NCBI GenBank assembly: GCA_964390905.1
Contig: CAYMLO010000010.1
Coordinates: 18,186 to 82,185 of the forward strand
DNA from: an uncultured Planctomycetales bacterium
GTDB taxonomy: Bacteria > Planctomycetota > Phycisphaerae > UBA1845 > JAFGLZ01
Length of the DNA stretch: 64,000 bases
Direction of reading: 5' to 3'
Part shown: positions 1 through 64,000 of the stretch, one piece after another
Position numbering within the stretch: position 1 is the stretch's first letter
How the letters are laid out: each line of letters begins with the position of its first letter
The notes under the pieces: generated by a model
What the model was told of the DNA's origin: nothing
Database searches by the model: none
What the model saw: only the letters and a program-made list of their open reading frames with translations
Made by a program: the position numbers and the translations under genes

Positions 1-775
1 GGTTGATGGCCACGTCGATCACGATCGCGCCGTCCTTGATCATGTCGGCCTTGATCAGCGGCGACAGGTCCGGGACGGGCGGGTTCTCGCCGGCCTTCTT
101 GGCCCGGTTGTAACGCTGCCAGACCGCCTGGGCCTTGCCCGTCCCGACGAACAGGATCTCCGCCTGCTTCGTATGGGCGGCCAGGTCCTTCGTGGCGATG
201 TGGCAGACCGTCACCGTGGGCGACTCCATCAGCGATTGCAGCAGGATCGCCGCGATCGGCTTGCCGACGATCTCGCTGTGCCCGACCACCACCGCCTCCT
301 TGCCCGCCAGGTCCACGCCCGTGCTCTTGAGCAGCTCGACCGCACCGGCCGGCGTGCACGGCTGGACGATCCCACCGCCGTAGAACAGCCGACCCATGTT
401 GGCCGGGTGCATGCCCTCGACGTCCTTGTCCGGATCGATCGTGACCTGCACCTTCCGGGCGTCCATGTCCGGGCCGAGCGGCATCTGCAGGATCATCCCC
501 GTCACGCCATCGTCTTCGTTGAGGCGCTTGATCTCATCGAGCACGTCCTGTTCCGAGCAGTTCTCGTCGAGCTGGTTCAAGTCGTAGATCAGCCCGATGC
601 TCTCGCACGCCTTCTTCTGCTGGTTGACGTAGATCCGCGACGCGGGGGGATCGCCCACCTGGACCGCCACCAGGTGCGGCGGCTTGCCCGCCTTCTTGAG
701 GGCCTCGACTTCCTCAGCCAAGCCGGCCTTGATCTTGTCGGCCAGCGCCTCACCGTCCAGTATCTGTGCAGCCAT
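1..775 (-). CDS. folD: Bifunctional methylenetetrahydrofolate dehydrogenase/cyclohydrolase FolD (C-terminus cut by the window edge)
   Basis: Absent from the ORF track because it runs off the left edge. Reverse-strand translation from the start codon (CAT at 773-775) reads MAAQILDGEALADKIKAGLAEEVEALKKAGKPPHLVAVQVGDPPASRIYVNQQKK...AVVVGHSEIVGKPIAAILL...VIDVAIN, the typical FolD pattern. Confidence 0.9.
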   Translation of the reverse strand, partial: MAAQILDGEALADKIKAGLAEEVEALKKAGKPPHLVAVQVGDPPASRIYVNQQKKACESIGLIYDLNQLDENCSEQDVLDEIKRLNEDDGVTGMILQMPLGPDMDARKVQVTIDPDKDVEGMHPANMGRLFYGGGIVQPCTPAGAVELLKSTGVDLAGKEAVVVGHSEIVGKPIAAILLQSLMESPTVTVCHIATKDLAAHTKQAEILFVGTGKAQAVWQRYNRAKKAGENPPVPDLSPLIKADMIKDGAIVIDVAIN

Positions 776-866
776 GCTCGTCTCCCATCTGCTCGTCAAA
801 TGTCCGGTATCTACAACCTGTTCGCGTCGGCGTCGCGGATACCGCGGGCGACGTCGACGAAGTCTC

Positions 867-1748
867 TCAACTCAGCATTTCCTGCAGCCGACCGGCGGCG
901 GCCTGGTCCACCGTCCCCTTGACCTTCGCCATCGCCAGCGCCCGACGCCCCAGCAGACGGTACAGGCCCGCCAGCTCTCCCGACACCTGCCCGATCGCCG
1001 CCAACTGCCGCTCGACCGTATCGGCGTCGCCTCGGGCAATCGGACCGGTCAGGGCGTCGATCGCGCCGAACCGGCTCACGTTCTCGAGCGTCGCGTTGAG
1101 GAGGGGCCGCATTGCCGCCGTCGCCTGCGTGCGGTCGATGCCGGCCTGCTTGGCCAGCTCCCCCGCCGCCTCCAGCAGCACGACCAGGTAGTTGCACGCC
1201 ATCACCGCCGACGCGTGGTACAAGACCTTGTTGGCCGTGCTGATCTGCTCGACCCGCCCGCCGATGGCCGCAAACAGGCCGCGCAGCACGCTTACCGCCT
1301 CGACGTCGCCCTCACAGAAGCACCACGTCCCGGCGAAATGGGACAGCGCGCTGGCCGCCGTCGCGAACGTCTGCATCGGATGGACCGACGCGACGTGGGC
1401 GCCGCACCGCTCCCTGGCCGGCGCCAACACTTCGCTGCTCAGCGCCCCGCTGCAGTGGGCGACCACCGAACCGGACCGAAACGCCCCCGCCCCCGCCAGC
1501 GATTCGCAGACCGACCCGATCGCGTCGTCGGGTGTGGTGATTAGCACGATCGCACCGCGTCGTGCGGCCTCGGCGGGCTCCGACACGGCCACGTCCACGC
1601 CCAGCATGCGACAGGCGCGGTTCGCCGATTCGGGGCGTCGGCTGGCGATGGCAGCCACCTGGTAGCCCGCCCGATGGACCAGGCACGCCAACGCCGTGCC
1701 CACCACGCCCGCGCCGATGATGACCACTTGTCCGCGCTCTTCTGCCAT
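867..1748 (-). CDS. Rossmann-fold NAD(P)-binding protein, DUF2520-type (ProC/ketopantoate-reductase-like)
   Basis: 293-aa ORF. N-terminal VVIIGAGVVGTALA dinucleotide-binding motif. The C-terminal half resembles DUF2520 proteins (LTGPIARGD). Confidence 0.6.
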   Translation of the reverse strand: MAEERGQVVIIGAGVVGTALACLVHRAGYQVAAIASRRPESANRACRMLGVDVAVSEPAEAARRGAIVLITTPDDAIGSVCESLAGAGAFRSGSVVAHCSGALSSEVLAPARERCGAHVASVHPMQTFATAASALSHFAGTWCFCEGDVEAVSVLRGLFAAIGGRVEQISTANKVLYHASAVMACNYLVVLLEAAGELAKQAGIDRTQATAAMRPLLNATLENVSRFGAIDALTGPIARGDADTVERQLAAIGQVSGELAGLYRLLGRRALAMAKVKGTVDQAAAGRLQEMLS

Positions 1749-1851
1749 CAGGACCTCGGCAGACCCAGACCCAACAGCGTCCGGCCCCGCAGCGCCAAAC
1801 GCGTCACGCTACCGTCGCCGGCAGGCGCGGTCAAGGGCACCGATGTTCGCG

Positions 1852-3753
1852 TCACTTCCCGCGAGCGCTCCCACTCGCCGTCCGTGCGGTCAGGTCCGGG
1901 ATCGCAACACCGTGTCGCCTCAGGTTGCTGCGGGCAGGATAGCGCGTGTTGAAGGCAAGGACCTTCCCCCTCACCCGCACCAGCTGAGGGCCGGCGTCCA
2001 CGCCGCTCTCGATGGTCATCGGGCTCGACCAGCTCTGCCCGTCCCGACTGAAGCGGACGACGCTATGTTGTGTCCCCTTCGGCGCGTCGTATTGCCGGTA
2101 GGCCAACGCCCAGGTTCCCGCAATCCTATAGAAGAGCGGCATCCGGCCGCGCTCGCCCAAGGACTCCGGTGCGGTCCACTGCACGCCGTCCCGCGACCGG
2201 GACAGGTAGAAACCGTCCACGGTCCCCTTGCCCTCGTCGGCGCGGATGGCGGCCAGGAAGCGGTCGGGGCCGAGCTGGACGACGGTGCACTCCGTCAGGC
2301 CCCGGTTCCCGTCGGTCGGGGTGGGCAGGGCGATCGGCTTGCCCCACGTCTTGCCCCCGTCGCGGCTCCGCATGACAAGGGCCCGGAACTCCTCCTCGCC
2401 ACGCTGGAAGTAGGGACAATAGGCCCAGCGTCCGTCCTGCATCACACAGATCGGTCCGTAGGCGTACAGGTTCGTCCCGAGGTCCATGATGGGCGTGGGC
2501 GCAGACCACGTGCGGCCGTCGTCGTCGCTACGAACCCAGCAGACCCGTTTCTGTCCGTCGTCGGTCGTGACGACCAGCAAGAGCGCACCGTCAGCGAGAC
2601 GGGTGAAGTAGCCGCCTGAAATGCGCGTGCCCTGCTGGTGGATCGTCGAGATGGTCTTCCAGTGCTTGCCCTCATCCTGGCTGGCGGTGATGCGGACCTT
2701 TCCGCCGTCGTTGAAGGACATCAGGATCGTGTCGTCCGGGCCCTCGATCCAGGTGGGTCCGGGGCTGGGACAGGGAAGCTTCGTGGTGAAGGTCTGTTCT
2801 TCCACCGGGGCCTTGGGCGGTGGGAGGGAACCGTCGGCCTTGCGATCCCCGATCCGCTGTCCGCCGACCCGCTTGATCCAATCAGCCGCCCACTTAACCG
2901 CTTCCGCGTCGTTGGTGATGGTCAGAAAGACGATTCCCTTGATGCGACGGGCGTGCGCCAACTGCAGGGCCGTCGTGCACTGTCGCTCGAGCAGATCGAG
3001 CGGCATGCGTCGGTTACCCCCGTAGTCGTAGAGATAGAGACCCAGAACGATCGGCTTGCCCGGATACTGCTGCTCGCACCGGGCCACGTTCCGGGTCAGA
3101 TCGACCACGTCCTTGGCGTGCCACGTCCAGAGGTTGATGACGTCCAGCTCGTCGATGTACTTCCGGATGCCCTTCCGGTTCATGGACATCGTGTAGAGCA
3201 CGCCCCAGACCTTCGCCTGGCCATGCGTGTCCGACAGCAGCCCGCGAATCTGCCGGATGTGCTCCGGTTTGAACCCTCGGTTGATCTTCTGCGTGCTCAT
3301 GTCGTCCAGCAGGACGCCCTCGATCTGTGGGTGCCGTTTCGTCAGCTTCCGAATGCTGGCGATGGTCTCTCGATAGACGAACGGCGGCCCCAGCCCCTCG
3401 CCGTCCGGGCTGATCTCCCAGACGAGATGCGGGGACGACGCCACCTGTTTGGTCAGGGCCTCGGCCTGCCGGTCGTCGTCGGGCAGACCGAGCCCGGCCA
3501 TCAGGACGTTGGGCACACCCAGCAGCCGGGCGCGTTCGGCCGGGCTGGCTTGCGCGAAGGTGGCCAGCGTGTGCGGGCCCTTCTTGGCCATCTCCGGATT
3601 GCCCCACACCCACATCAGGTCGCGAATCGTCTTCGCCTCGCGCACCGGCGCCGGTTTGGGCTTCGTGCCTTCGGCGGCCAGACACGGGTGACCCACGCCC
3701 AGAGCTGACACTGCAACAACCAGCGATGCGAGGAGAACGCGACTCGGTCTCAT
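1852..3753 (-). CDS. Secreted two-domain glycan-active protein: N-terminal TIM-barrel-like region plus C-terminal BNR/sialidase-type beta-propeller
   Basis: Five BNR (SxDxGxxW) repeats: SQDEGKHWKT, SDDDGRTWSA, SRDGGKTWGK, SRDGVQWTA, SRDGQSWSS. Signal-peptide-like MRPSRVLLASLVVAVSALG follows the internal ATG at 3753, which I prefer over 3813. Confidence 0.65.
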   Translation of the reverse strand: MRPSRVLLASLVVAVSALGVGHPCLAAEGTKPKPAPVREAKTIRDLMWVWGNPEMAKKGPHTLATFAQASPAERARLLGVPNVLMAGLGLPDDDRQAEALTKQVASSPHLVWEISPDGEGLGPPFVYRETIASIRKLTKRHPQIEGVLLDDMSTQKINRGFKPEHIRQIRGLLSDTHGQAKVWGVLYTMSMNRKGIRKYIDELDVINLWTWHAKDVVDLTRNVARCEQQYPGKPIVLGLYLYDYGGNRRMPLDLLERQCTTALQLAHARRIKGIVFLTITNDAEAVKWAADWIKRVGGQRIGDRKADGSLPPPKAPVEEQTFTTKLPCPSPGPTWIEGPDDTILMSFNDGGKVRITASQDEGKHWKTISTIHQQGTRISGGYFTRLADGALLLVVTTDDGQKRVCWVRSDDDGRTWSAPTPIMDLGTNLYAYGPICVMQDGRWAYCPYFQRGEEEFRALVMRSRDGGKTWGKPIALPTPTDGNRGLTECTVVQLGPDRFLAAIRADEGKGTVDGFYLSRSRDGVQWTAPESLGERGRMPLFYRIAGTWALAYRQYDAPKGTQHSVVRFSRDGQSWSSPMTIESGVDAGPQLVRVRGKVLAFNTRYPARSNLRRHGVAIPDLTARTASGSARGK

Positions 3754-3809
3754 GTCATTCCGTCCTTTCTGAAAACGCGAACCTGAGAGCCGCAAAATCA
3801 CCGCAGCTG

Positions 3810-6515
3810 TCACGACGTGCCGCCCGCCGGCGCGGGTCCCTTCTCGAACCGGATCTCATCGACGACGACCTCGACGTCCCGCGCGGAGCATGGGTCGAAT
3901 CGCAGGATCGTGATCCGGCTCCGCCACCGCGGGGTGGTCGTCAGGTCGATCGTGTACGTGTGCATCTTCCCGTCCGTCGCGAGGGGAAAATGGAAGCTGG
4001 TGGTTTCGGTCATGGCACGGCCACCGACGGAGAAGAAGATCTGGCCATTGTCGCCCTGCTTGACGTTCCCGACGAGCTGCATGCGGACAACGGCCCGCGT
4101 GAAGGCCTTGGCCCGGAACCCGCCCGTGCTGGCCACGATGGCCGGGTCCGCGGTCACCGTCTTGAACCGAAGCGCGCCATCCCGAACCGTCAGCTCCGAC
4201 ACGCCCATCATTCGCCGCCAGCCCTGGTTGCTGTTGTCGAACGACCACGTGTTGGTCTGGGGTGGGGTGGGGAAATCATACGGCCCCAGGCCGACATCCG
4301 CCGGCGCAACGTTCACCGGCCACGAGGCCGGATCGCCCTTGGCGAAGACCTTGCGCACCGCCTCCATCATCTCGAAGCCGAACTCCGTGTTGGGCTCGAT
4401 GTAGCTGCCCTCGCCCCACTCGTTGGCCGGGCCGAGCACGACGATCTTCCGGCCGATCTTCGTGCAGTATTCCTTGGCCTGGCGGAGGATATTCTCGAAC
4501 CGCGCCGGCGTCCGGCCGTTGATGATCCGCGCCCGATCGCCGTGCCACGGCCGCGAGTCCCAGCCCGTATCGACCACGGGATGGTAGATGAGCTTACCGC
4601 ACCGTGCGACCTTGGTCTCCCACGTCTTGCGGACGGTCTCGACGATGTCCTGATACTGCGTTCGCCTCCGGTCCTTGGCGAGCGCCGGCGCGTCGGCCCA
4701 TTCGTGGTAGTTGGTCGCGCCGTAGTACCCTTCCGACAGCAGCGCCTTGACGCCCGCCGCTGACTCGTGGCCGAACATGGCCAGGAACGTGATCCCCTTA
4801 TGTCCCGCCGCCTGCGCCATCTTCTGCGATTCGGCCATCGCCTTGGCGACGACCTCCGACCCCTTCAGGTCACGCCGCACGTTGTTCGGGCTCCAGATGA
4901 AGACCGCCGGCTTGCCGTCGATGTGGTAGTACGTGTCCAGCGTGAAGTATCGGTCGATCCACTCGCGGGTCACGTCGTGCCAGTCCGCCACCGAATGCGT
5001 GTTGGGCGGATTGTGGTTGGCCCACATGATGGCGACCTTCAGGGAGTCGCGGTACTTGGCCTTGCGGTAGGCCTCGAACCAGTGCTCGAGGTGCTTGTTG
5101 CCCTTGACCCAGTACCAGTCGACCAAGAAGCACTTGATGCCGTTCTCGACGGCCCACTTGATCTGCCAGTCCACGCAGGCGGGGTTCGCCTCGTCGTAGT
5201 AGCCCAGCAGCGGCTTGCGGATCGGGGCGACGCGTCGGATGCAGTCCCACTTCGCATCGGAAGGCCAGCCCGGGAAGTAGTAGATGCACACGTCCAGGTC
5301 GGTCTGGACGGGCCTCGGCTCGGGGACGTAGCTCGCCTTGGGCAGGTTCACAGGCGGCTCGAAACGCAACGTCGCCGACGTCGGCTCGGGCGCGCCCAAG
5401 CCTTCGCATACCAGCCGAGCCGTGTATGTGCCGGGCTTCTTGGCAACGACTCGCCAGGTGAGCGTCTTGGCGTCGTCGTACTCCAGCTGGTCGAGGGTCT
5501 GCTCCGCCGACGTCTCGACGCACGCCAGTCCCTCCGGCATCGCCAGTCTGACCTTGAGACCGGCCACACCCGATCCGCCGCGATTGCCGAACGTCGCGAT
5601 GACGTGAGACGGCCGTCCCACGCGGTTCACGCCGTTCTCGAAACCGAAGTACCGCACGGTCGCCTCCGGCGGCCCCGACGGCTCGGCGCCCATCCGGATC
5701 GACTCCAGGTGGACGTTGGCGTCGGTCGGCAGCCGGATGCCAAACGCCACGACCGGGTCGCGCCACTCACGAATGCCGGCCAGCTCGACGTTGTAGTGCC
5801 GAAGCTTGCCATCGCCACGCAGCGTGAAGGCCTGGCTCTTGAGCCCACGGACGTCCGCAGCGCTCCACAGGATGCTGGCCGAGGACTCCTTGTCGCATTT
5901 CAACCGCACGGTCACCCAGCCCTTGTCCTCGACGTTCAGCCGGAGCCGAGGCGCCAACAGCACGTCCGACGACGGATGCACCCGCCACGCACGCGTGTCC
6001 CCCTTCAACTCCCACGCGAAGACGTCCATCTGCGGCGGCTTGTCCTGGCCCCAGCTGACGACGCGAATCGCGTCGATGTCGAAGTGCGCGCCGTCATAGA
6101 CGTCCAGCCGGAGCTGCCGGATCGTCCCCTCCGCCTGCCAGAACGGGAAGACTGCCACCTCCTCCCACGACCGATCGCCCTTCAGTTGAAACGGCGTCTG
6201 CTTCGCGGGGGAGAACCCGCCGTACTTGCCCGTCGTCTGGCCAGACCAGAAGATCTGCCCACCGCCCGGCTTGTCCGCCCTGATCCGCAGCAGGATGAAC
6301 TGCCACGGCGTCGCGGCGAACTCGATGCCCTTGCACGTGAAGAACGGGTCCCAGTCGACGGCGTCCGCGCTGACCACGCCGTCCTTGACCGTCACCTTGG
6401 CCAGGTGGCTGTTCGCCACCCACGCCCGCACGTCCGCGTCCGTCTCGAAGGTCCATTGGGCGACGTCCGACGCGCCAACACAAGCGACCCACCCCATCAG
6501 TACCCATGCCGTCAT
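3810..6515 (-). CDS. Secreted GH99-like / WbsX-family glycan-active protein with flanking beta-sandwich (CBM-like) regions
   Basis: Central region YYFPGWPSDAKWDCIRRVAPIRKPLLGYYDEANPACVDWQIKWAVENGIKCFLVDWYW resembles the Glyco_tran_WbsX / GH99-like domain. Start moved to ATG 6515 (MTAWVLMGWVACVGA signal), which has GGAGGA 8 nt upstream. Confidence 0.55.
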   Translation of the reverse strand: MTAWVLMGWVACVGASDVAQWTFETDADVRAWVANSHLAKVTVKDGVVSADAVDWDPFFTCKGIEFAATPWQFILLRIRADKPGGGQIFWSGQTTGKYGGFSPAKQTPFQLKGDRSWEEVAVFPFWQAEGTIRQLRLDVYDGAHFDIDAIRVVSWGQDKPPQMDVFAWELKGDTRAWRVHPSSDVLLAPRLRLNVEDKGWVTVRLKCDKESSASILWSAADVRGLKSQAFTLRGDGKLRHYNVELAGIREWRDPVVAFGIRLPTDANVHLESIRMGAEPSGPPEATVRYFGFENGVNRVGRPSHVIATFGNRGGSGVAGLKVRLAMPEGLACVETSAEQTLDQLEYDDAKTLTWRVVAKKPGTYTARLVCEGLGAPEPTSATLRFEPPVNLPKASYVPEPRPVQTDLDVCIYYFPGWPSDAKWDCIRRVAPIRKPLLGYYDEANPACVDWQIKWAVENGIKCFLVDWYWVKGNKHLEHWFEAYRKAKYRDSLKVAIMWANHNPPNTHSVADWHDVTREWIDRYFTLDTYYHIDGKPAVFIWSPNNVRRDLKGSEVVAKAMAESQKMAQAAGHKGITFLAMFGHESAAGVKALLSEGYYGATNYHEWADAPALAKDRRRTQYQDIVETVRKTWETKVARCGKLIYHPVVDTGWDSRPWHGDRARIINGRTPARFENILRQAKEYCTKIGRKIVVLGPANEWGEGSYIEPNTEFGFEMMEAVRKVFAKGDPASWPVNVAPADVGLGPYDFPTPPQTNTWSFDNSNQGWRRMMGVSELTVRDGALRFKTVTADPAIVASTGGFRAKAFTRAVVRMQLVGNVKQGDNGQIFFSVGGRAMTETTSFHFPLATDGKMHTYTIDLTTTPRWRSRITILRFDPCSARDVEVVVDEIRFEKGPAPAGGTS

Positions 6516-6601
6516 GATCTTCGTCCTCCACAAGTCCGGGCCGAGAATACCCGCAAGCCGCCCCAGCGACAACGATCCAGATCGCATTGACGCCGTTGCC
6601 T

Positions 6602-6659
6602 GAGCCGCGGGATTCATCCCGCGCGGTCCAGTTGCCGCGCGGGATGAATCCCGCGGCTC
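6602..6659. repeat. Perfect 24-bp inverted repeat (10-nt spacer); each arm is itself a hairpin
   Basis: gagccgcgggattcatcccgcgcg-gtccagttgc-cgcgcgggatgaatcccgcggctc. Intergenic, between the GH99-like gene and the ABC ATPase gene. Confidence 0.9.
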
Positions 6660-6780
6660 GGGCGTTCTGCTGTTACGCGCCCAGGAATGACGCCCGTGCA
6701 ACGGAGGATCGGATGCACCCACTACCCCGACCGCTCTGCGGGGGGCTGGACACCGAACGCCATTCCCTGCTACTTAAGGG

Positions 6781-7845
6781 GTGGTGAACGGTGCGATGAG
6801 CGATCCCGCGAACACACCGACTGCCGTAACCGTCCCCGCCGAAGACGACTTCGTGCTCCGCGTCGAGGACCTTAAGACCTACTTCTACACCGTGGAGGGC
6901 GAGATCCCCGCCGTGGACGGCGTGACGTTCTCGATGCGCCGCGGGCGGACGCTCGCCATCGTCGGCGAGAGCGGCTGCGGCAAGAGCGTGACGGCCTACT
7001 CGATCCTCCGGCTGATCCAGAAGCCCGGGAGGATCGTCGGCGGCAGGATCCAGGTCTGTCCCCGCCGCGGCGATCCGATCGACGTCACCGCCCTCGACGA
7101 GAGGTCCGAGGCGCTCTACACGCTCCGCGGCGGGCTGGTGTCGATGATCTTTCAGGAGCCGATGACCGCGTTGAGCCCCGTCCACACCGTGGGCAACCAG
7201 CTCTGCGAAGCCGTCCTGCTGCACCAGGACGTCACCACCGAACAGGCCGAGGCCCGGGCGGCCGAGATGCTCGGCAAGGTGGGCATCCCCAACCCAACAG
7301 AGCGGCTGCGGCAGTACCCGTTCGAGATGAGCGGCGGGATGCGTCAGCGGGCGGTGATCGCGATGGCGATGGTCTGCAACCCCGAGCTGCTCATCGCGGA
7401 CGAGCCGACCACTGCGTTGGACGTCACGATCCAGGCACAAATCATGGCGCTGATGAAAGACCTGCAGCGGGAATCCGGGACGTCCATCCTGCTGATCACG
7501 CACGACCTGGGCGTCGTGGCGCAGATGGCCGACGAGGTGGCGGTGATGTACCTGGGACGGATCGTCGAGCAGGCCGACGTGCGGGGCGTCCTCAAGTCGC
7601 CCCGGCATCCGTACACGATGGCGCTGCTCGAGTCGCTGCCCAGCCTCGGCGAGGCCCACAAGGAGCTGCCCTCGATCACCGGCAGCGTCCCGTCGATGAC
7701 CGAAATCCCCCCGGGCTGTCCGTTCCACCCCCGCTGCGACCACTGCGACCCCGGCCGCTGCGACGTCGGCGACCCACCGGCGCTCCGACCCGTCCGCCCC
7801 GACCATCAGGTTGCATGCGTACGAGCTGAGGAGATAGATACCTGA
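6781..7845 (+). CDS. Oligopeptide/dipeptide-type ABC transporter ATP-binding protein (DppD/OppD-like)
   Basis: Walker A GESGCGKS, signature MSGGMRQR, Walker [13 protein letters not shown], and the Opp/Dpp C-terminal motif [10 protein letters not shown]. The start may be GTG 6781 or ATG 6796. Confidence 0.85.
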
Positions 7846-7865
7846 AGGACGAAGGAGCAAAACAG

Positions 7866-7919
7866 GTAGGGTGGGTCGTTTCGACCCACCTGTCGGCGGG
7901 TCCGGAGGACCCACCCTAC
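7866..7919. repeat. 54-bp double-hairpin palindromic element, copy 1
   Basis: gtagggtgggtcgtttcgacccacctgtcggcgggtccggaggacccaccctac. Differs at a single position from the copy at 8517-8570. Confidence 0.9.
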
Positions 7920-8002
7920 TGTCTCGATGGATCCAATGCCCGGGGCAGGCAACGAGAGTGACTGAGTTGCAGCGTGCGCCCACATGAGGCGGAGGCCGCC
8001 CC

Positions 8003-8428
8003 GTGACGAACGAGACGAGCGTGCGGCTGGCGAGACCTGACGATCTGGATTTCGTGCGTCAGGACGGCTATGTCCCCGCGGAGGTCGCAAAACGCAAGAT
8101 CGACCTGCAGGAAGCCGTCGTGGCCGAACGCGGGGGGCAGCGGGTCGGCTACATGCGGCTTGAGTACCTGTGGTCTCTCGTCCCCTACATTGCGATGATC
8201 CGCGTGCAAGTCGAACTTCGTAGGCAAGGAATCGGAACGGCGATGCTCCATTTCGCCGAGGCGTTCCTGCGTGAGCGAGGCCACACGGCCCTCTATAGCT
8301 CCTCCCAGGCCAACGAGCCGGAGCCACAGGCGTGGCACCGCCGCATGGGGTTCGAGGAGTGTGGGATCATCACAGGGATCAACGAAAGCGGAATCGGCGA
8401 GGTGTTCTTCCGGAAGCATCTTGCCTAG
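8003..8428 (+). CDS. GNAT family N-acetyltransferase
   Basis: 141 aa with the acetyl-CoA-binding-type motif VELRRQGIGTAML. GTG start preceded by GGAGG 8 nt upstream. Confidence 0.75.
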   Translation: MTNETSVRLARPDDLDFVRQDGYVPAEVAKRKIDLQEAVVAERGGQRVGYMRLEYLWSLVPYIAMIRVQVELRRQGIGTAMLHFAEAFLRERGHTALYSSSQANEPEPQAWHRRMGFEECGIITGINESGIGEVFFRKHLA

Positions 8429-8455
8429 TCGGCGGATTGCGGGGCAGGTACACCC

Positions 8456-9568
8456 ATGACCGACGAGTCCGACAGGACGGCACACCCCAGCCCGGAAAGC
8501 GGCGGCAACGAGCCGAGTAGGGTGGGTCGTTTCGACCCACCTATCGGCGGGTCCGGAGGACCCACCCTACTGTCTGACCACCCAGGGCCGCTGTTGCGGG
8601 TTCGCAACCTGCGCAAGCATTTCCCCGTCCACGGCAAGGGATTCCTCCAGCGCGTGGTCGGCACCGTCAAGGCCGTCGATGACGTGAGCTTCGATCTGCA
8701 GCCCGGCGAGGTGCTGGGGCTCGTGGGCGAGAGCGGGTCGGGCAAGACGACCGTCGCGCGCTGTATCCTCCGCGCCATCAGGCCGACGGCGGGGGAGGTG
8801 TGGTTCCGGGACAACGGCCGGAGGGTCGATCTGGTCCGACTGCCCGCCAAGCAGCTCAAGCCGCTTCGCACGCAGATGCAGATGATCTTCCAAGATCCGT
8901 TCAGCTCGCTGAACCCGCGGATGACCGTGGGCGACATCGTCGGCGAGCCGCTGGTCGTCCACGGCGCGGCGCGGGGGAAGGCGCTCAAGGACCGCGTGAC
9001 CGAGATGCTCGTCAAGGTCGGCCTGGCGCCCGAGCACGCCATCCGCTATCCCCACGCCTTCAGCGGCGGTCAGCGGCAACGCATCGGCATCGCGCGGGCG
9101 CTGATCCTCCGCCCGTCGCTCGTCATCGCCGACGAGCCGGTCTCCGCGCTGGACGTCTCGGTCCAAGCCCAGGTCATCAACCTGCTCGGCCAGCTCAAGG
9201 ACGAGCTCCAGCTCACGTGCCTGTTCGTCGCCCACGACCTCAGCGTGGTCAAACACATCTCCGACCGGGTGGCGGTGATGTACGCCGGCAAGCTCGTGGA
9301 GGTCGCCCCCGCCGCCGCCATCTTCGACGACCCGAAGCATCCCTACACCCGCGCGCTGATGTCAGCCGTGCCGCATCCCGATCCGGATCGGAAGATGGCC
9401 TTCCAGCTCGCCGGCGAGGTCGCCGACCCGGGCAACCTCCCCCCCGGCTGCAGTTTCCACCCGCGCTGCGATCGATGCATCGCGCCCTGCAACGTCCGCG
9501 TGCCCGAGCTGAAGCCGCTCGGCCCCGATCGACAGGTCGCGTGTCATCTCTACGACCAGGAGTCGTAA
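8456..9568 (+). CDS. Oligopeptide/dipeptide-type ABC transporter ATP-binding protein (DppF/OppF-like); start uncertain
   Basis: Walker A GESGSGKT, signature FSGGQRQR, Walker [14 protein letters not shown]-terminal [10 protein letters not shown]. The first ~40 codons include the 54-bp repeat, so the true start may lie downstream (CTG 8570/8591 or TTG 8594). Confidence 0.8.
8517..8570. repeat. 54-bp double-hairpin palindromic element, copy 2
   Basis: gtagggtgggtcgtttcgacccacctatcggcgggtccggaggacccaccctac. Lies inside the 5' end of the 8456 ORF. Confidence 0.9.
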
Positions 9569-9702
9569 GGTTGGCCGGACCGGGGACGACGGGGTGCCCT
9601 ATCGCCTCAGCGGTGGGAAACGAAAGCTAGGGGGGAATTGATGTCCCCCGCCGCTGAAGCGACGGGGCACCCGCCGGGACAACGTATTCCGGTCGGTCGT
9701 CA

Positions 9703-9888
9703 GCCGGCTTCCAGCCGGCGCCACCGTTAGCCACGGGCTTCAGTCCGTGGGGATCGTGCGCGCCACAGTTCCTCCCCCCTCCCCCCAGCCGGCTTGAGCC
9801 GGCTGGGGGGAGGGGGGAGGAGGGGTTTGGGCTCGCCTGCGCACGGGCTGAAGCCCGTGCCTAACGGTGGCGCCGGCTGAAGGCCGGC
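9703..9888. repeat. ~190-bp foldback element: ~47-bp imperfect inverted arms around a perfect 50-bp palindrome
   Basis: Left arm gccggcttccagccggcgccaccgttagccacgggcttcagtccgtg. The right arm reverse-complements to gccggccttcagccggcgccaccgttaggcacgggcttcagcccgtg. Centre (9771-9820): cctcccccctccccccagccggcttgagccggctggggggaggggggagg. Confidence 0.85.
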
Positions 9889-10043
9889 AGAGGCAGTGTC
9901 TACCTCGACGAAGCCGGGACCGGGCGGCCGAGACTGCACCCCACACGACCACGAGGAATCGAAGCGGACTGACCGAGCGCGGCACAAGCCACTGAGCGAC
10001 AAGATACCCCAAAGCAAAACAGCGCTTCTGCGCTCAGGCTCCG

Positions 10044-10958
10044 CTACTTCCTATCCAACAACCCGCGGCTTCGCATCCAATCGGCACAGCGTATGGGCCA
10101 GGACGACACCGGATGACGCTGGTTGCGCAGGCCGAATCCGTGCCCGCCGACCTGGTAGATGTGCATCTCGGCCTGCACCTTCGCCTTTCGTAGGGCGAGG
10201 TAGAAGCAGATACTGTTCTCCGGCGGGACCCCCGTGTCGTCGTCAGCGTGGACCAGAAACGTCGGTGGGGTCTCGGGCGTGACCTGGAGTTCGTTGGACA
10301 GGCTCACGACGAGCGCCTGGTCCGGATCGCTGCCCAGCAGGTTCTTCCGGGAGCCGCGATGGCAGACGGGCTTGGTGAACGAGATGACCGGGTAGAGCAG
10401 GATCATGAAGTCGGGCCGGCAACTGACCTGGCTGAGGGCGTCCGTCGGCGCGGGGGCGCGTCGGTCCTTCTGGAAGTGCGTCCCCACCGTCGATGCAAGG
10501 TGCCCGCCCGCGGAGAACCCGAGGATGCCGATGCGGGACGGATCGACACCCCAGTCCTTGGCGCGCATGCGGACCATGCGGACGGCCCGCTGGGCGTCCT
10601 GCAGCGGCGCAGGATGACCGTAGCCCGTACCGCGATGGCGGTATTTCAAGACGAACCCCGCCGCACCAAAGGAGTTGAGCCACGCGGCGACCTCATGCCC
10701 CTCCTTCTCGATGGCCAAGTGGCCATAGCCGCCGCCCGGACAGATCACCACGCCGCAGCCGGTGGTCTTCTGCTCCGGCGGCAGGTGAATCGTCAGCGTC
10801 GGCTTGTCGGCGTCCTTCTCGCCCTTCGCGCCGGGAGCGCCCTGCGACCACAGCAGCTCGACGGGCGGCTGCGAGGCCTGCATCGAGCCGCACAACGACA
10901 GAAGAACGACAGCCGACAGTCCCAAGGGCATACGAACCCTCTCTGGTTTTGTGATCAT
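10044..10958 (-). CDS. Secreted alpha/beta-hydrolase (esterase/lipase, carbohydrate-esterase-like)
   Basis: GGGY oxyanion-type motif (VICPGGGYGHL) and nucleophile elbow GFSAGGHL. Signal-like MITKPERVRMPLGLSAVVLLSLCG. Start moved to ATG 10958 (GGAGGA upstream), which overlaps the upstream MFS stop (ATGA). Confidence 0.7.
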   Translation of the reverse strand: MITKPERVRMPLGLSAVVLLSLCGSMQASQPPVELLWSQGAPGAKGEKDADKPTLTIHLPPEQKTTGCGVVICPGGGYGHLAIEKEGHEVAAWLNSFGAAGFVLKYRHRGTGYGHPAPLQDAQRAVRMVRMRAKDWGVDPSRIGILGFSAGGHLASTVGTHFQKDRRAPAPTDALSQVSCRPDFMILLYPVISFTKPVCHRGSRKNLLGSDPDQALVVSLSNELQVTPETPPTFLVHADDDTGVPPENSICFYLALRKAKVQAEMHIYQVGGHGFGLRNQRHPVSSWPIRCADWMRSRGLLDRK

Positions 10959-12193
10959 CCGTCTTGCTCCTCCTCGAACGTTCCCACGCCAGACAAGGCC
11001 ACCGCGTGGTTCTCCCTTCTCGCGTCGGCCCTCTGGCGACGGACAACAAGATACGACACCAACGCGGCGAGCGCGAAGAGCGCGCCGCCGATGACGAACA
11101 TGACGACGGACGCCGGGATGAAGTGCAGGATCGTCCACCCCACGAGCGGCCCCGTCGCAGAGCCGACGTCGGTGGCCGTCACGAAGGAGGCCACCGCCCG
11201 CGCCCCCCGCATCCCCGCCACAGCCGCCAGCGTAAGCACCAGCGCGGTCGTGCAGATGAAGAAGACGAGCACGAGCACGACCAGAACGATTGTGTTCGAG
11301 ACAAGGGTTGCCAGCAAGAGTACGACCGTTCCCGCGAAGAAAAGCGCGCATGTGCCGCGCCAATGCCCGATCCGGTCGGTCAAGGCGCCGAGGAACGGGG
11401 CAGCCGCCGTGTCGGTGATCCACCGTCCCGCAAGCAGCGCGCCATTGAGCGTGACCACGCCGAGCGTGATTCCCGCCACGACGACGGTCTGGCCGACCTT
11501 CTCCGCCAGCGTCATGCCAAGCGTCGTCATGATGATGGCGCTGACGCAGCGAACCGCGAATCCGCAGACCAGCAGCGCAGGCCCCGTGGCCGTCTCACCG
11601 TCACGCGCCCGCTCGTCCTGATCTGGCGCGCGGACGGGACGCTCGCGTTGGGACAGCAACCCGGGCACCACGCCCGCCAGCGAAACCAGACCGAACGCGA
11701 TCAGCGTCGCACGAAAACCGACCTGATCGCACAACAGGGCGCCAACGAACAGACCGGCCGATCCGCCAAGACGTGAAATCCCGCTGTAGTAGCCCATGCC
11801 CTGGGCGATGCGAGCGCCGTCCACGCTGTCGACCACCGTCATCAGGCCGATCTGGCGAATGAACGACCAGCACAATCCCCACGTCACCCGCGCCAGCAGC
11901 AGAACCGGAAACAAGAAGATCGTGCCGTACACAACGGCCAACAACGATCCCACGATCAACGCCGCCGTAAGCAGATAGGAGCCGGAGTACCGCCGAATCA
12001 GTCTTTCCGCCAGATGGTTGGTGATCATTCGAATCCAGCGGTTCACCGACAGCAGCAGGCCGACGTGGATGGGGGCCAACCCCAAGGCATGGTGATAGGC
12101 GGGAACGGGCAAGACCGCGTACAGCACGGAATCCCCCAACAGACTGAACGCCGTTGCCGTCGACACGAACAGGACCGGGCGGTTCAGACGCAT
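10955..12193 (-). CDS. MFS transporter
   Basis: 412 aa, about 12 hydrophobic segments. Translationally coupled to the downstream esterase. Confidence 0.7.
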   Translation of the reverse strand: MRLNRPVLFVSTATAFSLLGDSVLYAVLPVPAYHHALGLAPIHVGLLLSVNRWIRMITNHLAERLIRRYSGSYLLTAALIVGSLLAVVYGTIFLFPVLLLARVTWGLCWSFIRQIGLMTVVDSVDGARIAQGMGYYSGISRLGGSAGLFVGALLCDQVGFRATLIAFGLVSLAGVVPGLLSQRERPVRAPDQDERARDGETATGPALLVCGFAVRCVSAIIMTTLGMTLAEKVGQTVVVAGITLGVVTLNGALLAGRWITDTAAAPFLGALTDRIGHWRGTCALFFAGTVVLLLATLVSNTIVLVVLVLVFFICTTALVLTLAAVAGMRGARAVASFVTATDVGSATGPLVGWTILHFIPASVVMFVIGGALFALAALVSYLVVRRQRADARRENHAVALSGVGTFEEEQDG

Positions 12194-12262
12194 GATGGGG
12201 CTTTTGCACTCCGACGGCGCCTCGGAGAAGACTGGCGCTCGCGCTTCCCCGTGGGGCCAAGC

Positions 12263-14191
12263 CTAGTGGTCAACGGTCTGCGCGGACGCCACGCGATAGA
12301 GCCAATACCCCACCCCGACCAACAAAACGACGCCCGGCCAAGTCCCCGCAGGTTCTGAGAGTAGGGCGAGCACGTCCGATCGGCCGCTGACGACGATGGG
12401 GATCGCCAAGACGATGCCGATCAACGCCTCCCCCGTGATCAGTCCGGAAGCGAACAGCAGGCCCCGTCGGTTGGCGCTGTCGGTCTCCTCCCCCGTCGCG
12501 CCCCGCTTGGTCTGTCGCGATCGGATCGAGTGGTTCAGCAGGCCGCCCGCGAAGATGGGCACGGCCAGCTCGAACGGCAAGTAGAACCCGATCGCGACCG
12601 CCAACACCGGCGTTCGAAACGAATGCCCGCGCCGCTCGAGCGCGATGTCCAACAGGATCACGCCCACCGCGACCGCGACGCCCACCGACACGAACGTCCA
12701 GGGCAGCCCGCCCTCAAACACGCCCTTCGCCACCGAGGCCATCAGCGCCGCCTGGGGCGCCGCCAGCGGGCTGGCCTTCGCCGACGCGTGGCCCTCGAAC
12801 CCATAGGCCTTGAGCAGGAGCGTCAGGATCGGCGCCATCACCAGCGCCGCCGATACTGTCCCCACCATCTGCATGACCTGCTGTTTCCAGGGCGTGGCCC
12901 CGACGATGCGGCCGGCCTTGAGGTCCTGCATGTTGTCGCCCGCGATCGCGGCCGCGCAGCAGACCACGCTCCCGATGATGATCGCCGCCGCCGGACCGTT
13001 GCTCGCCCCCGTCCCCATCAGCCCCACCAACAGCAGCGACGAGACCAGCACCGTCGCGATCGTCACGCCCGAGATCGGGTTGTTCGACGATCCCACCAGA
13101 CCCGCCATGTAGCCCGCAACGGCGGAAAACAAGAATCCCGTCACCAGCATCGTGATCGCCATCGGCGCCGCAATACTTACCTGGGCCACGAAGACCTGGT
13201 ACACGGCAAACAGCGGCACGACCGAACTGACCATCAGGACCAGCACCCACTTCATGGGGATGTCGCGATCCGTCCTCTCGATCGTGGCCGACGCGTCGGC
13301 GGCGCCCCGGTAGGCGTCCAGCCCGCTCCGGATCCCGCTGACGATCGACGTCCGCAGACGGAGCACCGTCCACAGGCCCCCGACCAGCATCCCCCCGACG
13401 CCGATGTAGCGCGTCTTGGTCGACCAGATCTGGTGCGCCCAGTCCACCGCAGACAGCGGCTCGGCATTCGTCATCGGCCAGGCTTCGGTCGCCGCGCAGA
13501 TCGGTATCGCGATCAGCCAGTTGCACAGCCCGCCCAGGAAGATCAGCACCGCGATGTTCAGTCCGACGATGTACCCCACCGACAACAACGCCGGACTCAG
13601 GTTCGAGCCGAAGTACGCCACCGTCCCCCCGACGCCCCGCGCCGCCTCGAACACGCCCGACCAGATCCGCAATCCCGCCTCGCCGAACTTGAACAGGCCA
13701 CCTGCGAGGGCGGCCGTCGCGATGGTCCTGACCCCCGACCCCCCGCGTTCGCCCGATCGCAGGACCTCCGCCGTCGCGATGCCTTCGGGAAACTTCAGCG
13801 TGCCGCCCACGATCAGCGACCGCCGCAACGGAATCGTAAACAGCACCCCCAACATGCCGCCGAACCCCGCGATCACGGTCACCCATACGAAATCGAACTC
13901 GCCCCAGAAGTCGAGGATCACCAGCGCCGGCAACGTGAAAATCACGCCTGCCGCCAACGACTCTCCTGCCGAGGCGGCGGTCTGAACGATGTTGTTCTCC
14001 AGGATGTTGCCCCGCCGCAGCAGACGCAGGACCCCCATCGACACGACGGCGGCCGGGATCGACGCCGACACCGTCATCCCCGCGAACAACCCGAGATAGG
14101 CGTTCGCCCCGGCCAGCGCGATCGCCAGCACGACGCCCAGGACCAGCGCCCTGACCGTAATTTCCGCCGTCGAGCCCGTGGTAGAGGACAT
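12263..14191 (-). CDS. OPT-family oligopeptide transporter
   Basis: 642-aa polytopic protein. The N-terminus TVRALVLGVVLAIALAGANAYLGLFAGMTVSASIPAAVVSM is typical of the bacterial OPT superfamily. Confidence 0.8.
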   Translation of the reverse strand: MSSTTGSTAEITVRALVLGVVLAIALAGANAYLGLFAGMTVSASIPAAVVSMGVLRLLRRGNILENNIVQTAASAGESLAAGVIFTLPALVILDFWGEFDFVWVTVIAGFGGMLGVLFTIPLRRSLIVGGTLKFPEGIATAEVLRSGERGGSGVRTIATAALAGGLFKFGEAGLRIWSGVFEAARGVGGTVAYFGSNLSPALLSVGYIVGLNIAVLIFLGGLCNWLIAIPICAATEAWPMTNAEPLSAVDWAHQIWSTKTRYIGVGGMLVGGLWTVLRLRTSIVSGIRSGLDAYRGAADASATIERTDRDIPMKWVLVLMVSSVVPLFAVYQVFVAQVSIAAPMAITMLVTGFLFSAVAGYMAGLVGSSNNPISGVTIATVLVSSLLLVGLMGTGASNGPAAAIIIGSVVCCAAAIAGDNMQDLKAGRIVGATPWKQQVMQMVGTVSAALVMAPILTLLLKAYGFEGHASAKASPLAAPQAALMASVAKGVFEGGLPWTFVSVGVAVAVGVILLDIALERRGHSFRTPVLAVAIGFYLPFELAVPIFAGGLLNHSIRSRQTKRGATGEETDSANRRGLLFASGLITGEALIGIVLAIPIVVSGRSDVLALLSEPAGTWPGVVLLVGVGYWLYRVASAQTVDH

Positions 14192-14444
14192 GCGCGACTC
14201 CCGTGGTCCGGCACGGCCGCCCCTATCCTAGCGGCCGCGACTCCGGATGCCACAGGGGAGCTGCGCCCGCAGCGAAGCGACCATGATCGCTAAAGGCGTG
14301 GCCACCCACTTGCCAGCGCCCCGGGCGCCGGACATAATCAGGATCTCAGCACCGCGCTTTCACCGGAAAGGAGCCGGGTGAGCGGCCCGCAGACCCCGCC
14401 GCGCGGCGCCCCTGCAAGCAGCAGCAACGGCTGACGAGGTCCGG

Positions 14445-15830
14445 ATGAAGCCCGCTCTGCAGGCCAACGATCCCCTGGCCGGCACCGCCCGTCTGGCGGT
14501 GGTAGTGCCCGTAGCGGTGGCCAGCTTCTTCTATCTCACGTCGTTGGAGTACGCGCTGCCGTTGTACTTCGGTGCGCTGCGCGATGCGGCCGAGGCCAAG
14601 GGCCGAACCTATCCGGTGGACATCTGGTCGAAGCTGGTCAAATACCAGATCGTTCCTTGGATCTCCGGCCCGCTGCTGGCAGGGCTGCTGTCCCGGCGGT
14701 ACGGGGAGCGCATCGTCTGGTCCGGCGCCCTGTTGGGCAAGGCCATCATCCCCGTCATCCTGGCGGTCAAGCCACAGCCACACGTCATCTTGCTGCTCGC
14801 CCTGTGGCAGGGGCTGACGGGGGCGGTCATGTGGATCGCGGGGGTCTCGCTGATCCAGATGGTCACGCCTGGTCGGAGGGGCTTGTCCAACGGTCTGATG
14901 ATGACGTCACTGGGTCTGGGCAGCGTGCTGGGGCCGCTCGGCGCACGGGCGCTGATCTATCGCGCCGAACTGGGCGATCGGATTGCCCAGGGAGACTGGA
15001 CGGGGATGGTCTCGCAGCTGTTTACCTTCACGCCGACGACCACCACGCCCGCCGTCGCCGACTTCCACCCGATTCTGTGGCTGCTGACGGGCAGCACGCT
15101 GCTCTGCGCCCTGCTGGTCGGCCGATGGGGACAGCGCCCGGGGCGGTTCGACCGCGGCGAGCCGCCCGATTGGGGTCAGACGCTCAACGACCTGGGCCAC
15201 CTGGCAGCAACGCCGAAGTTCTGGGCGTTGGTGCTGGCGTTGTGCGTTCTGGGAGGACCGGTCTTCCAGGCCTCAAACCAGTTTCTGCCCTACCGGGCTG
15301 AGGATCTCGGTCTGAAGGCGGGGGCCGAAGACCACGGGTGGATCTGGCTGAAGCTGCTCCAAACGTTGATGTGGATTCCCGGCGGGTTGGCCGTGGGGCT
15401 TGTGGCCGGACGACGGGCGCCGGGCGGAGCGGCGGTGGCGATGTTGACCGCCTTCTCGATAGCGGTCTTCGCCATCGGGTGGAGCAAGTTCGCCTGGCAG
15501 CTCTTCGCCTGCGTAGCCCTGTTCGAGTTCGTCCGGCAGTTCATGCGCTGGTCGCACGCGGGGTACCTATCCGAGCACCTGCCGCACGAGCTGCGGGCGA
15601 CGGGCATCGGGTGCGCCATCACCTTTGCCGGCCTGGGCAGCACGATCTTTGCCTGGGCGGCCGATTCGCTGTGGGACCCCAGCACCCCCTACTTCCACTC
15701 CTCGCACCCGTTCCTGGCCGCCGCGGCGCTCGGCATTGTCGGCAGCGCCGGGCTGTACGCCTACGATCGGCTGAACCCGATCCGCGATCCCGACCCGCCG
15801 ACTCTGAACCCAGGGGACGCTCCGGCATGA
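14445..15830 (+). CDS. MFS transporter
   Basis: 461 aa, multiple TM segments. Stop overlaps the next gene's start (ATGA at 15827-15830). Confidence 0.65.
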   Translation: MKPALQANDPLAGTARLAVVVPVAVASFFYLTSLEYALPLYFGALRDAAEAKGRTYPVDIWSKLVKYQIVPWISGPLLAGLLSRRYGERIVWSGALLGKAIIPVILAVKPQPHVILLLALWQGLTGAVMWIAGVSLIQMVTPGRRGLSNGLMMTSLGLGSVLGPLGARALIYRAELGDRIAQGDWTGMVSQLFTFTPTTTTPAVADFHPILWLLTGSTLLCALLVGRWGQRPGRFDRGEPPDWGQTLNDLGHLAATPKFWALVLALCVLGGPVFQASNQFLPYRAEDLGLKAGAEDHGWIWLKLLQTLMWIPGGLAVGLVAGRRAPGGAAVAMLTAFSIAVFAIGWSKFAWQLFACVALFEFVRQFMRWSHAGYLSEHLPHELRATGIGCAITFAGLGSTIFAWAADSLWDPSTPYFHSSHPFLAAAALGIVGSAGLYAYDRLNPIRDPDPPTLNPGDAPA

Positions 15831-16981
15831 AGATCACGGAGATCGCCGCGCACCTGATGGGTGTCCCGGGCCCGGGGGGACTGGCGCCGTCGCGGAACTG
15901 GACCTTCGTGCGCGTCGAGACGGATGAAGGTATCAGCGGGGTCGGCGAGGCGACGACCGAATACCACGAGCACGCCGTCGTCGCCATGATCGAGCAGCAT
16001 CTCGCGCCGCTCCTGATCGGCCAGGACCCCACGCGGGTGCACGCGGCCTGGCAGCAAATGCAACGGTTCTTCTGGTGGCGGGGCGGCGTGGTGGCATCCA
16101 GCGCGGCCAGCGGCGTCGAACAGGCGCTGTGGGACATTACCGGCAAGGCCTACGGCCAACCCGTGTACAAGCTTCTCGGCGGCGCGGTCCGCGATCGCGT
16201 CCGCGTCTACGCGCGGACGGACCTGGGTCTGGCCACGTATGCGGACGAGGCCCGGGCGGCCGTCGCAGAGGGGTTCGACGCCTTCAAGTTCGGCCCGGGC
16301 CGGTACGTCGAACCGTATGACGACGAGCGTCAGGTCGACGCCGCCCTCTCGACGGCGCAGGAAATCCGCGAGGCAACGGGGCCCGCGTGCGAGCTGATCA
16401 TCGACTGCGGGGGCATCTTCTCGCTCCAGGCCGCCCACCGGCTGATCGCCGGCCTGCGCGACGTTCGCATGCTGTTCGTCGAGGAGCCCGTCAACGCCGA
16501 CACGCCGCGCGGGCTGATTGAACTACGGCGGGCGTTCCCAGACATGCGGATCGCCGCGGGCGAACGCCTGGTCACCCGTTGGCAGTTCCGCGAATGGCTC
16601 GAGCAGGGCGCCGTCGACGCGGTCCAGCCCGACGTGTCCCATTGCGGCGGGATCGGCGAACTGCTGCGGATCGCCTCGTATGCCGAGGTCCACAACGTCC
16701 AGGTCGCCCCGCACAACCCGTGCGGCCCGGTCGCGCTGGCGGCCAGCGTGCACGCCTGCGCGTGCATGCCGAACTTCTTGATCCTCGAGCACTGCCGCCA
16801 TCGCCCCTGGTTCGAAGACGTACAGGTCTCGGGCCCGACGGTGAAGGATGGGCGCATCACGCCCGGGGACCGACCAGGGTTGGGCGTCGAGCTCGACTGG
16901 GACTACGTCAAGAAACATCCGTACCAACGGTTGCCACTGAGGACGTTCACCGATAGAAACGGCGGCATGCCGTTGGTCTAG
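15827..16981 (+). CDS. Enolase-superfamily sugar-acid dehydratase (mandelate racemase / D-galactonate dehydratase-like)
   Basis: MKITEI...WTFVRVETDEGISGVGEAT N-terminal capping domain, then a barrel region with FVEEPV and AAGERL metal-ligand-type motifs. The upstream part of track ORF 15338.. overlaps the MFS gene and was rejected. Confidence 0.8.
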   Translation: MKITEIAAHLMGVPGPGGLAPSRNWTFVRVETDEGISGVGEATTEYHEHAVVAMIEQHLAPLLIGQDPTRVHAAWQQMQRFFWWRGGVVASSAASGVEQALWDITGKAYGQPVYKLLGGAVRDRVRVYARTDLGLATYADEARAAVAEGFDAFKFGPGRYVEPYDDERQVDAALSTAQEIREATGPACELIIDCGGIFSLQAAHRLIAGLRDVRMLFVEEPVNADTPRGLIELRRAFPDMRIAAGERLVTRWQFREWLEQGAVDAVQPDVSHCGGIGELLRIASYAEVHNVQVAPHNPCGPVALAASVHACACMPNFLILEHCRHRPWFEDVQVSGPTVKDGRITPGDRPGLGVELDWDYVKKHPYQRLPLRTFTDRNGGMPLV

Positions 16982-17054
16982 TGCCGCGGTCAGTCGGTCG
17001 GCTTCGCACCGACGGACCGCGTGCGGGCGCCCCATCGCTTCGCGGGAGGTCACC

Positions 17055-18653
17055 ATGAACCACAGCGGCCGTATCGCAAGGCGGGAGTTTCTGCAGACCG
17101 TGGCAGCCGGTGCCCTCGCCACCGGCGTCGGCGGACCAGATGCACGCGCCGGAACCGCGACGGACCAGCAGCCGAACGCCAAGCGCCGGAAACGACGACC
17201 CAACCTCCTGGTCATCATGTCCGACGAGCACGATCCGGCCATCACCGGCTGCTATCGCAACCGGACCGTTCGAACGCCAAACCTGGATCGGCTGGCCGGG
17301 CGCGGGGTGACGTTCGACTGTGCGTACACGAATTCGCCGCTATGCGTCCCGTCTCGGCTGGCGTTCACGGCGGGCAAGTACATCAGCCGAACCGGGGCGT
17401 GGAGCAACAACTGCTGGCTGCCCAGCGCCGACTATCCCTCGCTGCCCCGCATCATGAACGCCGCCGGCTACGAGTCGTTCCTCTGCGGCAAGCTGCACTA
17501 CGATCGCACGCGTCGATACGGTTTCACCGAGATCGGCGGCAACATGAACGGGCATTTCAAGACGGGCCGCGGCGGGCGCCGACGGGCCGACGACACGAAG
17601 GTGAACGTCCGATCGAGAGACCAGCGGTTCAAGGACTTTCGCCCGGGCGAGGATTCCAACATCCTCAAACACGATCGTCAGGTGACAGCCGGCGTCGTCG
17701 ACTTTCTTGGCAAGCGGAAACGCACGGACAAGCCGTTCTTCCTGTTCGCCGGCTACCTCGCGCCGCACTTCCCGCTGATCGTGCCGGAATCCTATTGGGA
17801 CCCTTACAAGGGCAAGGTGCCCATGCCCGTGCTCCCGCCGGGCCACGTCGCGTCGCAATCCCTCAACTACCACCACCTGCGACGCGGATTCGGTGTGGTC
17901 GAGACTGACCCGAAGGTCGTCCGCAAAGGCCGCGAGCTCTACTACGGCCTGACACAGTGGCTGGACGATCAGATCGGCAAGGTCCTCGACGCGCTCGGCA
18001 AGCGCGGCCTGGCCGACGAGACGATCGTGGTCTACACGACCGACCACGGCGAGAACCTCGGCGAGCACGCGCTGTGGTGGAAGAACTGCATGTACGAGCA
18101 CGCCGCCCGCGTCCCGCTGATCGTCAGTTGGCCCGAACGCTGGGCGGGCGGGCAGCGCCGCACCGGCGCATGCTCGATGGTGGACCTGGTTCAGACGATC
18201 GCCGAGATCGGTGGCGCCGACGTGCCGGGCGACTGGAACGGCGACTCGCTGTGCGGCTGGCTCGACGACGGACGCGCGACCTGGAAGGACGTCGCCGTCA
18301 GCGAGTACTACGCCCACAACATCGCCTCGGGCTTCGCCATGCTCCGCTCGGGCAACCACAAGTACGTCTATCACACCCGCATGGACGACACGCACGGACC
18401 CGAGCGCGAGCTGTACGACCTGGCCAAGGACCCCGACGAATTCGTGAACCTCGCCGGCAGGCAGGATCAGGCCTCGCGGATCGACCGCATGCACGCGGCG
18501 TTGGTCAAGGAACTCGGCCGAGATCCCGACGAGACCGAGCAGATCTGCCGGCACGACTACAAGAAGGGCTACGGCCGGCCCAACGAGCCGAAGAAACGCG
18601 GCCGAAAACGCGGAGGCAGGCAGAACAGGAAGGCAACCCGAAAGCGCGGATGA
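17055..18653 (+). CDS. Sulfatase (formylglycine-dependent) with TAT-type signal
   Basis: RREFLQTVAAGALATG twin-arginine signal. Sulfatase signature SPLCVPSRLAFTAGKY (C-x-P-x-R). Lys/Arg-rich C-terminal tail. Confidence 0.85.
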   Translation: MNHSGRIARREFLQTVAAGALATGVGGPDARAGTATDQQPNAKRRKRRPNLLVIMSDEHDPAITGCYRNRTVRTPNLDRLAGRGVTFDCAYTNSPLCVPSRLAFTAGKYISRTGAWSNNCWLPSADYPSLPRIMNAAGYESFLCGKLHYDRTRRYGFTEIGGNMNGHFKTGRGGRRRADDTKVNVRSRDQRFKDFRPGEDSNILKHDRQVTAGVVDFLGKRKRTDKPFFLFAGYLAPHFPLIVPESYWDPYKGKVPMPVLPPGHVASQSLNYHHLRRGFGVVETDPKVVRKGRELYYGLTQWLDDQIGKVLDALGKRGLADETIVVYTTDHGENLGEHALWWKNCMYEHAARVPLIVSWPERWAGGQRRTGACSMVDLVQTIAEIGGADVPGDWNGDSLCGWLDDGRATWKDVAVSEYYAHNIASGFAMLRSGNHKYVYHTRMDDTHGPERELYDLAKDPDEFVNLAGRQDQASRIDRMHAALVKELGRDPDETEQICRHDYKKGYGRPNEPKKRGRKRGGRQNRKATRKRG

Positions 18654-18676
18654 GAGCCGCGCCAGGACCATCAACC

Positions 18677-19447
18677 ATGGACCGTCCACCAGCGAACGAT
18701 CGGACCCTGACGCACGCCGAGCTGCTCGAGCTCAAGCGGCTCGACACGCCCACGATCTACAACGGATGGGAACAGATCACCCAACACAACGCAGCCCGCG
18801 ATTGCTTCAACCGCGAGGAGGTACACGACTTCATGCCGCACATGGGCCCGATGGTGGGCTACGCGGTGACCGTCGTGATCGAGCCGAGCAACGCAGAACA
18901 CCCGCAGGCCAACCCCCGCGCGTGGAGCGACTACCGTCGATACGTCGCGGGCACGCCGGGCCCGAAGATCGTCGTGATCCAGGACCTCGACAAGCCCGAC
19001 GTGATCGGCTCGTTCTGGGGCGAGGTCAACAGCAACGTCCACCGCGCCTTAGGCTGCGTGGGCACGATCGTCGACGGAGCCATCCGCGACCTCGACGGGA
19101 TGTGCAACGCGGGGTTCAAGGCCCTGGCTCGCCGGCTGTGCGTGGGCCACGCCCACGCCTGGCCCGTCCGCTGGGATTGCGACGTCGAGGTCTTCGGCAC
19201 ACCCATCCGCCCGGGCACGCTCGTCCACGCCGATCAGCACGGATTCCTGGCCATCCCCGAACAAGACCAGGCGCGCTTGCTCGACGCTGCCCGGTTCATG
19301 GACACCAACGAGTGCAACACGATGATCTCAACCGCGCGGGAGGCCGCCGGACAACCGATAGACCAGATCCTCGAGCGCCTCGACCAGGTTGAGACCGAAT
19401 TCGGCAAGGCCGCCCGCGACAAGTTCGGCAGGAAGGGCGAATGGTAG
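18677..19447 (+). CDS. RraA-family protein (4-hydroxy-4-methyl-2-oxoglutarate aldolase-like)
   Basis: Region VVIQDLDKPDVIGSFWGEVNSNVHRALGCVGTIVDGAIRDLD matches the RraA/DlpA family pattern. Start taken at ATG 18677, because upstream track ORF 17957.. overlaps the sulfatase gene. Confidence 0.65.
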   Translation: MDRPPANDRTLTHAELLELKRLDTPTIYNGWEQITQHNAARDCFNREEVHDFMPHMGPMVGYAVTVVIEPSNAEHPQANPRAWSDYRRYVAGTPGPKIVVIQDLDKPDVIGSFWGEVNSNVHRALGCVGTIVDGAIRDLDGMCNAGFKALARRLCVGHAHAWPVRWDCDVEVFGTPIRPGTLVHADQHGFLAIPEQDQARLLDAARFMDTNECNTMISTAREAAGQPIDQILERLDQVETEFGKAARDKFGRKGEW

Positions 19448-19468
19448 GCGCCCCACGCCCCGGATTGG

Positions 19469-21985
19469 TCATGACGACGGCGTGTTCGCGGCGTCGATTC
19501 GCTTGTAGGTGACGACCATCGCGGCCGGCTGCTCGGTCGTGTCGATGCGCAGGCCCTTCTGCATCAGCTCCCGGCCCGTCATCTCGACGGGTTCGGGCTT
19601 GTCCAGGTCGGTCGCGCGATAGCGGGCGTCGGGCACCAGGCCCCGCAGCTTGAACCGCGCCGCCTCGTAGATGCTGTCCTCCCGCCGAAAGGCCTGCACC
19701 ATCCCCTCCCCAAGGTCGGGCCGGTCGAACTGCCACACGATCCAGTCGTGGTTGGCCAAGCTATAGGCGCTCAGCGGGTAGTAGTCGCCGAAGAAGTACT
19801 TCCCGAAATCCCGCCACTGTCCCAAGATCCGGCGGACCTCGTCGAAGTTGAGGTCCTTGCGCCGCATGTCGAAACACGCGGTGAAATGCGGGCACAGCAC
19901 GCTCCGCAGGCGATAGGCGTCCATGGCGCCCGAGCCGGTCCCATAGTAGGGCATCCACCACGCGATGCCGTACGTGTGACACTGGTTGCCCACCGGCTCG
20001 ATGATGTAGTCGCTGCGGAGCAACGGCACGGCGCGACGGAGCGTCTCCAGATCGTTCCGCCGCCCGCCCGATGCGCACGAGTCGATCAGCATGTTGGGGT
20101 GGCGGCGGCGAAGCTCGTCCCAGTACGCCAGGTAACCCTCGACGTGCCGGATCTCGGTGATGCCCTGCCGGTCCTTGGCGTCGTTGGCCCGCCAGTAGCC
20201 GAGCGGATCGATGTTGAAGTCCTGGCGGTACAAGTCGATGCCCTGCTCGGTGAGCAATCGATCGACGTGATCGGTCAGCCATTTTCGGGCCTCGGGATTG
20301 CCCAGGTTCAGCAGTTTCTGCTGGCCGTCCGGGCCGAGCAGCCACTCGGGGTGCTTCTCGTACAGCCACGTGCCCGGCGTGACCCGTTCGGGCTCGAACC
20401 ACACGATAATCTTGACGCCCTTGGCGTGGGCGTGGTCGCAGATGGGCCGCAGCCCGCCCGGGAAGCGGTTGGTGTCGACCTCCCACGTCCCCGTGTTGGG
20501 CCAGCCGGACTTGTTCCAGTACCAGCCCGCGTCCATCCACCAGTAATCGAGCTTCAGCCGCTCGCCCAAGTAGCGGTCGATGAACATGAGCTGGCTGGCC
20601 GTGTTGGCGTGAATCATCTCGCCGTACTGGTGTGAGCTACAGGCGGCCATCTGGACGGGGGGCAGCTTGCCGCCCGGGCGCGGCAGGTTGTGGGCCAGCA
20701 TCCACCGCCGCCAGACGTTCTGCGATCGAATGCGATCGCCCTTCCAGAACTGCAGGACGATCATCGGCGTGCGGACCTCTTCACCGGGGCGAAGCTTGAA
20801 ATGCGTCAGCTCCTGGCCCGCGCGGACCCGTAGCCCCACGCCGTCATCCCGCGTGAACCGCGCCGCCCACTGGCCCGGCCAGGCAACGACGGCAATCACG
20901 CCCTCGCTGAGCCATTCGAGGTTGAAGTAGGGCAGGTCGCTGTTGGTCGGCCGACCGCCCGACGTGGCGATCCGCTTGTCGGCCTTGGCGCCGAGCGAGG
21001 TCCGGTGCGGTTGGTAATCGTTCGGCCTGCAAATGCTGCCCGTCTGGTGATGCAGCGCAAACTCGCAGAGCCGCTCGGGCCCGACCGGCGCGACGGGGTA
21101 GCGCTCGAAACGCGTGTCCAAGGCTTGGACGTCCGACAGGATCGGCGTGTCCGCCGAGCCCGTGTTCTTAAAGTAGAGGGTCCATTCGACGGTCGGGAAG
21201 TCGTGGTAGGCGATGGCGACGCACCGGACGACCAGGCCGGTGGCCGGGTCCGTGTATTCGATCGTGTGCTCCGTACGACGATCGTCCAGTCGCTTGTGAC
21301 GGCGGGCCAGTTTCCATCCTTTGAGCAGGTCCGCCGACGGCTTGCCGCCGTACACGAAGGAGAACGGCGGATCGGGCGTGTAATGCTTGACCTGCTGACC
21401 CTCGAGCACGGGCAGGTCGGCCAGCCAGATCGTGTGCCCGTCGGCCAGCGTCACGCGGGCCTCGGCCCAATCCGCCTGGTCGCAGGCGATGCCGTCCCCC
21501 GCGTCGCCCACCTCCAGCACGAACTCGGTCGCGCCGCCCAGATCGACCTGGACGGGCACGCCGGACATCCCCTCGCGCATGACGTCGGACCGGAACGCCA
21601 CCTTGTCACCCACGCGGACGGCAAACACGATGCTGCCCCGACCGGGCATGGTCTGGACGTTGCTGTCCACGCCCACCATCGCCGCAAACGTCTTGCCCGG
21701 CCCCGGTAGCTCTACGACGACCTTGCTGACAGCGTGGCAGAACAGGCCGCGATGGGTCCGCGTCTTGCCGATGCGGAGCGGCAGACCCGCCCACGCGTTC
21801 TTCTGCACCGGGTCGTTGTTGGCCAACACGACCAGGCCGAAGTCGGGCAGCTCGAGTCGTGCGTCCGGCGCGAACTTCGCCGATACCCAGCGCATGGCCG
21901 CCACCATCTCGTCCGGCGTGGGCCGGCACTGATCGGAAGGATTCGCGAGCAGTATCAGCAACAGGGGGCTCACACCAGCGTTCAT
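19469..21985 (-). CDS. GH36-type alpha-galactosidase with N-terminal NPCBM-like domain
   Basis: WFEPERVTPGTWLYEKHPEWLL, LYRQDFNI and CASGGRRNDLETL resemble the GH36 catalytic domain. The N-terminal GVDSN...GSIVFAVRVGDK...DQADWAEARV resembles NPCBM. ATG 21985 is preferred (GGAGGAG upstream, signal-like MNAGVSPLLLILLA); ATG 22003 is also possible. Confidence 0.7.
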   Translation of the reverse strand: MNAGVSPLLLILLANPSDQCRPTPDEMVAAMRWVSAKFAPDARLELPDFGLVVLANNDPVQKNAWAGLPLRIGKTRTHRGLFCHAVSKVVVELPGPGKTFAAMVGVDSNVQTMPGRGSIVFAVRVGDKVAFRSDVMREGMSGVPVQVDLGGATEFVLEVGDAGDGIACDQADWAEARVTLADGHTIWLADLPVLEGQQVKHYTPDPPFSFVYGGKPSADLLKGWKLARRHKRLDDRRTEHTIEYTDPATGLVVRCVAIAYHDFPTVEWTLYFKNTGSADTPILSDVQALDTRFERYPVAPVGPERLCEFALHHQTGSICRPNDYQPHRTSLGAKADKRIATSGGRPTNSDLPYFNLEWLSEGVIAVVAWPGQWAARFTRDDGVGLRVRAGQELTHFKLRPGEEVRTPMIVLQFWKGDRIRSQNVWRRWMLAHNLPRPGGKLPPVQMAACSSHQYGEMIHANTASQLMFIDRYLGERLKLDYWWMDAGWYWNKSGWPNTGTWEVDTNRFPGGLRPICDHAHAKGVKIIVWFEPERVTPGTWLYEKHPEWLLGPDGQQKLLNLGNPEARKWLTDHVDRLLTEQGIDLYRQDFNIDPLGYWRANDAKDRQGITEIRHVEGYLAYWDELRRRHPNMLIDSCASGGRRNDLETLRRAVPLLRSDYIIEPVGNQCHTYGIAWWMPYYGTGSGAMDAYRLRSVLCPHFTACFDMRRKDLNFDEVRRILGQWRDFGKYFFGDYYPLSAYSLANHDWIVWQFDRPDLGEGMVQAFRREDSIYEAARFKLRGLVPDARYRATDLDKPEPVEMTGRELMQKGLRIDTTEQPAAMVVTYKRIDAANTPSS

Positions 21986-22054
21986 CGAATAAGTCTCCTC
22001 CATGCGCCGCTCCCGGGGTGCGTCACGGCGGTGGCATGTTCCATTCAGCGACCG

Positions 22055-23593
22055 TCACTCGCTCCGCCAGAACCGCGGCATGAACAAAACGAAGACGGCG
22101 TAGACCTCCAACCGGCCCAAGACCATCAGCAGCGACATGACGATCTTGGCCTGGGGCGAGAACCAGCCGTAGTTGGCCGTGGCCGAGACCTCAGCCAGCC
22201 CCGGGCCGATGTTGTTCAGCGTGGCGGCCGAGGCGGTCGCGGCGGTCGCGATGTCGATGTCCGTGCCCGTCTGACACACCATGATCAGGATCGTCCCGGC
22301 GGCAAACAGAAACAACACCAGACAGAGATAAACCATGGTGGCGAGCTTGAGGTCTGGATCGATGGCGGCCTTGCCCACGCGGATCGTGCGGACGACGTTC
22401 GGGCGGAAGACCTTCTCCAGCTCCGCCCACATGATCTTGGCGGCCATCATGATCCGGACGACCTTGATCCCGCCGCCCGTCGAGCCGCCCGAGGCCCCGA
22501 TGAACATGAGGATCAACAAGGTGCACTTGGCCACGAAGGGCCAATGGTCGAACTCGGCCGTGCAGAAACCGGTCGTGGTCTGCAGGGACACTGCGTGAAA
22601 CAAACCATAGCGAACGGCCGTGCCAAGAGACGGGCCGACGTGATCCTCCCGCGTCGTCGTCACGACGCTCGGAGCGATCGAGGCGACGATCAGGCACGTG
22701 GCCACCACGATAATGAGAAGGTAAACGCGCAGCTCGCGGTCCTGAAAGACCGCCGACCACCGCCCGCCCGCCATCCGGTAGTAAAGCCCGAAGTTCACCC
22801 CGGCCAGGATCATGAAGACGATGATCACGCCCTCGATCGCCACCGAGTCGTAATGCCCGACCGAGGCGTTTCGGGTCGAGAACCCGCCGGTGGCCAACGT
22901 GGCGAACGTGTGGCAGAGCGCCTCGAACCACGTCATGCCGAGCAGTCGAAGCAGCGTCGCCTCCGCGACGGTCAGCATCAGGTAGATCAGCCACAGGACC
23001 CGCGCGGCCTCGCCGATCTTGGGGCGCACACCCTCGGGTACCGGACCCGGCGATTCGATGCGAAACAGCCGCTTACCCCCGACCCCCAACGCCGGGAAGA
23101 CGGCCACGAACAGCACGATGATGCCCAGACCGCCCAGCCAGTGGGTGAACGCCCGCCAGAACAGAATCGCCGGCGGGCAGGCCTCGATATTCGTCAGGAC
23201 CGACGCACCCGTCGTCGTCAGGCCCGACATCGCCTCGAAGTAGCAGTTAACGTACATCGAGAACGGACTGACGTGGTCGAGGTGACCCTGGAGCTTCGCC
23301 CACAGGTAGAACGGCAGCCCGGCCAGGGCGGCGATGCTCAGCCACGAGACCCCCACCAGCAGCAGCGCCTCGCGCCGACGCAGACCCGAGCGACTGCCCC
23401 GCCCCTTGAGATACGCCCCCACGCCGAGAGCCAGGCAAACGCCGATGCTGATCGAGAACGCGACGATGGCGGGCCATTCGTCCGCATTGCCCTGGCGGTA
23501 GTCACCGATCGCCCAGGCCAGGCTCAACACCATCGACCCGCCCAGCACGACCAGAAGCACCCCGAGTTGGCGTAGGACGAACCGATAGTCCAC
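22055..23593 (-). CDS. trkH: TrkH-family potassium uptake membrane protein
   Basis: 512-aa polytopic protein with repeated selectivity-filter-like segments (LTTTGAS, LATGGFS, LQTTTGF, SGGSTGGGIK). Lies directly downstream of trkA. Confidence 0.85.
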   Translation of the reverse strand: MDYRFVLRQLGVLLVVLGGSMVLSLAWAIGDYRQGNADEWPAIVAFSISIGVCLALGVGAYLKGRGSRSGLRRREALLLVGVSWLSIAALAGLPFYLWAKLQGHLDHVSPFSMYVNCYFEAMSGLTTTGASVLTNIEACPPAILFWRAFTHWLGGLGIIVLFVAVFPALGVGGKRLFRIESPGPVPEGVRPKIGEAARVLWLIYLMLTVAEATLLRLLGMTWFEALCHTFATLATGGFSTRNASVGHYDSVAIEGVIIVFMILAGVNFGLYYRMAGGRWSAVFQDRELRVYLLIIVVATCLIVASIAPSVVTTTREDHVGPSLGTAVRYGLFHAVSLQTTTGFCTAEFDHWPFVAKCTLLILMFIGASGGSTGGGIKVVRIMMAAKIMWAELEKVFRPNVVRTIRVGKAAIDPDLKLATMVYLCLVLFLFAAGTILIMVCQTGTDIDIATAATASAATLNNIGPGLAEVSATANYGWFSPQAKIVMSLLMVLGRLEVYAVFVLFMPRFWRSE

Positions 23594-23596
23594 GCG

Positions 23597-24943
23597 TCAC
23601 CTGCCCAGAAAGAACTTGCGGAGCTCCCGTTCCATCCCGTGCCGTGCGATGACGACGATGGCGTCTCCCGGCTCGATGTGGTCCTCGGCCGTGAAAACGC
23701 GAACGTCGTCGCCACGCTGGACGGCCGCAACCATCACACCGGGGGGAAACTGGACGCTGATGAGCGGTCGCCCGACCGCGGCCGAGTCCTCGTGCGGCAA
23801 GACCTGGTAGACGTCGGCCACGCCTTCCGCCAACGTCGCCATCAGCTGCACGGGCGATTCATCGGCGATTCGCAGGATCTCCCGAGCCGCGATGATGCGG
23901 GGCGAGAACGCACGATCCAGGCCAATCTGCTCGAGGAGATTCAGATAGGTAGGTCGCTGGATGACGACGATGCTCCGTTCCACGCCCATGGACTTGGCCT
24001 GCACTGCCGCCAGGATGTTGTGCTCGTCGTCTTCGGACAGGGCAATGAACACATCAGCGTCTTCGATCCGCTCTTCGCTGAAGGTGGCCAGGCTCGTGGG
24101 GTCGCCCTCGATGACCGTCACGTGATCGAGCTTGTTCGACAGCTCTTCGGCCCGAACCCGGCGGCGGACGAACAACCGGATCGAGAACGGCTGCCCGCGA
24201 AACTGCCTTGACAGCCAGACCCCCGTCGCCGATCCCCCCATGATGACCATGCTCCGTCTGGGTTCCCGGCCGGTCTGGAAGACCCGCTTGACCTTCTCGA
24301 ACATGGCCGTCTCGCCGAGCATCGTGACGATGTCGCCCGCCTCAAGCACGGTGTTCGCGTCGGGGATGAAGACCTCTCCGCCGCGCTCGACCGTTCCGAG
24401 CAGAAACCCATGCGGCAGCTTGTCCCGCAGGTCGATCAGGGGTTGGCCCAACGCCGAAGCATCCGGGGAGACGGCGAGCTGCTGCATCTCGATCCGGCCC
24501 CGCGCGAAATGCTCGATGGCCATCGCGCCCGGGTTCCGAACGATCCGCGCGATCTCCAACGCCGTCAGGTACTCCGGAAAGACCAGCGCGTCGATGTTGA
24601 GCCGCGCGGCGAAGTCGGTCCCGGAGCCGGGATGGTACGTGGAGTGGTGGGCACGGGCGATGGTCTTCTTGGCGCCGAAAGACTTGGCGACCGTCGCGCA
24701 GAGCAGATTGGTCTCGTCGGCGTCCGTGGCGGCCACGAGCAGGTCGCACGTCGCCACCCCCGCCTCGCCCAGTACCTGCGCGTCGCACGCCATCCCGTGC
24801 AGCGTCCGAACGTCGAGCGTGTCCTCAATCGCCTCGAGCGTCTCGAGGGACATGTCGATCATCACGATGTTGTGACCGGCGCCCGCCAGGACCTCAGCGG
24901 CGTGGCGACCGACCTCACCGGCGCCGGCGATGATGATGTTCAT
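23597..24943 (-). CDS. trkA: Trk system NAD-binding component TrkA
   Basis: Two RCK N-terminal motifs (MNIIIAGAGEVGRHAA, VIMGGSATGVWLS), each followed by a TrkA-C region. Confidence 0.85.
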   Translation of the reverse strand: MNIIIAGAGEVGRHAAEVLAGAGHNIVMIDMSLETLEAIEDTLDVRTLHGMACDAQVLGEAGVATCDLLVAATDADETNLLCATVAKSFGAKKTIARAHHSTYHPGSGTDFAARLNIDALVFPEYLTALEIARIVRNPGAMAIEHFARGRIEMQQLAVSPDASALGQPLIDLRDKLPHGFLLGTVERGGEVFIPDANTVLEAGDIVTMLGETAMFEKVKRVFQTGREPRRSMVIMGGSATGVWLSRQFRGQPFSIRLFVRRRVRAEELSNKLDHVTVIEGDPTSLATFSEERIEDADVFIALSEDDEHNILAAVQAKSMGVERSIVVIQRPTYLNLLEQIGLDRAFSPRIIAAREILRIADESPVQLMATLAEGVADVYQVLPHEDSAAVGRPLISVQFPPGVMVAAVQRGDDVRVFTAEDHIEPGDAIVVIARHGMERELRKFFLGR

Positions 24944-25078
24944 GACGCGTCACCCGTTGCGGCGGATCATACTCGCAACGAAGGAACGATGGAACCACGA
25001 TGCCAAGAGCGATTCAAACGGCGGGCCAGCCGCTCAACCACGGTCCAGAAGACCAGGTGAAGGCCGTCCGTGTCGATA

Positions 25079-25957
25079 TCAGAAGCGTGGACGGTCCAGA
25101 TCCAGGACGCCCTTCTTCGAGTCTTTGGCTGCGCGGAACGCGATGACGCCGTCCTTGGCGTCCAGGGGCCAGCCCTTCGGGTCACCGCCGAACACGCCGT
25201 CCGCATTCTCGTAGATCAGATCCTTGTGCGGATAGGGTCGCTTCCTGGGGAACGCCTTGCGCGGAAGGCCACAGGCAGCCGTGTGCTCGAACGCGACGTG
25301 ACCGTCCAGGAACAGAACGCACTGCCCCTCGCCGTGATGATGGGCGCTATTGTAGGCCTTCCACCGCTCCGCTCCCCATTTGTTGAAGTCCTTGTCCTTC
25401 CCGGCCCGGCCTGCAGCACCCACGGGCCCTACGGACGTGAAGCACTTGTCGGCGATGACGGGCATGCCCGGATCAAGGGCCTCGCGCGGCTTGGCCGCCG
25501 ACGGGCCATAGGGATGCTGATACCCGTAGCTCAGATTCTTGGCAGACATGAAATCGTGGAACGGCATCGGGTTGGCCGTCGAGTCCACCTTGTCGGTGCA
25601 GCCCCTACCCGGACAAACGAACATCCGGAACGTCGTGCTGCCCATCCTGACGAGGAGGAAGAGGGACTGGCCGATGCTGGGGTCGGCGTGCGCGAGATCG
25701 CCGTGTTGTCGGTGCATTCCGATCGCCGATAGGCCCTCAAACTTAGTCTTGTGATGGGGGGCGACCGGCCACCAATCGCAAAAGTCGTTCGCGTAGATCT
25801 TGCAGGCCATCCCAAGGTCGCGGAGGTTCTTGGCACAGGCCGCCCGCCGGCTCACGCCCCCATTTGCGCTCGCGGCGGCAAGCGCCAATCCGATCAGGAG
25901 CAGCACGGCAACGATGACAACGCCCACGTCAACCAGCGTGAATCCTCGCCGATTCAT
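25079..25957 (-). CDS. DUF1559 protein with prepilin-type N-terminal cleavage/methylation motif (H-X9-DG family)
   Basis: N-terminus MNRRGFTLVDVGVVIVAVLLLIGLALAA. C-terminal HHGEGQCVLFLDGHV fits H-X9-DG. The family is abundant in Planctomycetota. Confidence 0.8.
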   Translation of the reverse strand: MNRRGFTLVDVGVVIVAVLLLIGLALAAASANGGVSRRAACAKNLRDLGMACKIYANDFCDWWPVAPHHKTKFEGLSAIGMHRQHGDLAHADPSIGQSLFLLVRMGSTTFRMFVCPGRGCTDKVDSTANPMPFHDFMSAKNLSYGYQHPYGPSAAKPREALDPGMPVIADKCFTSVGPVGAAGRAGKDKDFNKWGAERWKAYNSAHHHGEGQCVLFLDGHVAFEHTAACGLPRKAFPRKRPYPHKDLIYENADGVFGGDPKGWPLDAKDGVIAFRAAKDSKKGVLDLDRPRF

Positions 25958-25993
25958 GACAGATCCTCCGATCCGCCCCCCCCGGGCCGCCGT

Positions 25994-26569
25994 CTACGAA
26001 GCCAGTTTCCGGCCGAACGCTTCGGCCCGTTCCCTCAGCTTCGCGTCCTTGCGAATGCCCTCGACATCCTTGACGCCCGCGGCCACGAACGCGCCGAGCC
26101 ATTCGTTCTTGCTGAACTCGGCCATCCGTCGGCAGGTTTCCGCGGCCAGATCGGCCCCGTCCTTCTCGTCGCCGCCGGCGGTGATGACGGCGGCCATCTT
26201 GCGGCCCGCGATCAGGCAACGGACCTCGGTCTCGCTTTCGAACTTGAACAGACAATAGAACCGGTCGAGGGCCATCTTGAGATACCACGTCACCGACCAG
26301 CAAAAGACCGGCGTCGCAAAGACGATGACGTCGGCCTCGAGGACCTTGGCCAGGACTTCCTGCATTTCGTCTTCAACCACGCACCCCGGTGCGTCCGGGG
26401 TCTGTTGGCAGGCGAAGCACTCGATGCACCCGGCCAGCTCCTGGTACTCCGAGAGCTGAATCACCTCGGTCGTGGCGCCCGCCTCGGCGGCGGCCGCTAA
26501 GATGATATCGAGGACGGCCTGCGTGTTGCCCTCGGGTCGCGGACTGCCCTGGATGGTCAGGATCTTCAT
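25994..26569 (-). CDS. Flavodoxin-like FMN reductase / iron-sulfur flavoprotein family
   Basis: MKILTIQGSPRPEGNT..., Cys cluster CIECFACQ, VFATPVFCWSV. Start moved to ATG 26569 with GGAGGA upstream. Confidence 0.7.
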   Translation of the reverse strand: MKILTIQGSPRPEGNTQAVLDIILAAAAEAGATTEVIQLSEYQELAGCIECFACQQTPDAPGCVVEDEMQEVLAKVLEADVIVFATPVFCWSVTWYLKMALDRFYCLFKFESETEVRCLIAGRKMAAVITAGGDEKDGADLAAETCRRMAEFSKNEWLGAFVAAGVKDVEGIRKDAKLRERAEAFGRKLAS

Positions 26570-26714
26570 GGCATGTTCCTCCACGGTGCTGGCGTGCCCA
26601 ATGCCAGCACGCACCGGCCATTCTAGCGCAGCCATGCGGGCCTGTACACACACCCGGCGACGATCGACCGGCCGACGTGCCAGCCGACGCCGACAGAAGT
26701 ACAATGCCCCCGCC

Positions 26715-27566
26715 ATGAGCCCGAAAGAGGTCACGTTGGACATGTCTGGCGGCTACCAGGCCTTCTCCCGGCTGTGGCTGCCGGACCACCCGACCTCAGC
26801 CGTGCTCTACATCCACGGGATCCAGTCGCATGGCAAGTGGTTCGAGCGATCGGCCGAGCAGCTGGCCTCCGCCGGCTGCGCCGTCATGCTGCCCGACCGC
26901 CGCGGCAGTGGACGCAACCGCACCGATCGCGGCCACGCCGAATCCCCCCGGCAGCTGGTGGACGACCTGATCGTGGCCCTCACCGCCCTCGGCGGACGAA
27001 CCGGGCAGCGCAGCGTGACCGTGGTGGCCGTCAGTTGGGGCGGCAAGCTGGCTCTGGCGCTCGCCCGACGCGTCCCCGACCGACTCCGGCGGCTCGTGCT
27101 GGTTGCCCCCGGGCTGTTCCCACAGGTCGACCTCTCGCCGGCCGAGAAGGGGTCCATCGCGTGGTCGGCCGTCCTCCGGCCTAAGCGGCTGTTCGACGTG
27201 CCCCTGGACGACCCGGAGCTGTTCACCGCCACGGAACGGTGGATCGACTTCATTCGCCACGATCCGCTCTCCGTTCGCCGGGTCACGGCGCGGTTCCTGC
27301 TGACGTCACGTCGACTGGACTGGGAGGTCCGGGCGTACGGTCGCCGGCCGCCGCCCGTGCCCCTCCGCGTCTTCCTGGCCGGGCGGGACCGCATCATCGA
27401 CAACGAACGGACCCGCCGCTTCGTCCGCGACCTGCCCCTGTCCGACCGGGCCATCATCGAGCACCCGGACGCCCACCACACCCTGGAATTCGAGCCCGAT
27501 CCGGCCCCGTACTCCCGGGATCTGGTCGCAGCGGTCCTGGCCCGGAATGGGGCGGCCCCCCCTTGA
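26715..27566 (+). CDS. Alpha/beta hydrolase (lysophospholipase / monoacylglycerol-lipase-like)
   Basis: LYIHGIQSHGKWF, nucleophile-elbow-like AVSWGG, C-terminal HPDAHHTLEFE. Start uncertain; the upstream part of ORF 26472.. overlaps the divergent gene. Confidence 0.6.
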   Translation: MSPKEVTLDMSGGYQAFSRLWLPDHPTSAVLYIHGIQSHGKWFERSAEQLASAGCAVMLPDRRGSGRNRTDRGHAESPRQLVDDLIVALTALGGRTGQRSVTVVAVSWGGKLALALARRVPDRLRRLVLVAPGLFPQVDLSPAEKGSIAWSAVLRPKRLFDVPLDDPELFTATERWIDFIRHDPLSVRRVTARFLLTSRRLDWEVRAYGRRPPPVPLRVFLAGRDRIIDNERTRRFVRDLPLSDRAIIEHPDAHHTLEFEPDPAPYSRDLVAAVLARNGAAPP

Positions 27567-27690
27567 GGATTCTGGTCGCAAGCGGACGGGCTCGCCGGCG
27601 CGACCCGCACAGCGGAACACGAAATACTGTATTCGTCCTGGCGGCAGACACGATATGTGGTAGCATATTGCCGGAGGAGGTCCAAGCCCC

Positions 27691-28797
27691 ATGGCACGCA
27701 CGACCCAGGCAACGAAGGCGAAGGCTCGCACCGCGACCGACGGGATTTCGCTCGACACGGTGATCCAAGGCGACTGCCTCAAGGTGCTCAGCAGCGTTGA
27801 CGAACCCTTCGCGGATCTGGTCTTCGCGGATCCGCCCTTCAACATCGGCTACACCTACGACGAGTATTGCGACAACGTCGAGTATGAGCAATACGGGAAC
27901 TGGACCCGGCAGTGGATGACGACGTGCGTCGAGGTGCTCAAGCCCACGGGGTCGTTCTACGTCGCCATCGGGGACAACTTCGCCGCGGAGGCCCGTCTGA
28001 TCGGTCGAGATCTCGGCCTGACGCTCCGCAATTGGATCATCTGGCACTACACCTTCGGCCAAAGCACCAAGGCGATGTTCGCCAAGTCCCACACCCACAT
28101 CCTGTACTTCGTGCGGGATGCGACGAATTGCACGTTCAATGACGAGCACTTACGGTTCCCGTCCGCCCGGCACACCGAGTACAGCGACCGCCGGGCCAAT
28201 CCGATGGGACGGGTCCCCGACGACGTCTGGAACGAGTTCCCGCGCGTCTGTGGGACGTTCGCCGAACGGGCGGGCTGGCATGGCTGCCAGATGCCCGAGT
28301 CTCTGCTGATGCGGATCATCCGGGCGTCCAGCAACCCGGGCCAGGTCGTCCTCGATCCCTTCGTGGGCAGTGGGACGACGGTGGTCGCGGCCGCCAAGCT
28401 CGGGCGGCGCTACCTGGGCATCGACATCTCCAAGAAGTACATCGCCCAGTGCCGCAAGCGCCTCGCGACCGCCGAGGCCGACGCCACCGAGACCTACCGC
28501 GGGAACGGATTCGCCTGGCCTAACCTTCATGTCGAGACGTTGGGACAGCTCTATCGCGAGACGGGGACCAGCTACCACCGTCTGGTGCCCAATCGCGTCG
28601 CCATGGAATGCTTCGTGCGGCTGCTGAACGTCCGTTTGGGCACGCCCTACGACGTCGAGGAGGTCGGCGGACTGCTGACGTGGTTGGGCGATCGGAACAA
28701 GCTGCCCAAGCTCCGCAACGATCGGCCCTACCGGGAGCGGAAGCGATCGACACGGTCCGCTGAGCGTTGCGACCGGAGCCGAACCCCGGCCAGGTGA
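27691..28797 (+). CDS. Beta-class amino DNA methyltransferase (N6-adenine or N4-cytosine) with ~100-aa basic C-terminal extension; no adjacent restriction gene
   Basis: Motif IV ADPPFN precedes motif I DPFVGSGTT, the beta-class order (PF01555-like). The neighbouring genes are a hydrolase and a response regulator. Confidence 0.8.
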   Translation: MARTTQATKAKARTATDGISLDTVIQGDCLKVLSSVDEPFADLVFADPPFNIGYTYDEYCDNVEYEQYGNWTRQWMTTCVEVLKPTGSFYVAIGDNFAAEARLIGRDLGLTLRNWIIWHYTFGQSTKAMFAKSHTHILYFVRDATNCTFNDEHLRFPSARHTEYSDRRANPMGRVPDDVWNEFPRVCGTFAERAGWHGCQMPESLLMRIIRASSNPGQVVLDPFVGSGTTVVAAAKLGRRYLGIDISKKYIAQCRKRLATAEADATETYRGNGFAWPNLHVETLGQLYRETGTSYHRLVPNRVAMECFVRLLNVRLGTPYDVEEVGGLLTWLGDRNKLPKLRNDRPYRERKRSTRSAERCDRSRTPAR

Positions 28798-28844
28798 GAA
28801 CAAGGGCTTTCCCTTCCTACCGAAAGAGAGTGGGGGGTTCCGCG

Positions 28845-29390
28845 CTATCCGTACGACTCGCGCTGGTCGACGAATTTCTCGGCCAGGCGTCGATAGGCGC
28901 CGACCAGATCGCGACAGACCAGATCGATCCGCTGCCTGAGCACGCGGCGCTCGCGGATGATGCGGCTGCTGACCCGTCTGAGACGGTCATAACGAAGCCG
29001 TTCCCGATTCCGTTCACGGTGAACGGTGACGGCCTCGTCCAGCGACCTGCCGAGGCGGCTGAGGTCGAAGGGTTTGGCCAGCATGTCGCGGACGCCCAGA
29101 CGCATGGCCCCCAGGGCTCGGCCCAAGGTGGGCTGGCCGGTCATGAGGATGACCTCGCAGTCGGCGTCCCGGCGGAGTTCCCGGGCCAATTCGAGGTCGT
29201 CGCTGTCGGGAAGATCCACGTCGGCCAGCACGACGTCAGGTTTCTCGGCCATGCTGCTACAGATGGCGTCCGAGGCGGTGGTCACGCGCTGGACGCGTGC
29301 CTTGACGGTCCGCTCGATGTAGTCGGCCAGCATCCCGGCCATCTCATCGTCGTCTTCGACCAGCAGGATGTTGGTGACTGGGTGCGACAT
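28845..29390 (-). CDS. Response regulator: receiver domain plus short Arg-rich helical tail
   Basis: ILLVEDDDEM...VVLADVDLPDSDD...KPFD receiver motifs. Start taken at ATG 29390. Confidence 0.75.
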   Translation of the reverse strand: MSHPVTNILLVEDDDEMAGMLADYIERTVKARVQRVTTASDAICSSMAEKPDVVLADVDLPDSDDLELARELRRDADCEVILMTGQPTLGRALGAMRLGVRDMLAKPFDLSRLGRSLDEAVTVHRERNRERLRYDRLRRVSSRIIRERRVLRQRIDLVCRDLVGAYRRLAEKFVDQRESYG

Positions 29391-29569
29391 GGTGTCGCGT
29401 CCTCTAGACAAGGTCCCACCGGCCTGAGCCCGACGTCCCGGGCGCTCGCCGAGAACCATCTCGAGAATAAGGGCAGGCGGACGCAGGGCCGCGAGAGCGA
29501 GGGAGGAGGGAGAAGGCCTCCACGCCCGCCTGGCCCGGAAACCCGGTTTTGGGTGCTACCTCGCCTAAC

Positions 29570-31960
29570 TCACCGATCGCAAACGGCGTCGGGACCGCAT
29601 GCCTGAGCTTCCCGTGCGGCCAGCCGAGAGGACGTCACCTCCGCTGTCCCGCCAACGTGCTCTTGTCCCGTCGGGAGCTCCAGGATGACGATAGTGCCCT
29701 TGCCTGGTGTGCTTTCCAGCCGAAGCTGCCCCCCGTTGCCGTCAACGAGCCGATAGGTGCGCGCCAGGCCCAGCCCGCGATTGCGACCGGCGGGGCGGTG
29801 CGAATAGAACGGATCGAAGGCCTTGCGCAACACCTCACTGTCCATGCCCCGCCCATTGTCCTCCACCGTCAGGACAACCCTTTCATCGGTAGGTTCTGGA
29901 CGGCAGTTTATGGACAACCTTCCCTCTTTGGGGTCCATCGCTTCCACGGCGTTGCTGATAACCTCCTCGAGCACCTGCTCGAGCTGGGTTGGATCGAACC
30001 ACACCTCCGGCAGTCCGTCCGATAGCTGAAACGCGAACCGCGACTCGGTCAGCCAGGACTTCGCCAACCACGACGCCCGCACCTTGTGAAGCAGATTAAC
30101 CAGGGAGATCCGCTGAGCTGTGGGGGGGCGCGGTTTGGCGAACTCCATCAGTTCGCTGACGATCTGGCTGCATCGATGGGCCTGCTCGTTGATCAGGGAC
30201 AGCAGTTCCTGGGCCTCCGGGTCGTCCGTTCGGCTCCGGAGCATCTGCGCACGTCCGGTAATAATCGCCAGCGGATTGTTCAACTCGTGCGCCGCACCGG
30301 CCGCCATCTCACCGATCATCGACAGGCTCCGCGCCTGCAGCAACCGGGCCTGCATCTGCTGCATCCGCCGGCTCGCGTCGGCCAGGTCCTCGCTGAGCCG
30401 GTCGGCGGCCTGGCGGACGCGCGTGCTCGTCATGACCAGGCCAATCGACGTCGACAGTGACGCCAGCTCTTCCACGTCGCTCCGCCACGTCACCGCCGTT
30501 CGGGCCGGCGCAGACAGGACCGCGCCACCCACCCACTCGCCATCCCGTACGATCGGAAGCAGCCAGTAGGGCCCCTCCCCCAACTGACCGCCATGCCGAT
30601 CCACCAAGGCCTGTGCTTGCGGCAAGGCCGGCAGGATCCAGGCGCCGCCGGCAGCGACCTCGACCATCGCGTCGTCCATCTCGCCCGTCAGCAGGCAGTC
30701 GCCTTCGGGGGACAGGACCTCCGTGATAGGGTCGTCCAAGCTCGGGTCGACCAACGCCAGCTCCAGATAGCCCTCCTCGCACCGACGCACGAACAGCAGG
30801 ACCGCATCGGCCCCCAGAGCCAGGCGAACGCTCTCTGCCGCCGCCACGCAAACCTGCTGCATCGGCGCCCGCGGCGTGATCTGACGCGTCAGGTGCGACA
30901 GGGCCTGGAAGTGCCTGCTCCGCGCCTCTAGCTTGTGGTTCGTCGCCGTCAACGACGCGTTCAGACGCGAGAGCTCGTCGTTCGCCTCGGCCAGCGCCTG
31001 GGCGTACAACTCCTTGCTCGACAACTCTCCCAGACCGATGATCGACGCCCGCTGCTCGATCCGGTCCGGCAGGTCCCGGAGGATCGCCTCGTAACGGTCC
31101 TTGTCGATGCCCAACCGCACCGCCACTTCCTGAGGATCCTCGTCGCCGGTCCAGTTGCCGCTGTATCCGACCCGCTGGTGCCGCGCGATCAGATCGGCCA
31201 GGTGAACGATCTGCACGTGTTCGAGGCACGCCATCGACGGCGGCAGCGCATCTGGGCCGTGGTGATGCAGCCACATGCACTGCACGACCGGCTCGGGCAG
31301 CGACCACCGCTCCCCCAAGCGACGCCCCACCACCGTGTGGTCGAGGCCCAAGACCTGCCGCTCCACGTCGGCGATGCAGGCCCTTCGGCTGTCGGCCATG
31401 CGAACCACCCGATCGAAGCTCTTGGGCAGGCACGTGTCCAACGCGACTTTTCCCAGGTCGTGTAGCAGGCCGCAGACGAACGCTTCCTCTGGGGAGACGC
31501 GGCTCGATGCCCCAGGCCCGCCCGGGCCCGCCTCGGCGATCAGATGGGCCGCACACGCCACCGCCAACGAATGCTTCCAAAACTCCGCACGGTCGAACGT
31601 CGTGTCCGCTTCCTGCTTCTGCGGGCCGAACACCTCGAACACCTTGATCGACAGCACCGCGTTTCGGATCGCGTCGAAGCCCATCAGCACGACGGCGCGA
31701 TCGACCGTCGAGACACTGCCCCCCGCCCCCACGCTCGCACGCCGAACGAGCGACAGGATCTTAGCCGTCAGCGACTGGTCCGACTCGATCAGTTGGGTGA
31801 CCTGCTTGGCGTGGGCGTCGTCATCGGTGGTGACCTGCAGCAGCCTGGCCGCGACGGCGGGCAAGGTAGGCAGGCTATCGAGCTGGGCGATGATCAGCTC
31901 GACCCGCTTGGCCTTGTCACCACTGGCCGTCGGCGTCTGTGACACGCCCGCAACCCCCAT
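29570..31960 (-). CDS. HDOD-domain / GAF-like sensor histidine kinase
   Basis: N-terminal HDOD (LPTLPAVAARLLQV...LGFDAIRNAVLS...GLLHDLGK). HisKA H-box AAHELNNPLAII. HATPase N/G boxes (NAVEAM; DNGRGMD; GLGLA). Confidence 0.85.
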   Translation of the reverse strand: MGVAGVSQTPTASGDKAKRVELIIAQLDSLPTLPAVAARLLQVTTDDDAHAKQVTQLIESDQSLTAKILSLVRRASVGAGGSVSTVDRAVVLMGFDAIRNAVLSIKVFEVFGPQKQEADTTFDRAEFWKHSLAVACAAHLIAEAGPGGPGASSRVSPEEAFVCGLLHDLGKVALDTCLPKSFDRVVRMADSRRACIADVERQVLGLDHTVVGRRLGERWSLPEPVVQCMWLHHHGPDALPPSMACLEHVQIVHLADLIARHQRVGYSGNWTGDEDPQEVAVRLGIDKDRYEAILRDLPDRIEQRASIIGLGELSSKELYAQALAEANDELSRLNASLTATNHKLEARSRHFQALSHLTRQITPRAPMQQVCVAAAESVRLALGADAVLLFVRRCEEGYLELALVDPSLDDPITEVLSPEGDCLLTGEMDDAMVEVAAGGAWILPALPQAQALVDRHGGQLGEGPYWLLPIVRDGEWVGGAVLSAPARTAVTWRSDVEELASLSTSIGLVMTSTRVRQAADRLSEDLADASRRMQQMQARLLQARSLSMIGEMAAGAAHELNNPLAIITGRAQMLRSRTDDPEAQELLSLINEQAHRCSQIVSELMEFAKPRPPTAQRISLVNLLHKVRASWLAKSWLTESRFAFQLSDGLPEVWFDPTQLEQVLEEVISNAVEAMDPKEGRLSINCRPEPTDERVVLTVEDNGRGMDSEVLRKAFDPFYSHRPAGRNRGLGLARTYRLVDGNGGQLRLESTPGKGTIVILELPTGQEHVGGTAEVTSSRLAAREAQACGPDAVCDR

Positions 31961-32009
31961 GAGTATGTGTTGAGCCCTCGCCCTCCAGAGGCCCTTCGAA
32001 CCGCAGCAT

Positions 32010-32642
32010 CTACACGCCGACCAACTGGCCGATCTTGCTGATCAACGCGTCAATCTCGAAGGGCTTCTTGACGAAGTCGTGGGCCCCGTCCGACAGAAGC
32101 GCGTCGATCTCCTCCCGATTGACCACCCCCGAAACGATGATGATCTTGACGTGCTCGAGTTTGGGATTCGCCCGAACCGTCTTGCACACGATGTTGCCGT
32201 TCACGTCCGGCAACATGTAGTCCAGGATGATGACGTCGGGATGGAACTCGCCCGCCACGACGCCCGCGTCAAACCCCGTTGCGGCCGTGCGGACCTCGAA
32301 CCGTCCATCGCGCTCGAGCAGCTCGACCAGCATCTCGACGATGGCCGGCTCGTCGTCCACCACCAACACCCGCTTCTTGCCCGACTCAAGCTGATCCAAC
32401 GGGATCCCGTTCTCCTTCATGAACTGGATCAACCCCTCCCGCGTGATGCGGCGGAACCGGCTGCCCGGAACCCTGAACCCCGTCAGTCGACCCGAGTCGA
32501 AACACCGAATCACGGTCTGCTGGCTGACCTGACAGATCTGGGCCACCTCCCCCGTCGTGAATACGTTCTTGGCCAACGTGGAGACCCCGCTCTTGCGACG
32601 CCCCTTCTCCGAATCAGATGCGATATTGTCTTGGACCGTCAT
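32010..32642 (-). CDS. Response regulator with N-terminal excisionase/MerR-type HTH and C-terminal receiver domain
   Basis: FTTGEVAQICQVSQQTVIRCFDSGRL (HTH), then KRVLVVDDEP...VIILDYMLPDVNG...KKPF. Confidence 0.8.
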   Translation of the reverse strand: MTVQDNIASDSEKGRRKSGVSTLAKNVFTTGEVAQICQVSQQTVIRCFDSGRLTGFRVPGSRFRRITREGLIQFMKENGIPLDQLESGKKRVLVVDDEPAIVEMLVELLERDGRFEVRTAATGFDAGVVAGEFHPDVIILDYMLPDVNGNIVCKTVRANPKLEHVKIIIVSGVVNREEIDALLSDGAHDFVKKPFEIDALISKIGQLVGV

Positions 32643-32841
32643 ATCACTCGACCATCTTACCTAGATTGCCCACCTTCACACTAGTACCATCGGTTCGGGC
32701 CGCCGTCAAGTGAACTTCCCCGTCCGATCCAGACGCGGCGACCATCACCCTACGACCGGGCCGGTCGGACGGCAAGTCCGATAGTGTCGGCCGAAAGGGG
32801 AGGGCCGTGCCGATCTTCCAAGGCGCGTCGCCCCCAATGCG

Positions 32842-34668
32842 CTACAACCTTCGACGCCGATCAAGGTAGACCATCAGAATCGTAATGTCACTTGGATTGA
32901 TGCCGCTGATCCGGCCCGCCTGGCCAATCGATCGCGGACCGACGGCCGATAACCGCTCCCGGGCCTCGGCGCGGAGTTCGGGGATGGACGCGTAGTCCAA
33001 CCCCGGCGGAATGGGGCGCGATTCCATCTGACGAAACCGCTCGATCTGTCGCTGCTGCCGCACGATGTACCCCCCGTACTTGACCTCGATCTCGACCGCC
33101 TGCAGCGCCTGATCCAGCAGCGGCCCGGTGTGGGGGTCAAACACGTCGCGATCGACCAGCTCCGTCAGGCGGACCTCCGGCCGACGCAGCCAGTCGATCA
33201 GTGGCCGACCCTCGCGATGGCCGCCGGCCAATGCCGCGCGAACGCGCTCGACGAGTTGCCGCTTCTGCTCGAACCGACGCCAGCGATCGTCATCGACCAG
33301 ACCAACGCGGCGCCCCATCGGCGTGAGCCGGGCGTCGGCGTTGTCGCTGCGCAGCAAGAGCCGGTACTCAGCCCGCGAGGTAAACATGCGATAGGGCTCG
33401 ACGGGCGGGCGCGTGATCAGGTCGTCGACCATCACGCCGATGTAGGCCTCGTCCCGACCGAGGACCACGCCCTCCTCGCCCGCAACGCGGCGCGCGGCGT
33501 TGACGCCCGCCAGCAGCCCCAGCCCCCCGGCCTCCTCGTATCCGCTGGTGCCGTTGATCTGACCGGCCAGGAACAGGCCGCCCACCCGCTTGGCCTCCAG
33601 CGTCGACTGCATCTGGTCCGGCGGGACGAAGTCGTACTCGATCGCATAGCCCGGCTGGACGATGCGGGCCCGCTCGAGACCGATAATGGAGTGGACCATG
33701 TCCTCCTGCACGTCTGCGGGCAGCGACGTGCTGATCCCGTTGCAGTAGATCCGATCGCTGTCCAGGCCCTCCGGCTCGAGGAAGATCTGGTGTTGGTCCT
33801 TGTCGGCGAAGCGGACGATCTTGTCCTCGATGCTGGGACAGTAGCGCGGGCCCCGCGACTGGATCTGCCCCGTGAAGAGAGGCGCGCGGTCCAGGTTGGC
33901 GCGGATCAGCTCGTGCGTCTTGCGGTTGGTGTAGGTGATCCAGCAGTCGATCTGCGGCGACGTGATGGTGTCGTTCATGAACGAGAACGGCACGGGCGTC
34001 TCGTCCCCGGGCTGGATCTTGAGGCCGGCGACGTCCACGGAGTCGCGGGCGACCCGGGGCGGCGTGCCGGTCTTGAGCCGACACAACTGAAACCCCAGCC
34101 GTTCGAGCGACCGCGAGACGCCGACCGCAGCCGGTTCGCCCACCCGTCCGCCTTCGGTCTGCACCTTTCCGCAGTGCATCAGCCCGCGGAGAAACGTGCC
34201 CGGCGTCAGGACCACCGCGGGCGCGGACAACACGCGCCCGTCCGCCAACGCCACGCCGCGAACCGCGTCCCCCTCGACAAGAACATCCTCGGCCGACGCC
34301 TCGATGAGGTCCAAGTTGGGCGTCGATTCGAGCATGTCGCGGACGCGGCGGGTGTAGGATCGGAGGTCGGCCTGGGCCCGGGGCGACCAGACGGCCGGTC
34401 CCTTGCGACGGTTCAGCATGCGGAACTGGATGCCCGTCGCGTCAATCGCCAGGCCCATCAGCCCGCCCAGCGCATCGATCTCGCGGACCATCTGCCCTTT
34501 GGCCAACCCGCCGATCGCCGGGTTGCAGGACATTCGTGCGATGGCGTCGAGGGCAATCGTGACCAGCGCCGTCCGCGCGCCCACACGCGCGGCCGCCCAC
34601 GCCGCTTCCGCGCCGGCGTGCCCGCCGCCGACCACGATCACGTCGAACCGGTCCGGGACGCTGCTCAT
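32842..34668 (-). CDS. mnmG: tRNA uridine 5-carboxymethylaminomethyl modification enzyme MnmG (GidA)
   Basis: FDVIVVGGGHAGAEAA, SCNPAIGGLAKGQMVREIDALGG, GPRYCPSIEDK, FLAGQINGTSGYEEA. Start moved to ATG 34668. Confidence 0.95.
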   Translation of the reverse strand: MSSVPDRFDVIVVGGGHAGAEAAWAAARVGARTALVTIALDAIARMSCNPAIGGLAKGQMVREIDALGGLMGLAIDATGIQFRMLNRRKGPAVWSPRAQADLRSYTRRVRDMLESTPNLDLIEASAEDVLVEGDAVRGVALADGRVLSAPAVVLTPGTFLRGLMHCGKVQTEGGRVGEPAAVGVSRSLERLGFQLCRLKTGTPPRVARDSVDVAGLKIQPGDETPVPFSFMNDTITSPQIDCWITYTNRKTHELIRANLDRAPLFTGQIQSRGPRYCPSIEDKIVRFADKDQHQIFLEPEGLDSDRIYCNGISTSLPADVQEDMVHSIIGLERARIVQPGYAIEYDFVPPDQMQSTLEAKRVGGLFLAGQINGTSGYEEAGGLGLLAGVNAARRVAGEEGVVLGRDEAYIGVMVDDLITRPPVEPYRMFTSRAEYRLLLRSDNADARLTPMGRRVGLVDDDRWRRFEQKRQLVERVRAALAGGHREGRPLIDWLRRPEVRLTELVDRDVFDPHTGPLLDQALQAVEIEVKYGGYIVRQQRQIERFRQMESRPIPPGLDYASIPELRAEARERLSAVGPRSIGQAGRISGINPSDITILMVYLDRRRRL

Positions 34669-34693
34669 CTCGATCGAACCCCCGCGATGCCAG

Positions 34694-37156
34694 TCAGTCC
34701 GCCTTGCCGCGCAACCGGAAGGGCCGACCGGCCTGGTACAGCCGAATCCGCGCTGCGATCTGCCGGGCCAGCGCGGTCTTGCCAGATGCCTGGGCGAGTC
34801 TTGCCGCTTGCGCGGCGTACTCGATGGCCTCCTGAAGACGTCCAACCTCCGCACACGCCGCCGCGAGCACATCGAGGCAGGCCGGGTCCTGGTTGCGGGT
34901 GGCGCGGCTCAGACGTTCGGCCCGCCGCAATGCCTCCGCGCCGTCACGCGTGCTAGCGTCTGGCGACACGGCCAACAACCACGCAAGTCGAAGGTCCAAC
35001 CGGCCCTCCGCCGGGCAGTGTTTCACGCCCTGACGCAACACCGCGATTGCCTCGGCGTACCGGCGCTGCTGGATAAGCTGCCTCGTAAAGTTCCCATACG
35101 CCGACGCCATCGTGGGCGCCTTGGCGATCGCGTCGCGCCACTGGGCTTCCGCCTCGTCGGTTCGACCGAGCCGGCTAAGCGTGTTGGCCAGGTTAACTTG
35201 TGCGCCCACAAGCCCCGGCCTGTGGGTCAGGGCCGTCCGGTACGAGGCGACGGCCTCCTCCAGTCGCCCAAGCTGGACCAGCGCGTTGCCCAGGTTGTAG
35301 TGGGCGGTGGCATACGTGGGGTCCAGCTCGATCGCACGACGCAAGTGGCGTTCTGCCTTGTCGGGCAGGCCGAGCCGCGTCAAGGTCATGCCGATGTTGC
35401 TCTGTGCCCCTACCGACTCCGGGCACAGCCGGGCCGCCTCCCGGTGATGCTCCAGCGCCTCATGGTAGTCGCCCCTCGACGAAAGGGCGCCGCCCCAGTT
35501 TTGGTGGATCAGGTGGCTTTCGGGATATACGCTGCCGGCGTGCTCCCACAGCGAGACCGAGTCGTGCCAGATCCGGGACTGCTTCCACGCAAGCGTCCCG
35601 AGCGCAACGATCACGAGCCCCGACTCGACCCAGACGACGTGCCTCACCGAAGCCCGTTGCCTGACCCACCGGAACGCCAACCCCCCCAGCGTCCCGAGCG
35701 CAACGATCACGAGCCCCGACCCGACCCGGAGGACGTGCCTCACCGAAGCCCGTTGCCTGACCCACCACAACGCCAACCCCTCCAGCGCCCCGCGCGCCAC
35801 CCCCCCCAGCGCCCCGAGCGCCAACCCGCCCAGCGCCCCGAGCGCAACGAGCACGAGCCCCGCCCCAACCCAGAGGACGTGGCTCACCGAAGCCCGTCGC
35901 CCGACCCACCAGACCGCCCACCCGCCCAGCAGCGCCCAAGCCAGACACGGCAGATAGGTGTATCGATCGGCGGCGATCTGTGGGCCCATCTGGGTCAGGC
36001 CCGACACCGGCGCGAGCATCCCCAAGTAGCTGATCCACACCGCCAATCCCGCCGGCCAACGCCGTCGACCCCGAACTGTCGCGATCGTGATCGCGATCAG
36101 CACGACCCCGCACACCGTGTAAATCCAGTCGGACAGACGGAAGAGCCTGGGCATCGGATAGAGTGCCGAGAGGCCTATCGGCAAAACGGTCTTGTAGAGG
36201 TAGAACGCCGTTGCGTACAGCGCGACCCCGATCCGTCGCTCCCATCCATACTGCTCCAGACCCGCCACCGCCGCCACGCTGATTTGGCCGACGACGCCCA
36301 CGACGCCGGCCGCAACCGCCAGGACCACGTACGGCAGCTTCTCCAGCCAGACCGGTCGCGCGTCGGGCCCGAACCACGTTTCGCCAACGCCCAGCCGCCG
36401 GAGCGGGTAGACGTCCAACACCACCAGCACGAGCGGCAACGTGATGCCCATCCCCTTGCTCAGCAACGAGGCCGCATAGGCCACCAGAGACGCAACCAAC
36501 CAGCGCCTGCGGAGCCGCGCGTCGTCGCCCGCGCCCTGAGCCCGCAGATATGCCAGCAACGTCAGCACGAAGAACAGCCCGCTGACCACGTCTCGCCGCT
36601 CAGTCGCCCACACGACCGATTCAACCCGCAACGGATGGACCCCAAACAGCAGGGCCGCAATCCCCGCCGCCACGCACAGCCCCGGGGCGGCCCGCCCCAC
36701 GGACTGACCAGCCACGATGCAGAACAGACGCCGCGCCAGGAAGTAGAACGCCAGCACCGTCGCCGCGTGAAACAGCAGGCTGGTTAGATGGTATCCGCGG
36801 GGGTCCATCCCCCAGATGACGTAGTCGGCCCCCAACGTGATCCAGGTCAACGGCTGATACGGCCCGGCGTGGAACGTCGTGAACATCCACCGAAGCTGCG
36901 GCCACCCCAACCCGCGGTAGTTGGGGTTCTCCACGAAGTTCAGCCCGTCGTCCCAGTTGACGAACCCATTGCCCAGCGACGGCAAGAAGGCAAGTGCCGT
37001 CAACACAACGACACCGGCCGGCACGACCCACCCCGCCCACGGACGAGACACCCCCTCGTCCCGCTGCCCCAGTCCGCCTTCAATCGAGCTGTCCGCGCAA
37101 CCGCCTTGGCCCATACAGGATAATGTACCCGAGGATTCGCTGTCCGGACCAGTCAC
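34694..37156 (-). CDS. Polytopic membrane protein (PMT/TMTC-like glycosyltransferase-type N-terminal region) with C-terminal TPR repeats
   Basis: N-terminal FVNWDDGLNFVENP...YHLTSLLFHA resembles DUF1736/PMT_2-type proteins. The C-terminal ~300 aa carry multiple TPR units (YNLGNALVQLGRLEEAVASYRTAL and others). Start uncertain (37156 or ATG 37114). Confidence 0.6.
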   Translation of the reverse strand: MTGPDSESSGTLSCMGQGGCADSSIEGGLGQRDEGVSRPWAGWVVPAGVVVLTALAFLPSLGNGFVNWDDGLNFVENPNYRGLGWPQLRWMFTTFHAGPYQPLTWITLGADYVIWGMDPRGYHLTSLLFHAATVLAFYFLARRLFCIVAGQSVGRAAPGLCVAAGIAALLFGVHPLRVESVVWATERRDVVSGLFFVLTLLAYLRAQGAGDDARLRRRWLVASLVAYAASLLSKGMGITLPLVLVVLDVYPLRRLGVGETWFGPDARPVWLEKLPYVVLAVAAGVVGVVGQISVAAVAGLEQYGWERRIGVALYATAFYLYKTVLPIGLSALYPMPRLFRLSDWIYTVCGVVLIAITIATVRGRRRWPAGLAVWISYLGMLAPVSGLTQMGPQIAADRYTYLPCLAWALLGGWAVWWVGRRASVSHVLWVGAGLVLVALGALGGLALGALGGVARGALEGLALWWVRQRASVRHVLRVGSGLVIVALGTLGGLAFRWVRQRASVRHVVWVESGLVIVALGTLAWKQSRIWHDSVSLWEHAGSVYPESHLIHQNWGGALSSRGDYHEALEHHREAARLCPESVGAQSNIGMTLTRLGLPDKAERHLRRAIELDPTYATAHYNLGNALVQLGRLEEAVASYRTALTHRPGLVGAQVNLANTLSRLGRTDEAEAQWRDAIAKAPTMASAYGNFTRQLIQQRRYAEAIAVLRQGVKHCPAEGRLDLRLAWLLAVSPDASTRDGAEALRRAERLSRATRNQDPACLDVLAAACAEVGRLQEAIEYAAQAARLAQASGKTALARQIAARIRLYQAGRPFRLRGKAD
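35592..35927. repeat. Intragenic tandem repeat: two adjacent 96-bp units, a 48-bp partial unit, and a third diverged unit
   Basis: Units at 35592-35687 and 35688-35783 differ at ~6 of 96 positions by hand alignment. The third unit is at 35832-35927. Each encodes a 32-aa WV(R/G)(Q/R)RASV(R/S)HV..VG.GLV.VALG.LGGLA segment. Confidence 0.85.
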
Positions 37157-37211
37157 GAGGCGTGTCCCGGACAGCCTTACACCTCAAGCACTGCCCCGAC
37201 TTGGTTCGGCA

Positions 37212-37961
37212 CTACTTCTTCGACCGCTTCTGGAGCCATCCCACGTCGCGGTGGCCGTAGGTTTGGGTGGCCATCGGCTTGGGGGCGGCCCAGCGGACGC
37301 CGTTGGTGATGACCCGCAGGACGTTCTTGTCGTAGTAGATCGGGTACGACTCGTGCCCGGGCCTGAAGTAGAAGATCCGACCGGCCCCGCGCTGCCACGT
37401 GCATCCGCTGCGGAAGACCTCGCCGCCCTCGAACGAGCTGATGAAGATCTGTTCGTCCGGCTCGGGGATGTCGAAGTGCTCGCCGTACATCTCGGTCTTG
37501 GGCAGGATGAAATGGTCGTCGATCCCCTCGACGATCGGGTGCCCGGGCTTGGTGACCCACAGGATCTCGCGCTCGTCGGCTTCGCGCCACTTGAGCATGC
37601 ACGTCGTACCCATCAGCCGCGTGAAGATCTTGCTGAGGTGGGCCGAGTGCAGGCAGATCAAGCCCATCCCCGCGTGCACCCGCTGCCGGACCTTCTCGAC
37701 GATCTCGTCGCTCACCTCGTGATGGGCCATGTGACCCCACCAGGTCATCACGTCGGTGCTCTTCAGCACGTGGTCCGTCAGGCCGTGCGACGGCTCGTCG
37801 AGCGTCGCCGTCCGGACCCGGATGCCCGGTTGGGCGCTCAAGTGCTGGGCGATCGCCCCGTGCATGCCGTTCGGATAGATCTTCGCGACCTTCTTGACGG
37901 TCCGCTCATGCCGCCCCTCGTTCCAGACGGTGACGCGGATGGTACTGCGCGCCTTGGCCAT
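37212..37961 (-). CDS. ThuA-domain protein (trehalose-utilisation-like, class-I amidotransferase-like fold)
   Basis: [12 protein letters not shown]...[14 protein letters not shown]...[13 protein letters not shown] resembles the ThuA family. Start at ATG 37961, because 38018 would overlap the upstream terminator hairpin. Confidence 0.7.
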
Positions 37962-38010
37962 GGCTTGTCCCCTTGTTGGTGCGCCTTTGCGCACCGCTTT
38001 TCCCTTCGTC

Positions 38011-38038
38011 TCGTACAAAAGGTGCGTCTAGACGCACC
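38011..38038 (-). terminator. Rho-independent terminator-like hairpin after the DUF4091-like gene
   Basis: Perfect 18-bp palindrome ggtgcgtctagacgcacc (38021-38038) directly after the stop codon. It is followed on the minus strand by TTTTGTACGAG. Confidence 0.65.
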
Positions 38039-40429
38039 CTACCTCTTGAGCGACTGGCCCAGGGCCTCGATGGCCCGTGCGACGCGGTCGCGGTAACGGC
38101 CGATGGTATCAGGATCGTGGCTGTAACTCGATACGTCGACGGCCACGCCGCGTGGAATCGTCAGGAGCTTCTGATGCTCGGTCACGTCGATGCCGCGGGC
38201 TCGGGCCTGGCCGACGCGGTCGCGGAGCAGCCACAGGTACTCGTAGTCCTCTACGCCGTCGCGGATCATCTCGAGCCGTATCGACGGGACGCGCTTGCCC
38301 TTCGAGATATAGACCAGCTGCCCATCGCCGCGGCCGTCGGCGCCGACGTTCCGCCCGCCGGTCCGGTCGAGGTCGTTGTTGCAGTGGCCGGCCCAGTAGA
38401 GATTGCCCGTCAGAGCGTACTTCCACATCAACAAGAACGACATGCGGGCACACGCAGCCGGGTGCGGAATCGAGTACGTCGGTCGCGGATACGGATCGCC
38501 GCAGTTGTACCACCACAGTTCCTTGCCCCTGGCGCGCAAATCCGCGAGACGCTTGTCGATGTCCCTGTGGCTGAAATACGGCACGTGCGGGCAGTAGATG
38601 TCCGCCACCTCGTGCCACTGCTCGCTCGGGGACATGACGATGAGGATCTTCAGATCGGGGACGGCCTCGCGAACGACGCGACCGACGGCGATCAGCTCTT
38701 TCGTGTAGGCGAGGTTCGGCTCGTCCCACAGATAGAAGAAGCAGCGGTCGAACCACCCCTTCTGGCGAAGGTGTTGCGTGAAGCACCGCAGCCAAGCGAT
38801 CATCCGTCGCTTGGCCTGCTCGCCGTCAAGCGGATTCATGGACACGTCGACGGCCTTGCCCATCGCCTCGTCGACGAACTTGCGGTGCAACCGACCGGGC
38901 TTAAACCCACCGCCGTCGCCTGCACTGAGTGGCAGGCCGAAGACCGTCAAGCCCAGCTCGAAGCACCGCTGCATGACGCGGTCGTACTCGGTGAAGTCCA
39001 TCGCGATCGTGCCGTCCTTGCGCAGGAGATAGCGCGGCTCGGCGATCGATCCCGTGCAGGGCCCGCCCCCCGTGCCGGCCCGATGGCGGAACGTCACGTC
39101 GCAGACACCGCCCCCGCCGCAACTGATGACGCGTTTCGTGTGGGCGATCACGGGCAGGTCGAAATCGTAAACGCGAACGCGCAACGCCAGCTCGACGGGA
39201 TGGACGCCGGTGGCGGCGATTCGAACGACGGTCCCGTAGTCCCCGGCCGGCGTGCCGCGCGGCGCGTAGAGGCGAAGCCACAGCGACTGCTGTTGGCCGG
39301 CGGGAACGGTCAGGGCGCCCAGCGGCAGGATCGGATCCGGCCAGGAGACGCCGCCGATGATCACGTGACCGACGCGCACCACCTCGACGTACTCGGCGGG
39401 AATGACGTGGTCTCTACCCGCATGTTTGAGGGGCGCGACGTTGACCTGCAGATCCGTCAGATCCGTGTCCCCCGCGATCAACGCGATCTGGATGGCCTCG
39501 TACTCATGCCTGGCCAGCGACATCCGCCCTGTCACGGTCAGCTGCTCGGCCCGGAGGGGATCGGCGGGTCGGATCTTGGCCATGGCCGGCGCCCAGCTCG
39601 CGATGTAGTCGGGCGGCTTGCCGTCGTTGAACCGGGCCAACAGTGACGCGGCCTTGATCCGAAGAATCATAGCGTCAAGCTTGTCCATCTCCGACGTGAT
39701 CGCTGTCAGCGTCTCGCGGATCTTGGCCGACGGGACCTCGTCAAGTCCGTCGAGCCGCTCGCGCTGGCGCCTCAGCCGGGCCTGGGCGTCCTGGATCTGA
39801 CGACGACCGACCTCTGCCGCAGACGTCGCCAATGCCCGCAACCGCGCTTCGAGTGTCTTGGCACGCACACGCAGGGGATTCAGCCGCGACAGCGCCGCCC
39901 GCCCGGTGCGCACGCCGACCGCGTCGAAGGACCACGTCGAATCGACACCCACCGCACCGCCGGCGAACCCATGGACGCGGACGTAGCGGACCGGCGCCTC
40001 GATCGGCAGGGCCGACGTCACTGCCTTCGCCGAGAGCTTGACCTGACCGAGTTGGTGGAAGTGCTTGTCCGAACCGGCGACGAAGACCGTGATCGACTTG
40101 GCATGCCCCGGGCCGACCTGCTTGTGTACCAGCGCCAGATCCCCCCACGCCACCTCCGTCCCGAGGTCGACGGTGATGTTCCCGCCGTCGTTCCAGCCGT
40201 TGTGGATGACCAGCCTGGCGAACCGCCCGTCGGGCGGACCGAGGAGGGCATTCGGCTCGACCCAGTCCGGCTTGGGCAGGTCGGGACGCTGCTTGTCTAC
40301 ATCGGTCGCGATGACCTGCCGGGCCCAGAACGCAAGCGAGGCATCACCCGCACGGGGCGCCTGGGCCTCGAGCGTCAGGGGCACGATCATGCACAATGCG
40401 ACGGTGGTCACGTCGAAACGTCCCTTCAA
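38039..40429 (-). CDS. Secreted DUF4091-like glycoside-hydrolase-like protein with an N-terminal beta-sandwich domain
   Basis: CFFYLWDEPN...ILIVMSP...LWWYNCGDPYPRPTY...NLYWAGH resembles DUF4091-containing proteins. The TTG start at 40429 overlaps the upstream stop; alternative starts are GTG 40411 or ATG 40390. Confidence 0.5.
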   Translation of the reverse strand: MKGRFDVTTVALCMIVPLTLEAQAPRAGDASLAFWARQVIATDVDKQRPDLPKPDWVEPNALLGPPDGRFARLVIHNGWNDGGNITVDLGTEVAWGDLALVHKQVGPGHAKSITVFVAGSDKHFHQLGQVKLSAKAVTSALPIEAPVRYVRVHGFAGGAVGVDSTWSFDAVGVRTGRAALSRLNPLRVRAKTLEARLRALATSAAEVGRRQIQDAQARLRRQRERLDGLDEVPSAKIRETLTAITSEMDKLDAMILRIKAASLLARFNDGKPPDYIASWAPAMAKIRPADPLRAEQLTVTGRMSLARHEYEAIQIALIAGDTDLTDLQVNVAPLKHAGRDHVIPAEYVEVVRVGHVIIGGVSWPDPILPLGALTVPAGQQQSLWLRLYAPRGTPAGDYGTVVRIAATGVHPVELALRVRVYDFDLPVIAHTKRVISCGGGGVCDVTFRHRAGTGGGPCTGSIAEPRYLLRKDGTIAMDFTEYDRVMQRCFELGLTVFGLPLSAGDGGGFKPGRLHRKFVDEAMGKAVDVSMNPLDGEQAKRRMIAWLRCFTQHLRQKGWFDRCFFYLWDEPNLAYTKELIAVGRVVREAVPDLKILIVMSPSEQWHEVADIYCPHVPYFSHRDIDKRLADLRARGKELWWYNCGDPYPRPTYSIPHPAACARMSFLLMWKYALTGNLYWAGHCNNDLDRTGGRNVGADGRGDGQLVYISKGKRVPSIRLEMIRDGVEDYEYLWLLRDRVGQARARGIDVTEHQKLLTIPRGVAVDVSSYSHDPDTIGRYRDRVARAIEALGQSLKR

Positions 40430-41814
40430 ACCGGCAGCGCATACGACTCGCGGTAATCGCGGGTCATGAGGCGGGCGGCCTCGGCATCGCCGACGAGGGT
40501 CTCGGCCTTGTCATCCCAGCGGATCTTGCGATTGACCCGCAGCGCGATGTTGCCCAGATGACAGACCAGGTTCACCTTGTGGTGGTAGGCCACGTTGCAG
40601 CTCGGCGTCTTTCGGGTCTTGATGCACTGCACGAACTCGTCGTAGTGATTGTGGGCCGGCGGGGTGGGGATGTCCTTCAGGTCCTCGTCCTTGATGCGGT
40701 CGCCCTCGGTCCAGATGCCGTGCTTGCCGTAGTCGGCCGCCAGCGTGCCGTTGGTCCCCTGAAATGCCACACCGATCCGCCGCCTCATCTTGCAGGGCAC
40801 GATGGCGGTCTTGTTCGGCTTGCTCCGCGTCGTCGGCGTCGGCGCGCCGGTCTGGAGCTCGTAGCCGTAGCTGTTCGCACTGCTGTGCGACCACATCACG
40901 GTCATGCCCGCAAAGTCGTAGAGGACGTACTGACTGTCGGGCGTCTCGGCGTTGTCGTCGACGGCCCACCGGCCGCCCGACGCCGCCACGCCCGTCGGGG
41001 CGGCCAGATCCGGCAGGGCGTAGAACCACAGGTCGATCAGGTGCGGCGCCATCGCCGTGATCCACCCGCCACCGTAGTCCCAGAAGTAGCGGAACCAGCC
41101 CGTCTTGAACTTGTTGATGTTGAACGGCGAGACCGGCGCCGGCCCCAGCCAGAAATCCCAGTTCAGCCCACCCAGCGGCTCGACGTCTGCCGGCTTGCCG
41201 ATCCCGTCGGGTGCCTCGTTGCAGACCATCCAGCCTCGAACGTGCGTGATCTTGCCCAGGACGCCGGCACGGACCAGCTCGACGACGCGCTTGTAGTTGG
41301 CCCCCGAGTGGATCTGCGTGCCGACCTGGGTGACCCGCTTGCGTTCGCCCGCCACCTTGCGGAGCAGCAGCGACTCATGAACGTTGTGGGTCATGGGCTT
41401 CTCGACGTAGACGTCCTTGTCGGCCAGGCAGGCGGCCAGGGCGATCGGCCCGTGCCAGTGCGTGGGCGTGGCGATGACCACGCCGTCGACGTCCTTTCGG
41501 TCGAGCACCTCGCGGTAGTCCTCGTAGGCCTGGCAGTTGCCGCCCGCCAGCTTGGCCGCCCGTTCGCGATGCGGCTTGTAGACGTCGACAGCGGCGACAA
41601 TCTCCGGGTCGCGGAGCGCCCTGAAGGAATTGAGCAGCGCCGTCCCCCGCCCGGCTACACCGATACTGGCCAGACGAACACGCTCGCTGGGCGGCGCCTT
41701 GGATGGTTTGGGCCTGGTGGCCGGCCGCTCTGCCCCCATCGCACTCCCTGTCGACACCACCAGCGCCCCGCTCGAAAGGCGAATGAAGTCGCGCCTGTCC
41801 AGATCGTCGCTCAT
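40426..41814 (-). CDS. Gfo/Idh/MocA-family oxidoreductase with TAT signal
   Basis: RRDFIRLSSGALVVSTG signal; VRLASIGVAGRG Rossmann start; EKPMTHN motif. Confidence 0.8.
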   Translation of the reverse strand: MSDDLDRRDFIRLSSGALVVSTGSAMGAERPATRPKPSKAPPSERVRLASIGVAGRGTALLNSFRALRDPEIVAAVDVYKPHRERAAKLAGGNCQAYEDYREVLDRKDVDGVVIATPTHWHGPIALAACLADKDVYVEKPMTHNVHESLLLRKVAGERKRVTQVGTQIHSGANYKRVVELVRAGVLGKITHVRGWMVCNEAPDGIGKPADVEPLGGLNWDFWLGPAPVSPFNINKFKTGWFRYFWDYGGGWITAMAPHLIDLWFYALPDLAAPTGVAASGGRWAVDDNAETPDSQYVLYDFAGMTVMWSHSSANSYGYELQTGAPTPTTRSKPNKTAIVPCKMRRRIGVAFQGTNGTLAADYGKHGIWTEGDRIKDEDLKDIPTPPAHNHYDEFVQCIKTRKTPSCNVAYHHKVNLVCHLGNIALRVNRKIRWDDKAETLVGDAEAARLMTRDYRESYALPV

Positions 41815-41966
41815 GATTCAACCCCGCTGACGTTTCAGCCAGTGACACGTTCGCCGCGCGGACCGGCCGTTGCCACCGATCGGGCGGTATGATACCAACT
41901 CAGCGCGGGGTGGCACAGGTGCGGCCGATCGAGCTGCCCAACTGTCGAGACCTGGCGAGGTGCGTG

Positions 41967-42350
41967 ATGAAGCACAAGACGCTGGTGCGGATCCTGCTCA
42001 AGATCCTGGGCGTGTTTCTCTTCACCGAGGCGCTGAATAGTCTAATCAGTTCAGGGCTCTGGCTACTGAACGACCTGATGGATCCGACCTCAGCGACGAG
42101 CACGCTGTGGTATTTCCGCTTGAGCGGCCTGATCCAAGGCCTGCTCAAGACGTTCCTGGCTATCTACCTGTTCTTCGGCGGGACGTGGGTGGTCAACAAG
42201 ATCATCCCCAGCAACCGCCCGTACTGCCCGGAATGCGGATACGAGCTGACCGGCCTGGTCCGAAACCGATGCCCCGAATGCGGCACGCCGCTGTCCGAGG
42301 ACCTACTCGCCTCGTCCCGAAGCGCTGGCGGCGCCGACGGGGCGTGCTGA
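41967..42350 (+). CDS. Small membrane protein: one 2-TM module plus a C-terminal CxxC...CxxC zinc ribbon
   Basis: MKHKTLVRILLKILGVFLFTEAL...LLKTFLAIYLFFGGTWVVNKII, then CPECGYELTGLVRNRCPECG. No family recognised. Confidence 0.6.
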   Translation: MKHKTLVRILLKILGVFLFTEALNSLISSGLWLLNDLMDPTSATSTLWYFRLSGLIQGLLKTFLAIYLFFGGTWVVNKIIPSNRPYCPECGYELTGLVRNRCPECGTPLSEDLLASSRSAGGADGAC

Positions 42351-42430
42351 GTGGCGTCGGCCCTCGGCGGACATGACGCATTCGAGCGAACGACCCAAGC
42401 GTTGATGCAGGTGCAGCCCAGAGATCAGCC

Positions 42431-44038
42431 ATGCACCCCAAGACGACAGCACGACTTGGCCTCAAGCTGATCGGCGTGTTCCTCCTGATCCACGGGTCCC
42501 TGGCCTTCCTCGACCGCTTCCAGCCGATCTTGCTCAGCTTGACCTTCGGCGCGACGGGGCGTGCCGATCAGTTGCTGGCAAGGCTCCCCTATCCAGTGCT
42601 CACGCTGCTCTTGACGGTCCCTGTTGGGATCTACCTGGTTCTGGGCGGCGCGTGGCTCGCATCCCGGATCGTCCCGGACAACAAACCGCGTTGTCCCGAG
42701 TGTGGCTATCAGCTCGCGGGGTTGGACGCCGAGCGGTGCCCCGAATGCGCCACGCGCCTGCCACAAACGAGCGGCCCGCTCCGAGCGCAAGATGCGAGCG
42801 TCTCGCCCAAGCCGGTGGTGCGCGTGCTTGTCAGGTTGCTGGGCGTCGCCATCATCGTGCTCAAGCTCGACGAGTTGACCTGGGAGGCCACCTTCTTCGC
42901 GTCCGATCTCCTCGGGTTCGGCCAGTATGACCGGCCGTGGGCTCGGCCGGCGGAGCTCTCCGACTTCCTGACGATCGGGCTGGGTCTGTACCTGCTGCTC
43001 GGCGGCGGCTGGGTCGCGGATCATCTGTTGTTGTGGGCACGGCCTCGAGGCCCGGACCGCCAGAACAAGGCGGACATCACCGGGCGCGGACCCCACGGCA
43101 GCCGAGGGATGGTGTTCGCATTCGTCAGGCTGCTGGGCTTGATCTTCCTCGTGTTGGGTGGGCGAGGACTGCTGGCGCTTGTGTCCTGGCTCATGCAAGA
43201 CTACCTCCAGTTCGGATACGAGCGTGGATGGGTGCCCTACGCCGGCAGGGGCTTGGCGGAGGCGTTGAAGCTGGTGGTCGGGGGGTACTTCTTCTTCCGC
43301 GGGCGATGGGTCACCGACAGGCTGCTCGGATCGGATCGGCCAGACACAGCCAAGCGCAGCGTCGTCCAGGCCGGGGAAGATACTGCGCTCGGTCGGGCGG
43401 TGGTGATGCTGCTCGGCATCACGTGTCTCGTGCTGGCGATGGCGCAGCTGTGTTGGACCGGGCCGTGCTTGCTTTACTGCTATCTCATGTGGGGGTCGGA
43501 CAGCTACAACTTCCCACACGAAGCGGTCAAGACGGTGGTCTTCTGCTTGCAGGCCGGCGTGGGGATCGCCCTCTTGCTCGGAGCGGATCGGGTGCTGCGC
43601 AGGTTGACGCATGGTGGGTTCCACTCGGTCGGTGAAGCAAAGGCCTCGACCCACGAGGAGCTGCAGCGCGATTGGCCTGTGCCAGTCCAACGAAACAGGG
43701 CTTGGGTCTCTCTGCTGCTGGGCATCCTTGGGGTGTACCTCTGCATTGTCGGAACGGCCGAACTGCTTCAGGCAATCGGTTGGGTGGTCCATACCGTCCT
43801 CGAACCGGGGTGGTTCAGTCTTCAGGACCAACTCGCCGTTGCGACGCCGCACTTCCTTCGGGTGGCCATTGGCGTGTGGCTGCTCTGGGCCCACCGGCGC
43901 CTGGCCCAATGGATCGTCCCGCCACACCGGGCCTACTGCCCCGCCTGTGGCTATGAATCGAAGGCCGATGCCGGCCCGAACTGTCAGGAATGCGACGCGC
44001 CCCTCGACGCCGTGGCCAAACCGGCGCCGGTCTCCTAG
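42431..44038 (+). CDS. Membrane protein built from five copies of the same 2-TM module; the first and last modules carry zinc ribbons
   Basis: Five recurrences of (basic)-hydrophobic-LLG-hydrophobic helix ... G.YL.LGG.W-type helix. Zinc ribbons: CPECGYQLAGLDAERCPECA (module 1) and CPACGYESKADAGPNCQECD (module 5). Paralogous to the 41967 gene. Confidence 0.6.
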   Translation: MHPKTTARLGLKLIGVFLLIHGSLAFLDRFQPILLSLTFGATGRADQLLARLPYPVLTLLLTVPVGIYLVLGGAWLASRIVPDNKPRCPECGYQLAGLDAERCPECATRLPQTSGPLRAQDASVSPKPVVRVLVRLLGVAIIVLKLDELTWEATFFASDLLGFGQYDRPWARPAELSDFLTIGLGLYLLLGGGWVADHLLLWARPRGPDRQNKADITGRGPHGSRGMVFAFVRLLGLIFLVLGGRGLLALVSWLMQDYLQFGYERGWVPYAGRGLAEALKLVVGGYFFFRGRWVTDRLLGSDRPDTAKRSVVQAGEDTALGRAVVMLLGITCLVLAMAQLCWTGPCLLYCYLMWGSDSYNFPHEAVKTVVFCLQAGVGIALLLGADRVLRRLTHGGFHSVGEAKASTHEELQRDWPVPVQRNRAWVSLLLGILGVYLCIVGTAELLQAIGWVVHTVLEPGWFSLQDQLAVATPHFLRVAIGVWLLWAHRRLAQWIVPPHRAYCPACGYESKADAGPNCQECDAPLDAVAKPAPVS

Positions 44039-44069
44039 AATAGTCCTCTGCGGGCGAAGTCAGCTTGAG

Positions 44070-45296
44070 ATGATCGATATCAGCGTCCTCTACTGCGGGT
44101 TCGAGTCCCCCTCCACGCCGCACCGGTACGGCCGGGCGATCAGGCGGGATGTGCCCGGGCATCAGCGGATGGCGGTGGCCACCTCCGCGATGGACCGCCG
44201 GCCGATCGTCGTGTGGAACATCACGCAGACCTGCAACCTCAAGTGCGTCCACTGCTACAGCGACAGCGAGGCAAAGGCCTATGAAGGCGAGCTGACCGGT
44301 GAGGAAGTCCGCCGCGTGCTTGACGACCTGGCAGCGTACAAGGTGCCGGCCGTGTTGTTCTCCGGCGGCGAGCCGCTGATCCGCCCGGACCTGTTCGAGC
44401 TGATCGCGTACGCCCGAGATCTGGGCCTGCACGTCGTCATCAGCACGAACGGCACGCTGATTACGCCGGACATCGCCAAGCGGTTGGTCGACCTGAAGCT
44501 GGCGTACGTGGGCATCTCGTTGGACAGCGCCACGCCGGAGGTGCACGACAAGTTCCGCGGCGTACCCGGCGCGTTCGAGCGGACGATGCGGGGGTTCCGA
44601 AACTGCGTCGAGGCCGGTCAGAAGGTGGGGCTTCGGCTGACGTTGTCGCGGCCCACCTTCGAGAACCTCGACGGCGTGTTCGACTTCATCGAGCGCGAGC
44701 GGATCAACCGGGCGTGCTTCTACCACCTCGTGCCGACCGGACGGGGCAAGGGCGTGCTGGATCTGACACTGGCCGAATCCCGCCAGGCCATGGATACGAT
44801 TCTGCGTCGCACACGCGGGTTCCACGATCGCGGGCTCGGCATCGAGATCCTGACCGTGGACAACCACTGCGACGGGCCCTATATGTACCTCAAGATGAAG
44901 GCCGACGGCGATCCGCGGGCCCAGGACGTCGGCGAGATGCTCGGTTGGAACGGCGGCGGGCTGTACAGTTCCGGCGTGGGGATCGGCTGCATCGACTTCC
45001 ACGGCGACGTGCATCCCGATCAGTTCTGGATGCACACGTCGTTGGGCAGCGTTCGGCAGCGCCCGTTCAGCGAGATCTGGCAGGACACGTCGAACGACCT
45101 GATGGCGGGACTGAAGGACCGTCGTCCCCGGCTGAAGGGACGCTGCGGTGCATGTGAGTTCCAGCCTCTGTGCGGGGGTGCGTTGCGGGTCCGGGCGGAG
45201 CTGATGACGGGCGACCCGTGGGCGGCGGACCCGGCGTGCTATCTGACCGACGAGGAGATTGGCCTGACGTCGGGGGACAACCAGGCCTCACCCTAG
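44070..45296 (+). CDS. Radical SAM / SPASM-domain enzyme, NirJ/AhbC/AhbD-like
   Basis: RPIVVWNITQTCNLKCVHCY (CxxxCxxC). GGEPL. C-terminal Cys-rich auxiliary-cluster region GRCGACEFQPLCGGALRVRAELMTGDPWAADPACY. Start taken at ATG 44070. Confidence 0.8.
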   Translation: MIDISVLYCGFESPSTPHRYGRAIRRDVPGHQRMAVATSAMDRRPIVVWNITQTCNLKCVHCYSDSEAKAYEGELTGEEVRRVLDDLAAYKVPAVLFSGGEPLIRPDLFELIAYARDLGLHVVISTNGTLITPDIAKRLVDLKLAYVGISLDSATPEVHDKFRGVPGAFERTMRGFRNCVEAGQKVGLRLTLSRPTFENLDGVFDFIERERINRACFYHLVPTGRGKGVLDLTLAESRQAMDTILRRTRGFHDRGLGIEILTVDNHCDGPYMYLKMKADGDPRAQDVGEMLGWNGGGLYSSGVGIGCIDFHGDVHPDQFWMHTSLGSVRQRPFSEIWQDTSNDLMAGLKDRRPRLKGRCGACEFQPLCGGALRVRAELMTGDPWAADPACYLTDEEIGLTSGDNQASP

Positions 45297-45311
45297 AACG
45301 GGGGAGAGACG

Positions 45312-46553
45312 ATGTCCGATGATTCGATGGAACGGCCGAAGCTGAGATCGTCGATCGACGTGGCGCCGGTCGAGCAGGACGGGCGACAGATGCTGGTCCT
45401 GTACGACGCGGCCGGCCTGGCCGCCGGCAACCTGGGGCTGACCCAGGGAGCGTTCGCGATCGTCACGCTCATGAACGGGCAGAATACGCTGAACGACATC
45501 CTGGCCATCTTCGCCCAGCAGTTCAGACAAGAGCTGCCCAGCGAGAGACTGGTAGAACTACTGCACCAACTCGACCGCAACGGGATGCTGGAGGGGCCGA
45601 GGTTCGAGGCCCGCTTCGAGCAACTGGCGGAGTCCTACCGCAAAGCCGACGTCCGACCGTCGCAAGCCATGTCGGCCGACGTGAAGCCGGATCAACTGCG
45701 GGACAACCTGCGCGCGATAATCGATGAGGGTCAGCCCTCGACGGACGGCCAGCGCGTGGTGGGACTGATCGCGCCGCACCTGGACTACGAACGGGGCCGG
45801 CCCTGTTACGCCGAAGCCTACGCTCAGCTCCGCGACCGCGACGACGTCGACCGCTTCGTGATCCTGGGAACGAACCACTTCGGTCGATCGGAGACGGCGG
45901 TGTGGACGATCAAAGACTACGACACGCCGCTTGGCCGGGCCGAGACCGACCGGGAGTTCATCGACAGGTTGCGCGAGCGGTGCGGCGCTGACCTGGGCGT
46001 GCAGGAGCTGGACCACGCTCGCGAGCATTCGGTGGAGTTACAGGTCATCTTGCTCAAGGCACTGCTCGGATCGCGTCCGGTGAAGATCGTGCCGGTGCTG
46101 TGTCCCGACGCGTGCGGGCCTGGAGGCCTGAGGCCCGCGAGCGGAACCGGGCCCGGTCTGGACGACGTGGCGGCGGCGCTGGCGGACGTGGTGACAGAGA
46201 CACCGGGCCACACATGCGTCATCGCGGCGGCCGACCTGAGTCACGTCGGCAGGCGATTCGGCGACGACCGCGACCTAGACGATGCGTTTCTCCAGGACGT
46301 TCAGGCCGAGGACCGGGCGCTCCTGGACCTGCTGGAAGCCGGCGACGCCGACGAGTTGGTCTCCCGGCTTCGAGATAGGGAGAACCCCTATCGCGTTTGC
46401 AGTGCGGGGGGGCTCTACGTCCTGCTGCGAGCGGTGCGGGGCTGCACGGTCCGGGTGCTGCGCTACCATCAGGCGGTCAATCGCGAAGAGCACACGGGCG
46501 TGACCTGTGCGGCCGCGGTCATGACGCCGGGTAACGCGGCTCAGGAGGGGTAA
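45312..46553 (+). CDS. Memo-like (AmmeMemoRadiSam protein B family) with ~120-aa N-terminal extension resembling a PqqD/RRE peptide-binding domain
   Basis: Memo-type motifs VVGLIAPHLDYERG, FVILGTNHFG, AADLSHVG. The N-terminal ...VLYDAAGL...LTQGAFAIVTLMNGQNTLNDILAIFAQQF...LVELLHQLDRNGMLEG fits the PqqD-like pattern by eye. Confidence 0.65.
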   Translation: MSDDSMERPKLRSSIDVAPVEQDGRQMLVLYDAAGLAAGNLGLTQGAFAIVTLMNGQNTLNDILAIFAQQFRQELPSERLVELLHQLDRNGMLEGPRFEARFEQLAESYRKADVRPSQAMSADVKPDQLRDNLRAIIDEGQPSTDGQRVVGLIAPHLDYERGRPCYAEAYAQLRDRDDVDRFVILGTNHFGRSETAVWTIKDYDTPLGRAETDREFIDRLRERCGADLGVQELDHAREHSVELQVILLKALLGSRPVKIVPVLCPDACGPGGLRPASGTGPGLDDVAAALADVVTETPGHTCVIAAADLSHVGRRFGDDRDLDDAFLQDVQAEDRALLDLLEAGDADELVSRLRDRENPYRVCSAGGLYVLLRAVRGCTVRVLRYHQAVNREEHTGVTCAAAVMTPGNAAQEG

Positions 46554-46559
46554 CGGCTC

Positions 46560-47135
46560 GTGGGCGAAGCGGAAGATCACGTTCGAATCGTGCTGCCGCG
46601 GCGATGCCTGGTCGTCCTGTCGGGGATCCCGGCCAGCGGCAAGTCGACGTTCGCCCACCGACACTTCCGACCGACCGAGGTGGTCAGCTCCGATTGGTGC
46701 CGGGCGACGATCTGCGACGACGCCATCAACCAGGCGGCCAGTCGCGACGCCTTTGACCTCATGCACGACATCATCGCCAAGCGGATGAAGTTCAACCGGC
46801 TCTGTGTGGCCGACGCCACGCATCTGACGCACGCGTCGCGCAAGCGGCTCATCGATCTGTCCGGACGCTATGGCTATCCCGCCTGTCTGATCGTGTTTGA
46901 CGTAGCAGCCGACGAGTGCAAACGGCGCGACGCGCGGCGCCCGGATTTCCGGGTCGGTGAGGACGTCATCGACGACCACGCCAGCCGGCTCGCGGTTGAC
47001 GTCGACCGGCTCGGCGCGGAGGGGTTCTTTGGGGTCTGGGTCCTCGGCACAGACCAGGTCGACCAGGTAGAGGTAGTCTTCGAGACGCACGCGGCGGAGA
47101 AGGAGCGGCCGGACCGACGGGCCATCGAGCCATGA
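46560..47135 (+). CDS. Stand-alone P-loop kinase resembling the polynucleotide 5'-kinase domain of Pnkp (AAA_33-type)
   Basis: LVVLSGIPASGKSTFAHRHFRPTEVVSSDWCR...DAFDLMHDIIAKRM...CVADATHL pattern. GTG start with AGGAGGGG upstream. Stop overlaps the lpxK start (ATGA). Confidence 0.65.
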   Translation: MGEAEDHVRIVLPRRCLVVLSGIPASGKSTFAHRHFRPTEVVSSDWCRATICDDAINQAASRDAFDLMHDIIAKRMKFNRLCVADATHLTHASRKRLIDLSGRYGYPACLIVFDVAADECKRRDARRPDFRVGEDVIDDHASRLAVDVDRLGAEGFFGVWVLGTDQVDQVEVVFETHAAEKERPDRRAIEP

Positions 47136-48295
47136 CGCCGGACGCCTACTACCATCGGCTGATCAGCGGCCGGCAGCGCGGGCCGGTCGCCTCGCTGCTG
47201 CGTGGCGGCCTGACGCTGCTGTCCTGGCCGTACGGCGCGGTCGTGGGCATCCGAAACGCCTACTACGACCGCACGGATCGCGGGGTTCGGCGCGCGTCGG
47301 CGCCGGTCATCAGCGTGGGCAACCTGGTGGCGGGCGGGACGGGCAAGACGCCGATGGTGATCTGGATCCTGCAACGTCTCGCCGAGCTGGGACGTCGCCC
47401 GGCCGTGCTGATGCGCGGATACGGCGCCGGGGCGAGGGGATGTTGCCAGGCCAACCAGGCGCTTCAGGACGCGATCCACGGCTGCGAGAACGACGAGGCC
47501 CGCGAGATCCGACGTCGCTGCCCACGTGCGGATCTTCTGATCGATCCCGACCGCGTGGCCGGTGCGGACAAGGCCGCTGCGATGGGATGCGATGTCCTGG
47601 TGATGGACGACGGATTCCAGCACCGGCGGTTGGGGCGCGACCTCGACATCGTCCTGATCGACGCGACGGACCCGTTCAGCGCCGGGTTGCTGCCGCGGGG
47701 AATGCGCCGTGAGCCGGTCGGCTCGCTCGTTCGCGCCGGCGTGGTCGTCGTCACACGGGCCGATCAGGCAACCGGCGAAGTCCTGCAAACGCTGCGGCAG
47801 CAGGTGACCAGATTGGCGCCGGACGCACCGGTCCTCGCCGCACGTCATCGCCCGATCGAGCTGTGCGACCAGTCCGGCCGATGCGACGCCGACATGCGCG
47901 TCGACGCGATGGCCGGCCGCCGCGCCTGGGTGTTCGCCGGCCTGGGGAATCCGACGGCCTTCATCGCGACGGTCGAGGGGATGGGGTTCGAAGTCACCGG
48001 CCGACAGTTCTATCCCGATCACCACACGTGCTCCGACGCCGAGCTGGACGAGATGGCGAGCCAGGTGGCGCAGGCCGGCGCGGACGTCGTGTTGACCACC
48101 GAGAAGGACGCGGTCAAGCTACCGCCGGATCGTCCCGACTGGCCCGCGCCGCTGCGCGTCGTCCGCGTCGGGATCGAGTTCCTCGGCGGCGACGCCGAGA
48201 CCATGAGCCGGCTGATCGACCGGGCGGTCAGCGCCGATGGCGCCCCGATCGACCGCAAGGACGTGCCCGATGACCAAGCCCTATCAACCGATTGA
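47132..48295 (+). CDS. lpxK: Tetraacyldisaccharide 4'-kinase LpxK
   Basis: VISVGNLVAGGTGKTPMV P-loop, DDGFQH motif, and overall length typical of LpxK. Confidence 0.85.
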   Translation: MTPDAYYHRLISGRQRGPVASLLRGGLTLLSWPYGAVVGIRNAYYDRTDRGVRRASAPVISVGNLVAGGTGKTPMVIWILQRLAELGRRPAVLMRGYGAGARGCCQANQALQDAIHGCENDEAREIRRRCPRADLLIDPDRVAGADKAAAMGCDVLVMDDGFQHRRLGRDLDIVLIDATDPFSAGLLPRGMRREPVGSLVRAGVVVVTRADQATGEVLQTLRQQVTRLAPDAPVLAARHRPIELCDQSGRCDADMRVDAMAGRRAWVFAGLGNPTAFIATVEGMGFEVTGRQFYPDHHTCSDAELDEMASQVAQAGADVVLTTEKDAVKLPPDRPDWPAPLRVVRVGIEFLGGDAETMSRLIDRAVSADGAPIDRKDVPDDQALSTD

Positions 48296-49232
48296 CGCAT
48301 CGAAGCTGACGACGTTCTCGATCGGTCGCCGTCGACACAAGGTCGCGCTGGACGCGATGGCGAAACTGCCGCCGCCGGGCGTATCGGTCGGTGAATGGCT
48401 CGATTCACTGCCGTCGGTGCTGGGTGCGGCCGAGTTCCGCGCGGTGGTCGATGCCGTCGTTGCGGCCCGTCAGGCGGATCGCCCCGTGGTGTTCGCGATG
48501 GGGGCGCACGTCGTCAAGGTGGGCTGCGGACCTATCGTGGTGGACCTGATCCGCCGCGGCGTGGTGACGGCCGTGGTCGGCAACGGCGCGACGGCCATCC
48601 ACGACGTCGAGCTGGCCTGCACGGGCCAAACGAGTGAGGACGTAGCTGACGCCCTCCACGACGGCCGGTTCGGCATGGTCCAGGAGACGGCCGACTTCTT
48701 TGCCGAGGCCGCCGCGCGGGGTGCCCGCGACAGCGTCGGACTGGGCGCGGCCGCGGGCCAGTTGCTGTTCGAGCAGGACCCTCCCCACATCGACGTCAGC
48801 ATCCTGGCCGCCGCCCATCAGGCCCGCATCCCCGCGACGGTCCACGTCGCCGTCGGCACCGACACGGTGCACATGCATCCCCAGGTCGACGGCGCGATGC
48901 TGGGCCAGGCCAGCATGACCGATTTCCGGTTGATCTGCAGCGTCGTGGCCGACCTCGGCGCGACCGGCCCGGGCGGCGCGGGCGGCGTGTGGTGCAACAT
49001 CGGCTCGGCCGTCCTGCTGCCGGAGGTGTTCCTGAAGACCGTGGCGGTCGCCCGCAACCTCGGTGCGGATCTGGACGCGATGGTGACCGCCAACTTCGAC
49101 ATGCTGGGCCAGTACCGCGCACGCCAGAACGTCGTGCACCGCCCGCCGCAGCCGGGCAAGGGCCACGAGATCATCGGTCAGCACGAGATCCTCTTGCCGC
49201 TGTTGCGTCAGGCCATTATCGAACGCACTTGA
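48270..49232 (+). CDS. Conserved protein, possibly deoxyhypusine-synthase-like fold (function uncertain)
   Basis: GAHVVKVGCGPIVVDLIRRGVVTAVVGNGATAIHDVELACTGQTSEDV loosely recalls the DHS-like NAD-binding family. The ATG 48270 start overlaps the end of lpxK. Confidence 0.35.
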   Translation: MTKPYQPIDASKLTTFSIGRRRHKVALDAMAKLPPPGVSVGEWLDSLPSVLGAAEFRAVVDAVVAARQADRPVVFAMGAHVVKVGCGPIVVDLIRRGVVTAVVGNGATAIHDVELACTGQTSEDVADALHDGRFGMVQETADFFAEAAARGARDSVGLGAAAGQLLFEQDPPHIDVSILAAAHQARIPATVHVAVGTDTVHMHPQVDGAMLGQASMTDFRLICSVVADLGATGPGGAGGVWCNIGSAVLLPEVFLKTVAVARNLGADLDAMVTANFDMLGQYRARQNVVHRPPQPGKGHEIIGQHEILLPLLRQAIIERT

Positions 49233-49264
49233 GCGCCCCGGGGCGTCCGCCTCCGGGTTTCCCG

Positions 49265-49303
49265 ACGAGCGATCCGGGCGCCGACGGCGCCCGGATCGCT
49301 CGT
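49265..49303 (+). terminator. Perfect 18-bp-stem hairpin (3-nt loop) between the DHS-like gene and cobA-hemD
   Basis: acgagcgatccgggcgcc-gac-ggcgcccggatcgctcgt, followed by tcgctttgc (a weak T-tract). Confidence 0.55.
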
Positions 49304-49345
49304 TCGCTTTGCATCTGGCCCGGACGGATCGTTTCAGTTAGGGTG

Positions 49346-50923
49346 ATGCGCGGTGGCGTGATGATCGGTCGAGACGCAATGGGATTGCTGACGGACCTGG
49401 TCGGCCCGTTCCGACCCAGGACCGTGTCACTCGTCGGCGCCGGACCGGGCGATCCGACCCTAGTATCCATTCGCGGTGCCGTTCGGATCACCCAGGCGGA
49501 CGCGATCCTGTACGACCGGCTGGCCAGTCCGACGCTGCTGCGGCTGGCCCGGCCTGACGCGGTGCTGATCTCGGTCGGCAAGACACCGACGCGGCATGCC
49601 GTGCCGCAGGACCAGATCCAGCGCATGCTGATCGAGCACGCCCGATCAGGCCAACGCGTGGTGCGGCTCAAAGGCGGGGACCCGTTCGTGTTCGGGCGCG
49701 GGGGCGAGGAGGGCGAGGCCCTCGCCGAGGCGGGGATCGCGTTCGAGGTCGTCCCGGGCATCACGGCCGCCATCGCTGCGCCCGCCTACGCGGGCATCCC
49801 CGTAACGCATCGCGATTGGACGTCGACGTTCGCGCTGGTCACCGGCCACGAAGACCCGACCAAGCCCGAGTCGAGCATCGACTTCGCCGCCCTGGCGCGG
49901 ATCGGGACGGTGGCGTTCTACATGGGGGTCAAACAACTGGCCGCCAACTGCCGCAAGCTCGTCGAAGCCGGCCTGGACCCCGAGACCCCCGCCGCCCTGA
50001 TCCGATGGGGAACGCGGCCGGACCAGCGGACGCTGACGGGCACGGTCTCGTCGCTGCCCGCGCAGGCCGAGGCCGCCCAGATCCGCCCGCCCGCCATGAC
50101 CCTCATCGGGCGAGTCGTGGGCCTGCGAGCTCGGCTGAACTGGTTCGAGGCCCGACCGTTGTTCGGCCAGCGAATCGTCGTGACGCGGACCCGACAGCAG
50201 GCGTCCGAGCTGGCGGGTCGGCTGGGGGACCTGGGCGCGGACGTCATCGAAGCCCCGACAATCCGGATCGCGCCGCCCGATGACTTCGACGCGATCGACC
50301 AGGCGCTCCGGCGGATCGAGCAGGTGGACTGGCTGATCCTGACCAGCGTCAACGGCGTGGACGCGATGGTCGACAGGCTACGCGCGTGCGGCCTGGACGC
50401 CCGTGCGCTGGCAGGATGCCGGATTGCGGCGATCGGACCGGCCACCGCCGACCGGTTGCGACAATGGTTCATCGAGCCCGAGCTCGTCCCAGATCGATTC
50501 GTGGCCGAGGCCCTGGCCGAGAGCATCCTGAAACTCGGCGACGTTCGGGGCAAGCGCTTCCTGCTGCTGCGGGCCGACATCGCGCGTCCCGCCCTGCGTG
50601 AAGCGCTTGCCGAGGCCGGTGCGGTCTGCGACGACCTGGCGATCTACCGCACGGAACCCGCCGACGCCCTGCCCGATGACGTGACCGCCGGCCTGGCGGA
50701 CGGCGCCATCGACTGGATCACGTTCACCAGCAGCTCGACGTTCACGAACTTCCTGGATCTGCTGGATGAGGCGGGGCGGACCGCGCTGCGCGACGTCCGC
50801 CTGGCCAGCATCGGCCCGATCACTTCGCAGGCCATTCGCGCCGCCGGCTACGAACCGGCCGTCGAGGCCACCCCCCATACGATTGATGGACTCACAGAAG
50901 CCATCCTCGCCGCGGTCTCGTGA
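49346..50923 (+). CDS. cobA: Uroporphyrinogen-III C-methyltransferase fused to uroporphyrinogen-III synthase (CobA-HemD)
   Basis: VSLVGAGPGDPTLVSIRG...ILYDRL...RLKGGDPFVFGRGGEE (SUMT domain), then a HemD-like half (IVVTR...LILTSVNGV...ITFTSSST). Start could be ATG 49346, 49361 or 49379. Confidence 0.85.
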   Translation: MRGGVMIGRDAMGLLTDLVGPFRPRTVSLVGAGPGDPTLVSIRGAVRITQADAILYDRLASPTLLRLARPDAVLISVGKTPTRHAVPQDQIQRMLIEHARSGQRVVRLKGGDPFVFGRGGEEGEALAEAGIAFEVVPGITAAIAAPAYAGIPVTHRDWTSTFALVTGHEDPTKPESSIDFAALARIGTVAFYMGVKQLAANCRKLVEAGLDPETPAALIRWGTRPDQRTLTGTVSSLPAQAEAAQIRPPAMTLIGRVVGLRARLNWFEARPLFGQRIVVTRTRQQASELAGRLGDLGADVIEAPTIRIAPPDDFDAIDQALRRIEQVDWLILTSVNGVDAMVDRLRACGLDARALAGCRIAAIGPATADRLRQWFIEPELVPDRFVAEALAESILKLGDVRGKRFLLLRADIARPALREALAEAGAVCDDLAIYRTEPADALPDDVTAGLADGAIDWITFTSSSTFTNFLDLLDEAGRTALRDVRLASIGPITSQAIRAAGYEPAVEATPHTIDGLTEAILAAVS

Positions 50924-50981
50924 CCCCTGCCACAAGGACGCCACGGCAAGAGATGAAGGGTAGACCGCGCGTCGCGTCGCG

Positions 50982-52754
50982 CTACAGCTCCGATTCGGGC
51001 CGAGCCGTCTCGGTCGGTCCGGGAGCGACCTGGCCGACTTCGTCGGTCCGCATCGCGAACGTCGCGTCGATGGTCTTGTCGGCGCACAGATCGTGCAGGA
51101 CCTCGACGACCTGTGCGTAAGACAGGCCCAGTCCCTGGCGCTTATCCTCAGGGACATCCGGGGGGCGTCTGCCCAGCGTCAGGACCAGGCAGGCCACGTC
51201 GGTTGGACAGGGAATCGGCGGACTCATTCGTCCCGAGATCGGCGTCTGCCGCACGAGCTTCAGCTTCTCGGCACCAGCATCGGCGGCGAGGGTCACCGCG
51301 CCGTTGCGGTGCACGTAGAAGGCGGGGGTCTGACAACGCATGCCCGACCCGAACAGCGCGATGCGTTGCTGTCCCGAGCGCTGGGCGGCCACCAGAAAGC
51401 CGCCTCGAGAGGGAACCAGATCCAGCAGGAAGCCGCCCTTCCCACCCACCTTGAGCGTCTGGATTGAGCTGTCCTCCTGTTCCAGCAGCGCCTCGTAGGC
51501 CAGCTGGCGGATCCGCTCATCGTCCGCGTCCAGGAGCGGCCGGAGGGCCAGGATCGCCTGCCCGGTCCTCTCCGTCCGTCCCAGCTCTTCGATCGCCAAC
51601 TCACGGAAGGGGCTTTCGGCGTTGTTGGCGTGTCGGGTCACCACACTTAGGGCCAGATCGTCCCCCAACCGAAGGCCCGTGCGGCCGGCAAAGTAGCTCA
51701 CCCCGGGCTCCTTGTGCGTGTACAGCTTCCGAATCGACGGCAGGGCCGTCTTGCCCAGGCCCTCCCAGGCCAGGGAGATGTCGGCAAGGGCGGCCTCAGG
51801 CTGGACGGCCTCCTCACACAGCTCCCGGAGTCGCAGATCAGCGAACGACGGGCTGGCCGGCACGTACAGGTGCACCAGCAGTTGCAGAAAATGCGCCTCT
51901 TGACCTTGCCACGCCTCCGGTATACGCAGGTCCACCGAGTGCGCGTCCGGTGCGTCGGCCGTCTTGCGCGGCTCGACCCCGAAACGACGGTTGATCAGCC
52001 GCATCAGCCGACTGGCAATGGCCGCCGACGGATTGGTCAACACGAGCCGGATTCGGCGGGCCTCGGTCGCACGCCCACCGCCGATCACGCGTCCCACCCG
52101 AGGGTCGGCCTTGGTCGCGGCGTCCTTCTTCAGGCCAAACGGATTGATGAAAACCTGGCCCATCCCCTCGCCGAGGATCCGCCCCTCGACGGGTTGGCCG
52201 TTTGCCCACAGCTTCAAGCTGCATGGCATCAACCAGCCGTTCTCGAGCGAGCTGACGTCGGTCCCCGACAACGCGCGAACGGTCAGATCGAACGTCGCGC
52301 CCACCTGAGCGGCCGCGGGGATCTCGCCATACACGGTCACCACGGCCGTCTCTTCGCTGTCGAGCAGCCTCTCTGGACTGTAGCGCTTCAGCGCCTTGTA
52401 GGCCTGACCCAGGCGATACCGCCGACGCATGTCGTCCAGCATGTACTCGCGAATCGGACGCGGACACTGGCTCGACCCGGTCTTGGCCAGCCCGACCACC
52501 AGACCGTACCCGCCGACCGACATCCGCCGAAGCCCCTCTACCCAGGCCACCGTCTTGATCGTGTCCCGGACGCCTGCGGATTCCTCCCGCGGGTCCTTCT
52601 CATCAAGAACGTTCTCGGCCTCGGCGGACTTGTCGTCCTGTTTGGCGAACCAGGTCGTCTGGCCGTCCGCGCTACAGCCGACCGCGTAAACCGCAAGTGC
52701 AAAGGTGACTGAAGCCAGTGCGGCTGCTAAGCACAGCCTTCGCATGGCAGGCAT
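50982..52754 (-). CDS. FlgI (flagellar P-ring)-like lipoprotein with a HEAT-like insertion
   Basis: Lipobox-like AVYAVGCS. FlgI-like blocks: GGYGLVVGLAKTGSS, ETAVVTVYGEIPAAAQVGATFDLTVRALSGTDVSSLENGWLM, GRVIGGGRATE, IRLVLTNPSAAIASRLMRLIN. Start ATG 52754 with GGAGGA upstream. Confidence 0.55.
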   Translation of the reverse strand: MPAMRRLCLAAALASVTFALAVYAVGCSADGQTTWFAKQDDKSAEAENVLDEKDPREESAGVRDTIKTVAWVEGLRRMSVGGYGLVVGLAKTGSSQCPRPIREYMLDDMRRRYRLGQAYKALKRYSPERLLDSEETAVVTVYGEIPAAAQVGATFDLTVRALSGTDVSSLENGWLMPCSLKLWANGQPVEGRILGEGMGQVFINPFGLKKDAATKADPRVGRVIGGGRATEARRIRLVLTNPSAAIASRLMRLINRRFGVEPRKTADAPDAHSVDLRIPEAWQGQEAHFLQLLVHLYVPASPSFADLRLRELCEEAVQPEAALADISLAWEGLGKTALPSIRKLYTHKEPGVSYFAGRTGLRLGDDLALSVVTRHANNAESPFRELAIEELGRTERTGQAILALRPLLDADDERIRQLAYEALLEQEDSSIQTLKVGGKGGFLLDLVPSRGGFLVAAQRSGQQRIALFGSGMRCQTPAFYVHRNGAVTLAADAGAEKLKLVRQTPISGRMSPPIPCPTDVACLVLTLGRRPPDVPEDKRQGLGLSYAQVVEVLHDLCADKTIDATFAMRTDEVGQVAPGPTETARPESEL

Positions 52755-52992
52755 GGTCTGGTCCTCCCTGACCCGTCTCGCCACCGAGCCGTCGCGCACC
52801 GCGCCCTGGCGGCGAGCTCCTGCATCACCAACGAGAGCACCCCCGCTCGCTCCCGGGCGGATCCTCGGATCTGCCCGTCCCGGACAGACGACTCCATACT
52901 ACTAGATCGGCAAATCCGGCCAAATTCAGCATTATCGGACGTCGCGTTGGCTGTCGATCTCGGAGAAAAACGATTGGCCAACCTAGAATAGG

Positions 52993-54099
52993 TCAATCCC
53001 CCATGCACGTGCCGACCGCCCGGGCGGCCGCGATCAGGGGGTGATCCGCCGGCACGAGCCGCTGCCGGTCGGCCACATCCTCGATGGCAACGTCGGTGAG
53101 TCGGCCCTCCCGCATCGCCACCATCCGGTTGTACTGCCCGGCCATGAGCATCTCGACCGCCAGGTGGCCGAACCGCGTCGCCAGGACCCGGTCGAAGCTG
53201 CACGGGGTCCCGCCGCGCTGGATGTAGCCGAGAATCGTGGCGCGGACGTCCAGGTCGGTCTTGTCGGTGATCTGATCGGTCAGCACACGGGCGATGCCGC
53301 CCAGTCGGATGGGGTCGGGGCTGTCGGCCACAATGCGCTGGATCACCTGCTGGCCGCCGATGGGCTTGGCCCCCTCGCTGACGGCAATGATGGTGAAGGC
53401 CTTGCCGCCCTCGTTGCGCCGCACGCAGAAGTCGCAGATGGCGTCCAGGTCGTAGGGGATCTCCGGGATGAGGATGACGTCCGCCCCGCTGGCGACGCCC
53501 GCGTGCAGCGTCAGCCAGCCCGCGTTTCGGCCCATCAGCTCGACGATCATGACGCGATGGTGCGACGAAGCGGTCGTGTGGATCCGGTCCAACGCCTCGG
53601 TGGCGGTCTGCACGGCCGTCTGGAAACCGAACGTCACCTCGGTGTGCATCAGGTCGTTGTCGATGGTCTTGGGCACGCCCACGCAGCGCAGGCCGTGCCG
53701 GATCAGGTTGGCCGCGCCGCTCATCGTCCCATCGCCGCCGACGCAGACGAGGGCGTCGAGGCCCCGTTCCGCGGCGTGGGCGATGACGCGATCCGTGACG
53801 TCCTCGAAGATCGGCTGACCGTCGTCGTCCTCGCCGACCGCGTACCGGGCGGGATTGGCCTTGTTCGTCGTGCCCAGGATCGTCCCGCCGACGGTCAGGA
53901 TGTTGCTGACGTCCAGCGGCTCGAGCGGCCGCATCCGGTTCTCGATCAGGCCCAGGAAACCGTCCGCGATGCCCACGATTTCCAGACCGTACCGGAAGAT
54001 GCCCGTCTTGGTGACCGCGCGGATGACGGCGTTCAGGCCGGGGCAGTCCCCGCCGCCCGTCAACAAGCCGATCCGCTTCACTCGAGACGTCGTCGCCAT
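52993..54099 (-). CDS. pfkA: 6-phosphofructokinase (PfkA family; phosphoryl donor not resolvable)
   Basis: IGLLTGGGDCPGLNAVIRAV, VCVGGDGT, VGVPKTIDNDL, MGRNAGWL. It combines a Gly at the GGDG(T) position with a Lys in PKTIDND, so ATP versus PPi dependence is ambiguous. Confidence 0.85.
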   Translation of the reverse strand: MATTSRVKRIGLLTGGGDCPGLNAVIRAVTKTGIFRYGLEIVGIADGFLGLIENRMRPLEPLDVSNILTVGGTILGTTNKANPARYAVGEDDDGQPIFEDVTDRVIAHAAERGLDALVCVGGDGTMSGAANLIRHGLRCVGVPKTIDNDLMHTEVTFGFQTAVQTATEALDRIHTTASSHHRVMIVELMGRNAGWLTLHAGVASGADVILIPEIPYDLDAICDFCVRRNEGGKAFTIIAVSEGAKPIGGQQVIQRIVADSPDPIRLGGIARVLTDQITDKTDLDVRATILGYIQRGGTPCSFDRVLATRFGHLAVEMLMAGQYNRMVAMREGRLTDVAIEDVADRQRLVPADHPLIAAARAVGTCMGD

Positions 54100-54275
54100 G
54101 ATCGCTCCCCGCGGCGCCGTCCGAGACGGCCCGCGAAACACGTCCCGGCACTCTAGCAGATCGGAGTTGGACCGGCCAGCGAACGAGGCGTCGGAAGCGC
54201 ACCCCCCTGGGCCCGCCTGTCCCCAGGCGGCTCAGACCGGGCTGGGGACAGCCCGGCTCGGTAGGCGCCGTCACC

Positions 54276-56183
54276 TCAGATGATCATCTCGACGACAACA
54301 TCCTCGCCGACACGAAGTCGGCCTTCGTCGATCTTGGCGGGGCAAAGCACTGCCGTGCCCGGTTCGAGCGCGTCGGTGGATTCGCCGGCCTTGATGTGCA
54401 GCGACCGCAACCCGCCCAACCACCAGCGCCGGTCGGCCAGGTACATCAGGTCGCCCGGCCCGGCCGACAACCGCGCCAGATCGGTCGGATGGATCAGGAC
54501 GACAGGGTCGGTGACGTCGTCGGATGCGGTCAGCTTCAGGCGAATCTTCTCGCCGGTCGTCCGCTTGGGCTCGCCGCCCTTGAACCGCCGCCGCCCGGCC
54601 GCCAGCGTCCAGATGGTCAGCCCGTCCACGGTCTCGGCCGCCGCGCGGAGCCGCCACGTCAGGAACGTCGCCAGCACACCGATGCCCATGCACGTGACCA
54701 TGCCGTAGCACGCCCGCATGTACTTGTACTTCTTGTAGAACGCGGCGGCTTCGTCCATCGGCACGCCGTGGGCGAACGGGGTGATGATCTCCGGCACGGC
54801 GAACGACAGGACCATCGCCCCCGTGCCCAACACCAGCGTCGCCAGGGCACTGACGCGGTTAAACCGCTTCCACGCGACGGCCAACAGGATGACGGTGATC
54901 ATCGGCGGCGTGATGGCGGCTGTGAAGGCGGCGTGCGCCGCGTACATCGAGTCGAACCCCAGGAACATCGGCACCAGCAGCACGCCCACCAGCGTCGCGC
55001 CGATCGAGAACACCCTCGCCGCCCGCAGGTAGTGCCGATCGTCCTTGCCCGTCCGGATGAACGGTCGATAAATGTCGTTGACCAGGACGGTGGCCACCGC
55101 GTTGATCAGCGTGTCGACCGTACTCATCAACGCCGCCACCAACGCCGCCAGCACCAGCCCGAACACGCCGGGCCTGCACAGCAGCTCGGCCACCATCACG
55201 AAGACCTGGTTGATCTTGGCCGGATCGTCCAGACCCGGCAGGGCCTCGGGCGACTTGCCGCGAATGGCCGATCCGACCCAGCCCGCGTTGCTCACCGCGA
55301 TGGCCGTCAGCGGCATCAACACCAGCACGATGATGATGGCGGCCTTGCGGCCCTCGCGCGGGCTCTTGGCCGACAGGAACCGCATCAGCACGCCCTGGTT
55401 CATGAAGTAGAACGCGATGCTGTTGGCCACGCCGTCCTGCCAGAACACGCCCACCGCGCTGAACTTCTCGGGCCGGTTGAACTCGGCCATCCCGAACGCG
55501 TGCTCGAACGGCAGGTGGATCCAGAACTCACCAAACCCCCCCAGGTAGCTCAAGCCCAACCCGAACAAGACGAACCCCGCGATCAGCAGGATGAACCCCT
55601 GCAGCAGGTCGGTCATGATCACGCTGGTCTGCCCGCCGGCGGCGACGTAGATCGCGCAGATCACGGCGATGACGACCACGATGGCCATCAGGTTGAGGTG
55701 CTCGACCGACTGCAACGCCTCGATGGGGAACAGCGGCTCGAGGGCCTTGCCCAGCGTGTAGAAGTTGAAGCCGATGTAGCCAATCATGTACAGCAGGATC
55801 AACACCGTGCCCGCCACTCGGGCGTCCCGGCCGAACCGCCGCTCGAAGTACTCCGGCACCGACGCGATCCGCATGAAGTAGATGATGGGCAACCAGCCGA
55901 ACAGGAACAGCGGCATGCTGAACCAGTCGTTCGTGTAGCTCATCGTGGACGACAGGCCGTAGCGATAGCCGGCCTCGGCGTACTTCATGAAGCTGTACGA
56001 GCCGACCAGGGTCGCCACGAAACTGACCGAGATCAGCCACCAACTGAACCGCTGACCGCTGAAGAAGAAGTCCCGCGTCGACCGCGTGTAGCGGGCGAAC
56101 GTCGCGCCGAAGCCCACCATGATGACCAGGTAGATCACCAACACGGCGTGATCGATGGGCTGTCCGTAGGCCTGGGCGAGCAT
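54276..56183 (-). CDS. Sodium:solute symporter (SSS) family transporter with ~130-aa soluble C-terminal extension
   Basis: ~13 TM segments with SSS-type N-terminal pattern (FFFSGQRFSWWLISVSFVATLVGSYSF). The C-terminal non-membrane region ends ...GRLRVGEDVVVEMII. Confidence 0.75.
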   Translation of the reverse strand: MLAQAYGQPIDHAVLVIYLVIMVGFGATFARYTRSTRDFFFSGQRFSWWLISVSFVATLVGSYSFMKYAEAGYRYGLSSTMSYTNDWFSMPLFLFGWLPIIYFMRIASVPEYFERRFGRDARVAGTVLILLYMIGYIGFNFYTLGKALEPLFPIEALQSVEHLNLMAIVVVIAVICAIYVAAGGQTSVIMTDLLQGFILLIAGFVLFGLGLSYLGGFGEFWIHLPFEHAFGMAEFNRPEKFSAVGVFWQDGVANSIAFYFMNQGVLMRFLSAKSPREGRKAAIIIVLVLMPLTAIAVSNAGWVGSAIRGKSPEALPGLDDPAKINQVFVMVAELLCRPGVFGLVLAALVAALMSTVDTLINAVATVLVNDIYRPFIRTGKDDRHYLRAARVFSIGATLVGVLLVPMFLGFDSMYAAHAAFTAAITPPMITVILLAVAWKRFNRVSALATLVLGTGAMVLSFAVPEIITPFAHGVPMDEAAAFYKKYKYMRACYGMVTCMGIGVLATFLTWRLRAAAETVDGLTIWTLAAGRRRFKGGEPKRTTGEKIRLKLTASDDVTDPVVLIHPTDLARLSAGPGDLMYLADRRWWLGGLRSLHIKAGESTDALEPGTAVLCPAKIDEGRLRVGEDVVVEMII

Positions 56184-56192
56184 GACTCCTCC

Positions 56193-56396
56193 TTACAGGA
56201 ACGGAAACACCAAGACGCTGAGCCCGTGCAGGCCGAGATACAGGAGGAACCCCCCGATCAGGAGCACCAGGTAGCGGCGGCCCTCGGACGTCTTGGTCGA
56301 CAGCTCGCCCGACCTCAGGACCAACAGCATCATCACCACAAAGATGATCCCGCCGACCACATACTGGTAGATGAAGGACACGGCGTTCATGGTCAT
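56193..56396 (-). CDS. Small 2-TM membrane protein upstream of the SSS transporter (putative small subunit)
   Basis: 67 aa MTMNAVSFIYQYVVGGIIFVVMMLLVL...LVLLIGGFLLYLGLHGLSVLVF. Lies 10 nt upstream of the symporter start. Only this part of track ORF 56193..56741 is credible. Confidence 0.5.
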   Translation of the reverse strand: MTMNAVSFIYQYVVGGIIFVVMMLLVLRSGELSTKTSEGRRYLVLLIGGFLLYLGLHGLSVLVFPFL

Positions 56397-56463
56397 GGGA
56401 TTGGCTCCCGCTGATGGGTTCGACCGGCCGGCATGTGGTTCTAGCCGAAACGCCCGACGGTTT

Positions 56464-56663
56464 CCAGGGCCCGGGCGGGCCAGCGTTGTGGGTGCCCCAT
56501 CCTTGGCCTGCGACGGCGTCAGCCGCTCGCGGGCCAAGGGTGGGGGACGGACCAGCCGAGACAGGCGTACGTTCCGAGCGTTCGTCCCCCACCCTTTGGC
56601 CCGGCTCGCGTTCCGCGAGCCACGCCAAAGGATGGGGCACCCCCAGGGCCCGGGCGGTCCAGG
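56464..56663. repeat. ~200-bp nested inverted-repeat structure in a divergent intergenic region
   Basis: Outer pair gggtgccccatccttggc / gccaaaggatggggcaccc. Inner pair ggccaagggtgggggacg / cgtcccccaccctttggcc. Hairpin ggctcgcg-ttc-cgcgagcc. Direct copies of ccagggcccgggcgg at both ends. Confidence 0.8.
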
Positions 56664-56785
56664 ATTTTGCCGGGACGGGCTGGGCTGCATCGAATACAAT
56701 GCGCCGCCGCATTCGGCAGTTGTTCTTGCGACGAGGTCCATGTTCGCCGGGCCCGCGACGACCCGGCCAATGAGGAGATTTCCCC

Positions 56786-57865
56786 ATGCCCGAGACCATG
56801 CAAGCCCAGGTGTTCTACGAGCCCGAAGACATGCGCCTGGAGCAAGTGCCCGTGCCCAAACCCGCCGATGACCAGGTCCTCTTCGCCGTCAAGGCGTGCA
56901 GCATCTGCGGGTCTGACGTCGCCTACTATTACGGCGACAGCTCGCTGGAGACCGAGACCGGCAAGGGCCCGCTGATCTTGGGTCACGAGTTCGCCGGCGA
57001 GGTCGTCGAGGTCGGCAAGATCCCCGCCGCCCTGGGCCTGTTCAAGCCCGGCGACCGCGTCGTCGCCGACCCGGTTCAGTACTGCAACGCGTGCGCGTCG
57101 TGCAAGAAAGGCCAGGTCAACCTCTGTGAGTTCAAGGACGTGCTGGGCGTCAGCGCGAACGGCGGGTTCGCCGAGTACTGCGTCAGCCACTACACCGGCC
57201 TGCACAAGGTGCCCGAGGGCGTGAGCTGGGAACACGCCGCCCTGACCGAGCCGCTCGCAGATGCCCTCTACGCCGTCAACAACATGGAGATCGAGATCGG
57301 CGATTTCGCCGTCGTGATCGGCCCGGGTGCGATCGGGCTAATGATGCTGCAGCTCGCCAAGGCCGCCGGCGCGGGCACGGTCGTTTTGGTCGGCACGCGC
57401 GACTACCGCCTCGAGATCGGCAAACAGGCCGGCGCCGACGTCGTCATCAACACCAAGGACAGCAAGTCGCCCTACTACGCCGCCGACCTGAAGGCCAAGA
57501 TCGACGAGCTGACCGGCGGCATGTTCGCCGACGCCGTCGTCACGCCCACCGGTGCGATCGAGGCGATGGAGCAGGCGCTGGCCATCAGCGGCCGGCGATC
57601 GCGCATCGTCCTGTTCGGCCTGCCCGCCGACGACGCGATCGTCCGCGTCCCCGCGCTCGAGTCGATCCTGTGGGACAAGACGATCCGCTTCAGCTGGCTG
57701 GCCCCCCTGACCTGGCCCGCCGCGGTCCAGGCGATGTCGACGGGCCTGGTCGACCTGAGCATGATCTGCACGCACACGATGAAGCTCGACGACCTCGTCC
57801 AAGGCCTCGCCGACGTCAAAGACCGCAAGGGCAACCCCATCAAGGCGGTGGTGAAGATGGATTGA
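56786..57865 (+). CDS. Zinc-dependent medium-chain alcohol/polyol dehydrogenase (MDR family)
   Basis: CSICGSD...GHEFAGEV catalytic-Zn motif, structural-Zn Cys cluster CNACASCKKGQVNLC, VIGPGAIGL Rossmann motif. Confidence 0.85.
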   Translation: MPETMQAQVFYEPEDMRLEQVPVPKPADDQVLFAVKACSICGSDVAYYYGDSSLETETGKGPLILGHEFAGEVVEVGKIPAALGLFKPGDRVVADPVQYCNACASCKKGQVNLCEFKDVLGVSANGGFAEYCVSHYTGLHKVPEGVSWEHAALTEPLADALYAVNNMEIEIGDFAVVIGPGAIGLMMLQLAKAAGAGTVVLVGTRDYRLEIGKQAGADVVINTKDSKSPYYAADLKAKIDELTGGMFADAVVTPTGAIEAMEQALAISGRRSRIVLFGLPADDAIVRVPALESILWDKTIRFSWLAPLTWPAAVQAMSTGLVDLSMICTHTMKLDDLVQGLADVKDRKGNPIKAVVKMD

Positions 57866-58009
57866 ACTCGCCCCGCCCGCACAGAGGGACCTGCACATGT
57901 CGATGGGAATCTGCAGCCGACGTCCGCCGGACATCCAGGTCACCTGGAGCAAATCGCCCCCCCGGCTGTCACCGTTCTCCATGCGCAGGCCCGAACGCCC
58001 CTGGCGTCT

Positions 58010-59851
58010 GTGTGGGAGCTTGCATCTCGATCGATCCGTACAGAAGGAGCGAGGCCGGTGAGAACTCTATTGGACTTCCCAAAGGCTTTCCAACCTCTTG
58101 TAGTCGTAACCGGCGACCGACGGGAGGTGCCTCCTCAGTCGATCGGCGATATCCTCGCCTACTGTGTTAGTAGCATAGACTTCATGTTCATGAATCACCT
58201 CCGCCTGGGGGACTGTCCTGTTCTGTCCGACAAGCAATTCGTTGTCGACTCGGCAGAGGACCTCAGCCGGCGTTTCGGCCGAAGCAACATCCTCGTGATT
58301 GGTTCGCCCGCAGTCAACCTGCTCGCCCGCAAGATCAATGAGGGATCTCTTTTCGGATTCTCGATCAGCAGGCAAACGAAGGACGAGTTAGCGGAACAGT
58401 ACCGGTTCGTTAGAAAGCATGGCTTGGACGAAGAGGGATCCCCCGATGAGGACGCTCTCCACATCTACCATCAGTGCCTCGAGGGCATCGTGGACGTTGA
58501 TAGTATCCTTGCCCGGTTCTCTGGGCGTGCGCCAAACATCGGTGATCTTCGCGAGAAAGCAGAGACGATTGTCAATGCGTTTAAGAAGACCCGAATCTGG
58601 TCGGAGTCCAGGGCCTCCTCTACGATCAGGCCGATACGCCATCTCATGCACAAGCTCGACAAGCCCGGGATACGCGACTCCCTGAGCAAGACCATCAGAG
58701 GCGAATCCAGCGGGCTCGACAAAGACTATGGCCTCATTTCACTTGGGCCGAATCCCTTCAGTGAAAAGCCCGGTTACTCGACGGTATATGTCGCGGGAGT
58801 GCACGGACCGGGGACTGCGCTCGGGCTGAGGCTTCTGATGGACAAGAGGTCCTTGAAAGGACACCCGTATGGTGGGGTATATGAGGTCTTCCTGAGCCGG
58901 TTTGCGGCGTACTTCGAACGCACAGAGAAAGCACGTCCGCGATGGGAGACCCCGGAATACGAACCCGATGCGGTGCCGCTCGACAAGATCGACATCACAA
59001 GGAATCTGAAGGTGTTTCTCTCCAGCCCTGCTCCGAAGGCCGACCAAGTTCAGAAGGACTTCGACAGGAGGCTGCGCGAGGGACTTGAGGGTGTCTGTAG
59101 GGAGGAGCGAGTCGGTCTGACCATCGAAGATCCCTATACCTTGGCATTGGGTGTGAAGCACAGCTTCTGGAACGTCATCCTGGAGTACGAACGTGACTGC
59201 GACTTCGTCCTACATGACATGACGGGATGCGCTAAGGGGGTAATGGTCGAGGTGGGGTTCTCCGTCGGCACTCGTAGGCCATACTTCTTGATATGGAATG
59301 CAGAGAAGTGCCCGGTAACGGACTGGCGTGAGATGCGCGTGCCAAGTCTCCTGGAAGAAGCTAATATCGAACAGGTCAACATCAGCGACGAGGCGGGCAC
59401 CACAGATACTCTGCGCAAGAAGATACTCAAGCCGGCACTGGAGAGGTCTGTAGACTGCGATTCGTGTGAAGGGCTGACGAAGGAGACCGGCAAGAGGGCT
59501 GCGTTCGTCTACGCGCGCCGACGTGAATTGACGAGGCAACTGGACAGGCTACTGAAGGATGAGCATATCGAGAGAATCGCCGAGGAGGAGTCTGAACACC
59601 GATCCAGGAAGTGCCGGATCTGTCAGGTGCTTGGCGTCGCTGACTACGCCTTCATAGAGCTCTCGGATGACGATCCCGACAGCTTCATTATGCTTGGAAT
59701 GGCCAAAGCGATGGGCAGGAAGACGCTCGCGCTGACAATGAAACGGTACAATAAGGACCAATTCGCCTGGGCGGAGGATACAGTGCAGTATCAACTGGAC
59801 AATCTGCAGGGAGCGCTCTCTGATAGCGTACCCCGGTTCGTCGCCTTCTAG
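58010..59851 (+). CDS. Orphan large protein in a lower-GC segment; C-terminal half resembles two tandem nucleoside-2-deoxyribosyltransferase/TIR-like modules (hypothesis)
   Basis: Uninterrupted 613-codon ORF. The probable start is GTG 58058 (GGAG 8 nt upstream). Uses codons that look rare in the flanking genes (AGA, AGG, TTA, ATA, GTA). Module-like motifs: KVFLSSPAP...GVMVEVGFSVGTRRPYFLIW and AAFVYARR...SFIMLGMAKAMGRKTLALT. No family recognised with confidence. Confidence 0.55.
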   Translation: MWELASRSIRTEGARPVRTLLDFPKAFQPLVVVTGDRREVPPQSIGDILAYCVSSIDFMFMNHLRLGDCPVLSDKQFVVDSAEDLSRRFGRSNILVIGSPAVNLLARKINEGSLFGFSISRQTKDELAEQYRFVRKHGLDEEGSPDEDALHIYHQCLEGIVDVDSILARFSGRAPNIGDLREKAETIVNAFKKTRIWSESRASSTIRPIRHLMHKLDKPGIRDSLSKTIRGESSGLDKDYGLISLGPNPFSEKPGYSTVYVAGVHGPGTALGLRLLMDKRSLKGHPYGGVYEVFLSRFAAYFERTEKARPRWETPEYEPDAVPLDKIDITRNLKVFLSSPAPKADQVQKDFDRRLREGLEGVCREERVGLTIEDPYTLALGVKHSFWNVILEYERDCDFVLHDMTGCAKGVMVEVGFSVGTRRPYFLIWNAEKCPVTDWREMRVPSLLEEANIEQVNISDEAGTTDTLRKKILKPALERSVDCDSCEGLTKETGKRAAFVYARRRELTRQLDRLLKDEHIERIAEEESEHRSRKCRICQVLGVADYAFIELSDDDPDSFIMLGMAKAMGRKTLALTMKRYNKDQFAWAEDTVQYQLDNLQGALSDSVPRFVAF

Positions 59852-59895
59852 CGAGATGGTGCGTCGAGACGGACGTTACTACTGCTGCTACAGAC

Positions 59896-60636
59896 GTGGC
59901 GCATCTTCATGTCGAGACGGACAGATCCACCATGGCGCTATCTGACGATCTGACAGCGCTTCTGAAATCAGCTGGGGCGGATCTGGTCGGGTACGCCGAC
60001 TTGCGCGATGTTCCGGCCGAGGTGCGGCATTCCTTGCCGTATGGCGTGTCCATCGCCGTCGCGCTGGATCGGGACGTGCTTTCCCAGATCGTCGACGGGC
60101 CGACGCGCGAGTACTACGGCGAGTACCAACGGGTCAATCGCCTGCTGGATGAGTTGGGGCGCCGGGCCGCCGAGCGGATCGCGGACCGCGGGTACAAGGC
60201 CCGCTCATTCGCGGCGACCAATGAAGGCATCGACTGGGATGCCCTCGCCACGCCGCTGCCGCACAAGACGGTGGCGACGCGTGCCGGGCTGGGGTGGATC
60301 GGAAAATGCGCCCTTCTGGTCACCAAGCCCTTCGGGTCAGCGGTTCGGCTCACGACGGTGCTGACGGATGCGGACCTCCCGACCGCGTCGGCGATCAACG
60401 AATCGCAATGCGGCGATTGCACGGCATGCGTTGACGCCTGCCCCGCCCGCGCCGTCAGCGGCACCGAGTGGGCGGTGGGCGTGCCTCGAGCGAGCTTCTT
60501 CGACGCCTATGCCTGCTGCAAGACCGCAGGAGCGCTGGCCGCGGAGAGGACCGGTTTCACGGAGATCATCTGCGGCGTGTGCATCGCCGCGTGTCCGTGG
60601 ACGAAACGGTACATCCGTCGCGATCAGCAGAGCTAG
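59896..60636 (+). CDS. QueG-like 4Fe-4S protein (epoxyqueuosine-reductase-related, short form)
   Basis: ATRAGLGWIGKCALLVT and the ferredoxin-type clusters CGDCTACVDACP and CGVCIAACP. The start is more likely ATG 59932 (MALSDDL...). Confidence 0.6.
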   Translation: MAHLHVETDRSTMALSDDLTALLKSAGADLVGYADLRDVPAEVRHSLPYGVSIAVALDRDVLSQIVDGPTREYYGEYQRVNRLLDELGRRAAERIADRGYKARSFAATNEGIDWDALATPLPHKTVATRAGLGWIGKCALLVTKPFGSAVRLTTVLTDADLPTASAINESQCGDCTACVDACPARAVSGTEWAVGVPRASFFDAYACCKTAGALAAERTGFTEIICGVCIAACPWTKRYIRRDQQS

Positions 60637-60745
60637 GTGCGGCCGGTTTGTTCGTCTATGATGGTACCTACGGAAACGGTGGGTAGAACCTGCCCGATAC
60701 GGTACGAACCCGGGACTACGCATAGCGGAAGGAGCGAAGCGCACG

Positions 60746-62050
60746 ATGTCACAACGGATAACCCGGCGCGGGATGTTGCAGAAGACGGCCATCGGAGGGA
60801 TGGGGATTTGCCTGGCGGGCGGACGCAAGCTCGTCCGGGCGGCGTCGGCGAACGAGAAGATCGATGTGGCCTTCGTCGGGATCGGCGGGCAGGGCAACTC
60901 GAACCTCAACGACATCAGCAAGCACGAAGACCTGGCCAACGTCGTGGCCCTGTGCGACGTGGACGAGGTCCGGGTGGGCAAGAACTTCGAGCGGTTCGCC
61001 AAGGCCAAGAAGTACCACGACTTCCGCCGCATGCTCGACGAGATGGACAAGCAGATCGACGCGGTCGTCGTCAGCACGCCCGACCACACGCACTACCACC
61101 CGGCCATGACGGCCATGCGGATGGGCAAACACCTCTACTGCGAGAAACCCTTGGGCCACGCGGTCGCCGAGGCCCGGGCGATGACCGAGATCGCCGCCAA
61201 AAAGAAGCTCGCCACGCAACTGGGCATCCAGCGACACGTGAAGGAGAACATGCGGCGCGTCGTCGAGCTGGTGCAATCTGGGGCCATCGGCGAGGTCCGC
61301 GAGGTCTTCGCCCGAAAGGGGGGCGATCGCGGCATGCCGGACATGCCGACCGAATTCCCGCCGATCCCGCCGACGCTGAAGTGGGACCTGTGGCTGGGTC
61401 CGGCCCGAAAGCGTCGCTACAGCCCGGCGTACGTGCCGTACAAGTGGCGGTTCTGGTGGGATTTCGGCACGGGCGAGACGGGCAACTGGGCCTGTCACAT
61501 TCTGGACATCCCGTTCTGGGCGCTCGGTCTGAAGCACCCGACGAAGGTGTCGGGCTCCGGACCGCCCGTCGACAAGGAGCGGACGCCCAAGTCGATGACG
61601 ATGCGGTTCGAGTTTCCCGCGCGGGGCAAGCAGCCGCCCGTCACGCTACACTGGATCCACGCGAAGACGACGCCGCCCGCCTTCCGCGAGCGGAACCTGC
61701 CCACGTTCGGCTCCGTGCTGTTTGTCGGCAGCAAAGGGATGCTCGGGTGCAGCTTCGACAAGCGGAAGCTCTTCCCGGAGGACAAGTTCGCCGACTTCGA
61801 ACCGCCGCCCCAGACGATCCCCAAGCCGGTCTCGTTCCGCCGGGAATGGCTGCTGGCGATCAGATCGGGCAAGCCGACGAGTGGTGGCTTCGACTACGCC
61901 GGCCCCATGGCCGAGACCGCGCTGCTCGGCAACCTGGCCTACCGCATCGGCCAGGAGTTCGAATGGGACGCCAAGACGATGACGGCAAAGGGCTGCCCCG
62001 CGGCCGAGCCGCACATCCGACCGACGTATCGGAAGGGCTGGGAGATCTGA
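60746..62050 (+). CDS. Gfo/Idh/MocA-family oxidoreductase with TAT signal
   Basis: TRRGMLQKTAIGGMGICLAGG signal; IDVAFVGIGGQGNSN Rossmann start; EKPLGH motif. Paralogous in type to 40426..41814. Confidence 0.8.
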   Translation: MSQRITRRGMLQKTAIGGMGICLAGGRKLVRAASANEKIDVAFVGIGGQGNSNLNDISKHEDLANVVALCDVDEVRVGKNFERFAKAKKYHDFRRMLDEMDKQIDAVVVSTPDHTHYHPAMTAMRMGKHLYCEKPLGHAVAEARAMTEIAAKKKLATQLGIQRHVKENMRRVVELVQSGAIGEVREVFARKGGDRGMPDMPTEFPPIPPTLKWDLWLGPARKRRYSPAYVPYKWRFWWDFGTGETGNWACHILDIPFWALGLKHPTKVSGSGPPVDKERTPKSMTMRFEFPARGKQPPVTLHWIHAKTTPPAFRERNLPTFGSVLFVGSKGMLGCSFDKRKLFPEDKFADFEPPPQTIPKPVSFRREWLLAIRSGKPTSGGFDYAGPMAETALLGNLAYRIGQEFEWDAKTMTAKGCPAAEPHIRPTYRKGWEI

Positions 62051-62095
62051 AGCGAGGCGCGGCGTTGTGGGCAAGCGGCAGACCTGTAGGGCGGG

Positions 62096-62150
62096 TTCCA
62101 CCCGCCGTCGCAAACTGTTCCCATCAGAAGGCGGGTGAAACCCGCCCTAC
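62096..62150. repeat. 55-bp double-hairpin palindromic element related in architecture to the 54-bp repeats
   Basis: gtagggcgggttccacccgcc-gtcgcaaactgttcccatcagaa-ggcgggtgaaacccgccctac. Shares the GTAGGG...CCCTAC ends with the 7866/8517 copies. Confidence 0.8.
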
Positions 62151-62168
62151 CCTAGCAGGAGACATGCA

Positions 62169-62843
62169 ATGCCACACAGCACACGCAGGACGTTTCTGGG
62201 ACAGGCGGGGCTGGGCCTGGCGGGCGCCATGGCGATGGGGGCGACCGCACGATCGGCCCAGGCGGCGTCGAAGGGCGGCAAGGGCAAGGTCTTGCTGGTG
62301 ATCGGCGACGCGTCTGAGACGATCGACACGCTGTACCCCTTCTTCCGCATCCCCGAGGACGGCTTCGAGATCGTGGTGGCCGGGCCGGACAAGCGGCTCT
62401 ACCCGCTGGTCAACCACGAGGTCCCACCCGGTTGGGACATCACGCAGGAGACGCCGAGCTACCACCTGCCGTCGGACATCGCCTTCCGCGACGTCAAGCC
62501 GGAGCAGTACGTCGGCCTGTTCCTGTCCGGCGGGCGGGCGCCGGAGTACATCCGCTACGACAAGGACCTGTTGCGGATCGTCAAGCACTTCTTCGGAAAG
62601 CGCAAGCTCGTGGGCGTGGTCTGCCACGGCGCGGAGATCCCCGCAAAGGCCGACGTGATCCGCGGCAAGCGGATGGCCACCGTGCCCAAGTGCCGGTTCG
62701 ACATCGAGCTGTGCGGCGCGACGTTCGTGAACGAACCGGTCGTCGTGGCCGACAACATGGTCAGCGCCCGCACGTGGCATGACTACGCCGAGTTCTTCCC
62801 AGTCTTCATGCGGATGCTCAACAAGGCCAGCGGAGGGCGGTAG
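62169..62843 (+). CDS. DJ-1/PfpI-family protein with TAT signal
   Basis: RRTFLGQAGLGLAGAMAMGATARSAQA signal; nucleophile-elbow-type VCHGAEI. Confidence 0.7.
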   Translation: MPHSTRRTFLGQAGLGLAGAMAMGATARSAQAASKGGKGKVLLVIGDASETIDTLYPFFRIPEDGFEIVVAGPDKRLYPLVNHEVPPGWDITQETPSYHLPSDIAFRDVKPEQYVGLFLSGGRAPEYIRYDKDLLRIVKHFFGKRKLVGVVCHGAEIPAKADVIRGKRMATVPKCRFDIELCGATFVNEPVVVADNMVSARTWHDYAEFFPVFMRMLNKASGGR

Positions 62844-62907
62844 ACCAGTAGCGTGCGTCTTGACGCATGTCGATGGGACAAGTGCTATGGGAACTCGATC
62901 CCCGGGG

Positions 62908-64000
62908 ATGTCACTTCATGTATCGCTAGTGGTCATACCGGTACTTTCGACGTCGGTGCTCGGCGGCGAGCGAAGCATCGCGCGCGTCGAGACCCGGGAC
63001 GGCGTCCCCGTGCTGGTGATCGACGGGAAGCCGTGTGCCCCGGTCATGTATCGGGAGAACTTCGCGCACAAGCATCGCGAATCGAGCATCGCCCATTACC
63101 AGCGTGTCGCGCGGGCCGGCGTACGGCTGTTTCTCTTCCCTGTCGGGCTTGGCCTGACGCAATCCCACGAGCAGCGCGTCAAGGGGTGGGACAGGAACTC
63201 GGGCCCCGTGCTCGAGCGGATGCTGCAGGCCGTCGGACCCGAGGCGCGGGTGATCCTGCTGGTCCCCACGACGGTGCGTCGCAGGTCGGCCAAGAAGTGG
63301 GCGGATGAGAATCCGGGCGAGATGATGGTCTGGCCGCCGGACATGAGGCGGGGGGATCGCGCGTCCATCTCGTCGCTCAAGGCGCGCAAGCTGGCCCACC
63401 AAGCCGTGGCCGACCTGGTCAAGTACATCGACCGGCAGCCCTATGCCAATCGCGTCGTCGGCTACTTCTTCTGCGGCGCAGGGGGCGAATGGCTCGACTA
63501 CTGGGACTACAGCCCGGCGGCGGAGGCCGGCTTTCGTCGTTGGCTGGCCGCACGCTACGGGAACGACGCAGCGCTGCAGAAGGCGTGGGGCGACGGGCAG
63601 GTGCGCCTGACATCCGCCAAGCTGCCGGCCTGGGACGAGCTGAATCGAGCGGATTCTGGGTTGTTCCATGACCCGTCGCGCAGCCGACGGGTGATCGACT
63701 TCATGCGGTTCTACCACGAAGACCTGGCCGCCGCGGCGTCCGAACTGGCGGCCGTGGCCAAGAAAGCCTGCAGAGGCACACGGCTGGTCGGTCTGTGGGG
63801 CGGGTACTACTTCTTCTCCAACTGGTCGGCCCCGATCAGCGGCACGTTCCGCCGGCGGCAGGGGGCGTTTGACCAGCTCGTCAAAGACCCCAACATCGAC
63901 TTCTTCATGGCCCCCTACAACTACCGCGAGCGGCATCCCGGAGGCGTCTACGTGCCGCAGTTTCTCAATGACACGATCCGGCTGCACGGCAAGCTGGCCC
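62908..64000 (+). CDS. Glycoside-hydrolase-like protein (GH42 beta-galactosidase-like pattern), 3' end beyond the window
   Basis: Absent from the track (no stop inside the window). Hand translation from ATG 62908: MSLHVSLVVIPVLSTSVLGGERSIARVETRDGVPVLVIDGKPCAPVMYRENF...YSPAAEAGFRRWLAARYGNDAALQKAWGD... stays open to position 64000. The W-L-x-x-x-Y-G-x-x-x-x-L-x-x-A-W block is typical of GH42-like enzymes. Confidence 0.5.
   Translation, partial: MSLHVSLVVIPVLSTSVLGGERSIARVETRDGVPVLVIDGKPCAPVMYRENFAHKHRESSIAHYQRVARAGVRLFLFPVGLGLTQSHEQRVKGWDRNSGPVLERMLQAVGPEARVILLVPTTVRRRSAKKWADENPGEMMVWPPDMRRGDRASISSLKARKLAHQAVADLVKYIDRQPYANRVVGYFFCGAGGEWLDYWDYSPAAEAGFRRWLAARYGNDAALQKAWGDGQVRLTSAKLPAWDELNRADSGLFHDPSRSRRVIDFMRFYHEDLAAAASELAAVAKKACRGTRLVGLWGGYYFFSNWSAPISGTFRRRQGAFDQLVKDPNIDFFMAPYNYRERHPGGVYVPQFLNDTIRLHGKLA

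Follow-up and report, generated by a model that had tools for sequence, protein, structure and literature searches.

A PqqD-fused Memo family linked to lpxK in Phycisphaerae, with an AhbC-type radical SAM gene and a stand-alone kinase gene beside it in one clade

The window, that is, the whole 64-kb stretch of DNA analysed, contains three closely packed ORFs directly upstream of lpxK (Table 1). The first-pass annotation of this DNA had reported spacers of 15 and 6 nt between them and an ATGA overlap with lpxK, and all of these were present. As read from the sequence, the TAG stop of the radical SAM gene is followed by the 15-nt spacer aacgggggagagacg and the ATG of the gene which we call long Memo, the TAA of long Memo is followed by the 6-nt spacer cggctc and the GTG of the kinase gene, and the stop of the kinase gene shares 4 nt with the start of lpxK (ccATGAcg). 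The motifs quoted in that annotation (CNLKCVHCY, GRCGACEFQPLCGG...DPACY, APHLDYERG, ILGTNHFG, and AADLSHVG) were all found in the translations. GC3 was 0.83–0.84 in all three ORFs, which is a coding signature.

Three promoter-type matches were found in the region, against 0.9 expected, and no terminator-like site was found between the ahbC-type gene and the GSU2086-family gene. The radical SAM, long Memo, and kinase genes are probably co-transcribed in the clade of the window. The cobA-hemD fusion gene, 2 kb downstream of lpxK, has an uncertain start codon (49346, 49361, or 49379), and the same fusion lies downstream in a related locus (L002). In Geobacter, GSU2086 is located between hldE and gmhA (PMC5585712).

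Table 1. Positions of the genes, domains, and candidate promoter in the window.
Feature	Position	Strand	Details
Sigma-70-like promoter candidate	44013..44041	+	weak; just 5′ of ahbC; consensus match only
Radical SAM/SPASM ORF (ahbC-type)	44070-45296	+	408 aa
Long Memo ORF	45312-46553	+	413 aa
PqqD/RRE-like winged-helix domain of long Memo, residues 1-122	45312..45677	+	AF2, Foldseek, PDB profile, Pfam
Memo (LigB-superfamily) catalytic domain of long Memo, residues 125-413	45684..46553	+	Pfam Memo 1e-37; TIGR04336
Stand-alone P-loop kinase ORF, Pnkp kinase-domain type	46560-47135	+	191 aa; GTG start; AAA_33 2e-24; TIGR04075 2e-46
lpxK (tetraacyldisaccharide 4′-kinase)	47132..48295	+	Pfam LpxK 3e-76; TIGR00682 180 bits, cutoff 92
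GSU2086-family protein, deoxyhypusine-synthase-like fold	48237..49232	+	NF052581 364 bits, cutoff 250
cobA-hemD fusion	49346..50923	+	TP_methylase 3e-49; HEM4 1e-63

The product of the first ORF matched Pfam Radical_SAM (1e-30) and scored 19.9 bits on SPASM, just below the Pfam cutoff of 21.5. Its CX3CX2C cluster consists of Cys55, Cys59, and Cys62 in CNLKCVHCY, and its Cys-rich SPASM-type tail holds Cys307, 359, 362, 368, and 390, the last four of them within GRCGACEFQPLCGG...DPACY. Ranking by NCBIfam models gave AhbC 501.7 bits, NirJ1 480.7, NirJ 369.6, AhbD 235, MftC 154, and PqqE 95, so the resemblance to NirJ, AhbC, and AhbD proposed earlier can be narrowed to AhbC/NirJ1. The matches to AhbC (TIGR04546) and to its Firmicutes counterpart NirJ1 (TIGR04054) were both full length, and the protein is collinear with the 390-position model. 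However, the AhbC score lies below the equivalog cutoff of 650 bits, and the protein stays under 650 for NirJ1 too. Orthologues inside ahb clusters score 480–529 bits on the AhbC model, similar to the window protein, which indicates that the cutoff excludes this whole lineage.

Orthologues of this protein with 68–89% identity were found across Phycisphaerae and Nitrospirota. Those with 68–71% identity (L081 and L085) adjoin a fused AhbA/AhbB siroheme decarboxylase (NF040708, 242 bits, cutoff 140; NF040707, 235 bits, cutoff 125) and a second, AhbD-like radical SAM protein (TIGR04053, 464 bits, cutoff 395), and genes for URO-D, Ccm, and multihaem cytochromes are also among their neighbours. Because of this context, the window protein is more likely the haem enzyme AhbC than a peptide-maturation enzyme, as judged from sequence comparison. 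This identity fits the nearby cobA-hemD gene, whose product is a uroporphyrinogen-III C-methyltransferase/uroporphyrinogen-III synthase and a source of precorrin-2 for sirohaem. AhbC, a member of the sirohaem-dependent haem pathway, would use a SAM-derived radical to strip two acetate side chains off 12,18-didecarboxysirohaem, giving Fe-coproporphyrin III, and cobA-hemD would feed the same pathway. The haem or sirohaem role, which the first-pass annotation had offered as its alternative, is thus supported by the orthologues in ahbAB/ahbD-type clusters. Unlike AhbC in those clusters, the gene in the window's clade is detached from ahbAB/ahbD and sits before a Memo gene; a search of the window plus 10 kb past each end (~84 kb) gave no ahbA/B or ahbD-type gene.

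This last result could also suggest that the protein is not AhbC, but either a NirJ-type enzyme for haem d1 or a SPASM peptide maturase of a new kind, with only a likeness to AhbC. Its scores below every NCBIfam equivalog cutoff and the near tie between NirJ1 and AhbC would agree with this, as would the NirJ score. However, no nirS/nirF/nirN-type genes were found in four annotated orthologue loci, the decarboxylases beside the orthologues clear both the AhbA and AhbB cutoffs and are accompanied by an AhbD-like enzyme, RiPP-maturase models reach only 95–155 bits, and identities of 68–89% over Phycisphaerae and Nitrospirota are what one expects of a housekeeping enzyme. We regard such an identity as very improbable. 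The window protein should carry the AhbC annotation; with the equivalog cutoff now in use, the orthologues examined from Phycisphaerae and Nitrospirota are not recognised as AhbC.

The Memo/LigB-like motifs and the extra N-terminal domain of about 120 aa noticed earlier in the second ORF were both confirmed, since the Pfam Memo match spans residues 125–392 only and leaves an N-terminal extension of this length. TIGR04336 (AmmeMemoRadiSam system protein B) was matched over residues 125–387 with 104.6 bits, above its cutoff of 26. The AF2 model of the full-length protein had a pLDDT of 94, and its best PDB match was human MEMO1 (7kq8, TMt 0.81). The protein shares the Memo fold with protein B and MEMO1 (7kq8, 3bcz), and the APH..., TNH..., and EHS motifs are conserved when it is aligned to MEMO1. 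H156, H189, H239, D308, H311, and C363 are invariant across 32 homologues. The Memo domain, with its intact His/His/Asp/His/Cys site, may carry out metal catalysis.

The N-terminal domain is absent from the 270-position TIGR04336 model and from MEMO1. Its AF2 model (pLDDT 92) has three strands and three helices plus a linker helix. The top Foldseek match in the PDB was the lasso-peptide RRE TbiB1 (5v1u; probability 1.0, TMt 0.67, E 0.03), followed by ThcOx, MibB, MadB, TglHI, and SkfB. A profile of the domain searched against PDB sequences best matched PaaA, PqqD (3g2b), and PqqCD; its positions 6–92 align with PqqD residues 10–93, including the N-terminal P-x-L-R and DG..t...I motifs. Pfam PqqD (PF05402) matched 17 of 32 family members at E≤1 (best 6.5e-6), and a precomputed PF05402 match is on record for one homologue (P0015). 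The window protein itself scored 13.4 bits (E 0.098) and missed the gathering threshold of 23.4 bits. Fold, structural neighbours, profile, and family matches together bear out the PqqD/RRE-like N-terminus claimed for this protein, and the three-strand plus three-helix winged-helix topology is the same as in TbiB1, PqqD (3g2b), and the N-domain of PaaA (5ff5). Known RREs stand alone or are fused to a radical SAM enzyme, a cyclodehydratase, or a protease, whereas this one is fused to Memo; and unlike in RiPP loci, neither a neighbouring precursor peptide nor a conserved set of RiPP enzymes accompanies long Memo. The domain would bind peptide: a stretch of some peptide or protein whose gene lies elsewhere would be held in place for the metal site of Memo.

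More than 120 full-length homologues of long Memo were found, and the N-domain alone (E≤1e-10) occurs in at least 1,241 representative clusters at 50% identity. In the databases searched the family is almost all from Phycisphaerae and other Planctomycetota. Its database label is only "AmmeMemoRadiSam system protein B", and there is no curated Pfam or NCBIfam model for the PqqD-Memo architecture. What is new here is the PqqD-fused Memo family itself, which is widespread and undescribed: a large unannotated architecture, with a PqqD/RRE-type domain fused to Memo in more than 1,000 sequence clusters. To our knowledge, no biochemical substrate has been established for Memo proteins. A fused domain of normally peptide-binding type offers an experimental handle on the substrate, and the linkage to lpxK described below offers a handle on phenotype.

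The third ORF had been called a Pnkp-type kinase, and this held. The protein matched the kinase domain of Clostridium thermocellum Pnkp (4gp6) with E 6e-36 over 168 residues, GIPASGKST being aligned to GSSGSGKST and SSDWCR to SSDFCR, so that the P-loop and SSDxCR are in register. The P-loop GxxxSGKST and the catalytic motif SSDxCR are common to it and bacterial Pnkp (4gp6/4gp7/4mde). Pnkp, however, has about 850 aa and usually occurs with Hen1, while the window kinase lacks the metallophosphoesterase and ligase-like domains and has no adjacent Hen1. It matched only positions 3–175 of the 851 in TIGR04075, and its score was 158 bits (cutoff 750). It is a stand-alone Pnkp-type kinase with relatives in several unrelated contexts. 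In the window it is flanked by Memo and lpxK; a 49%-identical homologue lies directly before lpxK in a locus without Memo (L091), and others were found among nucleoside salvage genes (L095) or miscellaneous genes (L090).

From these three genes the first-pass annotation had proposed an undescribed maturation cassette. Our synteny sample comprised 80 species-level loci carrying long Memo, with denominators of 70 for the radical SAM gene and 71 for the kinase gene and lpxK. AhbC adjoins long Memo in 3/70 loci and the kinase does so in 2/71; every one of these loci belongs to the window's clade, and none of the 67 other loci has an AhbC orthologue beside long Memo. Outside this narrow clade the trio is not conserved as a unit, and the cassette is also undercut by the orthologues of its radical SAM enzyme in bona fide ahbAB/ahbD-type clusters. 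Among three observations set beforehand as counting against the cassette, these two, the want of co-conservation and the Ahb placement, were the ones made. No convincing precursor-peptide ORF had been seen at the outset, and our search agrees: in 67 loci no conserved family of 15–90-aa ORFs was found within 2.5 kb of long Memo, and the largest small-ORF cluster there is an antisense shadow of lpxK. In the window itself, the gaps of 31, 15, and 6 nt are too small for such an ORF. A dedicated peptide- or cofactor-maturation cassette was rejected, since AhbC and the kinase rarely adjoin long Memo and no precursor ORF was found, and the proposed new system can be dropped as a lead. It is likely that AhbC, a PqqD-fused Memo, and a stand-alone kinase are simply placed ahead of an lpxK/LPS-core operon; the three genes would have separate evolutionary histories and would have been brought there in one small Phycisphaerae clade.

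There is a slim chance that AhbC or a derivative, the PqqD-fused Memo, and the kinase share one substrate in the window's clade only. As SPASM radical SAM enzymes are known to work with PqqD-type domains, the N-domain would then dock to the SPASM enzyme as PqqD does to PqqE. The spacing of the genes (15 nt, 6 nt, ATGA) resembles that of translational coupling, AhbC and long Memo are adjacent in the window and in L001, L002, and L003, the kinase gene of the window recurs in L001 and L004, and further contigs of the clade, paired between searches by their equal lengths, appear to hold two or three of the genes. An AhbD-like SPASM radical SAM gene (TIGR04053) also lies 1.3 kb from long Memo in L015. 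However, the kinase is absent from L002 and L003, and the lack of a precursor ORF and of AhbC beside long Memo in the 67 loci outside the clade also weighs against a shared substrate. AhbC orthologues occupy many unrelated genomic positions. In comparison with L001–L003, no gene of the region is as well conserved as AhbC (80–89% identity, against 58–66% for Memo and 63–71% for lpxK), which argues against neofunctionalisation. The strongest purifying selection in the region falls on AhbC, and its identity to orthologues in true ahb clusters is about 70%.

The steadier neighbour of long Memo is lpxK, which is the next gene downstream in 42/71 loci, in at least 8 of 14 clusters at 50% identity, with gaps mostly of 8–150 nt. 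A GSU2086-family gene, part of a conserved LPS-core run, lies at most 3.5 kb downstream of long Memo in 29/63 loci, and further downstream are genes for a HAD (GmhB-like) protein, a GT9 heptosyltransferase, and a Kdo/WaaP kinase. The genes upstream differ freely from locus to locus (SecDF, RNase H, Tad genes, HflX, LysA, and topo VI). In loci without lpxK, long Memo is flanked by GT9/WaaP genes, or by genes for large membrane proteins and an LPG_synthase_TM protein, and one such flanking gene overlaps it by 4 nt.

Long Memo could accordingly be read as the first gene of an lpxK-GSU2086-family-gmhB-like-heptosyltransferase-WaaP operon serving cell-envelope or LPS biogenesis, where it would modify an envelope-biogenesis protein or a lipid-linked intermediate, AhbC and the kinase being incidental insertions. 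The recurrence of lpxK over divergent Memo clusters with variable upstream genes, the envelope genes at loci without lpxK, and the kinase homologue directly before lpxK all favour this. However, nearly all loci are from one class, Phycisphaerae, so that much of the lpxK signal can be put down to shared ancestry of the gene order; about 40% of the loci have no adjacent lpxK, no LPS genes lie close to long Memo in the sole Acidobacteriota locus (L026), and we know of no Memo-family protein that acts in LPS synthesis. We consider the envelope role rather unlikely as it stands, and still favour three genes without a common task ahead of the operon.

Unlike in AmmeMemoRadiSam systems, where Memo goes with the A and radical SAM components, long Memo usually adjoins lpxK. 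An AmmeMemoRadiSam radical SAM gene (TIGR04337, 272 bits, cutoff 220) was found 0.7–2 kb upstream of long Memo, in the same orientation, in L041 and L053 only, and an activase-like radical SAM gene overlaps it in L026. A tblastn search of the window, where the adjacent radical SAM gene is AhbC-type, gave no TIGR04337-type gene. AMMECR1 was not matched among 27 window ORFs (23597-29459, 32010-62843) or the scanned neighbours in L041, L053, and L026, and no AMMECR1 partner was found in any locus scanned. The radical SAM partner of long Memo, where visible, is the PflA-like AmmeMemoRadiSam enzyme rather than AhbC. A bolder and less probable proposal is that Memo with its fused PqqD/RRE domain is a metalloenzyme acting on peptides or proteins, which works in trans with a TIGR04337-type radical SAM enzyme; its operon linkage to lpxK and LPS-core genes would then stem from a genuine function in outer-membrane biogenesis of Phycisphaerae. 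If true, the fused Memo would be the first clue to the targets of Memo/AmmeMemoRadiSam systems. In a weaker variant, long Memo would be coupled to AhbC in the window's clade for a haem-related modification. AhbC and a TIGR04337 radical SAM gene lie 1.4 kb apart in one locus (L083).

The first-pass annotation had described three closely packed ORFs, the last of them overlapping lpxK, and direct reading of the junctions confirmed their positions, spacers and overlap; each motif quoted there was also found in the translations. ORF1, encoding a radical SAM protein (rSAM), ends with TAG and is followed by 15 nt and the ATG of ORF2, which encodes the long Memo protein, a Memo domain preceded by an extra N-terminal domain (N-domain). 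ORF2 ends with TAA, followed by 6 nt and the GTG of ORF3 (kinase), and ORF3 and lpxK share ATGA. In GC3 bias, all three ORFs resemble real genes (window GC, 66%). No terminator-like site was found inside the gene run, and ORF1 is preceded by one weak promoter-like match. Profile searches identified LpxK, a GSU2086-family protein and a cobA-hemD fusion downstream of the trio. Read from its first ATG, the GSU2086-family ORF shares 59 nt with the end of lpxK, or 26 nt if the ATG at 48270 is the start; alignment to the family model begins only at residue 18, which leaves the true start of this ORF uncertain. Further downstream, a 605-aa protein combines a FlgI (flagellar P-ring) domain with a following HEAT-repeat region, which is an unusual architecture for FlgI.

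Features of the window, with the profile-search results for the three ORFs
Feature	Position	Strand	Result
ORF1 (rSAM)	44070-45296	+	Radical_SAM, 1e-30; SPASM sub-threshold
ORF2 (long Memo, 413 aa)	45312-46553	+	Memo over residues 125-392 only
ORF3 (kinase)	46560-47135	+	AAA_33, kinase part of Pnkp model
Shorter zinc-ribbon membrane protein	41889-42350	+	
Longer zinc-ribbon membrane protein	42431-44038	+	
Run from lpxK onward	47132-49232		
GSU2086-family ORF, overlap with lpxK end	48237-48295		
FlgI/HEAT-repeat protein	50982-52799	-	

Against the NCBIfam models, the rSAM aligned over its whole length with AhbC (501.7 bits) and NirJ1 (480.7 bits), and scored lower with NirJ (369.6), AhbD (235), MftC (154) and PqqE (95). 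Every NCBIfam score of this protein was below the equivalog cutoff, which is 650 bits for TIGR04546 and TIGR04054. Three AhbC orthologues from Phycisphaerae, Planctomycetota and Nitrospirota, two of them beside ahbAB, scored 480-535 bits against these cutoffs; on the AhbC model, the orthologues in ahb clusters scored 480-529 bits, like the window protein. This indicates that the sub-threshold score is a property of the lineage and no sign of a different function, and that automated annotation, with cutoffs at 650 bits, labels these orthologues only "radical SAM protein". The group is highly conserved (68-89% identity over Phycisphaerae and Nitrospirota), and many of its members bear the JGI name Fe-coproporphyrin III synthase. 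Two orthologues (68-71% identity; loci L081 and L085) adjoin a fused sirohaem decarboxylase that passed both the AhbA and the AhbB cutoffs. L081 additionally has URO-D genes and a TIGR04053 rSAM/SPASM protein, which resembles AhbD (349 bits with the AhbD model); L085 has Ccm and multihaem cytochrome genes. Further orthologues are either solitary or placed after a cytochrome oxidase operon, and these varied positions suggest that the gene moves around. Judged by the HMM ranking and the context of its orthologues, the window rSAM is the predicted haem enzyme AhbC, in agreement with the haem or sirohaem role that had been offered as an alternative to a new maturation system. Identity as NirJ (haem d1) or as a RiPP maturase was ruled out on the same two grounds. 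We take the reaction of AhbC to be the one generally known from the Ahb pathway. No ahbA/B or ahbD-type gene was found in the window by tblastn, or within 10 kb past either end. In the window's clade, ahbC is conserved more strongly than any other gene of the region, with 80-89% identity to loci L001-L003 versus 58-66% for Memo.

A pair of paralogous membrane proteins with C-terminal CPECGY...CPEC zinc-ribbon motifs is encoded before ahbC. The longer paralogue has apparent repeated modules and ribbons at both ends, and L001 has a comparable pair 5′ of ahbC.

The kinase matched the kinase domain of C. thermocellum Pnkp (E 6e-36), and its P-loop and SSDxCR motif line up with those of Pnkp, but the other Pnkp domains are absent from it. 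Its close homologues (64-87% identity) are those of the window's clade; distant ones (40-53%) are spread over many phyla in differing contexts. One immediately precedes lpxK, a GSU2086-like gene and a HAD gene, with no Memo present (L091), another after nucleoside-salvage genes (L095), and a third amid unrelated genes (L090). The protein is thus a stand-alone, context-variable Pnkp-type kinase.

The window's proteins were mapped onto 80 species-level long-Memo loci. The first-pass annotation had proposed that the three enzymes form a novel maturation cassette, but their co-conservation was not borne out: an AhbC orthologue is the upstream neighbour of long Memo in 3 of 70 loci and the kinase its downstream neighbour in 2 of 71, all within the single sequence cluster that contains the window. 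With the rSAM assigned to AhbC, the kinase variable in its context and the trio together in one narrow clade only, a three-enzyme cassette is not supported. Rather, lpxK comes next after long Memo in 42 of 71 loci, mostly with a gap of 8-150 nt, and this adjacency covers at least 8 of the 14 Memo clusters (50% identity). A GSU2086-family gene is found downstream in 29 of 63 loci, and beyond it a HAD (GmhB-like) gene, a GT9 heptosyltransferase and a Kdo/WaaP kinase. On the upstream side, the neighbouring genes differ between loci (SecDF, RNase H, Tad genes, HflX, LysA, topoisomerase VI, MurJ, FlhF). These counts indicate that the conserved partner of long Memo is the lpxK/LPS-core run and not the rSAM or the kinase. 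No small ORF of 15-90 aa was found to be conserved in the vicinity of long Memo over 67 loci, the sole multi-locus cluster being an antisense shadow of lpxK. In one clade, long Memo is preceded by genes for large membrane proteins (c9 and c16), which might be ArnT-like but had no Pfam or PDB sequence match.

The run of GSU2086-family, HAD, GT9 and Kdo/WaaP kinase genes after lpxK was seen in Phycisphaerae, including the window and loci L007, L011, L022, L044 and L052, among others. The GSU2086-family protein is deoxyhypusine-synthase-like, and the GmhB-like HAD phosphatase has a C-terminal membrane segment. In Geobacter, GSU2086 sits between hldE and gmhA (PMC5585712).

More than 120 full-length homologues of long Memo were found (42-68% identity), nearly all from Phycisphaerae or other Planctomycetota and one from Acidobacteriota. 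The N-domain, about 120 residues long, is kept throughout the family, with P9, R12, D32, G56, L87, L93 and R115 invariant. Pfam PqqD matched 17 of 32 family members, with E-values of 6.5e-6 at best and 0.098 for the protein of the window, and for one homologue there is a precomputed PF05402 match. When the N-domain profile was compared with PDB sequences, the best matches were PaaA (N-terminal region), PqqD 3g2b and PqqCD, the PqqD alignment spanning nearly the entire domain. Because the Memo domain dominated the Foldseek matches of the full-length protein, a model of the N-domain alone was built and searched. This AF2 model (pLDDT 92) has three strands, three helices and a linker helix, and its best PDB fold match was the lasso-peptide RRE TbiB1 (prob 1.0, TMt 0.67), followed by ThcOx, MibB, MadB, TglHI and SkfB. 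The Pfam, PDB-profile and AF2-fold results, whose single E-values are weak (0.03-0.1) but mutually consistent, identify a putative PqqD/RRE-like domain; the hardest domain call of the first-pass annotation was therefore right. The N-domain profile retrieved 1,241 clusters at E<=1e-10 from 1.84 billion representatives, and the best 150 matches revealed no other architecture apart from P0474. The long form is not covered by any model in Pfam or NCBIfam, and the residual novelty is this PqqD-fused Memo family and its conserved place before lpxK.

P0474 (986 aa) has the PqqD-like domain at residues 2-113. In place of a Memo domain, the next 870 residues or so are helical and repeat-like, and they had no Pfam or NCBIfam match. 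This protein represents either another kind of fusion or a chimera from assembly.

The C-terminal domain of long Memo matched human MEMO1 (TMt 0.81), and the MEMO1-aligned motifs are retained. Residues H156, H189, H239, D308, H311 and C363 are invariant and, by analogy with MEMO1, presumably serve as metal ligands.

A genuine AmmeMemoRadiSam rSAM (TIGR04337, 272 bits; cutoff, 220) was found 0.7-2 kb upstream of long Memo on the same strand in L041 (6149-9191) and L053 (4791-9209), the order in L041 being rSAM, rnhA, long Memo and lpxK. In the Acidobacteriota MAG131 (L026:7563-10138), the gene for a 309-aa activase-like rSAM with weak NrdG/TIGR04337 similarity shares 4 nt with long Memo. These few cases suggest that the rSAM partner of long Memo is PflA-like, as in the described AmmeMemoRadiSam system; no AMMECR1 was found in any scanned neighbourhood. 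A di-haem cytochrome c peroxidase gene lies nearby in L041 and an HbpS-like haem-degrading protein gene in L053. Two large proteins (609 and 716 aa) without Pfam or NCBIfam match precede the pair in L026.

A TIGR04053 rSAM lies 1.3 kb from long Memo in L015, and in Nitrospirota (L083:2821-6596, JACPZO010000119.1) there is a genuine TIGR04337 rSAM (358 bits) with an AhbC orthologue 1.4 kb upstream of it. These two proximities leave a small door open to a Memo-haem link but could be due to chance. The interval between the two genes of L083 contains three small ORFs, of which one is NMD3-like, and the pair is flanked by genes for cytochrome c and cytochrome P460.

Follow-up and report, generated by a model that had tools for sequence, protein, structure and literature searches.

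In the window, by which we mean the whole 64-kb stretch of DNA analysed here, we observed a gene that has the look of a single-protein immune system not yet described, with a predicted role in defence. The reading that we prefer, at a probability of about 0.55, is that the gene was horizontally acquired and encodes a single-chain sensor-effector protein of immune type, whose output would be N-glycosidic cleavage of nucleotides. The coordinates of the gene and of its features are given in Table 1.

Location and start of the gene

ORF calling in the 64-kb window produced an unbroken ORF of 613 aa on the plus strand (58010..59851). The position 58010, taken as the gene start in the earlier note, had to be abandoned: the 16 extra codons that it implies are unsupported, homologues and gene callers place the first residue where codon 17 of the ORF lies, and the true start is the GTG at 58058. 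Residue numbers used below (E414, D36 etc.) follow the 613-aa ORF and not the 597-aa protein. In scans for terminators and promoters we saw no signal beyond shuffle expectation. For a pair of the GTCGAGACGGAC type, present in the spacer downstream of the gene, our own estimate of the chance expectation is ∼0.2 in 2.8 kb.

Table 1. Features of the gene and its surroundings (window positions; residues numbered as in the 613-aa ORF)
Feature	Position	Strand	Description and basis
Gene	58058..59851	+	597 codons + TAG; GTG start; homologue starts, gene callers, AGGAG
Shine-Dalgarno-like AGGAG	58045..58049	+	8 nt before GTG 58058; read directly in sequence
N-module, residues 17-320	58058..58969	+	constant mobile alpha/beta domain; alignments and model
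Variable helical insert in N-module, residues ∼141-219	58430..58666	+	predicted secondary structure; alignment gaps
C-module 1, residues ∼331-470	59000..59419	+	divergent NDT/DrHyd-type Rossmannoid; predicted catalytic module
Motif HDMTGCAKGVMVEVGFSVG	59213..59269	+	catalytic-type motif, contains E414; alignments
Cys pairs C483-x2-C486 (59456-59467) and C535-x2-C538 (59612-59623)	59456..59623	+	at least 80% conserved in 41 sequences
C-module 2, residues ∼494-613	59489..59848	+	degenerate copy of C-module 1
GTCGAGACGGAC, two exact copies, 48 nt apart	59863..59922		spacer between gene and Fer4_16 gene

Composition and horizontal acquisition

The gene segment has a GC content of 0.563 in comparison with the window mean of 0.664; this is about 4.9 sd below the mean (sd 0.0205, 1842-nt windows) and the lowest value among all 1842-nt windows of the 64 kb, as the low GC claimed in the earlier note had led one to expect. 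The region 58.0–59.9 kb is the strongest compositional outlier of the window; compared with the 28 ORFs that reach 300 aa or more, the gene has z-scores of −7.0 for GC, −3.3 for GC3 and +2.9 for codon-usage divergence. A single ORF (62926–63987, minus strand) showed a greater codon divergence, which is likely to be a wrong-strand artefact. The GC3 value of the gene is 0.687, with values of 0.81–0.94 in six flanking genes. Rare codons, also claimed earlier, are indeed frequent for AGG (27.7 per 1000 codons in the gene versus 1.7), GTA (13.0 versus 0), ATA (9.8 versus 0.4) and AGA (6.5 versus 0.9). The intergenic stretch upstream of the gene has a host-like GC content (0.66), which limits the block of low GC essentially to the gene and the 80-nt spacer downstream of it.

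The description of a single-gene segment free of integrase and transposase genes was correct: the gene is situated between a gene for an MDR-type ADH (upstream) and a gene for a Fer4_16 (QueG-like) protein (downstream), and neither kind of mobility gene was present among the called neighbours. There were no tRNA genes within 45–64 kb of the window, and no direct repeats bracketing the gene were found. Of the classical traits of genomic islands atypical composition is present, and a mobility gene, a tRNA target and flanking repeats are without support here.

The closest homologue of the protein anywhere has 53% identity, whereas the adjoining ADH has orthologues with 74–94% identity in related Planctomycetota MAGs, found in a search of 185k genomes. 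Every related MAG with an ADH orthologue lacks the gene after ADH; homology among the relatives ends at the ADH stop codon and the downstream synteny is different in each of them. With no conserved synteny downstream of ADH, a clean empty site cannot be shown. In the only other contigs with a near-identical protein the DNA is 100% identical, which leaves them uninformative for an allelic dN/dS. Given the outlier composition and the difference between 53% and 74–94% identity, the foreign origin suggested earlier is supported, and we read the gene as horizontally acquired by the planctomycete.

The C-terminal half

The structural model of the C-terminal half (AF2; pLDDT 93.2, pTM 0.91) is a tandem of two Rossmannoid modules. 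C-module 1 matched PF05014 with 27.3 bits (E 4.3e-6), below the gathering score of 28.8 and at profile positions 61–99 alone; PF05014 was matched by 16 of the 59 scanned family members at E < 0.01. When the family profile was compared with PDB sequences, NDTs were the only matches (E 0.004–0.02), the similarity extending from FLSSP through GVMVE.G. In Foldseek searches with the C-terminal half the NDTs 9emx, 9emw and 7o62 were found at probability 1.0 with target TM 0.49–0.56, E-values for this half being modest (3e-5 to 2e-3). The top match was SARM1 (7anw; E 3e-5, probability 1.0) but with an rmsd of 23 Å, a poor superposition. No TIR profile of Pfam matched the window protein; a TIR_2 match was seen in one family member (E 0.0088) among the 59 scanned.

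Residue E414 (codon 59249–59251) is invariant in 41 sequences and is aligned with the Glu of CtNDT GVMVELG, the position of the nucleophile in the G-x-x-x-E-x-G motif that follows the central strand of the superfamily; H402, D403, T405, G410, V411 and G416 around it are invariant as well. The Tyr7 of NDTs selects 2′-deoxyribose. In the family its place is taken by Phe336 (vFLSSP), and the best PDB match is an engineered Y7F/A9S enzyme.

In C-module 2 the predicted secondary structure has the same order of strands and helices as in C-module 1, and hhalign aligned the two modules in the expected register (P 0.0045). The Glu414-x-Gly of C-module 1 is replaced there by Leu562-Gly563, and L562-G563 are the only invariant residues. 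Of the tandem NDT/TIR-like modules proposed in the earlier note, two Rossmannoid modules of NDT/TIR type can be retained, C-module 1 being backed by the sub-threshold PF05014 match, the NDT profile matches, Foldseek and E414; a second module that is an equivalent active copy cannot, as it has no Glu. On the strength of the model, C-module 1 has a three-layer alpha/beta fold like that of solved NDTs and is a divergent NDT/DrHyd domain, predicted to be catalytic, and C-module 2 is a degenerate copy of it. The two Cys pairs listed in Table 1 make a possible Cys4 metal site, which may join the inter-module linker to C-module 2.

Protein family and domain fusions

The protein had been described as an orphan, which proved wrong. 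A homologue search with the protein yielded 64 matches at 90% clustering and ∼44 full-length homologues with 33–53% identity, while its N-terminal module of ∼300 aa (N-module) was found in at least 611 protein clusters (clustering at 50% identity). The N-module is a discrete mobile domain: elsewhere its ∼300 aa, at 29–61% identity, follow an N-terminal partner, which may be an XRE-HTH, caspase, Ser/Thr kinase, SIR2_2, TIR_2 or HNH domain. The majority architecture (at least 57 of 107 representatives) is XRE-HTH with N-module, about 410–500 aa in length. Two small ORFs located upstream of HTH versions are unrelated to one another.

Searches with PADLOC models of anti-phage defence proteins showed that partners of the N-module in relatives match bona fide defence effectors: the kinase matched PD-T4-6 models (E 3e-68), TIR matched Aga-TIR/ThsB, SIR2 matched Aga-SIR2, and the caspase was also matched. 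Such matches were restricted to the swapped effector domains, the N-module being outside every model, and for the window protein itself we observed matches to 0 PADLOC-DB v2 families at E ≤ 10. In the literature, TIR, DrHyd, caspase and kinase domains are described as the effectors that conflict systems usually exchange (PMC7159879; PMC8195603; PMC9503650; bioRxiv 2022.07.19.500537). One module with interchangeable effector partners therefore has the effector-swapping signature of conflict systems, and the link to such systems, drawn in the earlier note, is upheld by the domain-fusion network (TIR, SIR2, caspase, kinase and HNH partners).

As HTH with an additional module is the classical one-component input-output layout, the N-module fits best as input. 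The dominance of HTH fusions in the family would also agree with a metabolite-responsive one-component signalling or housekeeping regulator, in which the N-module would sense a sugar phosphate or nucleotide sugar and tune a nucleotide/nucleoside hydrolase for stress, dormancy or salvage. Many loci are situated among housekeeping genes, which are the majority of neighbours across the family loci, and one HTH-module subclade is found in a sugar-nucleotide operon, co-transcribed with GHMP kinase and NTP-transferase; the N-module is thus not confined to immunity. Still, this operon link comes from one lineage only (70–92% identity), and the other partners (TIR, SIR2, caspase, HNH, PD-T4-6-like kinase) are of the kinds typically employed for suicide or immunity. 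Besides, family genes are foreign in composition in most hosts and are patchily distributed, the best homologue of the window protein being so much more distant than the orthologues of the adjoining ADH. We consider a regulator of this kind unlikely.

The N-terminal module

The N-module was modelled with pLDDT 94.2 and pTM 0.91. Its invariant or near-invariant residues are G35-D36-R38-E39 (GDRRE), D47, D74-K75 (SDK), G98-S99-P100 (GSPAVN), R107, D223, D239, G263..T269 (GVHGPGT), G288-G289 and W312. The many invariant charged residues would also fit an enzyme in place of a sensor. Five residues do not vary in any of the architectures (D36, K75, R107, D239, T269), which suggests one common ligand or chemistry. 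The helical insert is short or missing in many relatives, where matches are split at profile positions ∼4–136 and ∼180–340.

No match to the N-module was found in Pfam (166 members scanned), PADLOC, PDB or BFVD, and there was nothing significant in NCBIfam or PHROGs. The profile search of PDB sequences produced no match in this region, and Foldseek found no match to the model in PDB better than E 0.18. A SLOG-like or other nucleotide-binding Rossmannoid domain, which the earlier note had seen in the N-terminal half, was rejected, since the model, at pLDDT 94, matched nothing in PDB or BFVD and the profiles of Pfam, NCBIfam, PHROGs and PADLOC gave no significant match.

The number of invariant polar residues in the N-module (D36, R38, E39, D47, D74, K75, S99, R107, D223, D239, T269) is unusually high, and two strand/Gly-loop/helix motifs in it are typical of phosphate-binding sites. 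One could speculate that the roles are reversed, i.e. that the N-module is the catalytic core of a new enzyme, to which the variable domains (the NDT-like pair among them) are added for regulation, targeting or nucleotide binding. However, fusions with TIR, SIR2, caspase, HNH and kinase would then have two catalytic toxic domains per chain; the invariant catalytic-type Glu of C-module 1 would be needless for a mere binding domain; HTH with an enzyme is rarer than HTH with a sensor; and the N-module matched no known enzyme fold. Such an exchange of roles appears improbable.

What we propose for the N-module, with somewhat less than even confidence, is a domain for ligand sensing that has gone unrecognised in the literature searched and whose fold is without a solved relative. 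Proteins with this domain might form a class of one-component immune sensors, both new and widespread, with a logic like that of SAVED, CARF or SLOG and no partner signal synthase, in which one conserved ligand-binding chemistry (D36/K75/R107/D239/T269) would switch on exchangeable outputs (a tandem NDT-like nucleosidase, TIR, SIR2, caspase, kinase, HNH, or an HTH for transcription); the ligand may be a direct infection- or damage-derived metabolite.

Genomic contexts of relatives

When the 464 neighbour ORFs of 55 loci were clustered all against all, no conserved partner gene emerged for the main family; the lack of a shared neighbour across the 55 loci indicates a single-gene system. A further homologue search, with a profile of the N-module, gave at least 68 proteins, none of them a SIR2, TIR or kinase version with genomic context. 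Of 31 loci compared, 25 had a family gene with a GC content below that of its flanks (p = 7e-4). Some family genes lie in defence or mobile islands. One relative is found in the order integrase, Mrr, the gene itself (cut by IS66) and AIPR; another has MmeI RM and Fic at its locus; further relatives have IS elements, integrase or resolvase nearby, and neighbours in some loci are retron-type RT, IetA-like and PD-T4-6-like.

Such frequent IS, integrase or resolvase neighbours, along with foreign composition and a solitary gene, could also point to a mobile element that carries a selfish module for addiction or toxicity, with the NDT-like half as toxin and the N-module as cis-fused antitoxin, to the benefit of the element and not of the host. 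In the window, however, no mobile-element genes flank the gene, and in the 2.9 million viral contigs of IMG/VR we found no relatives of either half of the protein. An addiction module is mechanistically hard to tell from the sensor-effector explanation, and we regard it as very improbable.

Comparison with known systems

In prokaryotic conflict systems, effector domains of the DrHyd/NDT superfamily are placed in the TIR-DrHyd-SLOG clade (Burroughs et al. 2015, as cited in PMC9503650, PMC7159879 and PMC8195603). The window protein resembles these effectors in its NDT-type Rossmannoid module, which has a conserved Glu of catalytic type and is interchangeable with TIR, SIR2, caspase and kinase on a constant partner. 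It differs from them in having a tandem pseudo-dimer (one active and one degenerate module, as predicted) positioned C-terminal to the constant module, and in that this constant module is not a STAND/NACHT NTPase, a vWA-associated protein, SAVED or a catalogued domain.

Bona fide NDTs (Chroococcidiopsis thermalis NDT, PDB 9emx/9emw/8pqp) are the best and only sequence-profile match of the family in PDB; nevertheless, the window protein is fused, duplicated and ∼4 times longer, and transferase chemistry is unsupported. That the gene simply encodes a salvage enzyme, an ordinary nucleoside 2-deoxyribosyltransferase, as the PF05014 similarity and the naming of two homologues by JGI might imply, is hardly credible for a protein of 597 aa (versus about 150 aa for the homo-oligomeric NDTs) with a Pfam score under the gathering threshold, a large extra module common to immune effectors, Phe in place of the deoxyribose-recognising Tyr, a degenerate second copy and a compositionally foreign, patchily distributed gene.

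In SAVED/CARF-effector fusions of CBASS and type III CRISPR (Cap4, TIR-SAVED, Csm6, Csa3) a ligand sensor is combined with swapped nuclease, TIR, caspase-like or HTH outputs, and the ligand induces oligomerisation. The single sensing module with swapped outputs is what we propose for the N-module; unlike SAVED and CARF, though, the N-module had no Pfam match in 166 members and no Foldseek match in PDB, and there was no cyclase/CD-NTase partner gene at the 55 loci of the family.

The architecture of ThsA is SIR2-SLOG. Both ThsA and PD-T4-6 (a Ser/Thr kinase) have an effector and a sensory or regulatory region in one polypeptide, as in the window protein, but PADLOC models cover effector parts only and the window protein has no PADLOC match. 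One-component transcription factors consist of XRE-HTH and a ligand-binding domain, a layout shared by the majority architecture with the N-module (N-terminal XRE HTH, linker, N-module). In contrast to them, the N-module was unmatched by PBP, GAF, cupin or similar folds, and the window protein has no HTH and carries its predicted enzymatic output at the opposite end.

Proposed mechanism and significance

In the sensor-effector reading the N-module would be the constant input part, binding a common ligand that is small and probably phosphorylated, or some other cue of infection, upon which a conformational or oligomeric switch would take place. The C-terminal half would serve as output: a rigid intramolecular pseudo-dimer of NDT/DrHyd-type modules that would mimic the NDT homodimer and have E414 of C-module 1 as its sole catalytic-type Glu. 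Once activated, this half is predicted to cut the N-glycosidic bond in a nucleotide, either NAD+ or a substrate of the (d)NMP/(d)NTP type, and depletion of the nucleotide would lead to cell arrest, as in abortive infection. The data show the foreign composition, the limits of the domains, an NDT-type fold with its invariant Glu, the network of effector-swapping fusions and a gene that stands alone; that the protein senses a ligand, how it is activated, what it cleaves and whether it defends the cell are matters that we infer.

NDT/DrHyd domains have already been predicted as conflict effectors; a tandem pseudo-dimer with one live active site would, if the reading is true, represent a compact case of nucleotide-depleting immunity. 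A domain of ∼300 residues, present in at least 611 clusters and missing from Pfam, PADLOC and PDB, would then be a common input module of single-gene immune proteins, and the ligand of the N-module would represent a new signal of infection, one that bacteria read with no synthase dedicated to a second messenger. Because the same sensor bears different outputs, the family provides natural controls, which would help to explain the activation of TIR, SIR2, caspase, kinase and nucleosidase domains by a single sensor.

Relatives and domain architecture

The uninterrupted plus-strand ORF that the earlier note had begun at 58010 is real, but the gene itself starts at a GTG (see the table), as AGGAG lies 8 nt 5′ of it, homologues begin at the corresponding position and gene callers predict a protein of 597 aa. 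Residue numbers below are those of the 613-aa ORF; subtracting 16 gives the numbering of the 597-aa protein.

The protein had been taken for an orphan and is not one: a first homologue search gave 64 relatives, ∼44 of them full-length with 33–53% identity, and when 1.84 billion representatives were searched exhaustively by HMM, 611 clusters matched at E ≤ 1e-3 (245 at E ≤ 1e-30). About 20 of the 64 relatives share residues ∼18–320 only, here called the N-module, together with an XRE HTH, a caspase (fusion protein P0058) or an HNH domain (P0013); the HNH fusion has the C-terminal half as well. The architecture of the window protein was seen in ∼20 of the best 150 clusters. Most N-module relatives are 410–500 aa long, with the module placed C-terminally after an extension of 100–140 residues. 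The two halves of the protein differ in history.

In the relatives, PADLOC models matched partner domains only and never the shared N-module: PD-T4-6 for the kinase domain (E 3e-68), Aga-TIR, ThsB and SAVED-TIR for TIR, Aga-SIR2 for SIR2; the caspase was also matched. N-terminal extensions of ∼180–195 residues in three relatives, P0146 (521 aa), P0068 (638 aa) and P0191, had no Pfam or PADLOC match and may be further unrecognised output domains.

Features of the window, and of homologous proteins (P) and their genomic loci (L)
Feature	Position or members	Remark	Basis
ADH gene	56786–57865		
ORF	58010..59851 (+)	613 aa	
Gene start, GTG	58058		
KVFLSSPA	59009–59032		
CDSC	59456–59467	CxxC pair	
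CRIC	59612–59623	CxxC pair	
GTCGAGACGGAC	59863–59874 and 59911–59922	exact 12-nt direct repeat	
ORF antisense to annotated GH42 gene	62926–63987 (−)	353 aa	
Full-length family member	L082:1972–3768		
Locus of P0031, full-length-family member	L080:2571–16864		
HTH + N-module with GHMP kinase and NTP-transferase	L076:1207–4375; L103, L104, L105, L107, L111		locus reading
HTH + N-module without GHMP kinase	L108, L109		locus reading
Partner XRE-type HTH		at least 57 of 107 representatives	Pfam scan
Partner caspase	P0096, P0098, P0119, P0135		Pfam scan
Partner Ser/Thr kinase	P0127, P0128, P0141, P0149, P0154, P0186		Pfam scan
Partner SIR2_2	P0129, P0110		Pfam scan
Partner TIR_2	P0101		Pfam scan

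Sequence and fold of the N-module

No Pfam family was found in the N-module of any of the 166 members scanned. For that of the window protein PADLOC gave no match, and NCBIfam and PHROG nothing significant; PDB sequences searched with family profiles containing the N-module yielded HTH and NDT chains only. Its AlphaFold2 model (59-sequence alignment; pLDDT 94.2, pTM 0.91) has an alpha/beta architecture interrupted by a variable helical insert, and its best Foldseek matches had E 0.18 in PDB (probability ≤ 0.44) and E 0.47 in BFVD. The SLOG-like identity suggested earlier for this half is not supported, as a model of such confidence had no fold match in either database, and no profile match was found. 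The N-module is absent from all libraries queried and, in comparisons with PDB and BFVD, has no solved structural relative; with a limited literature search, it could have been described before under another name. In predicted function it resembles the SAVED, CARF and SLOG sensors and the regulatory regions of single-gene systems like PD-T4-6 and ThsA, but by every membership test it belongs to none of them.

In all architectures D36, K75, P100, R107, F115, F117, D239, P249, G263, T269, G288 and G289 are invariant, with G35, R38, D47, D74, G98, S99, N103, D223 and W312 near-invariant. Judged from sequence, each of the motifs NLLVIGSPAVN..AR and VAGxHGPGTA would join strand, Gly-loop and helix in the usual shape of a phosphate-binding site.

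The NDT-like C-terminal half

The AlphaFold2 model of the C-terminal half is confident, with an identical beta-alpha order in module 1 (∼331–470) and module 2 (∼494–613); its pTM of 0.91 implies that they are held in a fixed orientation to each other. Module 1 holds the only Pfam match of the protein (PF05014, 27.3 bits against a cutoff of 28.8), and 16 family members match PF05014. Among PDB sequences the family profile matched NDTs only, from the first strand (vFLSSP / IFLSSP) to GVMVE.G, while Foldseek returned SARM1 (E 3e-5) and three NDT structures (probability 1.0, target TM 0.49–0.56), its weaker matches being two-Rossmann-domain enzymes. Invariant in module 1 are H402, D403, T405, G410, V411, E414 and G416; E414 aligns with the Glu that is the catalytic nucleophile of NDTs, in their GVMVELG motif. 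Fold and catalytic motif support the placement of module 1 in the NDT/DrHyd superfamily, at a sub-threshold Pfam score.

Membership in the canonical transferase family is unsupported, the position of NDT Tyr7 being Phe in the family; this Phe, together with an engineered Y7F/A9S enzyme (9emx) as top PDB match, argues against classical deoxyribosyl transfer. From its sequence, the natural Phe may indicate a substrate sugar other than 2′-deoxyribose. The first-strand motif of the family (KVFLSSPA in the window) is closer to this Chroococcidiopsis NDT variant, which was crystallised with cordycepin, than to the wild type.

Module 2 aligns with module 1 weakly (hhalign P 0.0045) and in the expected register; with Leu562 in place of the Glu, it is a degenerate copy. 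Of the tandem NDT/TIR-like modules proposed earlier the first stands, by fold and E414, and the second only as a degenerate copy. Pfam and AlphaFold2–Foldseek comparisons, as suggested for the two halves, gave NDT and SARM1 for the C-terminal one and no significant match for the N-terminal one. NDT active sites are formed at the subunit interface, so that a tandem of an active and a dead module would most simply be a pseudo-dimer within one chain, the two modules together forming a single composite site. At least 80% of the full-length homologues retain both CxxC pairs, whose cysteines (C483, C486, C535 and C538) may form a structural Zn site joining the inter-module linker and module 2. The C-terminal half represents the known DrHyd/NDT effector class in a new form, tandem and half-degenerate.

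Composition and horizontal transfer

The compositionally foreign island proposed earlier was confirmed by computed statistics. GC content drops from ∼0.67 on both sides to 0.555–0.59 within the low-GC segment; that of the ORF, 0.563, is ∼4.9 sd below the window mean of 0.664 and the minimum among all windows of the same size. Its GC3 is 0.687 against 0.81–0.94 in six neighbour genes, in which AGG, AGA, ATA, GTA and CTT are 4- to 25-fold rarer or nil. Relative to 28 gene-like ORFs of ≥300 aa, z-scores were −7.0 for GC, −3.3 for GC3 and +2.9 for codon-usage divergence, the last exceeded only by the ORF antisense to the GH42 gene. With GC3 equal to its overall GC, that ORF is almost surely a false one, a shadow ORF of high-GC DNA, and not to be counted as a gene. 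Next among the real genes of the window is the MDR-type ADH gene (divergence 0.159, mean 0.074).

Around the gene no tRNA, integrase, transposase or bracketing repeat was found, in agreement with the earlier reading as regards integrase and transposase. The copies of GTCGAGACGGAC are 48 nt apart, falling in the 80-nt spacer and near the point where the downstream Fer4_16 gene starts; they may represent an operator, the scar of an insertion or mere coincidence (∼0.2 such pairs are expected by chance per 2.8 kb).

The host is a planctomycete, since orthologues of the upstream ADH, 74–94% identical, come from MAGs of Planctomycetales and Phycisphaerae. In these relatives the homology stops exactly at the ADH stop codon; the 3′ sequence is different in each and shows no clean empty site, and neither the gene nor the window's downstream genes adjoin the ADH in any related MAG compared. 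The gene is therefore not a syntenically conserved core gene; conserved synteny in all relatives was what the earlier note had named as fatal to a foreign island. With unlike 3′ neighbours at each orthologue (loci L014–L018), poor synteny extends to the whole neighbourhood, beyond the low-GC gene.

Among 5.8 billion sequences the closest homologue is 53% identical; near-identical copies came only from the same genome in other samples, at the same locus with 100% identical DNA. Family genes have GC below their flanks in 25 of 31 non-redundant loci (mean −3.7 points, Wilcoxon p = 7e-4), and in one locus the opposite was seen, the family gene being 20 points above a low-GC host. The full-length member in L082 has GC 0.53 with contig flanks of 0.33, a reversed mismatch that adds to the evidence for transfer between phyla. 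The family as a whole is foreign in composition, and horizontal acquisition of the gene is well supported.

Genomic context

All-vs-all clustering of 464 neighbour ORFs from 55 loci revealed no recurrent partner of the main family, and 126 neighbours are spread over 125 Pfam families; the system consists of one gene. Several family loci clearly lie in islands of defence or mobile genes. L080 is a textbook defence island: P0031 is cut after ∼470 aa by IS66, with TnpB and DDE_Tnp_IS66 directly 3′. It lies between an AIPR abortive-infection gene and, on the opposite side, a phage-type integrase with an 884-aa Mrr_cat protein. An MmeI-type RM and Fic adjoin a caspase-fusion locus; a divergent Ser/Thr kinase, an AAA_16 ATPase and an integrase adjoin an HTH-fusion locus; further loci lie beside IS elements or a resolvase. 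Neighbours also include two retron-type RTs, two IetA-like and two PD-T4-6-like genes. Many other family loci, the window included, have plain housekeeping neighbourhoods. No relatives were found on 2.9 million viral contigs.

Predicted function

A constant module joined to TIR, SIR2, caspase, kinase, HNH, DrHyd or HTH is the pattern of conflict systems with interchangeable effectors (PMC7159879; PMC8195603; PMC9503650; bioRxiv 2022.07.19.500537). Such swapping of outputs fits one-component input–output logic too. As far as is known, all these outputs are switched on when copies come together or dimerise: TIR and SIR2 form assemblies, caspases and HTH domains pair up, kinases phosphorylate in trans, and NDT active sites are built at interfaces. 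We favor, at a probability of about 0.55, a single-chain sensor–effector, in which the N-module would sense a cue and thereby switch or oligomerise the protein; the E414 site of the NDT-like pseudo-dimer would then be activated to cleave a nucleotide N-glycosidic bond, and depletion of NAD+ or another nucleotide would arrest the infected cell.

A non-immune metabolite-responsive regulator or enzyme is considerably less likely. In a divergent HTH + N-module lineage a GHMP kinase and then an NTP-transferase, a sugar-nucleotide synthesis pair, follow directly 3′ with overlapping stop and start codons. This hints at a use of the N-module in ordinary regulation by metabolites, and at a phosphorylated sugar, a nucleotide-sugar or a nucleotide-like compound as its possible ligand; all linked loci are of one lineage (70–92% identity), so the linkage may be vertical synteny. 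Reversed roles, with the N-module and its phosphate-site-like motifs as the enzyme and E414 in the other half, are improbable. A selfish toxin-type module, for which IS elements beside some family loci would speak, is more doubtful still, and a salvage NDT, with the NDT fold but Phe for Tyr7, is barely credible. We rate the whole protein as a predicted single-chain sensor–effector immunity protein.
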